A stretch of DNA of 64,000 nucleotides from Balanoglossus misakiensis (GCA_040954595.2 CM082583.2:466542-530541), one strand, 5' to 3'; positions 1 through 64,000 are shown, counted from the first letter of the stretch. Notes: generated from the letters alone by a model not told the origin. A program made the numbers and translations.

Positions 1-3000
1 TGATCATCGTGGTCAATGTACGCGTGTTTCCGCTCTAAAGTGCCGGGGCTTCAGCTAAACCAGGCCGTAGGAAATCCGACGTAATCACCGTTGATAACTT
101 ACGCCAGTCTGTGTCATATAGAGCCGGTGCACCAGCCGAGTCACGCCGTAGGAAATCTTACTTGATCAACGTGGTCAATGTACGCCTGTTTCTGCTCTAG
201 AGTGCCGGGGCTTCAGCTGAGCCAGGCCGTAGGAAACCCGACGTGATTACCGTTGTTAACTTACGCCAGTTTGTGTCCTATATATAGTGCCGGGGCATCA
301 GCCGTGCCAGGCCGAAGGAAATGTGAGTAGATCAACGTGGTCTCTGTACGCGTGTTTCTGCTCTAGAGTGCCAGGGCTTTAGCCAAGCCATGCCGTAGGA
401 AATCTGACTTGATCAACGTTGCTTACGAACGCTAGTGTCTGTCATAGTGTGCCGGGGTTTTAGTCGAGCCAAGCCGTAGGAGATCAGACTTGATCAACGT
501 GGTCTCTGTACGCGTGTTTCTGCTCTAGAGTGCCGGGGCTTTATCCGAGCTATGCCGTAGAAAATCTGACTTGATCACCGTTGCTAACTTACGCTAGTGT
601 CTGTCATATTGTGACGGAGATTTAGCCGAGCCAGGCCGTAGAAAAATCGACTTGTTCAACGTTACCAGTGTGCAACTGTTTCTGCTCTAGAGTGTCAGGG
701 TTTTAGCCGACTTATGCTGTAGGAAATCTGAGTTGATGAACGGAAATTCAATGTTAGAAAACCCGTGTGGAAAGTATCTCTACCCGTTTGAAACTAAGAA
801 AAGAATTTATTCTTATTTTTTTTCTAAAAATGACATTTTCAAGGAAAATTTGGTAAAACGCAATTTTGTCTGCAGTGAGCCAAATTAGATTGTCTTTTGT
901 GGAATTTGTATCGATATATACATACGAAGAGCATTCTATACTCCATCAGATTTCCGAAAATGTAGAAAACAGGTATTTTTTGTAATTTTCAAAAATTTAC
1001 CATTTTGACCAAATTATGGCTAAAATTGTTATTTTCGTGTTGAATGCCGCCAGTGTCACTGCTTTTAAAAGTCATAAAAACTTTTAACATACAAGCAATT
1101 GTTTATATATGATCAGGTCACCGAATTAAAAAAAATAAAGAATGTTTGGCCTAAAAATGACCTTTTTGGTGCAAAAACGAATAAAACGCAATTTTGTATT
1201 AAATCAGCTCATTCAGAGTGCATTTTTTATAATCAGCACCATTTTTACATATATTGGAAATTTCATACATCATCAGATATCCAAATATGAAAAAATGATT
1301 TAGATTTTAGATGATTGTCCAAAATTAGCTGATATCTAATAAATGTAGTATTGAACCGTTCTGTCCCCCCCCCCCTACATTATATGCGGTACGCCGATGT
1401 CAGCTTACCCGGCAGTACTGCAGGCCGTGCCCCCAAATAACGTCGGTGTTTGAAACGCCCTGGTTAAATTCGGGCTTTCTCTATAAATTGACAGGCAATA
1501 ATGCAGTCCTACCCGAACAAATGTCGAGTGTTGACCCGCTGTGACTTTCCCTCTTCGGTTTGCCCGACTTAGCCAACGTCTTTGTACTAATGTGTCGGGT
1601 CTTTTGCAGAGCCAGGCCGAAGGAAATCCGACTTGATCACCGTTGCTAACGAACGCTAGTGTCTGTCATGGTGTGCCGGGGTTTTAGTCGAGCCAGGCCG
1701 TAGGAGATCTGACTTGATCATCGTGGTCAATGTACGCGTGTTTCCGCTCTAAAGTGCCGGGGCTTCAGCTAAACCATGCCGTAGGAAATCCGACGTAATC
1801 ACCGTTGATAACTTACGCCAGTCTGTGTCATATAGAGCCGGTGCACCAGCCGAGTCACGCCGTAGGAAATCTTACTTGATCAACGTGGTCAATGTACGCC
1901 TGTTTCTGCTCTAGAGTGCCGGGGCTTCAGCTGAGCCAGGCCGTGGGAAACCCGACGTGATTACCGTTGTTAACTTACGCCAGTTTGTGTCCTATATATA
2001 GTGCCGGGGCATCAGCCGTGCCAGGCCGAAGGAAATGTGAGTAGATCAACGTGGTCTCTGTACGCGTGTTTCTGCTCTAGAGTGCCAGGGCTTTAGCCAA
2101 GCCATGCCGTAGGAAATCTGACTTGATCAACGTTGCTAACGAACGCTAATGTCTGTCATAGTGTGCCGGGGTTTTAGTCGAGCCAAGCCGTAGGAGATCA
2201 GACTTGATCAACGTGGTCTCTGTACGCGTGTTTCTGCTCTAGAGTGCCGGGGCTTTATCCAACCCATGCCGTAGAAAATCTGACTTGATCACCGTTGCTA
2301 ACGTACGCTAGTGTCTGTCATATTGTGACGGAGATTTAGCCGAGCCAGGCCGTAGAAAAATCGACTTGTTCAACGTTACCAGTGTGCAACTGTTTCTGCT
2401 CTAGAGTGTCAGGGTTTTAGCCGACTTATGCTGTAGGAAATCTGAGTTGATGAACGGGAATTCAATGTTAGAAAACCCGTGTGGAAAGTATCTCTACCCG
2501 TTTGAAACTAAGAAAAGAATTTATTCTTATTTATTTTGTAAAAAAGACAATTTTTCGAAAAAAAGTCGAAAAATTGCAATTTTGTCTTGGGTGATTCAAA
2601 TTATACCGCCTTTTCTGGAATTTGCAGCACTTTTTACAAGAGAACGACACTTCATGCTCCATAATATTTCCGAAAATGAAGAAAAGAGTTAATTTTTTAT
2701 GATTTTTCAAAAATTTACCATTTTTGTCAAAATATGGCCAAAATGGCTATTTTTCTTGAATTCCGTCAATATCTCTGCATTTTTGGAGTGGTCGAGAGTT
2801 TTAACATACAATCAACATGTCATATATGATCAGGGCACCAAATTCGAAGAATAAAGGTTTTTTTATTTTTTTTTCTAAAAATGAAATTTTCAAGGAAAAT
2901 TTGGTCAAACGCAATTTTGTCTGCAGTGAGCCAAATTAGACGGTCTTTTGTGGAATTTGTATCGATATATACATACGAAGAGCATTCTATACTCCATCAG

Positions 3001-6000
3001 ATTTCCGAAAATGTAGAAAACAGGTATTTTTTGTAATTTTCAAAAATTTACCATTTTGACCAAATTGTGGCTAAAATTGTTATTTTCGTGATGAATGCCG
3101 CCAGTGTCACTGCTTTTAAAAGCCATAAAAACTTTTAACACACAAGCAATTGTTTATATATGATCAGGTCACCGAATTAAAAATATAAAGAATGTTTGGC
3201 CTAAAAATGACCTTTTTGGTGCAAAAACGAATAAAACGCAATCTTGTATTAAATCAGTTCATTCAGAGTGCATGTTTTATAATAAGCACCATTTTTACAT
3301 ATAATGGAAATTTCATACATCATCAGATATCCAAATATGAAAAAATGATTTAGATTTTAGATGATTGTCCAAAATTAGCTGATATCTAATAAATGTAGTA
3401 TTGAACCGTTCTGTCCCCCCCCCCTTACATTATATGCGGTACGCCGATGTCAGCTTACCCGGCAGTACTGTAGGCCGTGCCCCCAACAAACGTCGGTGTT
3501 TGAAACGCCCTGGTTAAATTCGGGCTCTCTCTATAAATCGACAGGCAATAATGCAGTCCTACCGGAACAAATGTCGAGTGTTGACCCGCTGCGACTTTCC
3601 GTCTTTGGTTTGCCCAACTTAGCCAACGTCTTTGTACTAGAGTGTCGGGTCTTTTGCAGAGCCAGGCCGAAGGAAATCCGACTTGATCACCGTTGCTAAC
3701 GAACGCTAGTGTCTGTCATGGTGTGCCGGGGTTTTAGTCGAGCCAGGCCGTAGGAGATCTGACTTGATCATCGTGGTCAATGTACGCGTGTTTCCGCTCT
3801 AAAGTGCCGGGGCTTCAGCTAAACCAGGCCGTAGGAAATCCGACGTAATCACCGTTGATAACTTACGCCAGTCTGTGTCATATAGAGCCGGTGCACCAGC
3901 CGAGTCACGCCGTAGGAAATCTGACTTGATCAACGTGGTCAATGTACGCCTGTTTCTGCTCTAGAGTGCCGGGGCTTCAGCTGAGCCAGGCCGTAGGAAA
4001 CCCGACGTGATTACCGTTGTTAACTTACGCCAGTTTGTGTCCTATATATAGTGCCGGGGCATCAGCCGTGCCAGGCCGAAGGAAATGTGAGTAGATCAAC
4101 GTGGTCTCTGTACGCGTGTTTCTGCTCTAGAGTGCCAGGGCTTTAGCCAAGCCATGCCGTAGGAAATCTGACTTGATCAACGTTGCTTACGAACGCTAGT
4201 GTCTGTCATAGTGTGCCGGGGTTTTAGTCGAGCCAAGCCGTAGGAGATCAGACTTGATCAACGTGGTCTCTGTACGCGTGTTTCTGCTCTAGAGTGCCGG
4301 GGCTTTATCCAAGCCATGCCGTAGAAAATCTGTCTTGATCACCGTTGCTAACGTACGATAGTGTCTGTCATAGTGTGCCGGGGTTTTAGTCGAGCCAAGC
4401 CGTAGGAGATCAGACTTGATCAACGTGGTCTCTGTACGCGTGTTTCTGCTCTAGAGTGCCGGGGCTTTATCCGAGCTATGCCGTAGAAAATCTGACTTGA
4501 TCACCGTTGCTAACTTACGCTAGTGTCTGTCATATTGTGACGGAGATTTAGCCGAGCCAGGCCGTAGAAAAATCGACTTGTTCAACGTTACCAGTGTGCA
4601 ACTGTTTCTGCTCTAGAGTGTCAGGGTTTTAGCCGACTTGTGCTGTAGGAAATCTGAGTTGATGAACGGGAATTCAATGTTAGAAAACCCGTGTGTAAAG
4701 TATCTCTACCCGTTTGAAACTAAGAAAAGAATTTATTCTTATTTATTTTGTAAAACAAGACAATTTTTCGAAAAAAAGTCGAAAATGGTAATTTTGTCTT
4801 GGGTGATTCAAATTATACCACATTTTCTGGAATTTGCAGCACTTTTTACAAGAGAACGACACTTCATGCTCCATAATATTTCCGAAAATGAAGAAAAGAG
4901 TTTATTTTTTATGATTTTTTAAAAATGTACCATTTTGTCAAAATATGGCCAAAATGGCTATTTTTTCTTGATTTCCGTCAATATCTCTGCATTTTTGGAG
5001 TGGTCGAAAGTTTTAACATACAATCAACATGTCATATATGATCAGGGCACCAAATTCGAAGAACGAAGGTTTTTTTATTTTATTTTTCTAAAAATGACAT
5101 TTTCAAGGAAAATTTGGTAAAACGCAATTTTGTCTGCAGTGAGCCAAATTAGACGGTCTTTTGTGGAATTTGTATCGATATATATATACGAAGAGCATTC
5201 TATACTCCATCAGATTTCCGAAAATGTAGAAAACAGGTATTTTTTGTAATTTTCAAAAATTTACCATTTTGACCAAATTGTGGTTAAAATTGTTATTTTC
5301 GTGTTGAATGCCGCCAGTGTCACTGCTTTTAAAAGTCATAAAAACTTTTAACATGCAAGCAATTGCTTATATATGATCAGGCCACCGAATTAAAAAAATA
5401 AAGAATGTTTTGCCTAAAAATGACCTTTTTGGTGCAAAAACGAATAAAACGCAATTTTGTATTAAATCAGCTCATTCAGAGTGCATTTTTTATAATCAGC
5501 ACCATTTTTACATATATTGAAAATTTCATACATCATCAGATATCCAAATATGAAAAAATGATTTAGATTTTAGATGATTGTCCAAAATTAGCTGATATCT
5601 AATAAATGTAGTATTGAACCGTTCTGTCCCCCCCCTACATTATATGCGGTACGCCGATGTCACCTTACCCGGCAGTACTGCAGGCCGTGCCCCCAACTAA
5701 CGTCGGTGTTTGAAGCGCCCTGGTTAAATTCGGGCTTTCTCTATAAATTAACAGGCAATAATGCAGTCCTACCCGAACAAATGTCGAGTGTTGACCCGCT
5801 GTGACTTTCCCTCTTCGGTTTGCCCGACTTAGCCAACGTCTTTGTACTAGAGGGTCGGGTCTTTTGCCGAGCCAGGCCGAAGGAAATCCGACTTGATCAC
5901 CGTTGCTAACGAACGCTAGTGTCTGTCATGGTGTGCCGGGGTTTTAGTCGAACCAGGCCGTAGGAAATCTGACTTGATCAACGTGGTCAATGTACGCCTG

Positions 6001-9000
6001 TTTCTGCTCTAGAGTGCCGGGGCTTCAGCTGATCCAGGCCGTAGGAAACCCGACGTGATTACCGTTGTTAACTTACGCCAGTCTGTGTCCTATATATAGT
6101 GCGGGGCATCAGCCGTGCCAGGCCTAAGGAAATGTGAGTAGATCAATGTGGTCTCTGTACGCGTGTTTCTGCTCTAGAATGCCAGGGCTTTAGCCAAGCC
6201 ATGCCGTAGGAAATCTGACTTGATCAACGTTGCTAACGAACGCTAGTGTCTGTCATAGTGTGCCGGGGTTTTAGTCGAGCCAAGCCGTAGGAGATCTGAC
6301 TTGATCATCGTGGTCAATGTACGCGTGTTTCCGCTCTAAAGTGCCGGGGCTTGAGCTAAACCAGGCCGTAGGAAATCCGACGTAATCACCGTTGATAACT
6401 TACGCCAGTCTGTGTCATATAGAGCCGGTGCACCAGCGGAGTCACGCCGTAGGACATCTGACTTGATCAACGTGGTCAATGTACGCCTGTTTCTGCTCTA
6501 GAGTGCCGGGGCTTCAGCTGAGCCAGGCCGTAGGAAACCCGACGTGATTACCGTTGTTAACTTACGCCAGTCTGTGTCCTATATATAGTGCCGGGGCATC
6601 AGCTGTGCCAGGCCGAAGGAAATGGGAGTAGATCAACGTGGTCTCTGTACGCGTGTTTCTGCTCTAGAGTGCCAGGGCTTTAGCCAAGCCATGCCGTAGG
6701 AAATCTGACTTGATCAACGTTGCTAATAAACGCTAGTGTCTGTCATAGTGTGCCGGGGTTTTAGTCGAGCCAAGCCGTAGGAGATCAGACTTGATCAACG
6801 TGGTCTCTGTACGCGTGTTTCTGCTCTAGAGTGCCGGGGCTTTATCCCAGCCATGCCGTAGAAAATCTGACTTGATCACCGTTGCTAACGTGCGCTAGTG
6901 TCTGTCATATTGTGACGGAGATTTAGCCGAGCCAGGCCGTAGAAAAATCGACTTGTTCAACGTAACCATTGTGCAACTGTTTCTGCTCTAGAGTGTCAGG
7001 GTTTTTGCCGACTTATGCTGTAGGAAATCTGAGTTGATGAATGGGAATTCAATGTTAAAAAACCCGTGTGGAAAGTGACTCTACCCTTTTGAAACTAAGA
7101 AAATAATTTATTCTTATTTATTTTGTAAAAATCACAATTTTTCGAAAAAAAGTCGAAAATGGTAATTTTGTCATGGGTGATTCAAATTATACCGCCTTTT
7201 CTGGAATTTGCAGCACTTTTTACAAGAGAACGACACTTCATGCTCCATAATATTTCCGAAAATGAAGAAAAGAGTTAATTTTTTATGATTTTTTAAAAAT
7301 TTACCATTTTTGTCAAAATATGGCCAAAATGGCTATTTTTTCTTGAATTCCGTCAATATCTCTGCATTTTTGGAGTGGTCGAGAGTTTTAACATACAATC
7401 AACATGTCATATATGATCAGGGCACCAAATTCGAAGAACAAAGGTTTTTTTATTTTTTTTTCTAAAAATGACATTTTCAAGGAAAATTTGGTAAAACGCA
7501 ATTTTGTCTGCAGTGAGCCAAATTAGACGGTCTTTTGTGGAATTTGTATCGATATATACATACGAAGAGCATTCTATACTCCATCAGATTTCCGAAAATG
7601 TAGAAAACAGGTATTTTTTGTAATTTTCAAAAATTTACCATTTTGACCAAATTGTGGCTAAAATTGTTATTTTCGTTATGAATGCCGCCAGTGTCACTGC
7701 TTTTAAAAGTCATAAAAACTTTTAACATACAAGCAATTGTTTATATATGATCAGGTCACCGAATTAAAAATATAAAGAATGTTTTGCCTAAAAATGACCT
7801 TTTTGGTGCAAAAACGAATAAAACGCAATCTTGTATTAAATCAGTTCATTCAGAGTGCATGTTTTATAATAAGCACCATTTTTACATATAATGGAAATTT
7901 CATACATCATCAGATATCCAAATATGAAAAAATGATTTAGATTTTAGATGATTGTCCAAAATTAACTGATATCTAATAAATGTAGTATTGAACCGTTCTG
8001 TCCCCCCCCCCCCCTTACATTATATGCGGTACGCCGATGTCAGCTTACCCGGCAGTACTGCATGCCGTGCCCCCAACTAACGTCGGTGTTTGGAACGCCC
8101 TGGTTAAATTCGGGCTTTCTCTATAAATTGACAGGCAATAATGCAGTCCTACCCGACCAAATGTCGAGTGTTGACCCGCTGTGACTTTCCCTCTTCGGTT
8201 TGCCCGACTTAGCCAACGTCTTTGTACTAGAGTGTCGGGTCTTTTGCAGAGCCAGGCCGAAGGAAATCCGACTTGATCACCGTTGCTAACGAACGCTAGT
8301 GTCTGTCATGGTGTGCCGGGGTTTTAGTCGAGCCAGGCCGTAGGAGATCTGACTTGATCATCGTGGTCAATGTACGCGTGTTTCCGCTCTAAAGTGCCGG
8401 GGCTTCAGCTAAACCAGGCCGTAGGAAATCCGACGTAATCACCGTTGATAACTTACGCCAGTCTGTGTCATATAGAGCCGGTGCACCAGCCGAGTCACGC
8501 CGTAGGAAATCTGACTTGATCAACGTGGTCAATGTACGCCTGTTTCTGCTCTAGAGTGCCAGGGCTTCAGCTGAGCCAGGCCGTAGGAAACCCGACGTGA
8601 TTACCGTTGTTAACTTACGCCAGTCTGTGTCCTATATATAGTGCCGGGGCATCAGCCGTGCCAGGCCGAAGGAAATGTTAGTCGATCAACGTGGTCTCTG
8701 TACGCGTGTTTCTGCTCTAGAGTGTCAGGGCTTTAGCAAAGCCATGCCGTAGGAAATCTGACTTGATCAACGTTGCTAACGAACGCTCAATATTTTTAAG
8801 CGTAATTTGAAAACATACCTTTTTACTCGGTTTTATGTGTAACGTGTTCGATTGTGTCCTTTTAACTATTTTTACCAGCCTTGTATTTTTTAATCTACTG
8901 TTTTAGCTGTGCACAATGCGCTGAGACGTATGTGTAGCGCATTTTAAACAATTCTTAATAATAATAATAATAATAACGCTAGTGTCTGTCATAGTGTGCC

Positions 9001-12000
9001 GGGGTTTTAGTCGAGCCAAGCCGTAGGAGATCAGACTTCATCAACGTGGTCTCTGTACGCGTGTTTCTGCTCTAGAGTGCCGGGGCTTTATCCAAGCCAT
9101 GCCGTAGAAAATCTGACTTGATCACCGTTGCTAACGTACGCTAGTGTCTGTCATATTGTGACGGAGATTTAGCCGAGCCAGGCCGTAGAAAAATCGACTT
9201 GTTCAACGTTACCAGTGTGCAACTGTTTCTGCTCTAGAGTGTCTGGGTTTTAGCCGACTTATGCTGTAGGAAATCTGAGTTGATGAACGGGAATTCAATG
9301 TTAGAAAACCCGTGTGGAAAGTATCTCTACCCGTTTGAAACTAAGAAAAGAATTTATTCTTATTTTATTTCTAAAAATGACATTTTCAAGGAAAATTTGG
9401 TAATACGCAATTTTGTCTGCAGTGAGCCAAATTAGACGGTCTTTTGTGGAATTTGTATCGATATATACATACGAAGAGCATTCTATACTCCATCAGATTT
9501 CCGAAAATGTAGAAAACAGGTATTTTTTGTAATTTTCAAAAATTTACCATTTTGACCAAATTGTGGCTAAAATTGTTATTTTCGTGTTGAATGCCGCCAG
9601 TGTCACTGCTTTTAAAAGTCATAAAAAATTTCAACATACAAGCAATTGTTTATATATGATCAGGTCACCGAATTAAAAAAATAAAGAATGTTTTGCCTAA
9701 AAATGACCTTTTTGGTGCAAAAACGAATAAAACGCAATTTTGTATTAAATCAGCTCATTCAGAGTGCATTTTTTATAATCAGCACCATTTTTACATATAA
9801 TGGAAATTTCATACATCATCAGATATCCAAATATGAAAAAATGATTTAGATTTTAGATGATTGTCCAAAATTCGCTGATATTTAATAAATGTAGTAATGA
9901 ACCGTTCTGTCCCCCCCCCCCTACATTATATGCGGTACGCCGATGTCAGCTTACCCGGCAGTACTGCAGGCCGTGCCCCCAACTAACGTCGGTGTTTGAA
10001 ACGCCCTGGTTAAATTCGGGCTTTCTCTATAAATTGACAGGCAATAATGCAGTCCTACCCGACCAAATGTCGAGTGTTGACCCGCTGTGACTTTCCCTCT
10101 TCGGTTTGCCCGACTTAGCCAACGTCTTTGTACTAATGAGTCGGGTCTTTTGCAGAGCCAGGCCGAAGGAAATCCGACTTGACCACCGTTGCTAACGAAC
10201 GCTAGTGTCTGTCATGGTGTGCCGGGGTTTAGTCGAGCCAGGCCGTAGGAGATCTGACTTGATCATCGTGGTCAATGTACGCGTGTTTCCGCTCTAAAGT
10301 GCCGGGGCTTCAGCTAAACCAGGCCGTAGGAAATCCGACGTAATCACCGTTGATAACTTACGCAAGTCTGTGTCATATAGAGCCGGTGCACCAGCCGAGT
10401 CACGCCGTAGGAAATCTGACTTGATCAACGTGGTCAATGTACGCCTGTTTCTGCTCTAGAGTGCCGGGGCTTCATCTGAGCCAGGCCGTAGGAAACCCGA
10501 CGTGATTACCGTTGTTAACTTACGCCAGTCTGTGTCCTATATATAGTGCCGGGGCATCAGCCGTGCCAGGCCGAAGGAAATGTGAGTAGATCAACGTGGT
10601 CTCTGTACGCGTGTTTCTGCTCTAGAGTGCCAGGGCTTTAGCCAAGCCATGCCGTAGGAAATCTGACTTGATCAACGTTGCTAACGAACGCTAGTGTCTG
10701 TCATAGTGTGCCGAGGTTTTAGTCGAGCCAAGCCGTAGGAGATCAGACTTGATCAACGTGGTCTCTGTACGCGTGTTTCTGCTCTAGAGTGCCGGGGCTT
10801 TATCCGAGCTATGCCGTAGAAAATCTGACTTGATCACCGTTGCTAACTTACGCTAGTGTCTGTCATATTGTAACGGAGATTTAGCCGAGCCAGGCCGTAG
10901 AAAAATCGACTTTTTCAACGTTACCAGTGTGCAACTGTTTCTGCTCTAGAGTGTCAGGGTTTTAGCCGACTTGTGCTGTAGGAAATCTGAGTTGATGAAC
11001 GGGAATTCAATGTTAGAAAACCCGTGTGTAAAGTATCTCTACCCGTTTGAAACTAAGAAAAGAATTTATTCTTATTTATTTTGTAAAACAAGACAATTTT
11101 TCGAAAAAAAGTCGAAAATGGTAATTTTGTCTTGGGTCATTCAAATTATACCGCCTTTTCTGGAATTTGCAGCACTTTTTACAAGAGAACGACACTTCAT
11201 GCTCCATAATATTTCCGAAAATGAAGAAAAGAGTTAATTTTTTATGATTTTTTAAAAAATTACCATTTTTGTCAAAATATGGCCAAAATGGCTATTTTTT
11301 CTTGAATTCCGTCAATATCTCTGCATTTTTGGAGTGGTCGAAAGTTTTAACATACAATCAACATGTCATATATGATCAGGGTACCAAATTCGAAGAACAA
11401 AGTTTTTTTTAGTTTTTTTTCTAAAAATGACATTTTCAAGGAACATTTGGTAAAACGCAATTTTGTCTGCAGTGAGCCAAATTAGATTGTCTTTTGTGGA
11501 ATTTGTATCGATGTATACATACGAAGAGCATTCTATACTCCATCAGATTTCCGAAAATGTAGAGAACAGGTATTTTTTGTAATTTTCAAAAATTTACCAT
11601 TTTGACCAAATTATGGCTAAAATTGTTATTTTCGTGTTGAATGCCGCCAGTGTCACTGCTTTTAAAAGTCATAAAAACTTTTAACATACAAGCAATTGTT
11701 TATATATGATCAGGTCACCGAATTAAAAAAAATAAAGAATGTTTGGCCTAAAAATGACCTTTATGGTGCAAAAACGAATAAAACGCAATTTTGTATTAAA
11801 TAACCTCATTCAGAGTGCATTATTTAATAATCAGCACCATTTTTACATATAATGGAAATTTCATACATCACCAGATATCCAAATATGAAAAAATGATTTA
11901 GATTTTAGATGATTGTCCAAAATTAGCTGATATCTAATAAATGTAGTATTGAACCGTTCTGTTCCCCCCCCCTCCCCTACATTATATGCGGTACGCCGAT

Positions 12001-15000
12001 GTCAGCTTACCCGGCAGTACTGCAGGCCGTGCCCCCACCTAACGTCGGTGTTTGAAACGCCCTGGTTAAATTCGGGCTTTCTCTATAAATTGACAGGCAA
12101 TAATGCAGTCCTACCCGAACAAATGTCGAGTGTTGACACGCTGTGACTTTCCCTCTTCGGTTTGCCCGACTTAGCCGACGTCTTTGTACTAGAGTGTCGG
12201 GTCTTTTGCAGAGCCAGGCCGAAGGAAATCCGACTTGATCACCGTTGCTAACGAACGCTAGTGTCTGTCATGGTGTGCCGGGGTTTTAGTCGAGCCAGGC
12301 CGTAGGAGATCTGACTTGATCATCGTGGTCAATGTACGCGTGTTTCCGCTCTAAAGTGCCGGGGCTTCAGCTAAACCAGGCCGTAGGAAATCCGTCGTAA
12401 TCACCGTTGATAACTTACGCCAGTCTGTGTCATATAGAGCCGGTGCACCAGCCGAGTCACGCCGTAGGAAATCTGACTTGATCAACGTGGTCAATGTACG
12501 CCTGTTTCTGCTCTAGAGTGCCGGGGCTTCAGCTGAGCCAGGCCGTAGGAAACCCGACGTGATTACAGTTGTTAACTTACGCCAGTCTGTGTCCTATATA
12601 TAGTGCCGGGGCATCAGCCGTGCCAGGCCGAAGGAAATGTGAGTAGATCAACGTGGTCTCTGTACGCGTGTTTCTGCTCTAGAGTGTCAGGGCTTTAGCA
12701 AAGCCATGCCGTAGGAAATCTGACTTGATCAACGTTGCTAGCGAACGCTAGTGTCTGTCATAGTGTGCCGGGGTTTTAGTCGAGCCAAGCCGTAGGAGAT
12801 CAGACTTGATCAACGTGGTCTCTGTACGCGTGTTTCTGCTCTTGACTGCCGGGGCTTTATCCAAGCCATGCCGTAGAAAATCTGACTTGATCACCGTTGC
12901 TAACGTACGCTAGTGTCTGTCATATAGTGACGGAGATTTAGCCGAGCCAGGCCGTAAAAAATCGACTTGTTCAACGTTACCAGTGTGCAACTGTTTCTGC
13001 TCTAGAGTGTCAGGGTTTTAGCCGATTTATGCTGTAGGAAATCAGAGTTGATGAACGGGAATTCAATGTTAGAAAACCCGTGTGGAAAGTATCTCTACTC
13101 GTTTGAAACTAAGAAAAGAATTTATTCTTATTTATTTTGTAAAAAAGACAATGTTTCGAAACAAAGGCGAAAATGGTAATTTTGTCTTGGGTGATTCAAA
13201 TTATACCACCTTTTCTGGAATTTGCAGCACTTTTTACAAGAGAACGACACTTCATGCTCCATAATATTTCCGAAAATGAAGAAAAGAGTTAATTTTTTAT
13301 GAGTTTTTAAAATTTTACCATTTTTATCAAAATATGGCCAAAATGGCTATTTTTTCTTGAATTCCGTCAATATCTCTGCATTTTTGGAGTGGTCGAAACT
13401 TTTAACATACAATCAACATGTCATATATGATCGGGGCACCAAATTCGAAGAACAAAGGTTTTTTTATTTTTTTTTCTAAAAATGACATTTTCAAGGAAAA
13501 TTTGGTAAAACGCAATTTTGTCTGCAGTGAGCCAAATTAGACGGTCTTTTGTGGAATTTGTATCCATATATACATACGAAGAGCATTCTATACTCCATCA
13601 GATTTCCGAAAATGTAGAAAAGGGTATTTTTTGTAATTTTGAAAAATTTTCCATTTTGACCAAATTGTGGCTAAAATTGTTATTTTCGTGTTGAATGCCG
13701 CCAGTGTCACTGCTTTTAAAAGTCATAAAAACTTTTAACATACAAGCCATTCTTTATATATGATCAGGTTACCGAATTAAAAAAATAAAGAATGTTTTGC
13801 CTAAAAATGACCTTTTAGGTGCAAAAACGAATAAAACGTAATTTTGTATTAAATCAGTTCATTCAGAGTGCATTTTTTATAATCAGCACCATTTTTACAT
13901 AAAATGGAAATTTCATACATCATCAGATATCCAAATATGAAAAAATGATTTAGATTTTAGATGATTGTCCAAAATTAGCTGATATCTAATAAATGTAGTA
14001 TTGAACTGTTCTGTTTCCCCCCCCCCCCTATATTATATGCGGTACGCCGATGTCAGCTTACCCGGCAGTACTGCAGGCCGTGCCCCCAACTAACGTCGGT
14101 GTTTGTAACGCCCTGGTTAAATTCGGGCTTTCTCTATAAATTGACAGGCAATAATGCAGTCCTACCCGAACAAATGTCGAGTGTTGACCCGCTGTGACTT
14201 TCCCTCTTCGGTTTGCCCGACTTAGCCAACGTCTTTGTACTAGAGTGTCGGGTCTTTTGCAGAGCCAGGCCGAAGGAAATCCGACTTGATCACCGTTGCT
14301 AACGAACGCTAGTGTCTGTCATGGTGTGCCGGGGTTTTAGTCGAGCCAGGCCGTAGGAGATCTGACTTGATCATCGTGGTCAATGTACGCGTGTTTCCGC
14401 TCTAAAGTGCCGGGGCTTCAGCTAAACCAGGCCGTAGGAAATCCGTCGTAATCACCGTTGATAACTTACGCCAGTCTGTGTCATATAGAGCCGGTGCACC
14501 AGCCGAGTCACGCCGTAGGAAATCTGACTTGATCAACGTGGTCAATGTACGCCTGTTTCTGCTCTAGAGTGCCGGGGCTTCAGCTGAGCCAGGCCGTAGG
14601 AAACCCGACGTGATTACAGTTGTTAACTTACGCCAGTCTGTGTCCTATATATAGTGCCGGGGCATCAGCCGTGCCAGGCCGAAGGAAATGTGAGTAGATC
14701 AACGTGGTCTCTGTACGCGTGTTTCTGCTCTAGAGTGTCAGGGCTTTAGCAAAGCCATGCCGTAGGAAATCTGACTTGATCAACGTTGCTAGCGAACGCT
14801 AGTGTCTGTCATAGTGTGCCGGGGTTTTAGTCGAGCCAAGCCGTAGGAGATCAGACTTGATCAACGTGGTCTCTGTACGCGTGTTTCTGCTCTTGACTGC
14901 CGGGGCTTTATCCAAGCCATGCCGTAGAAAATCTGACTTGATCACCGTTGCTAACGTACGCTAGTGTCTGTCATATAGTGACGGAGATTTAGCCGAGCCA

Positions 15001-18000
15001 GGCCGTAAAAAATCGACTTGTTCAACGTTACCAGTGTGCAACTGTTTCTGCTCTAGAGTGTCAGGGTTTTAGCCGATTTATTCTGTAGGAAATCAGAGTT
15101 GATGAACGGGAATTCAATGTTAGAAAACCCGCGTGGAAAGTATCTCTACTCGTTTGAAACTAAGAAAAGAATTTATTCTTATTTATTTTGTAAAAAAGAC
15201 AATGTTTCGAAACAAAGGCGAAAATGGTAATTTTGTCTTGGGTGATTCAAATTATACCACCTTTTCTGGAATTTGCAGCACTTTTTACAAGAGAACGACA
15301 CTTCATGCTCCATAATATTTCCGAAAATGAAGAAAAGAGTTAATTTTTTATGAGTTTTTAAAATTTTACCATTTTTATCAAAATATGGCCAAAATGGCTA
15401 TTTTTTCTTGAATTCCGTCAATATCTCTGCATTTTTGGAGTGGTCGAAACTTTTAACATACAATCAACATGTCATATATGATCGGGGCACCAAATTCGAA
15501 GAACAAAGGTTTTTTTATTTTTTTTTCTAAAAATGACATTTTCAAGGAAAATTTGGTAAAACGCAATTTTGTCTGCAGTGAGCCAAATTAGACGGTCTTT
15601 TGTGGAATTTGTATCGATATATACATACGAAGAGCATTCTATACTCCATCAGATTTCCGAAAATGTAGAAAAGGGTATTTTTTGTAATTTTGAAAAATTT
15701 TCCATTTTGACCAAATTGTGGCTAAAATTGTTATTTTCGTGTTGAATGCCGCCAGTGTCACTGCTTTTAAAAGTCATAAAAACTTTTAACATACAAGCCA
15801 TTCTTTATATATGATCAGGTCACCGAATTAAAAAAATAAAGAATGTTTTGCCTAAAAATGACCTTTTAGGTGCAAAAACGAATAAAACGTAATTTTGTAT
15901 TAAATCAGTTCATTCAGAGTGCATTTTTTATAATCAGCACCATTTTTACATATAATGGAAATTTCATACATCATCAGATATCCAAATATGAAAAAATGAT
16001 TTAGATTTTAGATGATTGTCCAAAATTAGCTGATATCTAATAAATGTAGTATTGAACCGTTCTGTTTCCCCCCCCCCCCTATATTATATGCGGTACGCCG
16101 ATGTCAGCTTACCCGGCAGTACTGCAGGCCGTGCCCCCAACTAACGTCGGTGTTTGTAACGCCCTGGTTAAATTCGGGCTTTCTCTATAAATTGACAGGC
16201 AATAATGCAGTCCTACCCGAACAAATGTCGAGTGTTGACCCGCTGTGACTTTCCCTCTTCGGTTTGCCCGACTTAGCCAACGTCTTTGTACTAGAGTGTC
16301 GGGTCTTTTGCAGAGCCAGGCCGAAGGAAATCCGACTTGATCACCGTTGCTAACGAACGCTAGTGTCTGTCATGGTGTGCCGGGGTTTTAGTCGAGCCAG
16401 GCCGTAGGAGATCTGCCTTGATCATCGTGGTCAATGTACGCGTGTTTCCGCTCTAAAGTGCCGGGGCTTCAGCTAAACCATGCCGTAGGAAATCCGACGT
16501 AATCACCGTTGATAACTTACGCCAGTCTGTGTCATATAGAGCCGGTGCACCAGCCGAGTCACGCCGTAGGAAATCTGACTTGATCAACGTGGTCAATGTA
16601 CGCCTGTTTCTGCTCTAGAGTGCCGGGGCTTCAGCTGAGCCAGGCCGTAGGAAACCCGACGTGATTACCGTTGTTAACTTACGCCAGTCTGTGTCCTATA
16701 TATAGTGCCGGGGCATCAGCCGTGCCAGGCCGAAGGAAATGTGAGTAGATCAACGTGGTCTCTGTACGCGTGTTTCTGCTCTAGAGTGCCGGGGCTTTAT
16801 CCAAGCCATGCCGTAGAAAATCTGACTTGATCACCGTTGCTAACGTACGATAGTGTCTGTCATATTGTGACGGAGATTTAGCCGAGCCAGGCCGTAGAAA
16901 AATCGACTTGTTCAACGTTACCAGTGTGCAACTGTTTCTGCTCTAAAGTCTCAGGGTTTTAGCCGACTTATGCTGTAGGAAATCTGAGTTGATGAACGGG
17001 AATTCAATGTTAGAAAACCCGTGTGGAAAGTATCTCTACCCGTTTGAAACTAAGAAAAGAATTTATTCTTATTTTATTTCTAAAAATGACATTTTCAAGG
17101 AAAATTTGGTAAAACGCAATTTTGTCTGCAGTGAGCCAAATTAGACGGTCTTTTGTGGAATTTGTATCGATATATACATACGAAGAGCATTCTATACTCC
17201 ATCAGATTTCCGAAAATGTAGAGAACAGGTATTTTTTGTAATTTTCAAAAATTTACCATTTTGACCAAATTATGGCTAAAATTGTTATTTTCGTGTTGAA
17301 TGCCGCCAGTGTCACTGCTTTTAAAAGTCATAAAAACTTTTAACATACAAGCAATTGTTTATATATGATCAGGTCACCGAATTAAAAAAAATAAAGAATG
17401 TTTGGCCTAAAAATGACCTTTTTGGTGCAAAAACGAATAAAACGCAATTTTGTATTAAATAACCTCATTCAGAGTGCATTTTTTTATAATCAGCACCATT
17501 TTTACATATAATGGAAATTTCATACATCACCAGATATCCAAATATGAAAAAATGATTTAGATTTTAGATGATTGTCCAAAATTAGCTGATATCTAATAAA
17601 TGTAGTATTGAACCGTTCTGTTCCCCCCCCCCCTCCCCTACATTATATGCGGTACGCCGATGTCAGCTTACCCGGCAGTACTGCAGGCCGTGCCCCCACC
17701 TAACGTCGGTGTTTGAAACGCCCTGGTTAAATTCGGGCTTTCTCTATAAATTGACAGGCAATAATGCAGTCCTACCCGAACAAATGTCGAGTGTTGACAC
17801 GCTGTGACTTTCCCTCTTCGGTTTGCCCGACTTAGCCGACGTCTTTGTACTAGAGTGTCGGGTCTTTTGCAGAGCCAGGCCGAAGGAAATCCGACTTGAT
17901 CACCGTTGCTAACGAACGCTAGTGTCTGTCATGGTGTGCCGGGGTTTTAGTCGAGCCAGGCCGTAGGAGATCTGACTTGATCATCGTGGTCAATGTACGC

Positions 18001-18213
18001 GTGTTTCCGCTCTAAAGTGCCGGGGCTTCAGCTAAACCAGGCCGTAGGAAATCCGACGTAATCACCGTTGATAACTTACGCCAGTCTGTGTCATATAGAG
18101 CCGGTGCACCAGCCGAGTCACGCCGTAGGAAATCTGACTTGATCAACGTGGTCAATGTACGCCTGTTTCTGCTCTAGAGTGCCGGGGCTTCAGCTGAGCC
18201 AGGCCGTAGGAAA
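1..18213. repeat. Composite tandem macrosatellite, left block (~2.05-kb unit: array of 81-bp GC-rich monomers, AT-rich ~335-bp subrepeats, poly-C-containing linker)
   Basis: The marker ttctgt(t)cccccc recurs at ~1365, 3415, 5628, 8001, 9911, 11963, 14018, 16068 and 17623. The motif ccgtagga recurs every 81 bp (e.g. 1698, 1779, 1860). Near-identical short ORFs recur in the ORF track. Confidence 0.97.
8788..8974 (+). mobile_element. 5'-truncated L2-type LINE 3' end (187 bp) inserted in the satellite
   Basis: Flanked by a 6-bp TSD aacgct (8782-8787 and 8975-8980). Encodes FKRNLKTYLF, resembling the FK..LKT.LF C-terminus of L2 ORF2. Has a 3'UTR stem gcgct...agcgc and an (AAT)n tail. Absent from the other satellite units. 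Confidence 0.8.
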
Positions 18214-18239
18214 CACAGCACGAAATAGGCATTTTAAGT

Positions 18240-18465
18240 CATTTTATGCAATTGCATAATACTGCATAAAGTTGGTCTTCTTTTACAAGCCCCTTTATGC
18301 AACCGCTTAAAGAGGTGTGAAGTTGGTCAACAGTGTTTATCTTGCTATCTCCTTTAATTGGTTGCATAATTGTATAATGGCTTACCGATTATATGCACCT
18401 TTATGCAAAGTATAAAGATGGTTACATGACTCAACGAATATATACACATTTATGCACGTTATAAA
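18240..18465. repeat. Left subterminal repeat cluster of the CACTA element (TTATGCA/TGCATAA, both orientations)
   Basis: tttatgcaattgcataat, tgcataaag, tttatgcaac, ttgcataat, tttatgcaaag, tttatgcacg. Confidence 0.85.
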
Positions 18466-19759
18466 GACGGCCACAGTTTTCAGGAAGCGCCAGCCATCGG
18501 CAACCTGGTCGGCTACTTTGCGGTACTGGTGGCCTAGCTACTTTTTCTTATTAAAATACCACCCCCTCATTCGATCTTTGACAGTCATACAATTGAAACA
18601 ATAGCCTAATTTAACCGTTTTGCATTGCTATATGTCATCGACATTTGAAGTGCATGACAGAACGAATGTCATTGGGCCGACTAGGCCCCACTGGCTTTGA
18701 ACATCATGTCATGACTATGGTATATGTCATATATGTCAGACGATCGGTTATTAGCATATCAGTGTGGGATTGTGGCAGGTGGAGGCGCAGTACAGGTTGC
18801 GATAATGATCATTTGAGCCTTCTCTGTAGCGTTTGTAAAACGCCGTTGTTATAAAAATCACAAATAAATATCTCTTCATTACATTGACATGATTTTTATG
18901 CGAATAAACAACACATTGGCATATGATTTCAAAGTACGGTAGGCAACAAGGTACAGTCGCGTGTGCGGCGCTCCATATATCTCGGGACACTCGCGCAATG
19001 CCACTCAGCCTCCTAGATGAAAAAAATCCGACCACGCGGTGGTTGGAACCCCATTCATGGCGCTAAGCGCTGTAACATTTGTTAGAACAATATGATACAA
19101 TGTTTATATGCTTATTGACCTTATAATGCATACATGCGTCTAATAGTGGAAGTGACCTCATGAATGACATTGTTTTCAAGCTCATCCTTTCATGAATAAC
19201 GTGTGACCAACAGCGCAAAACTGGCCAATTACGGTTCCAACATGCGTCTATGGTTCCAACAACAGACAAAATAAAAACTAGAAAAGTATACAGAGATACA
19301 AAACCAGCAAATATTGCTTCTAGGGTGATTAAAGCCATGATTGACGCCCTGAAAGATGTGAAATGACTCAGTTGTGTTCACTATTCATCAAGAATTGAAA
19401 GGAAGCAGCAAGTTATGGTGAAAACAAAAGCGGACATAAGGCAAAAATACGGGAGTTGACAGTGACACGTTCGGCATAGCGGGCAGACATAAATGCGTCG
19501 GGGGAAAGCCGGGCCATTAGTGATAGCGTCGGGGGCCCCGACGCTGTTTGGGCCTGGGGAGAGCTGTATATTTACAAATCAGACAAGAGTAGTCATCAAA
19601 ACTCTTAGTATACTCAATACTTATAGTATGTTTTAGGAATGCACAATTACCCGTAATGCATTGGGTTTAAAATGTTTCTTCCAGCGAAGAGAGCGAGAAG
19701 GGACTTGAAAACGTATGCCCCTTGAATCTTCGGAACAATAATAAATAGAAAACATACAT

Positions 19760-20800
19760 GTGTAAAAGAAAGTTGTATCTAAAAACCGTCTAGTTTGCAT
19801 TAGTCACATGCACTTCTCTTCGTAATGTTTATTCCGTAAACGCATCTATCGCACGTTTTTAACACATTTCCCAGGTTTTAGACTCGGTTGGTCTAAATTG
19901 CCTGGAGGCGGTGAAGAAGGACCGTGTGTGTATCTTGTTGCAAGGTGCGGGCGTCCTTTGATCTGCACAGCACATAGGTTAATGGTAAAACTTAGCGTTT
20001 GTATAAACATTGATGTGCAAACACACGGAAAACGTTCCCACCACAGTTGCACCGATTAACATGTCAAACGCGTGTTTATGTTCTTGCCCTCCAGACAAAC
20101 ATTCGAGGTTTTGAACACCGACTCCCCTGTATGAGTCGAAATGATGTCTGCGGAGAACGAGCTTCTCAGAATTACACATGCACAACACACGCATGTCTAA
20201 AATGACGTCCAACTATTGTCTCACCAAGAACATCGGTTACATGTATCTTTATTTGTACGTATGCGATGCTGATCCCTGTAATCGTAATGTAAAGCCCGAT
20301 AAAATCAAGTGTGGACGCGCTGCACGCGCGTTGCCACTGCAGTGATTTTCAATGTACCTACATGTAAAAGGAAGGCTGATGATATAAATTATATCCCTAC
20401 TAGGCCTAGCACAGCCCATACGAAACAACAGCCTACGTTTCGGATGCGGCGCTCTTAATTTGTGTGGGCTGGCAATGAGCGCTGCACTGGATGCCTTCCA
20501 ACTACATAACCCCCCCCCCCCCAAACGTTCATGAACTATAGTAGTTCGAACAAATAAAAAGTATTGGCCTGTGGTGCGTGCCTGTGTTGCTGATCAGGAC
20601 AGCATCGATAGACCAGCAAAGAATGTCTTGAAACATGGCTATAACTCTGGCATAATAGGCCTACTGACCAATTGTAGAAACAAAATCCAATTGAAATTAA
20701 GCCCATCCCCGAATGTGTGAAAAGCGTGTTTTTCCGACGAGAATATCTCGAAATTTTTCGCGTAGAAGCGTTCTAAATCGTTATTTCTGAATACTGGGGC
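19760..20800 (-). pseudogene. Highly decayed piggyBac-like transposase relic
   Basis: Minus-strand fragments fall in piggyBac order: LREKFRDIL (~MSR.RF..IL), WSIDAVLI...GTH (~SIDE.MI...GRH), DIIYIISLPF...CSGNARAAR (~DNYFTSLPL...CGT.R.NR), W*DNS, RGVGVQNLE (~MGGVD.LD), KGRP, then a Cys-rich tail. Many stops and frameshifts. Confidence 0.5.
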
Positions 20801-21994
20801 CAGTATTTTGTCAGCGAAATCGCATTTCGTTCATTGCCGCTCCAACCAAAATTACAACAGATAGTACGCTCAATTATGCTCAGCCTGTTGAAATATTAAC
20901 ATTCGACGGAGCCGGTGGTCCAGTCAGCGATCACGTGAAACACAGCTATTATTAGAAAAAGAGACTCGACTCGTCGCGGTGATATATAGGCCTAAATCGG
21001 CAAATGGCGTGCCCATTTGCGTTTACTCAAATGAAACTGAGTATCTAGCGAACCCCGTCATATTAAAATATAATATTACGGAGAGCTGTTCTCTGTGTTC
21101 CAATTACTAGCATGGCTCTAGTGATTCCTGTTTCTCCCCTGCCCTGTTAACGGGGAATTCAGTCGCCAACACACCGTGCACACACAGCACGATGTAATCG
21201 ACTGGACGACGATCGTGCCAATAATCTGATGCTTCTTACAATCGAAGGATCAAGGTTGCAGACTTTCGTTTCAACCGAGCAAGGGAAACTTTCGCTTCGC
21301 GTGCAAATAGAAATCCTGTTAATTCTACTAAAAGTTCATTTCCAATGACTGTAGAGCGTTACAGTATTAGTTACAACACCTGAATTTCGTTGACTTGAAT
21401 TCGGAAATGGCCGTAATTACGCGTTCGAGACTAGTCTGTGTTTTCCTGCCTACATTCTCGAGCTCCGTTTCGACTTGAGCGTGATAGGTGATAGCCTATG
21501 ACCGCTCTGATCAGAATTACACTAATTGTGTTGATTAATATTATTAGGTTAAACAGGATATTCCTCCGAGTCCACGAACGCTTACGACACCAACTGATGC
21601 TATATGTATGTCTCTGCTCGCGGCAATGAAATACAAGGTCTTGTGCAACATAAAATTTAGTCGTATCGCCAATTATAAAATGTCACAATTAAAATGACGT
21701 CGAATTATATCAGTCATCAGCGCTGGCCATTTGAGTTTGGATTTTCATTGTTCGACAGAGAATGATAATTTGATTGTAGCGTAGAAATCGTTGCACCGAC
21801 CGCGGCACATACAGCATCAAAGGACGCATCGATTGCTGCGCGTTCTCTTAATCATGCACGCGAAATGTTAGAATTAAGTAAAAATGTAGCAGAACTTTTT
21901 CTCTTGACGCAACAGAAATCTTGCCGATTCAGGGAGTTATGATAAATCGTTTCGCACACTTAGTGAAAAACACGGGAAGGCCCCATAACCGCCG

Positions 21995-22995
21995 AACACT
22001 TATGTTTCGTTCTAGTGGTAAACTGACCGTGAACGTTGGTTGTATTACCGTCCTGGTGACGTTATGAACTGTAAATTCTGCCAGAAATTCAATAAACGAT
22101 CGTATAAAACAAGACGTCGTGCAAGTGACTGAGACAAGACACCATCAAAGTGCGCAGGCAGAGAGTGCAGCACATAAAGACGCGATGAAACGTGAACTGT
22201 AGGCCCTAGACCTTAACACGCAGAATATTGCCGAGTTTCATTGCCGAAGTAGTACAGACAGACACGATCTCACCGGCTTTCAGAGACTTTTATTTTTTAA
22301 TAGCCAACAAGCGAATAATTCCCCATACCACGAATTTTGAGCCAGTGAATTACCGGTACTGACGCAACTCGGTTTATCAATGAAAGACAGTTTCCCGGAG
22401 AACCGGAGTCTGGGGGCCGTAGTCGGTTCTCGGGAACCTGTGTGAACGAGTATTGCGGCGACAAGTCGATAAAAAATCTATGAATCCTGACATCGGTCCT
22501 CGAGAATAAATCGATTAAAGAAATGTAGACTTGAATTTGTACTCAATAAATAAGGCTGTCACGGTAGACGAAACTACTGATGTCAACATAAGCGAGCAGT
22601 TGACTCGAACTGTAGACATTTACATGTAGATGAGTCCGGTAATTTATTATCAGTGAATTCAAAGTTCTTGAAACTCAATGAACCACTGAAACGTACCCGA
22701 TACTGACAATGAACAGAGCGCGACACTTGGGGCGAAAACATAGCTCGGCATATGTTACGAAGTCTTTAGAAGAGAAAAAAATCAGATTTGGCCTAGTTGG
22801 TATCGGCACCGATGAGTTATGACAGGCAAGAAATCTATCGTGGTTCGGCGCTTAAAATATTCAGCGAAGTAATAAGTCCAAACCACTTCAACTGACATTA
22901 TTGCCCGCGATGTAGCTCCCACGAAGCGGCTTACTTCGATGTTGCGGCAGTTTTATGACTTCTACAGCGCTGTGCCGCACTACACGCAATTCAGA
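21995..22995 (+). pseudogene. Decayed hAT (ZNF862/ZMYM-like) transposase relic
   Basis: Fragments in hAT order: RWLYYRPGDVMNCKFCQK (TTF-type Zn finger, ~22034), ESAAHKDA, TVDETTDVNISEQL (first catalytic Asp motif, 22561-22602), LVGIGTD..MTGKK...RLK, LRQFYDFY. Frameshifted and internally deleted. Confidence 0.75.
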
Positions 22996-24613
22996 TAAAA
23001 CTGCGTGTCTGAGAAACTGCACGCCTCTCTATACTATTTCTCTTAGATCACTGCCTAAGTTTCCAAAGACGTGCGTTCGTCCCTGCGCGTTTTTCATCAT
23101 TTCAAATAATATACTCCAAACTGAAGCGACAAGTATGGTTTCTCTTCTTATTTCTGATCACATCAGTATAAAAGACCAGAAACATTGAATCTCAAACAGT
23201 TTTCATGTTTTCGTTTACGGCCTAACGGTAACCACCACCCCCACGACCGCTTCCGCGGACAGACTCTCCCACAACCCTTAGTATAGTTATAGGCGGCGAG
23301 AGGGGATGTGAGAGAGTCTGATACTTCCATGTAACTTGTATGTACACCCTCTCAAAATCTTGAAGGGGCACGGACTGGGGAGAGACTTACGTCTCACCCA
23401 GAAAGTGTTATTGAGTGAATGCGAATGTAATTGAAGAGCTGCCAGAGTCAAATTCTGACCTCTTGCTACCGGTGTTTGAACACGAAATTGTAACCCATGT
23501 TGCGCTGTACATCTGAATGTAAAAGCACCCTGCAGCATATAATTGACTGCCAAAATTTCTTTAATATCCAGTCGAGAAGTAGATGCTCTCCGAACCTAAC
23601 TCAGACTGTAGTCGAGCTAATGACATGTGCTAGCGAACAGTGCCGGCCGCACCGTCTTCTCAATTATGCCCTACATGACAGCAACTGGATTGCGAATCTA
23701 CTGACTGCACTACGCGCAATTTGTTCACACTGCACGGGCGAAATCGACAATTTCACTCATTTTATGCAATCATTATACACCCCTTGTTTGGCGCTATCGA
23801 TGTGTGTGATCAGTTCAATTTTAGTTCTGTAAATGCGATATTAGCTTAGTAGTGATACAACTGCCAACCACATCATAAAACGCGGTTTTAACCAGCATGT
23901 CTGACACGGCCTTCAATCTTTATGATTTTCCATTGTGTACTCAAGATTCCCACGCAGTGAATGACTTCCATTGATATGCTAATTAGAGTCTTTGCACAAA
24001 GACAATGAATCAGATCAGAGTGAAGGTCAAAGTTTGCTGCTTGTATTTGAATCTTGAAAACTCCTTGGAAAATCGCCTGAATTACGCTCGTTTTGTTTCC
24101 CTTTGCCGTTTAAACGTCCTCCCTATTAAAGATTGGTCGCAGTATTAAAATGACCCAATTTCGTTATGATATATGGCTCACAGCTACTGGTGGGGAAACC
24201 AGCAGAGCACCACCCCCATAGCTGCGTTACACAGCCAGGTCAAATAATGATAGATTATTGACACATTGTTGTTTTCCAATAAACTGTTCAGTCTGTGGGC
24301 AGAATCATTTTGTCCCCTGGGGCTGAGGCCTTTACCATGCATAGCAGAAAAAGCTTATGTCTGCTTTGTTTCATGAAACTGTATACATGTACTTCTTAAT
24401 TTGACCCTTAAGCAAAACACACACACACATACACACTAGTTTATGTGGGTAACAAAGTTACTGGAGACAAGTAATTCATTCATGAAAGTAATAAATTTAT
24501 TGCAGATATGAATATTCAAGTAAAATGTACAACTATGAAAAATATACAAGATGCATCATACTTAACACTGAAAATTACAGGGGAGCATGACATAGGTTTC
24601 TTTCTCTCTTATA

Positions 24614-27600
24614 TTAATATGCAACAACTCTGCGGTTGATTGCACTGACAACTTGGCTATTATCTTTCAAATCAGTACAGGCAAAGCGGCAAGAAATACG
24701 ATGTATTGGCAAAAAGCTACACTTCCCATATGGTTCAAATGTCTTCTGTTGCCAGACTTCAACACAATTACCAAATTTGTCCTTGTTTTCATGTGGCTTA
24801 TACCATCTTACCATTGCAAAGTTGTGTACAAGTCTCTTGCCATCTATCTCAACAGAGTGACTAAAATACCAATCAACCTGACAAGGTCGAAGATTACATG
24901 GAGAAATATCAAAGTCCCCAGTGTTACCTGCCCATTTAGCCATAACTCTTGCACTTCTTAACATTCTGCATGCCATTTTAGACCCAAATCTCTCTCCAAA
25001 GATATATACATATGCATATTTTTTTACAAGTTTACTAATACAGCTTGCAACTTTATTTGGATACATATACTCGTATACAGCTTTAATTAGGTTTGTATCC
25101 TCAACAGAAAGGGCTCCTTCAACATACGCATTTGGGACATATACAGATTCATTACATCCCCAGTTAATGTTTTCCATTAATTTTGCATCAGGAGCACTCA
25201 GAAGAAAGAAATTGCTCGCCTTGCATACATCTTGTTTTGATCCTGGTCTTTCAATCAGATTTGAGAATATCCCAGAAAGACCGTTCTTCATTTCTTTGTT
25301 TTGTACAAACCTCAGTACTGTAATTTTCCTCATAAACTGTATTTCTACTGACCTGTTATTAGTGGGAATATCCCCAAAATACCCATTATATCTCTCAAAA
25401 GGGAAGCACCAAAATGCACTAATGGGTCCATAGTCAAATAAACACTCTCTCAGATGACACACAAGGTGCATGTTTGGAGTAATCATTTTCTTACTATACA
25501 GCGTCTCACACTTAATGCAAAAGTTCAATAACAAGATGTCAGCTTTTCTGATATCAGCTTCACACAGGTATGGCTTGCATAATATTTTACAGGCTAAAAC
25601 AAACCGTTCCCAACATAATAAGTGATTCTCAGGAATAAGCCCATTCAAGCAGTACATGGAAAAAACAGTAATCCAATACTTCCATTCATCAGCAGAAAAT
25701 TTCCCGTAATTTGAAGCAATTTTATTGGGTATCCTACCAATGTCACATGCTACTGTCATGGACTGTATTCTATTTTGAAGAACACTAAGTTTTTTGGGTG
25801 ATAAGAACATATCTAGATATACCTTGAACATCTTTTTACCAATCCCAAGAAATAAGTTATGCATTGGATCAATTGAAATCATCTTAACACAATCAAAGTA
25901 TGGTAGCTCAACAAGAACAGAGTAATATGTCCCATACTTCTGAGAAAGCCTGTTAGATTCTTTGACAGTTTTACAATTATTTACATCATGGGCATATTTA
26001 TTATGCTTTGCCTTTGTTCTCTTTGGCCAGTTATCCCTGTCAAAGCCAGAGTAGTCCTTCTTTTCTCCAAAGCCACCAGGAAATACTTTATAACACTTTG
26101 AACAACCAACACTGGCTGCATGAGACTTGAAACCACCTATTTTTCTGGCAGCAGGTATATCTGACACAACAGAAAGTAGAGCTGCTCTTACTTTGACAGG
26201 GACACTTGATGAACTGGTTCCTAAATTCAAACCTTTCCAAAGTTTCTGTAATTCACTGACAAAAGGCTGGAGAAAAGAATTCAAACTGAATGGTTCTTTA
26301 TCAAGAGGAGGTAGGATTCCAGCAACTATAACGTTTTCAAACTTAAAGCGGATTACCCGTGGCATATTTAGTATCACAAAATATATCACACCAACAGAGT
26401 AATCATTTCTGTTTTTGAAGGGTTGAAACCAATCAACATTCATTGATAATGCTAAATTCCATTCTTTTGCTAGAAAATCTTCACCATCATAAGTTTGAAA
26501 TTCTTTCCATATGTTGCCATCATAAATATCTGTATATATTTTGTTACCTTCACAGTCTGTTTGTTCTGTATGTTTCTCTCTCCATTCTTCTAGTTTAGCA
26601 GGTATGTCTGCACGAAGCAAGATACTTTCTATTGAGTCAATAAGACTGACATATGAGAACACTTTCATTGGATAGAATCTAACAGTCCCATTTAAAATCA
26701 CATGCTTTGCAAGTGGCTGTCCACACTTTACTTGTTTCCCATTCTTAAATCTCTTCTTGTCACAACATCTGGCAAAGAATCTGCCATTCTGTCTAACAGC
26801 AAGGTTATCAATATCATGCAATGTAGCACATCTAGGATTTGGACAAACAGCTTTCTTAAGGAAATCATCCCTGTCAAGGTTCACACACTGACGAAGCATA
26901 TACAGAGATGCTGGTAAACACACAGCAAGTTCAGTTATATATTCATTATGCACAGTTACCCCAATGATGTTAAAAACAGTTGACAGAAACTGTAAAAGCC
27001 ATGACAAACAATTATCACTGACATGACAGCTGGCTTGCCAATACAACAGAAAATAAAGAATCCATGAAACCAACTCATTTACTTTAGCTATTTTGGACCT
27101 GTGTCTTTGAACCAATAAAGGTTGACCCAAATCTTGTAGAAATTCTTCTTCGTTTTCCTCTTCCCAAATTACCCCACCATCATCGTCTTCACTATCACTA
27201 GATGACATTGCAGCTTCCTGGACTTGACTTGCCCTACCACTTATACCATCTTCAGTATCGCTGAACGCTGACTCCTCTCCTGAGATGTCACTATCAGAGC
27301 CAGACCACTATGAAAAAGGGAAAGATATATAATAGATTTATTATTAATCACCAAGTTTACAATGTCATCATGGTTTGGCATAGACAACCAACCAGTCAGA
27401 TATTCTTACAAAGTCAAAGAGACATTTTTCAATGTGGCTTGATATACCAAATAAAATCTTGTAAGTTGCTCCAAATTGCCAGGTAAAATATGTCATTGTT
27501 AAACAATACTATTTTGCCTTATGGCATTCTCTTTGTAATACTGTAAAAACGGGAAATTTTCCGGCGATATCAAGAGACAACTGATATGTTCTCATAATTC

Positions 27601-28911
27601 ACTGCATGATTATCTCAGAAAAACATTTTACACGGCAGTTTGTTGTCGCGTTTATTTTGACTGTTGCGTAGTTTGCAAAAATGTATCATTCGTAAAAAAT
27701 TCCTGTTTTAAAGTATGTAATGTCTTGCTTGCCACCAAACCAGTAACAGTACCATAACACCAACTGTGTTGACAGTGTACATAGTCTAAATTCATGGGAT
27801 GGATTGAGTAATTACCTGCAAATCCCAGTTCGAGTCATCCTTATTCAACAACCCTCCGTCTTCAGTGACATTCTCACTTGATGCAGTGGATATATTAGGA
27901 GTACTGGCCTGTGCCTTCTTTATCAGATGACACCTAAAAGCTGATTCCAAAGGAGAGCCTGGTGACATCATAAAAGGTTCAGCATCTGGGATACCACATC
28001 CTGGAAAGAACAAACACGTACATGTTGTTGTTACACAACCCATTTCAGAAATGAAAAAAACATCACAAAATAACCAGAGCATGACACTAACAATATTTTT
28101 TTAAATAGTTGATAAGAAAACTAGATGCCAGCAAGAATTCTGCTTGGACTAGTTCAACTCCAACACACATATGGTCACACCGATAGATGCAAGCGAACTA
28201 TACACTTTACAGTGACCCCCCCCCCCCCCGAAGAGGGTGTACACTATATTTGCATGTTTTTGAAATCAAACTAAAACAAAAAAACTACACAGCAACATAT
28301 TCTACATCTACGCACCATGTGACAAAATGGTGCTGGCATACAATGTTAGGAGACCACTGGCAGAAAAAGTAGGCAACTGAAATTGGGCAATGTCAGAACT
28401 AAATAAATGTTGCAGTTAAATTACCATTATCATCAGAGCTTTCAGTATCCAGTGGGTTCTTTGTATGAATCATTGTAATTTTCCGTCTGGATTTTGATGA
28501 TTTTTTTTCATGTATATGTACCTCCCAGGAACAGGATTGATAATTGAAATATGTTCTTTTATGTCTCAAAAAGTTTCTTGTACTGAAGGTCTCATGACAC
28601 ACTGGACACACACGACCTCTCTTTGGTGTTTGAAAATCCTATAAATAAAAGAAAAGTTGTCATTAATTTTTCAAAACATTGTGCAAATTGGACTTAATAC
28701 CAATTTCTTTACAATCACAGCCATAAATTTTCAAACTTTGTAGAACCAAATTGATAACTGGACTTCTTGGAAAATCACTACCTACGCATGAAACCCTATT
28801 TTGCATCGCTTCTGGTTTTACAATGAAATCAAGCACTGTATAGCAACATTTATTATATGCTTTGAACTATATTGTGTAACAACGATACATATAAGCATTG
28901 AAACTTACCAT
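24614..28911 (-). CDS. EnSpm/CACTA transposase (Tnp2/Transposase_21-like), ~1031 aa; predicted join complement(28909..28911,28425..28638,27816..28000,24614..27307)
   Basis: The 864-aa ORF has DIYDG.IW, NVDWFQPF, SVGVIYFVILNMP, DIPAARK.GGF, CSKC, IDPMHNLFLG, TPNMHL.CHL and FWCFPFERYNG. Upstream exons join through GT-AG introns with consistent phases and add an N-terminal CPVC...H Zn-finger-like motif and an acidic region. Confidence 0.93.
27539..27715. mobile_element. TA-flanked MITE in a transposase intron
   Basis: TIR tactgtaaaaacgggaaatttt versus reverse complement of the right end tactttaaaacaggaatttttt. A related left end occurs at 31204. Confidence 0.6.
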
Positions 28912-29613
28912 TTCATGAATGTCTTGGGAATAAATCACTCAAGGGTGAATATGAGGCATTCAAAAGCAAACATAAAGCTACTGTCAAAATCCAAGTGCAG
29001 GTGACAGATACAGGAAACTGGTTTGCTGTAATATTGCAGTTGCTGTTGAAACAGAAGTAATAAAAACGTTAATGTTAAAAGTCATTGTACATTTAATTTC
29101 AGTATGCGACCAACTGGTATGATATTCAACTGAATTATCAAAACACAACTTCAGAAAATGTTAGACATGTTCTACTTATTGTTGCCAACTCTTTCTAATT
29201 ATCATGATCCTTATGTAAAATTTGAAGAGGAAAATTGCTTGGTTGACACATATTTGAGACCACAATATCCACGTGCTAGTATATATATTGCTTTCCTGTA
29301 AAGCTACATCAGCAAGTACAAGTAAAAGCAGCTGAGCATTCTGCCATTGCTACTCAACCATGCAGCATTGTCTCTCGTATGCACATAGTTTACACACCCT
29401 AACATGTTGATCATTCCAGAGTACATATACACTGTATCTACATTTAGACTCTATCTTTGGACATATATACTTACTAGCTGCCTTAAATTATATTATAATT
29501 AATCATGCGTGTCCTACAAGCCTCACACATGACCGAGGCTATCGAAATCATGCTTAGTTGGAACTCGAAACCCCGACTGATGCAACCGCAGTATATAGTA
29601 GAAAGGTTTGTAA

Positions 29614-29835
29614 GGGGTAGACCATTTGATTCTTGGGAGCTGGAGGAATTATTTCCCAAATGGTGACTGTTGAGCATTTAATTTTTTGGTATTGTTCAAC
29701 CAGGTTTTTCAAAGCTTTGTCGGAATCATACTTGTTTGTTTTTTACTTAGCCCGCACGAACATTTTTTTCCCGGCTAAAAAAAAAAAACTTTCGACAATT
29801 TTGTCTTCACCCTCTGAAATCAAGTGGTCCACCCC
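29614..29835. mobile_element. PIF/Harbinger-type (Tourist-like) MITE
   Basis: 18-bp TIR ggggtagaccatttgatt / aatcaagtggtccacccc (16/18 match). TAA on both flanks (29611-29613, 29836-29838). Confidence 0.75.
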
Positions 29836-30144
29836 TAACGAAGCGGAAAGGGCAGAATGCGATTGTTAAACATATGTTCGGATGGCGATTTTGCCACTTA
29901 CTATCAATAAATATTTACCGACAACCACCTAATCAAAGCTTTGCGATATCTAGTCTTTGATCCGTGGCTAGAACTTATCAAATTTAAAGCTAAAAGGTAA
30001 ACGGACAGGGGTTTAGTTTTGTTTTACATCGGCTACATCAGTCGCGGCTCCGCGTGCGTCTCACGCGATCGTACGCCTACTGCGCCCGGCCTGGGTCCAA
30101 AGATACTGATGCCCACTCCTCCAGACAAATATCAACAATTATAT

Positions 30145-30452
30145 TATACCAGTATATTGATGGTGTAAATCACGCTATTTGATTGGTCGAGACACGACAC
30201 GTGACCGTGATATATTAGCCATATACCACAGTCATATATCATAGTCAAAGAAAATGCCTTTTTAAAATGTTTTATGCAAAGTTTCAATATACTGGCATAA
30301 TATAATAGCAATAAAACACCCCCAGCCATGGTATATCACTCGATTTTGACCAGTTCAACTCCATATACGCACTCGCTATCGCTCGTGCGTATATGTCGTG
30401 AACTGGTCAAAATCTCGTGGTATACCATGGCTGGGGGTGTTTTATTGCTTAA
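30145..30452. mobile_element. Compound inverted-repeat non-autonomous element (two adjacent hairpins)
   Basis: ttataccagtatattga (~30145) is inverted at tcaatatactggcataa (~30284). It is followed by a ~145-bp near-perfect palindrome agcaataaaacacccccagccatggtata...tataccatggctgggggtgttttattgct. Confidence 0.7.
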
Positions 30453-30769
30453 TTTAACAAGGATACATACCTTGAGCCACGTTTGCGTTTCGATCATTGG
30501 ACTCAGGAGTGAGAAACCTCGAAGCACAGTCAGTGAAGCACAGTATGATGTTCGTAGCGTCTTTCAGAAGCGTCCTGTAGCGTCTGATCGACGCATGTTG
30601 ACATTAAAAACACCGGATGTTTATCAAGTTTATTGTACAGGCACGGAATCCTTGAGACACGTGATTGTGAATTTAACGTTGATTGGTTATTAGTTCGGGG
30701 ATATTCTTACAACCAATCAAAGTTGCTGCCTTTGACTTTTGCGGGAATTTTGAAAAGTCAACCTATCCT

Positions 30770-30790
30770 CAGCAGTATAAATACCATGTC
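30770..30790 (+). promoter_or_regulatory. Candidate TATA box of the second CACTA gene
   Basis: gtataaata ~55 bp upstream of ATG 30835, with CCAAT-like motifs (gattgg, ccaatc) further upstream. Confidence 0.4.
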
Positions 30791-30834
30791 GTTTATTACA
30801 ACAAACTCAGAAGTTCTTTGCATCGTCTTCAACT

Positions 30835-33800
30835 ATGAATGAAAATACGTTTTGTGGTTGCTCCGCGGCTCAACAAGTACCGGCAATGCAGATGTCCCTA
30901 AAGGTAATAGAAGAAAAACTCTCAGCGCTTCACGCAACATCAGCAGCCCGCAGAAAATCCAAGATACATGTTAGCAACATCGTGTCTGTGAGTATGATTC
31001 TTTCTTTTTAAATACAACTCTCGCACCATAGTTAATCGTCCGTTGTTTAACATTAATGCAATGGGACACACGGGCAACCTGAAGTTGTCCTACGGGGCCA
31101 TAAGCCGATCGGAGCAGACCTCGGTATTAGCATGGAGGTCTGTGGTTGTAGCTTTATGGTAGGTCTCAATGGAAGGTGATCAGTACGTGGTATAATAATA
31201 AAGTACTGTAAAACAGGTTATTTTCGTGACAGGAAATTTTTGGCTCTCGCGTATTTCGCGACCGATCACGAAGCGATCTTTTCGCGTGCCTGTGTGTGTA
31301 GGTCTTTACCGAGACACGCACCTGCTATTTCCAGCTACGGACCGGGGGACTGAAGCTTCGCAAGCACATAAAGCGTGAAGCTTGTTGGTACGCATAATTA
31401 AGCTTCCTGAGGTCGTCAAATAGGGGTAGCCTGACACGGCCGTCGCGTACATTTCTTTTTAACATCGCGTACATTTTGCGATTCGGTGTGGAAGGGCTCT
31501 TATGTTTGAAAGATTTTAGGAGAACTTATAAATTGAACACTGAAATACTCAGTCGTCACCTGATAAATGTCAGAGGTCAATACTAGTATCACAGTTTGAA
31601 TTTGCATATGTCATTAATGCTACACATTCCTGACAAAGCTACCAAACAATAGCATTACAATAGCATTGTTTAACAATCTGTGCATCAGTGTCTCTTGTTG
31701 TGACCATTGGTTATAATGGGGTACAAGCTTTAATTATATGGTGGTCACACAGGGAATAAATATGTGTGAATGAAATGCTTCAGATTTGAGACGCTTTTTT
31801 CAGGCCAGACCTGAGCTTGTGTAACTAAGGATTAACACCTCCAACCTATCTGTTTGGGGCCAGGTGTCAGGTGGACACATACAATGTCAGGTGTTTAATT
31901 TTACCCAGTGTGACACTTGGGCTACTTTTTCAGTATTTTTGTGGTTAATTTCTGAAATATGCATAACATTTTGACCTTTTTGTGCGGAACCACATGTTGC
32001 ATAAATGCTTGTTTTAGTAACCTTTACAATGCAAATTTTGATAGTGGCCAGTGCTGTGCAAAAGATACATTTCAAGAAATATGCACTTAGGCCTATCTAT
32101 GCCTAGCCTGGTCACCATACCCAGCGTGTTTTCGATGTGTGTGAGTCTATCTAAAACACACTGGGTATGGTGACCAGGCTAATCTATGCCATAAATGTTG
32201 ATTGATAGGGTGATTGAAGCAAACAAATGAACTGTCAGAATGTTTTAAATAAAAATGATTTAACAATTTTACTAACATAGTACTTTATATTTTCACCCCA
32301 GAGAACAGTCCGTGCAAAGTACAACTTACTGAGGCAGAGGGATGACTTTCCTGGTCTTAATGTCACTGAGAGGTATTTACATTTCTTCTCTATTTTTAAT
32401 GTTGTGAAGTACAGGTGGACCTTTTGTATAGGGATAAACTGTGTTTACGCCATCTTGAAAATTTGCAGTGCATTATGGGTCACTTGAGTTCCGGTTGAGG
32501 GGGAGTAGCGCCTACAACCTATCCATTTTTTCCTGCGGTTTGGTCAGATTTTCTTCAAGTAACTACTACTACTAACGTTACTTGAAGAAAATCTGACTAA
32601 ACCGCTGGAAAATTGGATAGGTTGTAGACGCTACTCCCCCTCAACCGGAACTCAATTGACCCATAATGCACTGCAAATTTTCAAGATGGCGTAAACACAG
32701 TTTATCCCTACATGTATGTTATTCAAGTTTTCAGTTGTAAAGGTCTTCATCAATTTAAAGATATACATTCCAAGTTGTAAGAATGAAATTTCTCACAGTC
32801 CAAAATTGCCTTCCCATTCAGCGTGAATTTGATAACTTATACGTGTAATGCCACTATTCTATTCACAACTACACAATGATATGTTAGTAATAAAATGTTC
32901 CTATTAAATTAAATTGATCATTTTTCCATCACAGAAGCCAGTGGATTATGTTTTTATCTTTGAATTGTGCTGATGACTTTGCATACCCCATACAATAGTT
33001 TTTTTGACACAAGAATTAAGTTTACTTATTTAAGATACAATAAATCTATATAATTATACCTGCATCCGTCAGGGGGCTGAAATGAGACAACACTATATAG
33101 TGATAGGACACTGAAACTTGGGTTTAGGGGCCACATTGATGTGGGTCATTGAAAAGAGAGGCCGCATCGACCAAGGCTGGAACATGTTGGGGCCAGAATT
33201 CTAGAAGCCACATACTTCATCTGTTTAGCCTAGGATAACTTGACAAAAAATAATTAAATGGTTCATGAAATTTCTCTCTTTTTTTATAGATTTGATGCTG
33301 TGGAGAACCAGCAATCATGTGAAATTTTGCTGCAGGAGTTAAGATGTGATGACATCAACACACTCGAGGCCAAAGGTAAATGGATTTTGATTATGATATA
33401 ACATTAAATATCTGATACTTTTAATTAATATTGCAAAATCACAACCCTTTGCGTTGGATCATGGAGGCACTCTTAGTACCGCCATGGTTGGATCAAAGGA
33501 AAGTCCTCTACTTACTTGAGCTGGACATATTTACTTATAATATGCTCACATTCCTTCTAAAGTTGAAGCTTTAAGGAGATGCTAACATGACACATACAAA
33601 AGTAAAAACAACTTAGGCTGCTTGCTAATTTTCTGTTAATTCCTATTACAGAAGCAATCAGAACATTTTTTCGGGGGCAAAAAAAAACAAACATCGGTTG
33701 AATAGCCAAGGAAAGACAGAGGCCCACAAACAAACATGCCGTCGACAGGGGCGTAAAAGAGAGGTGAGTAGCTTCAAGTTTATGTCTAATACTGTTGTAT

Positions 33801-34405
33801 GTACCAGTTAGGTGACTGCGAAAGTTCCATCTGTTAATGTAACAATTGGGTTCGTTGAGTAAAAAAGAATAATATTCTTGTCTTTTTTGTTAGAGATTTT
33901 TTATATATAAACAATTACAAATCCAATGATGGCAATAGGATCTTGTTAAATATGAGCTCTACGTTGATTTTTTATTGACAAATCCTATGTTGTTCATTTT
34001 CAGAAACTCAAACAACTTCAGTCCTCCCTGAAATCGGTTGACTGGCCTGAAGAGGACAAGGGGAAAATTAAACGCGTACTAACAGCTGAGTATATCTCCT
34101 CGGAAGAGAGCGATTTTGATGATGAGGGGAAGATCAAGCAATACATAAGACGTCCTCTGACCTGGCAAAGGAAAAAGTTGCGTAAAAGCAAAAAACAGTT
34201 AATGGACATTTATTTAAAATCTCTATCGGCAAAGCAGCGCCAGCTTCGCCTTCCCAGGTCAGATGGACCCCCCTCTTCCAGGGAGCGGCCTGACTACCCA
34301 GAGGATTGGGCAGTCAGGGTTGCGTCTGGGTTAAGTCAAGATGATTCTGCGTCTTCTTCTGGAACCACAGGTTCTCTGGAGGAGGGATGTACTAGTCCCC
34401 ACTGA
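30835..34405 (+). CDS. Second gene of the CACTA element, C14orf93/DUF4616-like, ~274 aa; predicted join(30835..30987,32302..32372,33290..33375,33652..33763,34004..34405) with a 1-nt frameshift in the A9 run at 33679-33687
   Basis: Five GT-AG exons that stay in phase apart from one missing A. The translation includes AIRTFF..K, basic CRRQGRKREKL, LTAEYISSEESD, RRPLTWQ and RSDGPPSSRERP...WAV. This resembles the MSDEED...RPP.FR...GPPS.R.P pattern I recall for C14orf93-like proteins. Confidence 0.7.
32104..32181. mobile_element. 78-bp TAG...CTA MITE with 9-bp TSD (AcademH-like)
   Basis: tagcctggtcaccatacccag...ctgggtatggtgaccaggcta, with atctatgcc duplicated on both sides. Confidence 0.8.
32429..32710. 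mobile_element. ~280-bp palindromic (foldback) MITE
   Basis: tagggataaactgtgtttacgccatcttgaaaatttgcagtgcattatggg... is mirrored over nearly the full length. A second copy lies at 57557-57837. Confidence 0.9.
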
Positions 34406-35039
34406 TTGATATTGTACTTCATTTTATAATGTGTTTATTTATTTTGTTTTTCTATTTTTAACTAAATATTTCTACTTGACTTTTCATTTTTAATGACATT
34501 TGAAATTACTTTAGAATTGTTTTTACTTGTGTTTGTGATTTTTATTTAATTTCGTATTTTAGTTCGTAAAGGTTATTCTTTCAGTTTTTTACTTTCTAGT
34601 TTAATAAATTTTTCATTATATTGTAAATAGTAGTACTTATAGTAATAAAAAATCATAGAATTCATGACAATGTCCCACTGCATGTATATATAGCTTGTGT
34701 ATGTGTGATCTATTTGACGGTGGTGGAGTGTACTGGTACGTGTGCAGGAATGAAAAGATTGGCTGAAGACAAAGCTGGCCACAGAAAAGAACTATCACTA
34801 ACATATATTCTACCCTTTAGTTATACATGAAACAATAAGTGTACTGGACAAAGGAGGTATAAGTCTTTCATTGTTAATGACACTTATTCCCCCAACATTC
34901 GTAAACTCACTGTGGATAAAGTGAATATTCCAAAAGGAGAAATGAGAATCAGAAGCCAAAGCAAATATTCTGATCATTCTGACATAAAGCTGTATAAACG
35001 TGACGCTAGGTGTATAGAAATTCATCCTTTTATTCACCT

Positions 35040-35250
35040 TTATTAGAATGCATAAATGTGATGCAAGGTGTACATGAATTATTCACCCTTATGAGAGTGC
35101 ATAAAGGTGATTATTTGTGGTAAGCCATTATACCAATTTATAGAGTTGCATAAAGATGTATAAATGAATATCTTTATGCTGCATAAAGATGATTGCAAGA
35201 ACAGCTTTAATCATATTTATACCAACTTTAAGCATTGCATAAACCTGGGC
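35040..35250. repeat. Right subterminal repeat cluster of the CACTA element (TGCATAAA)
   Basis: atgcataaat, gtgcataaag, ttgcataaag, tttatgctgcataaag, ttgcataaac. Confidence 0.85.
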
Positions 35251-35262
35251 TTTCATCCTGTG

Positions 35263-38200
35263 AAACCCGACGTGATTACAGTTGTTAACTTACGCCAGTC
35301 TGTGTCCTATATATAGTGCCGGGGCATCAGCCGTGCCAGGCCGAAGGAAATGTGAGTAGATCAACGTGGTCTCTGTACGCGTGTTTCTGCTCTAGAGTGT
35401 CAGGGCTTTAGCAAAGCCATGCCGTAGGAAATCTGACTTGATCAACGTTGCTAGCGAACGCTAGTGTCTGTCATAGTGTGCCGGGGTTTTAGTCGAGCCA
35501 AGCCGTAGGAGATCAGACTTGATCAACGTGGTCTCTGTACGCGTGTTTCTGCTCTTGACTGCCGGGGCTTTATCCAAGCCATGCCGTAGAAAATCTGACT
35601 TGATCACCGTTGCTAACGTACGCTAGTGTCTGTCATATTGTGACGGAGATTTAGCCGAGCCAGGCCGTAAAAAATCGACTTGTTCAACGTTACCAGTGTG
35701 CAACTGTTTCTGCTCTAGAGTGTCAGGGTTTTAGCCCATTTATGCTGTAGGAAATCAGAGTTGATGAACGGGAATTCAATGTTAGAAAACCCGTGTGGAA
35801 AGTATCTCTACTCGTTTGAAACTAAGAAAAGAATTTATTCTTATTTATTTTGTAAAAAAGACAATGTTTCGAAACAAAGGCGAAAATGGTAATTTTGTCT
35901 TGGGTGATTCAAATTATACCACCTTTTCTGGAATTTGCAGCACTTTTTACAAGAGAACGACACTTCATGCTCCATAATATTTCCGAAAATGAAGAAAAGA
36001 GTTAATTTTTTATGATTTTTTAAAATTTTACCATTTTTGTCAAAATATGGCCAAAATGGCTATTTTTTCTTGAATTCCGTCAATATCTCTGCATTTTTGG
36101 AGTGGTCGAAACTTTTAACATACAATCAACATGTCATATATGATCGGGGCACCAAATTCGAAGAACAAAGGTTTTTTTATTTTTTTTTCTAAAAATGACA
36201 TTTTCAAGGAAAATTTGGTAAAACGCAATTTTGTCTGCAGTGAGCCAAATTAGACGGTCTTTTGTGGAATTTGTATCGATATATACATACGAAGAGCATT
36301 CTATACTCCATCAGATTTCCGAAAATGTAGAAAAGGGTATTTTTTGTAATTTTGAAAAATTTTCCATTTTGACCAAATTGTGGCTAAAATTGTTATTTAA
36401 GTGTTGAATGCCGCCAGTGTCACTGCTTTTAAAAGTCATAAAAACTTTTAACATACAAGCCATTCTTTATATATGATCAGGTCACCGAATTAAAAAAATA
36501 AAGAATGTTTTGCCTAAAAATGACCTTTTAGGTGCAAAAACGAATAAAACGTAATTTTGTATTAAATCAGTTCATTCAGAGTGCATTTTTTATAATCAGC
36601 ACCATTTTTACATATAATGGAAATTTCATACATCATCAGATATCCAAATATGAAAAAATGATTTAGATTTTAGATGATTGTCCAAAATTAGCTGATATCT
36701 AATAAATGTAGTATTGAACCGTTCTGTTTCCCCCCCCCCCCCCCCTATATTATATGCGGTACGCCGATGTCAGCTTACCCGGCAGTACTGCAGGCCGTGC
36801 CCCCAACTAACGTCGGTGTTTGTAACGCCCTGGTTAAATTCGGGCTTTCTCTATAAATTGACAGGCAATAATGCAGTCCTACCCGAACAAATGTCGAGTG
36901 TTGACCCGCTGTGACTTTCCCTCTTCGGTTTGCCCGACTTAGCCAACGTCTTTGTACTAGAGTGTCGGGTCTTTTGCAGAGCCAGGCCGAAGGAAATCCG
37001 ACTTGATCACCGTTGCTAACGAACGCTAGTGTCTGTCATAGTGTGCCGGGGTTTTAGTCGAGCCAAGCCGTAGGAGATCAGACTTCATCAACGTGGTCTC
37101 TGTACGCGTGTTTCTGCTCTAGAGTGCCGGGGCTTTATCCAAGCCATGCCGTAGAAAATCTGACTTGATCACCGTTGCTAACGTACGCTAGTGTCTGTCA
37201 TATTGTGACGGAGATTTAGCCGAGCCAGGCCGTAGAAAAATCGACTTGTTCAACGTTACCAGCAACTGTTTCTGCTCTAGAGTGTCAGGGTTTTAGCTGA
37301 CTTATGCTGTAGGAAATCTGAGTTGATGAACGGGAATTCAATGTTAGAAAACCCGTGTGGAAAGTATCTCTTCCCGTTTGAAACTAAGAAAAGAATTTAT
37401 TCTTATTTATTTTGTTAAAAAGACAATTTTTCGAAAAAAAGTCGAAAATGGTAATTTTGTCTTGGGTGATTCAAATTATACCACCTTTTCTGGAATTTGC
37501 AGCACTTTTTACAAGAGAACGACACTTCATGCTCCATAATATTTCCGAAAATGAAGAAAATAGTTAATGTTTTATGATTTTTTAAAAATTTACCATTTTT
37601 GTCAAAATATGGCCAAAATGGCTATTTTTTCTTGAATTCCGTCAATATCTCTGCATTTTTTGAGTGGTCGAAAGTTTTAACATACAATCAACATGTCATA
37701 TATGATCAGGGCACCACATTTGAAGAACAAAGGTTTTTTTATTTTTTTTTCTAAAAATGACATTTTAAAGGAAAATTTGGTAAAACGCAATTTTGTCTGC
37801 AGTGAGCCAAATTAGACGGTCTTTTGTGGAATTTGTATCGATATATACATACGAAGAGCATTCTATACTCCATCAGATTTCCAAAAATGTAGAAAACAGG
37901 TATTTTTTGTAATTTTCAAAAATTTACTATTTTGACCAAATTGTGGCTAAAATTGTTATTTTCGTGTTGAATGCCGCCAGTGTCACTGCTTTTAAAAGTC
38001 ATAAAAACTTTTAACATACAAGCAATTGTTTATATATGATCAGGTCACCGAATTAAAAAAATAAAGAATGTTTTGCCTAAAAATGACCTTTTTGGTGCAA
38101 AAACGAATAAAACGCAATTTTGTATTAAATCAGCTCATTCAGAGTGCATTTTTATAATCAGCACCATTTTTACATATAATGGAAATTTCATACATCATCA

Positions 38201-41200
38201 GATATCCAAATATGAAAAGATGATTTAGATTTTAGATGATTGTCCAAAATTAGCTGATATCTGATAAATGTAGTATTGAACCGTTCTGTTTCTCCCCCCC
38301 CCCCTACATTATATGCGGTACGCCGATGTCACCTTACCCGGCAGTACTGCAGGCCGTGCCCCCAACTAACGTCGGTGTTTGAAGCGCCCTGGTTAAATTC
38401 GGGCTTTCTCTATAAATTGACAGGCAATAATGTAGTCCTACCGGAACAAATGTCGAGTGTTGACCCGCTGTGACTTTCCCTCTTCGGTTTGCCCGACTTA
38501 GCCAACGTCTTTGTACTAGAGTGTCGGGTGTTTTTCAGAGCCAGGCCGAAGGAAATCCGACTTGATCACCGTTGCTAACGAACGCTAGTGTCTGTCATGG
38601 TGTGCCGGGGTTTTATTCGAGCCAGGCCGTAGGAGATCTGACTTGATCATCGTGGTCAATGTACGCGTGTTTCCGCTCTAAAGGGCCGGGGCTTCAGCTA
38701 AACCAGGCCGTAGGAAATCCGACGTAATCACCGTTGATAACTTACGCCAGTCTGTGTCATATAGAGCCGGTGCACCAGCCGAGTCACGCCGTAGGAAATC
38801 TTACTTGATCAACGTGGTCAATGTACGCCTGTTTCTGCTCTAGAGTGCCGGGGCTTCAGCTGAGCCAGGCCGTGGGAAACCCGACGTGATTACCGTTGTT
38901 AACTTACGCCAGTTTGTGTCCTATATATAGTGCCGGGGCATCAGCCGTGCCAGGCCGAAGGAAATGTGAGTAGATCAACGTGGTCTCTGTACGCGTGTTT
39001 CTGCTATAGAGTGCCAGGGCTTTAGCCAAGCCATGCCGTAGGAAATCTGACTTGATCAACGTTGCTAACGAACGCTAATGTCTGTCATAGTGTGCCGGGG
39101 TTTTAGTCGAGCCAAGCCGTAGGAGATCAGACTTGATCAACGTGGTCTCTGTACGCGTGTTTCTGCTCTAGAGTGCCGGGGCTTTATCCAAGCCATGCCG
39201 TAGAAAATCTGACTTGATCACCGTTGCTAACGTACGCTAGTGTCTGTCATATTGTGACGGAGATTTAGCCGAGCCAGGCCGTAGAAAAATCGACTTGTTC
39301 AACGTTACCAGTGTGCAACTGTTTCTGCTCTAAAGTCTCAGGGTTTTAGCCGACTTATGCTGTAGGAAATATGAGTTGATGAACGGGAATTCAATGTTAG
39401 AAAACCCGTGTGGAAAGTATCTCTACCCGTTTGAAACTAAGAAAAGAATTTATTCTTATTTATTTTGTAAAAAAGACAATTTTTCGAAAAAAAGTCGAAA
39501 AATTGCAATTTTGTCTTGGGTGATTCAAATTATACCGCCTTTTCTGGAATTTGCAGCACTTTTTACAAGAGAACGACACTTCATGCTCCATAATATTTCC
39601 GAAAATGAAGAAAAGAGTTAATTTTTTATGATTTTTCAAAAATTTACCATTTTTGTCAAAATATGGCCAAAATGGCTATTTTTCTTGAATTCCGTCAATA
39701 TCTCTGCATTTTTGGAGTGGTCGAGAGTTTTAACATACAATCAACATGTCATATATGATCAGGGCACTAAATTCGAAGAACAAAGGTTTTTTTATTTTTT
39801 TTTCTAAAAATGACATTTTCAAGGAAAATTTGGTAAAACGCAATTTTGTCTGCAGTGAGCCAAATTAGACGGTCTTTTGTGGAATTTGTATCGATATATA
39901 CATACGAAGAGCATTCTATACTCCATCAGATTTCCGAAAATGTAGAAAACAGGTATTTTTTGTAATTTTCAAAAATTTACCATTTTGACCAAATTGTGGC
40001 TAAAATTGTTATTTTCGTGTTGAATGCCGCCAGTGTCACTGCTTTTAAAAGTCATAAAAACTTTTAACATACAAGCAATTGTTTATATATGATCAGGTCA
40101 CCGAATTAAAAAAATAAAGAATGTTTTGACTAAAAATGACCTTTTTGGTGCAAAAACGAATAAAACGCAATTTTGTATTAAATCAGCTCATTCAGAGTGC
40201 ATTTTTATAATCAGCACCATTTTTACATATAATGGAAATTTCATACATCATCAGATATCCAAATATGAAAAGATGATTTACATTTTAGATGATTGTCAAA
40301 AATTAGCTGATATCTGATAAATGTAGTATTGAACCGTTCTGTTCCCCCCCCCCCCCCCCCTACATTATATGCGGTACGCTGATGTCAGCTTACCCGGCAG
40401 TACTGCAGGCCGTGCCCCAACTAACGTCGGTGTTTGAAACGCCCTGGTTAAATTCGGGCTTTCTCTATAAATTGACAGGCAATAATGCAGTCCTACCGGA
40501 ACAAATGTCGAGTGTTGACCCGCTGTGACTTTCCCTGTTCGGTTTGCCCGACTTAGCCAACGTCTTTGTACTAGAGTGTCGGGTCTTTTGCAGAGCCAGG
40601 CCGAAGGAAATCCGACTTGATCACCGTTGCTAACGAACGCTAGTGTCTGTCATGGTGTGCCGGGGTTTTAGTCGAGCCAGGCCGTAGGAGATCTGACTTG
40701 ATCATCGTGGTCAATGTACGCGAGTTTCCGCTCTAAAGTGCCGGGGCTTCAGCTAAACCAGGCCGTAGGAAATCCGACGTAATCACCGTTGATAACTTAC
40801 GCCAGTCTGTGTCATATAGAGCCGGTGCACCAGCCGAGTCACGCCGAAGGAAATCTGACTTGATCAACGTGGTCAATGTACGCCTGTTTCTGCTCTAGAG
40901 CGCCGGGGCTTCAGCTGAGCCAGGCCGTAGGAAACCCGACGTGATTACCGTTGTTAACTTACGCCAGTCTGTGTCCTATATATAGTGCCGGGGCATCAGC
41001 CGTGCCAGGCCGAAGGAAATGTGAGTAGATCAACGTGGTCTCTGTACGCGTGTTTCTGCTCTAGTGCCGGGGCTTTATCCAAGCCATGCCGAACAAAATC
41101 TGACTTGATCACCGTTGCTAACGTACGATAGTGTCTGTCATATTGTGACGGAGATTTAGCCGAGCCAGGCCGTAGAAAAATCGACTTGTTCAACGTTACC

Positions 41201-42538
41201 AGTGTGCAACTGTTTCTGCTCTAAAGTCTCAGGGTTTTAGCCGACTTATGCTGTAGGAAATCTGAGTTGATGAACGGGAATTCAATGTTAGAAAACCCGT
41301 GTGGAAAGTATCTCTACCTGTTTGAAACTAAGAAAAGAATTTATTCTTATTTATTTTGTAAAAAAACAATATTTCGAAAAAAAAGTCGAAAATGGTAATT
41401 TTGTCTTGGGTGATTCAAATTATACCGCCTTTTCTGGAATTTGCAGCACTTTTTAGAAGAGAACGACACTTCATGCTCCATAATATTTCCGAAAATGAAG
41501 AAAAGAGTTAATTTTTTATGATTTTTTAAAAATTTACCATTTTTGTCAAAATATGGCCAAAATGGCTATTTTTTCTTGAATTCCGTCAATATCCCTGCAT
41601 TTTTGGAGTGGTCGAAAGTTTTAACATACAATCAACATGTCATATATGATCAGGGCACCAAATTCGAAGATAAAAGGTTTTTTAATTTTTTTTTCTTCTA
41701 AAAATGACATTTTCAAGGAAAATTTGGTAAAACGCAATTTTGTCTGCAGTGAGCCAAATTAGACGGTCTTTTGTGGAATTTGTATCGATATATACATACG
41801 AAGAGCATTCTATACTCCATCAGATTTCCGAAAATGTAGAAAACAGGTTTTTTTTGTAATTTTCAAAAATTTACCATTTTGACCAAATTGTGGCTAAAAT
41901 TGTTATTTTCGTGTTGAATGCCGCCAGTGTCACTGCTTTTAAAAGTCATAAAAACTTTTAACATACAAGCAATTGTTTATATATGATCAGGTCACCGAAT
42001 TAAAAAAATAAAGAATATTTTGCCTAAAAATGACCTTTTTGGTGCAAAAACGAATAAAACGCAATTTTGCATTAAATCAGCTCATTCAGAGTGCATTTTT
42101 ATAATCAGCACCATTTTTACATATAATGGAAATGTCATACATCATCAGATATCCAAATATGAAAAGATGATTTACATTTTAGATGATTGTCCAAAATTAG
42201 CTGATATCTGATAAATGTAGTATTTAACCGTTCTGTTCCCCCCCCCCCTACATTATATGCGGTACGCTGATGTCAGCTTACCCGGCAGTACTGCAGGCCG
42301 TGCCCCAACTAACGTCGGTGTTTGAAACGCCCTGGTTAAATTCGGGCTTTCTCTATAAATTGACAGGCAATAATGCAGTCCTACCGGAACAAATGTCGAG
42401 TGTTGACCCGCTGTGACTTTCCCTGTTCGGTTTGCCCGACTTAGCCAACGTCTTTGTACTAGAGTGTCGGGTCTTTTGCAGAGCCAGGCCGAAGGAAATC
42501 CGACTTGATTACCGTTGATAACGAACGCTAGTGTCTGT
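35263..42538. repeat. Composite macrosatellite, right block
   Basis: Resumes exactly at the interrupted monomer (aaacccgacgtg). Poly-C markers at ~36730, 38293, 40343 and 42238. Confidence 0.97.
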
Positions 42539-42740
42539 TATGGAAAGCCGTTGGGGACCCCCGACAACTTCTCTCAATACATGGGTAAAGTCCATAGACA
42601 AATGATAGGAACGCATATGCTGAAAATATGACGCACATTGGGTGCCGACGCCGTAATCTAAAATGCCGGTAACAACCAAATTTTTGCCGACACCTTTACT
42701 CAATCTACCGGCGCCGACAAAATCACAACCGGTGATTTGA

Positions 42741-43112
42741 TGAGTTCTCGCATCGGCGTTTCTACAGAGTTGTCGCATCGGCGTTTCTACAGAGTTGTCG
42801 CATCGGCGTTTCTGGAGAGTTGTCGCATCGGCGTTTCAGCTAGAGAGTTGTCGCATCGGCGTTTCTGGAGAGTTTTGTCGCATCCGCGTTTCTGGAGAGT
42901 TTTGTCGCACCGGCATTTCTACACATGCGCATCGGCGTTTCAGCTAGAGTTTTCTCGCATCGGCGTTTCTGGAGAGTTTTGTCGCACCGGCATTCTACAC
43001 ATGCGCATTGGCGTTTCAGCTAAAGAGTTTTCCCGCATCGGCGTTTCTGGAGAGTTTTGTCGCACCGGCATTCTACACATGCGCATTGGCGTTTCAGCTA
43101 AAGAGTTGTCGG
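42741..43112. repeat. Subterminal minisatellite (~22-24-bp gagttgtcgcatcggcgtttct variants, with a ~70-bp higher-order unit)
   Basis: About 15 tandem copies of the (tc)gcatcggcgtttc core are directly visible. Confidence 0.9.
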
Positions 43113-43410
43113 CGATTTTGGACAGCGGCTTTTTCTTCTCGGTCTCCTCTTTAGTTAAGGTTTTGTAGTCAAAGAGTAAATCACAAGGCAAAATCTCGAG
43201 ATGCTGAACTGCTGCTAGGTCTCCCATGCATTTGTTAGAACACTGAGCTAAAAGTCTTTCAACGTTATAGGCTTAGATATTTTAAATAAATTATTGTTAT
43301 TAGCAAATTATAATTTTTACGTTTGTTATCATGTGGTCAACCGATGTTCGTACAGAGCATGCGCATAAGATCAACATGCTACTCCAAGGCAACTGTTGCT
43401 GATGAGAATT

Positions 43411-45553
43411 ATGGCTACTCTAGGTAAGTTTCATTATGAATTTTATGACGTTACTTTACATGTTCTTTCTAAACATTGAAAGAAGGAAAGGCATTGATCA
43501 GATTTGAAGCTTTACTGTGTCTTAAGATTTCAACTATAGCCTGGTATCCATACCTAGTGTGCGAGTCTATCTATAAAACACACTGGGTATGGAGACCAGG
43601 CTAGCAACTATTATGTTCTCAGTTTATTTCAGTTTCTTGTTCAGCATTTAAACATGATGAAATTCTCAGCTTTTAAAATTCAGCAATAATCAGATTAATT
43701 TTGTTAAAATTGTATTCCCATTTATTTCCCACTCAGTGTTAGATTGCTACAATGAATTATTATTATGTTGGTGAAGTCTGGCAAATTAACTGTTTACTGG
43801 CACTTAGCTATGCAAACTAGCATTAGAATGAATTGGGAAATAGCACAATAACTGGCCAATTCTTATGAAACAACAGCATTTACATGGATATATGAAACCA
43901 CTATTTAATGCTTAGATAAAAAACAGAATGGTTCCTTGATGGGGTTGGCTCTTCAAAGCTGTAGAATAGGGGTACATGTACACCTAAAACCTGAAACCAA
44001 AATACTGCATTTAATGCAAACAGATAGATAATTTCCTTTTATGTTAGATTGCCAATTTTACACAAGTCACTTGTGAATATTATTTTCTTACAGAGCAAAG
44101 GGAACTCATTAAGAAGTATTTCTCGTATGGTTATACACACAAATTAATTTATTATGTAATGGTAAAACAACATGGATTCCGTTTGAGGTAAACAGCATTA
44201 AAAACATAATAACTTTACTTTTGAGTGGTAAACTTACATTATTTTATTATCTGTTACTTGGAAATTGTGTAATGACCAGTCTCTTCCTTTTATGTTATCC
44301 CTTTAGTGTACAACTCACTCTCACTTTATTTTGACTCTGTAGGTTTTCATACTTCAAGCGCAAATTCCTCCATCACCTTGGACTCTATCGAAAAGGGAGA
44401 AGAGCACAGTCATCTTTTGATGACATTGTTTCTGCTGTGCTTGTATGTTAAGCTCTTTACCCTAACCTACATTTAATTAGTGACACCACTTCCCAAGTCT
44501 GACTTAATTGCACACATTCAGTATAACAAATTAAAATCAAATTCTGAACATCTTGCAGAAGAACTCCATTTTCCTGGTCACCCTTTTGTCATTTGGGCAG
44601 ATATGCGAGGGACATTGTTGCTAGGAAATTAATTCATTTATGTCAGTTGTTTGTGTTCTACCACTTGCATGGATTAGAAGCAATTTTAAAAGTATTCGAT
44701 TTATGTCACATTTTATTAACTAATTTTTTCAACTGTGAATGTCAGCTATTCTAATATTGAATGTGTTCATTCATTTGTTCACACATCTATCAATCTATCC
44801 AACCATCCTTTCCTTTATTCATTTACAGACAGAACTGAATACAGGGTCTGGCTGCATTGTTGGAGCCAATGAAATGCTAGCTATCCTGAGAACTAAGCAC
44901 CAATTGATGGTTAAAAGGTAAAAAAAAATTTTTTGTAATACTGGAATGATAAAAACAATAATGCAAACATAAGTGTTCATTGATATCATCAACAAGGGTC
45001 TTTTATTTGAAATGGCTGATTGATGTAAGGGAAATGCTATTTGAATAAGCTCCCTTGGCAAGAAAATAACAGGTGATGGACTTGTTTCCTAATTCTCCCT
45101 GCTAATCTAAAGTTGAAGTGCAAATGTCAAATCTATTTCACTCATTGAATAAAAACTTTGGCCCAGATTTATTACAAATCTCATTTCAATTAAATTGCAG
45201 ATTATTCTTATTTTATTAAAATATGTAATAAATAGATTTCTTTTTTTGTAGGGAGACTGTACGAAAACTTCTTAGGATCCTGGATCCAATAAACGTTCAA
45301 CGACGCCTGCATCGCCGGTTAATACGGCGTGAGTACAGATGTAAAGGACCAAATTATGTATGGCACATTGGTAAGCAAATTAACTGATTGTACAGTCTGA
45401 ACCTGTCTAAACCGGACCTTCTGAACATGGACACCTGTCTTTACCAAACAAATTTTTCAGTCCCTTTGACACAGAACCACAAGTTAAAATAAACTCTATG
45501 AACTAATTACCTTTGCAAACAAAACAGTTCTTCGGTCCCTTTGTTGTCCACTA

Positions 45554-45617
<64 letters not shown>

Positions 45618-48600
45618 GTCTTGAAATTGCAGAAAGTACTCTAATTTGAAACAGGGTTAAAGACCATACAACACACCCAGCAGTGAGGGCGCTTTAGTGC
45701 ATGTACACAATTAATAATTGATGCAGGACGGCTTGCCAATTAAATGTCTATTTTACAGAAAATATAAGGTACTTTCTCCATTTCCATTACAGATCTAGAA
45801 TAGGCAAATTTGCAATTACACTCACTCGCATGAATGAATGCTGGCATCTGTGGTGGGCGGCGTGGAACTTTACTTGGTGGCGTGCCGGGAAAGAAGGTGC
45901 TCTCCTCAGCTCAACTGCCACCAATAAACTGGCCCACAGCAGATGAGTTCATTTCAACAGGTGCCAAGCTCTTCGGCTAGAATAGATAAAATATATTGAT
46001 GCCGCAATGAATGAATGAAAACAGTATGAATGACCAGTCAATGGAGCTCTCCAATGGCACGTAAGATTCTAGAATAGGCAAATTTGCAATTACACTCACT
46101 CGCATGAATGAATGCTGGCATCTGTGGTGGGCGGCGTGGAACTTTACTTGGTGGCGTGCCGGGAAGGAAGGTGCTCTCCTCAGCTCAACTGCCACCAATA
46201 AACTGGCCCACAGCAGATGAGTTCATTTCAACAGGTGCCAAGCTCTTTGGCTAGAATAGATAAAATATATTGATGCCGCAATGAATGAATGAAAACAGTA
46301 TGAATGACCAGTCAATGGAGCTCTCCAATGGCACGTAAGATCTGTCTTGAAATTGCAGAAAGTACTCTAATTTGAAACAGGGTTAAAGACCATACAACAC
46401 ACCCAGCAGTGAGGGCGCTTTAGTGCATGTACACAATTAATAATTGATGCAGGACGGCTTGCCAATTAAATGTCTATTTTACAGAAAATATAAGGTACTT
46501 TCTCCATTTCCATTACAGATCTAGAATAGGCAAATTTGCAATTACACTCACTCGCATGAATGAATGCTGGCATCTGTGGTGGGCGGCGTGGAACTTTACT
46601 TGGTGGCGTGCCGGGAAAGAAGGTGCTCTCCTCAGCTCAACTGCCACCAATAAACTGGCCCACAGCAGATGAGTTCATTTCAACAGGTGCCAAGCTCTTC
46701 GGCTAGAATAGATAAAATATATTGATGCCGCAATGAATGAATGAAAACAGTATGAATGACCAGTCAATGGAGCTCTCCAATGGCACGTAAGATTCTAGAA
46801 TAGGCAAATTTGCAATTACACTCACTCGCATGAATGAATGCTGGCATCTGTGGTGGGCGGCGTGGAACTTTACTTGGTGGCGTGCCGGGAAAGAAGGTGC
46901 TCTCCTCAGCTCAACTGCCACCAATAAACTGGCCCACAGCAGATGAGTTCATTTCAACAGGTGCCAAGCTCTTTGGCTAGAATAGATAAAATATATTGAT
47001 GCCGCAATGAATGAATGAAAACAGTATGAATGACCAGTCAATGGAGCTCTCCAATGGCACGTAAGATCTGTCTTGAAATTGCAGAAAGTACTCTAATTTG
47101 AAACAGGGTTAAAGACCATACAACACACCCAGCAGTGAGGGCGCTTTAGTGCATGTACACAATTAATAATTGATGCAGGACGGCTTGCCAATTAAATGTC
47201 TATTTTACAGAAAATATAAGGTACTTTCTCCATTTCCATTACAGATCTAGAATAGGCAAATTTGCAATTACACTCACTCGCATGAATGAATGCTGGCATC
47301 TGTGGTGGGCGGCGTGGAACTTTACTTGGTGGCGTGCCGGGAAAGAAGGTGCTCTCCTCAGCTCAACTGCCACCAATAAACTGGCCCACAGCAGATGAGT
47401 TCATTTCAACAGGTGCCAAGCTCTTCGGCTAGAATAGATAAAATATATTGATGCCGCAATGAATGAATGAAAACAGTATGAATGACCAGTCAATGGAGCT
47501 CTCCAATGGCACGTAAGATTCTAGAATAGGCAAATTTGCAATTACACTCACTCGCATGAATGAATGCTGGCATCTGTGGTGGGCGGCGTGGAACTTTACT
47601 TGGTGGCGTGCCGGGAAAGAAGGTGTTCTCCTCAGCTCAACTGCCACCAATAAACTGGCCCACAGCAGATGAGTTCATTTCAACAGGTGCCAAGCTCTTT
47701 GGCTAGAATAGATAAAATATATTGATGCCGCAATGAATGAATGAAAACAGTATGAATGACCAGTCAATGGAGCTCTCCAATGGCACGTAAGATCTGTCTT
47801 GAAATTGCAGAAAGTACTCTAATTTGAAACAGGGTTAAAGACCATACAACACACCCAGCAGTGAGGGCGCTTTAGTGCATGTACACAATTAATAATTGAT
47901 GCAGGACGGCTTGCCAATTAAATGTCTATTTTACAGAAAATATAAGGTACTTTCTCCATTTCCATTACAGATCTAGAATAGGCAAATTTGCAATTACACT
48001 CACTCGCATGAATGAATGCTGGCATCTGTGGTGGGCGGCGTGGAACTTTACTTGGTGGCGTGCCGGGAAGGAAGGTGCTCTCCTCAGCTCAACTGCCACC
48101 AATAAACTGGCCCACAGCAGATGAGTTCATTTCAACAGGTGCCAAGCTCTTCGGCTAGAATAGATAAAATATATTGATGCCGCAATGAATGAATGAAAAC
48201 AGTATGAATGACCAGTCAATGGAGCTCTCCAATGGCACGTAAGATTCTAGAATAGGCAAATTTGCAATTACACTCACTCGCATGAATGAATGCTGGCATC
48301 TGTGGTGGGCGGCGTGGAACTTTACTTGGTGGCGTGCCGGGAAGGAAGGTGCTCTCCTCAGCTCAACTGCCACCAATAAACTGGCCCACAGCAGATGAGT
48401 TCATTTCAACAGGTGCCAAGCTCTTTGGCTAGAATAGATAAAATATATTGATGCCGCAATGAATGAATGAAAACAGTATGAATGACCAGTCAATGGAGCT
48501 CTCCAATGGCACGTAAGATCTGTCTTGAAATTGCAGAAAGTACTCTAATTTGAAACAGGGTTAAAGACCATACAACACACCCAGCAGTGAGGGCGCTTTA

Positions 48601-51600
48601 GTGCATGTACACAATTAATAATTGATGCAGGACGGCTTGCCAATTAAATGTCTATTTTACAGAAAATATAAGGTACTTTCTCCATTTCCATTACAGATCT
48701 AGAATAGGCAAATTTGCAATTACACTCACTCGCATGAATGAATGCTGGCATCTGTGGTGGGCGGCGTGGAACTTTACTTGGTGGCGTGCCGGGAAGGAAG
48801 GTGCTCTCCTCAGCTCAACTGCCACCAATAAACTGGCCCACAGCAGATGAGTTCATTTCAACAGGTGCCAAGCTCTTCGGCTAGAATAGATAAAATATAT
48901 TGATGCCGCAATGAATGAATGAAAACAGTATGAATGACCAGTCAATGGAGCTCTCCAATGGCACGTAAGATTCTAGAATAGGCAAATTTGCAATTACACT
49001 CACTCGCATGAATGAATGCTGGCATCTGTGGTGGGCGGCGTGGAACTTTACTTGGTGGCGTGCCGGGAAGGAAGGTGCTCTCCTCAGCTCAACTGCCACC
49101 AATAAACTGGCCCACAGCAGATGAGTTCATTTCAACAGGTGCCAAGCTCTTTGGCTAGAATAGATAAAATATATTGATGCCGCAATGAATGAATGAAAAC
49201 AGTATGAATGACCAGTCAATGGAGCTCTCCAATGGCACGTAAGATCTGTCTTGAAATTGCAGAAAGTACTCTAATTTGAAACAGGGTTAAAGACCATACA
49301 ACACACCCAGCAGTGAGGGCGCTTTAGTGCATGTACACAATTAATAATTGATGCAGGACGGCTTGCCAATTAAATGTCTATTTTACAGAAAATATAAGGT
49401 ACTTTCTCCATTTCCATTACAGATCTAGAATAGGCAAATTTGCAATTACACTCACTCGCATGAATGAATGCTGGCATCTGTGGTGGGCGGCGTGGAACTT
49501 TACTTGGTGGCGTGCCGGGAAAGAAGGTGCTCTCCTCAGCTCAACTGCCACCAATAAACTGGCCCACAGCAGATGAGTTCATTTCAACAGGTGCCAAGCT
49601 CTTCGGCTAGAATAGATAAAATATATTGATGCCGCAATGAATGAATGAAAACAGTATGAATGACCAGTCAATGGAGCTCTCCAATGGCACGTAAGATTCT
49701 AGAATAGGCAAATTTGCAATTACACTCACTCGCATGAATGAATGCTGGCATCTGTGGTGGGCGGCGTGGAACTTTACTTGGTGGCGTGCCGGGAAAGAAG
49801 GTGCTCTCCTCAGCTCAACTGCCACCAATAAACTGGCCCACAGCAGATGAGTTCATTTCAACAGGTGCCAAGCTCTTTGGCTAGAATAGATAAAATATAT
49901 TGATGCCGCAATGAATGAATGAAAACAGTATGAATGACCAGTCAATGGAGCTCTCCAATGGCACGTAAGATCTGTCTTGAAATTGCAGAAAGTACTCTAA
50001 TTTGAAACAGGGTTAAAGACCATACAACACACCCAGCAGTGAGGGCGCTTTAGTGCATGTACACAATTAATAATTGATGCAGGACGGCTTGCCAATTAAA
50101 TGTCTATTTTACAGAAAATATAAGGTACTTTCTCCATTTCCATTACAGATCTAGAATAGGCAAATTTGCAATTACACTCACTCGCATGAATGAATGCTGG
50201 CATCTGTGGTGGGCGGCGTGGAACTTTACTTGGTGGCGTGCCGGGAAGGAAGGTGCTCTCCTCAGCTCAACTGCCACCAATAAACTGGCCCACAGCAGAT
50301 GAGTTCATTTCAACAGGTGCCAAGCTCTTCGGCTAGAATAGATAAAATATATTGATGCCGCAATGAATGAATGAAAACAGTATGAATGACCAGTCAATGG
50401 AGCTCTCCAATGGCACGTAAGATTCTAGAATAGGCAAATTTGCAATTACACTCACTCGCATGAATGAATGCTGGCATCTGTGGTGGGCGGCGTGGAACTT
50501 TACTTGGTGGCGTGCCGGGAAGGAAGGTGCTCTCCTCAGCTCAACTGCCACCAATAAACTGGCCCACAGCAGATGAGTTCATTTCAACAGGTGCCAAGCT
50601 CTTTGGCTAGAATAGATAAAATATATTGATGCCGCAATGAATGAATGAAAACAGTATGAATGACCAGTCAATGGAGCTCTCCAATGGCACGTAAGATTCT
50701 AGAATAGGCAAATTTGCAATTACACTCACTCGCATGAATGAATGCTGGCATCTGTGGTGGGCGGCGTGGAACTTTACTTGGTGGCGTGCCGGGAAAGAAG
50801 GTGCTCTCCTCAGCTCAACTGCCACCAATAAACTGGCCCACAGCAGATGAGTTCATTTCAACAGGTGCCAAGCTCTTTGGCTAGAATAGATAAAATATAT
50901 TGATGCCGCAATGAATGAATGAAAACAGTATGAATGACCAGTCAATGGAGCTCTCCAATGGCACGTAAGATCTGTCTTGAAATTGCAGAAAGTATTCTAA
51001 TTTGAAACAGGGTTAAAGACCATACAACACACCCAGCAGTGAGGGCGCTTTAGTGCATGTACACAATTAATAATTGATGCAGGACGGCTTGCCAATTAAA
51101 TGTCTATTTTACAGAAAATATAAGGTACTTTCTCCATTTCCATTACAGATCTAGAATAGGCAAATTTGCAATTACACTCACTCGCATGAATGAATGCTGG
51201 CATCTGTGGTGGGCGGCGTGGAACTTTACTTGGTGGCGTGCCGGGAAGGAAGGTGCTCTCCTCAGCTCAACTGCCACCAATAAACTGGCCCACAGCAGAT
51301 GAGTTCATTTCAACAGGTGCCAAGCTCTTCGGCTAGAATAGATAAAATATATTGATGCCGCAATGAATGAATGAAAACAGTATGAATGACCAGTCAATGG
51401 AGCTCTCCAATGGCACGTAAGATTCTAGAATAGGCAAATTTGCAATTACACTCACTCGCATGAATGAATGCTGGCATCTGTGGTGGGCGGCGTGGAACTT
51501 TACTTGGTGGCGTGCCGGGAAGGAAGGTGCTCTCCTCAGCTCAACTGCCACCAATAAACTGGCCCACAGCAGATGAGTTCATTTCAACAGGTGCCAAGCT

Positions 51601-54600
51601 CTTTGGCTAGAATAGATAAAATATATTGATGCCGCAATGAATGAATGAAAACAGTATGAATGACCAGTCAATGGAGCTCTCCAATGGCACGTAAGATTCT
51701 AGAATAGGCAAATTTGCAATTACACTCACTCGCATGAATGAATGCTGGCATCTGTGGTGGGCGGCGTGGAACTTTACTTGGTGGCGTGCCGGGAAGGAAG
51801 GTGCTCTCCTCAGCTCAACTGCCACCAATAAACTGGCCCACAGCAGATGAGTTCATTTCAACAGGTGCCAAGCTCTTTGGCTAGAATAGATAAAATATAT
51901 TGATGCCGCAATGAATGAATGAAAACAGTATGAATGACCAGTCAATGGAGCTCTCCAATGGCACGTAAGATCTGTCTTGAAATTGCAGAAAGTACTCTAA
52001 TTTGAAACAGGGTTAAAGACCATACAACACACCCAGCAGTGAGGGCGCTTTAGTGCATGTACACAATTAATAATTGATGCAGGACGGCTTGCCAATTAAA
52101 TGTCTATTTTACAGAAAATATAAGGTACTTTCTCCATTTCCATTACAGATCTAGAATAGGCAAATTTGCAATTACACTCACTCGCATGAATGAATGCTGG
52201 CATCTGTGGTGGGCGGCGTGGAACTTTACTTGGTGGCGTGCCGGGAAAGAAGGTGCTCTCCTCAGCTCAACTGCCACCAATAAACTGGCCCACAGCAGAT
52301 GAGTTCATTTCAACAGGTGCCAAGCTCTTCGGCTAGAATAGATAAAATATATTGATGCCGCAATGAATGAATGAAAACAGTATGAATGACCAGTCAATGG
52401 AGCTCTCCAATGGCACGTAAGATTCTAGAATAGGCAAATTTGCAATTACACTCACTCGCATGAATGAATGCTGGCATCTGTGGTGGGCGGCGTGGAACTT
52501 TACTTGGTGGCGTGCCGGGAAAGAAGGTGCTCTCCTCAGCTCAACTGCCACCAATAAACTGGCCCACAGCAGATGAGTTCATTTCAACAGGTGCCAAGCT
52601 CTTTGGCTAGAATAGATAAAATATATTGATGCCGCAATGAATGAATGAAAACAGTATGAATGACCAGTCAATGGAGCTCTCCAATGGCACGTAAGATCTG
52701 TCTTGAAATTGCAGAAAGTACTCTAATTTGAAACAGGGTTAAAGACCATACAACACACCCAGCAGTGAGGGCGCTTTAGTGCATGTACACAATTAATAAT
52801 TGATGCAGGACGGCTTGCCAATTAAATGTCTATTTTACAGAAAATATAAGGTACTTTCTCCATTTCCATTACAGATCTAGAATAGGCAAATTTGCAATTA
52901 CACTCACTCGCATGAATGAATGCTGGCATCTGTGGTGGGCGGCGTGGAACTTTACTTGGTGGCGTGCCGGGAAGGAAGGTGCTCTCCTCAGCTCAACTGC
53001 CACCAATAAACTGGCCCACAGCAGATGAGTTCATTTCAACAGGTGCCAAGCTCTTCGGCTAGAATAGATAAAATATATTGATGCCGCAATGAATGAATGA
53101 AAACAGTATGAATGACCAGTCAATGGAGCTCTCCAATGGCACGTAAGATTCTAGAATAGGCAAATTTGCAATTACACTCACTCGCATGAATGAATGCTGG
53201 CATCTGTGGTGGGCGGCGTGGAACTTTACTTGGTGGCGTGCCGGGAAAGAAGGTGCTCTCCTCAGCTCAACTGCCACCAATAAACTGGCCCACAGCAGAT
53301 GAGTTCATTTCAACAGGTGCCAAGCTCTTTGGCTAGAATAGATAAAATATATTGATGCCGCAATGAATGAATGAAAACAGTATGAATGACCAGTCAATGG
53401 AGCTCTCCAATGGCACGTAAGATCTGTCTTGAAATTGCAGAAAGTACTCTAATTTGAAACAGGGTTAAAGACCATACAACACACCCAGCAGTGAGGGCGC
53501 TTTAGTGCATGTACACAATTAATAATTGATGCAGGACGGCTTGCCAATTAAATGTCTATTTTACAGAAAATATAAGGTACTTTCTCCATTTCCATTACAG
53601 ATCTAGAATAGGCAAATTTGCAATTACACTCACTCGCATGAATGAATGCTGGCATCTGTGGTGGGCGGCGTGGAACTTTACTTGGTGGCGTGCCGGGAAG
53701 GAAGGTGCTCTCCTCAGCTCAACTGCCACCAATAAACTGGCCCACAGCAGATGAGTTCATTTCAACAGGTGCCAAGCTCTTCGGCTAGAATAGATAAAAT
53801 ATATTGATGCCGCAATGAATGAATGAAAACAGTATGAATGACCAGTCAATGGAGCTCTCCAATGGCACGTAAGATCTGTCTTGAAATTGCAGAAAGTACT
53901 CTAATTTGAAACAGGGTTAAAGACCATACAACACACCCAGCAGTGAGGGCGCTTTAGTGCATGTACACAATTAATAATTGATGCAGGACGGCTTGCCAAT
54001 TAAATGTCTATTTTACAGAAAATATAAGGTACTTTCTCCATTTCCATTACAGATATATATATATAGTAGAGTGTGTGTTTTGACATAGGCGGTGTATTAC
54101 TGTTCAGTTTCGTGTAAGCGGGGCCTACACTCGTCAGATACTGATGCCTGAATGATGGTGAAGGGTGTGGACAACAGGGAATTGGGTAGGGTGGATATGC
54201 AAATGGGCCTACATTTGAATGGGAGTGTGTATTGATTGGGGCTGTGTGGAGGGGTGCTGATTGGCCAGATTCTTCAGGAGGAATTTGCTGGAGTGGCGGC
54301 ATGTGCTGACGAGTTCGTTACGTTTGTTGAGTGTGGCTAGTTTTGGTTTGCATATGATGAAATATTTTTCCCAAAGACATAGGTTGCATCTGTTGCTGGT
54401 GGGGGTATAGGGGCTAGCTTGTTTTCTTGTTTTCCATGTGATTTTGTGTTCTATGTGCTCGTCCTTTAGTTTCCAAATGTATTTACTGAGTTCTGTACTG
54501 TTCTTTTTGGCGGCGTTCCTGAATGAGTCCTTGTGGTTGTTGAAGCGGGTCTTGAAGGTGTTGGCAGTTAGTCCGACGTAGGTTTGGTCTGGCTTGCTAT

Positions 54601-57500
54601 CCTGCGTAGTAACGGTGGCTTGGTATACAATTGATTCGGTCAGGCAGTGTCCTGACATTGGGCAGTTTGCAGGTGACCGGCAGTTGCATTGTTTTTTAGT
54701 GCTGTTGTCGTTGTTGCTGGAAAGTACCGATTTGTTGTGATTCTGGATGGTTTGTGCTGTGTTGCTCATGGTGCTGTAGCTTATTTTTACTGTGTTCCGG
54801 TTGAATATCTTGTGGAGGGTGTGGCTTGGTGGGAATTCTTCGTTAATTATTTTGAGGAACTCTCTCCCTATATGTGTGGCGACGTTTTTACTGTACGGTG
54901 GGGTGTACCATATTATGTTCCTGCTGCGGTTTCTCTTGTGGGCTTGTGGTTGTTCTGTTGGCGGCGTGAATTTCAGTTCATGTTTGTATCCGCTTTTGTA
55001 GATGGCCTGTTGGTATAGTGGTGCGGCCGTGTTGAAGCATTCGTCGTGCAACGAACTCCCAAATCGTATTACTACGCTCCTTTGTGTCGAGCACTCTTCG
55101 CAAATACCACTGTCATGGAACCCAGAAGTTTTGACTATTCAACGAAGAACATCGGACTACCATCAGAACGTGAGTACAACAGGAAACTGATAGAAAAAAC
55201 CGAGCACCTATGCAGACGCATGAGATGGAAAGCCTACTTCTTTCTAAACCCAGAAACACGTGCCATAAACAAAGAAACATACGGATTCAACTCAAAAAAG
55301 ACACCACCGCAAATTCAAGAATTGGTAAGCTTTGAAGGCAGGCTGCTGAACATGATCGAAAACATAAAATTTCAAAATATTAACTGCCGCTTCCAAAGAC
55401 AACTAGCATCAGATGTTAGCAAAATCAAGAAATCCCAGGACCTCCTCGCACCAGCAGACAAATCCAACAACTTTTACAAGATGGACCCCCCTTCCTACAA
55501 TACCTTACTAAGCAAGAACATTACTAAGTCATATAAGAAGGTCCCCCCGGAAACCACCAAAATGATCGAAACCGACGCCGCCCACATTGCAGCAAAACTA
55601 GACCTTGGTGACAGAATCAACACCACAGCCAAAAGGGAAGCATTCATAACCCTGAAAGACCATAAGCCCAACTTCAAAAACAAGCCTACATGCCGTCTCA
55701 TCAACCCAGCAAAATCAGAAATCGGAAAAATCAGCAAACAAATACTAGACAGAATCAACAAGAAAGTCATCACAAAGACAGGTCTCAACCAATGGAAGAG
55801 CACCAAAGCAGTCCTAAAATGGTTTAATAGCATCCCCAACAAGCACCAATATTCATTCATTGCATTCGATGTGGTAGACTTTTACCCATCCATCTCGGCC
55901 GACCTGCTCAACACAGCGCTGGAATTTGCATCCAACCATGATAATATCACCAATGACGAAAAAGAAATTATCACCCATGCCAAGAGATCATGCCTCTTCA
56001 ACGAAAATGAACAATGGACGAAAAAATCATCATCCAACCTATTTGACGTAACCATGGGGAGCTACGATGGCGCCGAAACATGCGAGCTTGTCGGCACATT
56101 CATACTCCACGAGATCACCAAAAAACACGGCAACCAATTTGGCCTATACAGGGACGACGGCCTCGGTATAATCAAGGCGTCAGCACGACAAGTGGAACGC
56201 AAAAAGAAAGACCTCTGCGCCATCTTCAACCAATATGGACTGAAAATCACAATCGAAGCCAACAAAAAAATTGTGAACTTTCTCGACACCACCCTGAACC
56301 TAACCACCGGAAAATACCAGCCCTACACGAAACCCAACAACATACCGCAATACGTCCACAGCAAATCAAACCACCCACCAGGAATCCTAAAAACATACCA
56401 GAATCCATCAACAAGCGACTCTCAGAAATTTCATATGACGACGAATGCTTCAACACGGCCGCACCACTATACCAACAGGCCATCTACAAAAGCGGATACA
56501 AACATGAACTGAAATTCACGCCGCCAACAGAACAACCACAAGCCCACAAGAGAAACCGCAGCAGGAACATAATATGGTACACCCCACCGTACAGTAAAAA
56601 CGTCGCCACACATATAGGGAGAGAGTTCCTCAAAATAATTAACGAAGAATTCCCACCAAGCCACACCCTCCACAAGATATTCAACCGGAACACAGTAAAA
56701 ATAAGCTACAGCACCATGAGCAACACAGCACCAACCATCCAGAATCACAACAAATCGGTACTTTCCAGCAACAACGACAACAGCACTAAAAAACAATGCA
56801 ACTGCCGGTCACCTGCAAACTGCCCAATGTCAGGACACTGCCTGACCGAATCAATTGTATACCAAGCCACCGTTACTACGCAGGATAGCAAGCCAGACCA
56901 AACCTACGTCGGACTAACTGCCAACACCTTCAAGACCCGCTTCAACAACCACAAGGACTCATTCAGGAACGCCGCCAAAAAGAACAGTACAGAACTCAGT
57001 AAATACATTTGGAAACTAAAGGACGAGCACATAGAACACAAAATCACACGGAAAACAATAAAACAAGCTAGCCCCTATACCCCCACCAGCAACAGATGCA
57101 ACCTATGTCTTTGGGAAAAATATTTCATCATATGCAAACCAAAACTAGCCACACTCAACAAACGTAACGAACTCGTCAGCACATGCCGCCACTCCAGCAA
57201 ATTCCTCCTGAAGAATCTGGCCAATCAGCACCCCTCCACACAGCCCCAATCAATGCACGCTCCCATTCAAATGTAGGCCCATTTGCATATCCACCCTACC
57301 CAATTCCCTGTTGTCCACACCCTTCACCATCATTCAGGCATCAGTATCTGACGAGTGTAGGCCCCGCTTACACGAAACTGAACAGTAATACACCGCCTAT
57401 GTCAAAACAGCCTTAGTTCCCTTGCACACTCTACTATCAAGCTCTGGATTTACACCATCGAGCACTCTGCCAGCAGTACTTGCAACGAACTCCCAAATCG

Positions 57501-57541
<41 letters not shown>

Positions 57542-58754
57542 ATACATGCCTAAATATAGGGATAAACTGTGTTAACGCCATCTTGAAAATTTGCAGTGCA
57601 TTATCGGTCAATTGAGTCCCAGTTGGGGGGGGGGGGGAGTAGCGTCTACAACCTATCCAATTTTCCAGCAGTTTTGTCAGATTTTCTTCAAGTAACGTTA
57701 GTAGTAGTAGTTACATGAAGAAAATCTGACTAAACCGCTGGAAATGGATAGGTTGTAGTGGTACTCCCCCCAACCGGAACTCAATTGACCCATAATGCAC
57801 TGCAAATTTTCAAGATGGCATTAACAGTTTATCCCTACATTTAGGCATGTATGACATTGTGTTTTGATTTTTTTTTTTAGATGGGTATGATAAACTATCT
57901 CCATATGGATTTGCCATTCATGGTTGCATCGATGGGTAAGTGCTATCAACTTATCATCTATACAAACCTTTCTGAGGAATGCTGGAGACCCATTGTAACA
58001 CCATTGGTTTTTTGAGAATCACAATATTGATGAAAGCTAAGATTAATGAAGCACATTTAGTAACAATTCTGTGGAAATATGTTTATGCAATGAAATTTAC
58101 TTATTCCTTTTTTAATTTGAAAATTAATAATAACTTTGTTTTCTATAGATTTTCGCGAAGGGTGTTGTGGTTGAAAGTTGGTGCATCAAACAATGATCCA
58201 AGCAAAGTTGCTTCCTATTTCATAGACACAGTTGAGAAGCTGAAAGGTAATAGACACATTCACTTAAGGTTGTTAAACATATCATTTTGACAAAATTTGT
58301 TTTATTGACATTTCTGAACTGGGTAAAGGCGATAAATTTAGCCAACCACTAATCAATGACAATTATCCATTGCATGCTCATATTAGTCTTGTACCCAATA
58401 TTTCCTGTGGCAACATTGTAATGATCTTCACATATCCAGGCTGTGTTGAAAAACATTGAAACTACGTGTAGGCAGTAAAGCATTTGGAATGAAAATCTTT
58501 CTTAAAAATTAAATCTAGTGTGTACAATTTTTTTTTTTTTTTTTTTTGGGGGGGGGGGGGTTAACATTTTAACTGTAAGAGCTGCCAATGTCAATCCTAA
58601 TTTGTTTGCAGGTTGCCCCAGGATCTTGCGAGCAGATCATGGCACAGAAACAGGAGTGATAATGACTGCTCAAGCCATGTTGAGGACAGATGGTGATGAT
58701 GCTTTTGCTGACAACAGCTTTTGGTATGGTCCTTCAACTGCTAACCAGGTCAGT

Positions 58755-58786
<32 letters not shown>

Positions 58787-61700
58787 GTTTTATTTACCCA
58801 TTAATTAAAGGGTACATATGATAGGTAAAATACAAATGGTGGGTAAATATGGAGTCAGGAAATAGCCACAGCTAGTCTAGCCTGTACTCCTACAATATAG
58901 CTTGCTTGGTTACAGAAAAAAAAAGATAATGTTGAGGGAACGCTTGAAGCGTGATTCAAGTACGATCTCACTACAACAGTGTAAAGTTATCCATTGCAAA
59001 TGGTAATGGAAAAAAGAAAGGAACAACAATCACAAACAAACAAACAAAACAGCATCATACTACATCAAGAAAATTACAAATTCATTTGTACTGGTTTAAG
59101 AGGTGTTGTTTAAATGTCCTACGAAATTGGCATAAAGTATTTGAAGACTTAATTTGTGGAGGAATATCGTTCCAGATTTTTGCTCCAGTATGTGATATCG
59201 AGAACTGGCCTGAGTTTGTTTTGGCATGGAACGGGCGTAGATAGTGATGTAACCAAATTCTGGTATTATGCTCATGACTTGTTGTGTTAAAATAATCTGA
59301 AAGTGAATGTGGAGATTTCTGGTGATATAAATAATAAATGAAGGAACCTAGTAAATAACTGTGAAGCTTGGTAATATCCAAAATATTCAGTTGATTAAAG
59401 AGAGGAGTAGAATGGTCCATGTGTGATTTGAAAAGCATTATACGTACAATTGTTTTTTGGGCAACTTGGATACAACGTAACTTTGTGGGGTAAGTATTGC
59501 CCCAAACCTCAAGACCATATGTAACATGGGGGAGTATGAAGGCGTTGTAATACAAAATTCTGATATGGAGTGGTAAAATATTTCTAATCTTGTATAAAAT
59601 TCCACAGTGCTTCCTAATGAGATTATTTATTTTGTTAATTTGATGTGACCATGACAGATGCTTATCCAATAAAACCCCAACAAATGGTATCACATCAACC
59701 TCTTTGATTTCTTCATTCTGGATTTGCAATGACCCAAGAACATTAAGTTTTTTCTGCCGACCCCTAAAAATAATAAAGTGAGTCTTGGCCCTATTAATTG
59801 TTAGTTTGTTGGCATTGCACCATTGCTGAACATCATTTAAATAAGAGGATATATGAGTCAAGTTAATACTATCTGCACCTGAGAAGGAATGGAAGAGATT
59901 GGAGTCGTCAGCAAATAAACGGAAATCAAAAAATGTAGAAGAATTTGGAAGGTCATTGATATAAATAAGGAAAAGGGTTGGGCCCAAAACTGATCCCTGT
60001 GGGACTCCATTGTGGATCAAGGACTTTTCTGAAACATGACTGGTTAATGTGACATACTGTGAGCGGTCTGTGAGGTAGCTGTTAAACCAATGCTGGCAGG
60101 GGCCCCTAAACCCGTAATGTTCAAGCTTGGACAATAAAGTGGCATGGTGAATGGTATCGAAAGCTTTGCTGAAGTCAATAAACACCCCCAGTGTGGAATT
60201 CCCCTTATCAATTTCTTTTAACAAGTGGTTAACTAAGTTAATCAAAGTGTGCTTGGTGCTATGGTTCTTTCTAAAGCCATACTGGTGCTTATATAATATA
60301 TTATATTTATCAAGGTAAGTAATCACTTGTTTGTTTACCACTTTTTCTATCACTTTACTGAACATTGATAAAATGGCGATGGGTCTGTAGTTCCCAGCAA
60401 TGTTCTGTTCTCCTTTCTTGAAGATAGGTTTAACCTTAGCGACTTTTAAGGAATTAGGGAAGACACCGGTACAGAAAGACATATTTATGATGTGGGTCAA
60501 AGGTTGAGCAATAACATCAGCTGCATCAATTAGGAGTCTTGGAGGAATATTATCCCACCCACTGGCCTTTTTACTGTCAAGATGCACCAAAATCTCTTTT
60601 ATCTCAGCAACCGTAACAGGATGGAGAAAAAAAGAGTTTGGCATAGGATCATTCATATAATTTTTAAAATCTTTTGTGGTTTTTGGAATGTGTTTTGCCA
60701 GATTTTGACCCACATGTACAAAGAAGTCATTAAAACACTTAGCCATATCAGCTGGCTTATCTACCAACCTTTCAATCCCATTTACATTGACCTTTAACTG
60801 ATCTGGTGCTTTATCTAAAGTAGTGTTTTTACCAAGCAACTCATTTACAACATTCCACACTTTACCATTGTTGTTTACAGTGAATAAATTAGCATAATAC
60901 ACCCTTTTGGCTTTTCTTAAAACACTTGTAAGAATATTTCTGTAGGTTGTGTAGCGAGCAACAGCACTTGGTTCATGTTGTGTGGTGACAACTTTAGCAT
61001 ATAGTTTGCGTTTGGTGCGAATTGACTTCTTAATAGCTTTGGTAATCCAGGGATTTTTGTTACACTTGGCCTTAATAGTTTTAACCTCAAGTGGGGCATG
61101 ATGGTCACACACCTGGCTGAACAAATTGCTGAAGGTGTCAAAAGCAGTGTTTACACAGCTATTGTTATGCATAACAACGTTCCAGTTAACATTAATTAAA
61201 TCAGAAATAAAACGAGCAGAGTTATAGCGCCTGAAATTCCTTGTACAAACTGACCGTACAAATGGCGTGTGGACATTGAAGTTGTTGAAAATAGAGAAAA
61301 TAGGTAAGTGATCTGAAATATCAGCAATAATTGTACCAGCATCAATGTGACAAGAGCTAATATTGGAATAAATATGATCAATGGTCGACTTGGAAGTACT
61401 TGTAATACGAGTTGGGGAGGAGATTAACTGTTCTAGATGAAGACATTGCATCCTTGGTATAAAATCCCGAGCACTTGAATCTGGACTTGACACATCAATA
61501 TTAAAGTCACCCATAAGAATACAATGTTTTTTATCCAGTTTCAAAGAACAAAGAACATTAAAAAGACTGTCTTCAAACTCTGTGACACTAGTTCCTGGTT
61601 TGCGATATAACACACCGACAACTATGCGATTCTTTAACCCGCATATTTCAAACCATAGTGATTCAGAATGAACCACATTAAAGTTTAACAGTTTGTATTT

Positions 61701-64000
61701 AAGAGAACAATGAATATATGCCCCTACCCCGCCACCCCGACCGATGTTTCTGCTATTTAACTCAAAAGAGTAATTTGGCAAATTAAAAAAAGTTGGATTA
61801 TTGATTTGCCAGGTTTCTGAAACACCAATAATGTGAAAAGGACTGGTGATACATTCATTATACAGGAGACGTACATCGTCTATACTATTACAGAGAGATC
61901 TTGCATTAATATGAGATACTGAGAAAGAATGGCTGGATCTAGAGCTAAATTTATCATTAAATGTTGACGGTTCTAGTATATGATTTGTAACTGTGAAAAT
62001 GTCATCATCTATGTCATTTACTGAGTTTGGCATGAAGCAATATATGGGAAACCAAGAAAATGTCTACAAGATGGTTTATACAATCTTGGCAAGGTCCAGC
62101 TCACTTTTCTTCACAAGAACTTCACCGTTCCGCGTCCACGCATACTTATAGCGTGCTGATTAGCGCTTCACGTTCGTCATCTTAAAAAGTTTGCGTGCTT
62201 TTGGAGTTAGATTTTCATTTACGTAGATTTTGTTCCGATTGGCATATCCAATATCTCCAGTTGTAATGGTCGCTAGCTTCTTTTTGTTCCGGTGGATATA
62301 GTCGCGTTTCTTCCTGCTTAAGAATCGCACAATGATTGGTCTTGGGAAAGTAGGTGCAGCATTGTCACCTGTATGCTTTTGACCTAATCTGTGGGTAATC
62401 ACAATGTCGTGGTCACTGATACCTGGATCGATCTTTTTAGCACTCTTGTTACGATTGCATCTGTATTTTCTCCATCATCTGCACTTTCATGAATTCCATG
62501 AAGTTCAATGTTTTCACGTCTATTGTATGATTCATACTTTCCATAGATTTCTCGAGCTCTGTGATGCGAGTGAAAAGCTGTTCATTCGTTTCTTTGACTT
62601 CTTTATTTTCAAGCTCCAAAGTAGAAACTCGTCCACGTACTTCCTCTACAAGTCCGTTGAAGAACTCCAGTGACGAATTTATTGTGCTTTGGCTTTCTTT
62701 GAGCTCAGCAATACTGATCAATAGTGCCGGTATGTGATTTACATGTGAACAGATTTCAGCAAGCCGGTTTTCTATTGATTGTGGTGTGCCAGCTGGAGGT
62801 GTTGATTGGCAAGAGTCTGATGATCCAGATGGTGTTTGGTCTTTTCTTCTCGGCATCGTGAATGAGCACAGGTGTTCGATTACACAACGTGGGTTTTAAA
62901 CAAAGGAGCAGAATTCCAGTACTATTTTGCATGCATAATGAGATCGACTGGAACTAACGGCAGGATTCTGTGTGCTGGCTTCGACTTGATAGATAAAAAT
63001 CAAAACTCACTTTTGACAAAAAGTTACAGCAATCTTCCGCAAAAATCCGTTGCCAGCTAATAGTCCACGCCTTCAAAAATCGACACATTGACCGGTGATG
63101 AAAACAAGTTCCAACTAAGGAGTGATTTTTGGCTCGTACCAAGAGACGATGTTGCTGAACTTGTCGACCATGCGCAGCGCCCTCTATCCACATATGACAA
63201 ATGACATCACAATTTTTCTTAGGAATACCTACGCTGTACCGTGTCATGAGATAAAAAGACTGTTAATACTACCCATTTTTCCACTACCTTGTTAAGATGA
63301 CTATATGCTTGAGGAGACAATCCTCAAACCTCATAGACTCCCCATCTTCCCTACTTCAGTCACCGATTCCATTGCTGCTGCATGCCTGAGCAAATTTTGT
63401 TCAAATTTGGTGCAGTTTTTTGTTTCACAATATAATCCAAAAAAGACACTTTTGGTATCGTGTTTCACATTTGTTTGTTCAGAGTGGTGACAGTAATTGT
63501 GTCAGACCATTGTTTTCATTGTGATCTCTTCTTACAGCGTATTGAACGATGGTGGGGTGTGTTAAGAAGTAAAAGTGCAGATTGGTGGATTGACCATTTT
63601 AAGGTAAAGTATCATTTGGCTTGTACAAATGTGTTCTGCAAAACAAAATCAACTCAAACACAAAGATGGTTGTATAAGTGACAAAATTTGTATTCTCATA
63701 GAATGTGCCACAGCCCAAGATGCAATGTCATTAGTGGATGCAGTTGTGTGTAGGAATGAGAAAAATAACCAGTATAGCTCAAGTCAGCTCATATCATGAT
63801 GTTGAATTGTCCTGCAGAGTTTTTATACATGAGGACTAGGCTTTCCAAACATTTTTTTTCTTGGCCATGGCCTTGCAGGCAGTTTATACACAAGTACAAG
63901 ACCACATTCACTGACACATTTTACTGTAGCATTACAGGAAATTCACCACTATCAATTTTTTATCCCCTAGGATTTGGTATCAATGGGTCATTTGCAGTTA
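43411..64000 (+). CDS. IS3EU-like DDE transposase (integrase core), 3'-incomplete; predicted join(43411..43423,44094..44187,44343..44442,44829..44917,45252..45370,57881..57935,58149..58246,58612..58748,63538..63603,63971..>64000)
   Basis: All introns are GT-AG and in phase. The spliced protein reads ...LIKKYFSYGY...VRKLLRILDP...RRLIRREYRCKGPNYVWHIDGYDKLSPYGFAIHGCIDGFSRRVLWL...NNDP...GCPRILRADHGTE...GPSTANQRIERWW..., with an intact D-D-E triad. Confidence 0.9.
43537..43603. mobile_element. Second copy of the TAG...CTA MITE
   Basis: tagcctggtatccatacc...ggtatggagaccaggcta. The internal gagtctatcta is shared with the 32104 copy, and caacta occurs in both flanks. Confidence 0.75.
45556..45615. 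repeat. (AT)30 microsatellite, left flank of the nested insertions
   Basis: Direct reading. Confidence 0.98.
45615..54053. repeat. Tandem array of two cassettes: A (~179 bp, TIR-bearing, 12 copies) and B (~273 bp, 23 copies); order (ABB)6(ABBB)2(ABB)2 AB A
   Basis: A starts at 45615, 46341, 47067, 47793, 48519, 49245, 49971, 50971, 51971, 52697, 53423 and 53875, giving periods of 726, 1000 and 452 bp. The 12 B-B junctions match the 12 repeated 73-aa ORFs. Copies are nearly identical. Confidence 0.95.
54063..55047 (-). mobile_element. Inverted 3' segment (extended pseudo-LTR) of the Penelope-like element: GIY-YIG coding part plus 3'UTR
   Basis: The minus-strand 280-aa ORF nearly matches the C-terminus of ORF 56080..57276. 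The sequence is the reverse complement of ~56438-57437 with a few substitutions and a 15-bp deletion. Confidence 0.92.
54087..54149 (-). ncRNA. Type I hammerhead ribozyme (inverted copy)
   Basis: Reverse complement of 57336-57398. Confidence 0.85.
55115..57276 (+). CDS. Penelope RT + GIY-YIG endonuclease (~720 aa), split by a 1-nt frameshift in the A5 run at 56389-56393
   Basis: YSTKNI.LP, RMRWKA.FF, PADK, LKDHK, FDVVDFYPSI, MGSYDGAE, LYRDDGL, NFLD.TL. In the shifted frame: CNCR...CP..G.C, IVYQA, YVGLT, FKTRF.NH, C.LC..EK, LN.R.E. Confidence 0.92.
57336..57398 (+). ncRNA. Type I hammerhead ribozyme in the Penelope 3'UTR/pLTR
   Basis: Stem I gtat/atac (extended by aggc/gcct), core CUGACGA, stem II gtgtag/cttacac, GAAA, short stem III actg-aa-cagt, cleavage triplet GUA. 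Confidence 0.88.
57504..57538. repeat. (TA)n microsatellite, right flank of the Penelope element
   Basis: Direct reading. Confidence 0.97.
57557..57837. mobile_element. Second copy of the ~280-bp palindromic MITE (palindrome extends to ~57538-57856)
   Basis: High similarity to 32429-32710. The flanks tgtcatacatgcctaaat and atttaggcatgtatgaca are also inverted. Confidence 0.88.
59082..62033 (-). CDS. LINE ORF2: apurinic-like endonuclease + reverse transcriptase, 983 aa, uninterrupted
   Basis: HINARSL, VSETW, GGGVG.YI, LMGDFN, TIDHIY, ISDHLP, PWIT, NYRPI, QYGFR, DFSKAFDT, GVPQGSVLGP.LF, FADD. Confidence 0.96.
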   Translation of the reverse strand: MPNSVNDIDDDIFTVTNHILEPSTFNDKFSSRSSHSFSVSHINARSLCNSIDDVRLLYNECITSPFHIIGVSETWQINNPTFFNLPNYSFELNSRNIGRGGGVGAYIHCSLKYKLLNFNVVHSESLWFEICGLKNRIVVGVLYRKPGTSVTEFEDSLFNVLCSLKLDKKHCILMGDFNIDVSSPDSSARDFIPRMQCLHLEQLISSPTRITSTSKSTIDHIYSNISSCHIDAGTIIADISDHLPIFSIFNNFNVHTPFVRSVCTRNFRRYNSARFISDLINVNWNVVMHNNSCVNTAFDTFSNLFSQVCDHHAPLEVKTIKAKCNKNPWITKAIKKSIRTKRKLYAKVVTTQHEPSAVARYTTYRNILTSVLRKAKRVYYANLFTVNNNGKVWNVVNELLGKNTTLDKAPDQLKVNVNGIERLVDKPADMAKCFNDFFVHVGQNLAKHIPKTTKDFKNYMNDPMPNSFFLHPVTVAEIKEILVHLDSKKASGWDNIPPRLLIDAADVIAQPLTHIINMSFCTGVFPNSLKVAKVKPIFKKGEQNIAGNYRPIAILSMFSKVIEKVVNKQVITYLDKYNILYKHQYGFRKNHSTKHTLINLVNHLLKEIDKGNSTLGVFIDFSKAFDTIHHATLLSKLEHYGFRGPCQHWFNSYLTDRSQYVTLTSHVSEKSLIHNGVPQGSVLGPTLFLIYINDLPNSSTFFDFRLFADDSNLFHSFSGADSINLTHISSYLNDVQQWCNANKLTINRAKTHFIIFRGRQKKLNVLGSLQIQNEEIKEVDVIPFVGVLLDKHLSWSHQINKINNLIRKHCGILYKIRNILPLHIRILYYNAFILPHVTYGLEVWGNTYPTKLRCIQVAQKTIVRIMLFKSHMDHSTPLFNQLNILDITKLHSYLLGSFIYYLYHQKSPHSLSDYFNTTSHEHNTRIWLHHYLRPFHAKTNSGQFSISHTGAKIWNDIPPQIKSSNTLCQFRRTFKQHLLNQYK
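62079..62856 (-). pseudogene. LINE ORF1 (coiled coil, RRM-like region, L1/FP25K-like C-terminal domain), disrupted
   Basis: Coiled coil in ORF 62449..62856. After a frameshift near 62528 it reads YNRRENIELHGI. A second frameshift at the T5 run 62434-62438 leads to THRLG...PRPIIVRF...IYVNENLT. A stop at 62160 precedes YKYAWTRNGEVLVRK. Confidence 0.85.

Follow-up and report, generated by a model that had tools for sequence, protein, structure and literature searches.

Plant En/Spm elements, such as maize Spm and Arabidopsis Spm1 and Spm3, combine CAC-type ends, a 3-bp target-site duplication and clusters of subterminal motifs with two proteins, a Transposase_21 enzyme (TnpD) and a second protein, TnpA (PMC13547354; bioRxiv 10.64898/2026.08.24.746577). 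TnpA is described as binding the clustered terminal motifs and activating the element (bioRxiv 10.64898/2026.08.24.746577), and in one model it forms dimers and contacts the transposase (PMC13547354). Its binding domain is reported to consist of two tandem tri-helical motifs, which in animals are usually fused to the transposase (bioRxiv 10.64898/2026.08.24.746577). In some Arabidopsis families the two proteins come from separate genes (PMC13547354; bioRxiv 10.64898/2026.08.24.746577). Animal elements with the same transposase family include SmTRC1 of Schistosoma, ENS1_Cis and the animal EnSpm entries of Repbase, and a TnpA-like role has been proposed for SmTRC-PrA (PMC1636069). SmTRC1, however, ends in CCC, duplicates 2 bp at its target and makes spliced isoforms without a conserved accessory protein, in contrast to the separate gene, conserved across phyla, that we describe here. 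A survey of 962 Repbase Spm proteins includes unnamed 'accessory proteins' that may cover the present family (bioRxiv 10.64898/2026.08.24.746577). Our search of the literature found no paper tying C14orf93, DUF4616 or DUF8263 to transposons, and Repbase or preprint supplements may list the second open reading frame without naming it. Since CACTA elements with two genes and helper genes domesticated by hosts are both already known, the novelty of the present locus lies in a family link rather than in a new mechanism.

The window, by which we mean the whole 64,000-nt stretch of Balanoglossus misakiensis DNA that was analysed, consists mostly of a satellite of about 2 kb with 81-bp subunits, into which an element has inserted. 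Unique DNA extends from CACAG (18214) to CTGTG (35262), with satellite on either side. Deleting the element and one AAA yields 237 bp of satellite; two other units match this stretch at 100% identity and a further nine at 98-99.6%, and the rebuilt empty site thus indicates a clean insertion with a 3-bp duplication. The element and its flanks are as follows.

18214..35262, no strand assigned: EnSpm/CACTA element of autonomous type, 17,049 bp, with CACAG...CTGTG ends placed by empty-site reconstruction
18211..18213, plus strand: left target-site duplication, AAA
35263..35265, plus strand: right target-site duplication, AAA
18244..18456, no strand assigned: left subterminal cluster, 7 TGCATAA in both orientations
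35049..35242, plus strand: right subterminal cluster, 5 TGCATAA in a single orientation

By the EnSpm/CACTA (CMC) criteria given in PMC12730594, which include 5'-CAC..GTG-3' termini, this is an EnSpm/CACTA element: it has CAC..GTG termini, a duplication in the 2-3 bp range, a Transposase_21 protein with C(2)C and H(3-4)H motifs, and subterminal repeats at both ends. The inverted repeats are short, with 5 bp perfect and 10 of the first 12 bp matching, and a long terminal inverted repeat of more than these 5-12 bp was ruled out. TGCATAA occurs 7 and 5 times in the two terminal 300-bp segments, against 7 in the whole of the 16.4-kb middle and 4 in the remaining 47 kb of the window; none of 300 shuffles reached the terminal clustering. 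No Rfam match was found.

Two genes diverge within the element.

24614..30497, minus strand: transposase gene, four exons (30497-30471, 28638-28425, 28000-27816, 27307-24614), 1,039 aa, intact frame
30498..30834, no strand assigned: gap separating the two divergent ATGs; it contains a pair of CCAAT boxes and one TATA-like box
30835..30987, plus strand: accessory exon 1, coiled-coil-like start
32302..32372, plus strand: accessory exon 2, helix 1 of a predicted three-helix bundle
33290..33375, plus strand: accessory exon 3, helix 2 of the predicted bundle
33652..33763, plus strand: accessory exon 4, helix 3 and basic helix, with a frameshift in the A9 run at 33679-33687
34004..34405, plus strand: accessory exon 5, conserved C-terminal domain with SSEES, W and PSSR..P motifs, the DUF4616-like part

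The transposase matches Pfam PF02992 (Transposase_21) with E 5e-15 and 55.6 bits against a cut-off of 28.6, and its D..D..E, C(2)C and H(3-4)H motifs lie at residues 432-784. An N-terminal exon with a CxxC..H zinc-finger-like pattern is present in all four transposases checked, including this one. The two start codons stand head-to-head, 338 bp apart from ATG to ATG, and this gap is a putative bidirectional promoter, judged by its sequence. In plant En/Spm, by contrast, the two proteins derive from one spliced unit or from genes arranged head-to-tail.

A sequence-only reading of this DNA had placed a five-exon gene inside the element, carrying a basic helix and the motifs YISSEESD, RRPLTW and GPPSSRERP. 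Our analysis bears this out: the gene has GT-AG introns in phases 0,2,1,0 between CACAG at 18214 and CTGTG at 35262, the basic helix spans exons 4-5 (14 K/R against 2 D/E in 46 residues), and all three motifs fall in exon 5. The length of 274 aa that had been given for the repaired protein needs a small correction. The spliced coding sequence of the window copy is 824 nt and goes out of frame at the A9 run, whereas contigs from two public DNA runs (one sample, with exons 3-4 covered) have 2 nt fewer there, and this allele gives an uninterrupted frame of 273 aa. The frameshift of the window copy is either a recent slippage mutation or an assembly error. Eight exonic substitutions are listed between the two alleles, four silent and four residue-changing, too few for selection to be read from them. 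Joined together, exons 1-4 match P0139, the best long relative in a set chosen by exon 5 alone, at E 9e-12, and the splice model is thereby independently confirmed beyond exon 5. The public run matches listed include no RNA run.

If the gene belonged to the element, homologues elsewhere should also sit beside EnSpm transposases and CAC-type ends, as the sequence-only reading had anticipated, and they do so in two further families, which with that of the window makes three with the same layout and introns. Our gene-side search of metagenome contigs gave 14 loci, of which three (L008, L010 and L012) have 10 kb of upstream sequence; all three carry a divergent Transposase_21 gene, 33% identical to that of the window. 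These three loci represent one family, with copies 94-98% identical, different left flanks and an exact break at CACAG, the right ends lying beyond the contigs. On the other 11 contigs, which are 1.0-4.4 kb long and mostly too short to hold a transposase, none was seen; one of the 14 loci, L009, resembles an isolated last exon. A complementary search by transposase patterns alone returned 4 loci, and L017, the single one with more than 1.5 kb upstream, proved to be a complete element of 6,748 bp with 25-bp CACTA/CACTG inverted repeats and a TTG duplication, containing an intact, head-to-head accessory homologue of 347 aa (HMM E 1.8e-32). A two-exon piece downstream at L018 has the right intron phases, but it scores just 4 bits and was not counted.

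The linkage count is therefore one of three independent EnSpm families. Their accessory genes have in common four introns at aligned positions in phases 0,2,1,0, and the last intron precedes the same residue in several of the short loci too; the accessory proteins are 27-36% identical and the transposases 33-41%, each of the two other families having a transposase just 33% identical to that of the window. Since layout and introns are common to all three, one-off capture of a host gene is ruled out. In a 21-row tree (midpoint root, long branches), element-borne genes are found to either side of the deepest split that has support. The accessory gene is almost certainly a standing second gene of one animal EnSpm lineage, and, with three families counted, it has been carried by this lineage for a very long time. 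The subterminal motif of the window family is TGCATAA, whereas that of the other two, which are mutually closer, is GGAAAC, its enrichment in L017 being weaker (7 of 300 shuffles reach it). This difference fits co-divergence, without telling which protein reads the motif.

Exon 5 has 173 relatives at E<=0.001 among 1.84 billion representative proteins; the listing covers 150 of these, and 20 relatives were looked up. The named relatives, all uncharacterised, come from Geodia, Actinia, Clytia, Paramuricea, Potamilus, Owenia, Lingula, Ptychodera and Apostichopus, and thus from seven invertebrate phyla (sponge, cnidarian, mollusc, annelid, brachiopod, hemichordate and echinoderm), several of the species having at least two divergent copies. 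Across the family it is the acidic SSEES domain, and not the helix bundle, that is most conserved. Individual relatives vary in their make-up: P0036, which is annotated, is fused to an unrelated N-terminus, and P0104 carries PF26792 (fungal DUF8263). Word-based searches gave 0 matches between exon 5 and longer proteins, returned only own members with A3, and found one sponge protein with A7. PDB sequences gave no match, viral contigs yielded no loci, and prokaryote genome contigs yielded none for the accessory gene.

AlphaFold models of two relatives (pLDDT 84 and 91) show a coiled coil followed by a bundle of three helices, for which exons 2-4 code; after these come a long helix rich in basic residues and a compact C-terminal domain of alpha/beta type. 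The bundle matches known folds weakly and with tied scores (Z 5.5-6.0), the matches comprising the helical domain of PNPase, GlnRS, the P-element C-terminal domain and TnsB (residues 97-174; Z 5.8, rmsd 4.3, 75 aligned), with winged-helix proteins, histone H5 and PHR2 among the other weak matches (Z<=6.0). Such weak, tied matches of a modelled bundle reveal no function. Foldseek gave nothing at E<=0.001 against the PDB and viral models. The coiled coil dominated the first VIA structure search, and the C-terminal domain, searched within the whole model, had no match among those listed; this domain is predicted to be folded, without a solved look-alike. When a complex between the transposase and the exon-5 domain was predicted, without alignments, the outcome was a score of 0.00 and no verdict.

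The sequence-only reading had also likened the protein to vertebrate C14orf93 (RTFC, 4931414P19Rik), the bearer of DUF4616 (PF15394). This likeness holds through relatives, via P0133 and P0120, and not for window exon 5 itself, which has no Pfam match at E<=1. Among 147 aligned sequences, DUF4616 is matched in one, P0133, at 23.3 bits against a cut-off of 27. The match (PF15394 positions 410-476, E 3.9e-5) covers 75 residues and takes in the ordered motif series named above, the C-terminal region that the family has in common with the vertebrate protein, and P0133 in turn matches exon 5 with a phmmer E of 9e-5. By the Pfam gathering cut-off the window gene falls outside DUF4616. With exon 5 as query, the ESM Atlas gives clusters from fungi and cnidarians, some of which carry DUF8263 (25%) or DUF4616 (12%). 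The full-length Lingula relative P0120 retrieves a DUF4616 cluster of Mucoromycota at a score of 0.94 and a chordate 541-aa cluster, 99% DUF4616, at 0.93 with 199 of 256 features in common, where scores of at least 0.9 also arise for 4-10% of shuffled proteins. The structure search with P0120 gives TM 0.52/0.58 to a fungal DUF4616 cluster, with PF15394 on the aligned part. As to what could have overturned the proposed kinship, a direct Pfam match is absent, yet an indirect one is present, and both EnSpm linkage and CAC-type ends are seen.

C14orf93 itself is a conserved host gene and not mobile, with 87% identity between human and mouse (PMC3161784), and it has been linked to familial thyroid cancer and to cortical development (PMC10163356, PMC5322522). 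InterPro and HHpred are reported to give no clue to its molecular function (PMC10163356, PMC5322522). The mouse protein is described as nuclear, with 541 aa and two predicted nuclear localization signals, and also as a secreted chemoattractant (PMC10163356); overexpression of mouse C14orf93 reduces its own transcript (PMC5322522). The nuclear location and the self-lowered transcript fit a former transposon regulator, without proving one. C14orf93 differs from the accessory protein in its length (about 540 aa against 273 aa) and in its predicted signal peptide and reported secreted role.

How might such a protein serve its element? In our model both genes would be fired from the shared putative promoter. 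The N-terminal coiled coil would mediate oligomerisation, and the modelled HTH-like three-helix bundle and long basic helix would contact DNA, so that the accessory protein would oligomerise where the subterminal motif of its family is clustered, TGCATAA in the window element and GGAAAC in the other two families. The short 5-bp ends could then be brought to the transposase with its help, and it may assist synapsis, regulate transcription of the element, or both. By analogy, a TnpA-like duty would be done by an analogue built of different parts. The accessory gene does show one TnpA-like trait, lying inside the element beside the transposase and being co-inherited with it in three families. Where TnpA has tandem tri-helical HTH motifs about 45 aa apart, the models of the accessory family show a single three-helix bundle, then a long helix and an alpha/beta domain. 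No TnpA- or Ptta-type Pfam family appears among the matches listed for the window exons or for the relatives (25 of 59 families for the relatives). TnpA-like proteins have been described as restricted to flowering plants.

We lean, if only slightly, towards the view that the accessory protein binds the terminal motifs of its own element. The main rival, which we regard as unlikely though deserving of serious attention, is that the accessory protein is a required subunit but not the motif reader, the ends being recognised by the zinc finger of the transposase; the accessory protein might then bind DNA or RNA unspecifically, or bind a host chromatin or silencing factor, with a part in anti-silencing or target choice. 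The conservation of the CxxC..H exon in four of four transposases speaks for a zinc-finger reader, and several observations would suit a non-reader: the bundle has RNA-binding helical domains among its best structural neighbours, a screen that PMC5322522 cites suggested that human C14orf93 binds RNA and phosphopeptides, and conservation is strongest in the acidic SSEES domain rather than in the bundle. On the other side, a coiled coil, a bundle and a basic helix found together with 5-bp ends and motif clusters make up the setting in which plant TnpA works (bioRxiv 10.64898/2026.08.24.746577; PMC13547354).

The kinship with C14orf93 raises two further alternatives. The likeness could be superficial, an acidic serine motif and basic helices borne by an unrelated EnSpm second gene, as the lack of a direct Pfam match, the single sub-threshold match in 147 sequences and the high Atlas scores of some shuffled proteins might suggest. 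We consider this very improbable: the Pfam match follows an ordered motif series over 75 residues, DUF4616 clusters are returned by both Atlas queries, and in the structure search the aligned part is labelled PF15394. The accessory gene is very probably homologous to C14orf93, a relationship traced through relatives rather than through a vertebrate sequence. The direction of transfer could also be the reverse, with C14orf93 an old host gene that an early EnSpm element captured and kept, and the vertebrate gene its cousin. Co-option from host to transposon is documented for plant TnpA domains and for VANC (PMC13547354), and the presence of DUF4616-type clusters in fungi as well as in animals shows the family to be old. 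Yet the invertebrate members have diverged and occur in multiple copies, and all those seen with long flanking sequence lie inside an element, whereas among the Atlas clusters listed the single one resembling a set of conserved orthologues consists of chordates alone (133 of 133). These observations favour domestication and leave the host-first alternative improbable; for C14orf93 the direction was probably from transposon to host. One copy would have shed its element in a chordate ancestor and then been kept as C14orf93, a path from accessory gene to human gene that is credible but unproven.

Overall, we think it fairly likely that this is a conserved EnSpm second gene, probably encoding a DNA-binding helper, and that C14orf93 is a distant relative tamed from such a gene. 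A bolder version, which we offer tentatively and hold at somewhat less than even, is that the DUF4616/DUF8263 proteins are old animal-and-fungal EnSpm helpers that read their own motifs as a TnpA analogue of separate origin, and that C14orf93/RTFC is a domesticated member whose C-terminal half is still a nuclear DNA-binding module. If so, nuclear DNA binding by C14orf93 could explain both its self-repression and the thyroid phenotypes, and C14orf93/RTFC would be a rare EnSpm-derived human gene. A precedent is NAIF1, derived from Harbinger, a host-kept non-catalytic transposon partner from another superfamily. RAG2, from Transib and thus also of another superfamily, is likewise a non-catalytic partner kept by the host (PMC5753468); in the passages covered, that source traces no human gene to EnSpm and makes no reference to C14orf93.

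Transposon-helper ancestry makes the prediction that the C-terminal half of C14orf93 is a nucleic-acid-binding module, and for the transposons themselves the accessory gene would put a name to the second component that one lineage of animal EnSpm elements has so far lacked. The apparently intact two-gene elements, namely the allele of the window element with the 273-aa frame and the compact 6.7-kb element at L017, are candidates for reconstituting animal CACTA transposition.

The window contains two repeat arrays, neither of which gave a match in Rfam; the EnSpm element is embedded in the first of them and itself carries inserts in its genes:

1-18213 and 35263-41743: higher-order satellite of about 2 kb with 81/162-bp subunits, the host sequence of the EnSpm element
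45794-54054: second tandem array, of 274- and 452-bp units, 99%-homogeneous
30307-30449, 32104-32181 and 32429-32710: palindromic MITE-like inserts, within introns of both element genes

Copies of the second and third inserts (32104-32181 and 32429-32710) are also present outside the element, at 43557-43603 and 57551-57843. Neither a long ORF nor a recognisable gene was found in the element's left arm (18460-24600, about 6 kb), and one of the two public runs barely covers 19921-24472. Two further presumed mobile elements, both named from motifs, lie on the minus strand of the window:

54000-57276, minus strand: presumed Penelope-like RT/GIY-YIG region, partly duplicated
59082-62895, minus strand: presumed LINE, apparently intact, with a 993-aa ORF (endonuclease-RT, again by motifs) and a short ORF1

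In the second EnSpm family, tandem repeats occupy the accessory-gene side:

L008:12893-17193 and L010:12755-18208: tandem repeats of about 27 bp, extending over more than 4 kb

Exon 5 of the accessory gene in the L008 copy starts with two stop codons.

Two relatives of the accessory gene (L001:590-1678 and L013:109-738) read without introns and may be transcripts, retrocopies or cases of intron loss. At L018:6371-6898, downstream of the transposase and head-to-tail with it, a coiled-coil exon is followed by a 62-nt exon (phases 0 and 2); this piece may represent the family in tandem arrangement, but it scores only 4 bits and the contig stops there. The Potamilus protein P0139 is 580 aa in length, has an extended central stretch of low complexity, and may stem from an independent domestication event within the molluscs. 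In the Paramuricea protein P0036, the N-terminal ~150 residues are unrelated to the family; our impression, and only that, is of a resemblance to another transposase's tail.

The record holding L017 is titled as a 2.77-Mb contig of a Nitrospirales MAG. The 22 kb examined are DNA of eukaryotic type, with spliced genes, a complete EnSpm element and what we take from its motifs to be a hAT-like transposase. Assignment of this contig to a bacterium probably reflects a mistake in binning. EnSpm transposases occur in MAG records at L015, L016 and L018 as well.
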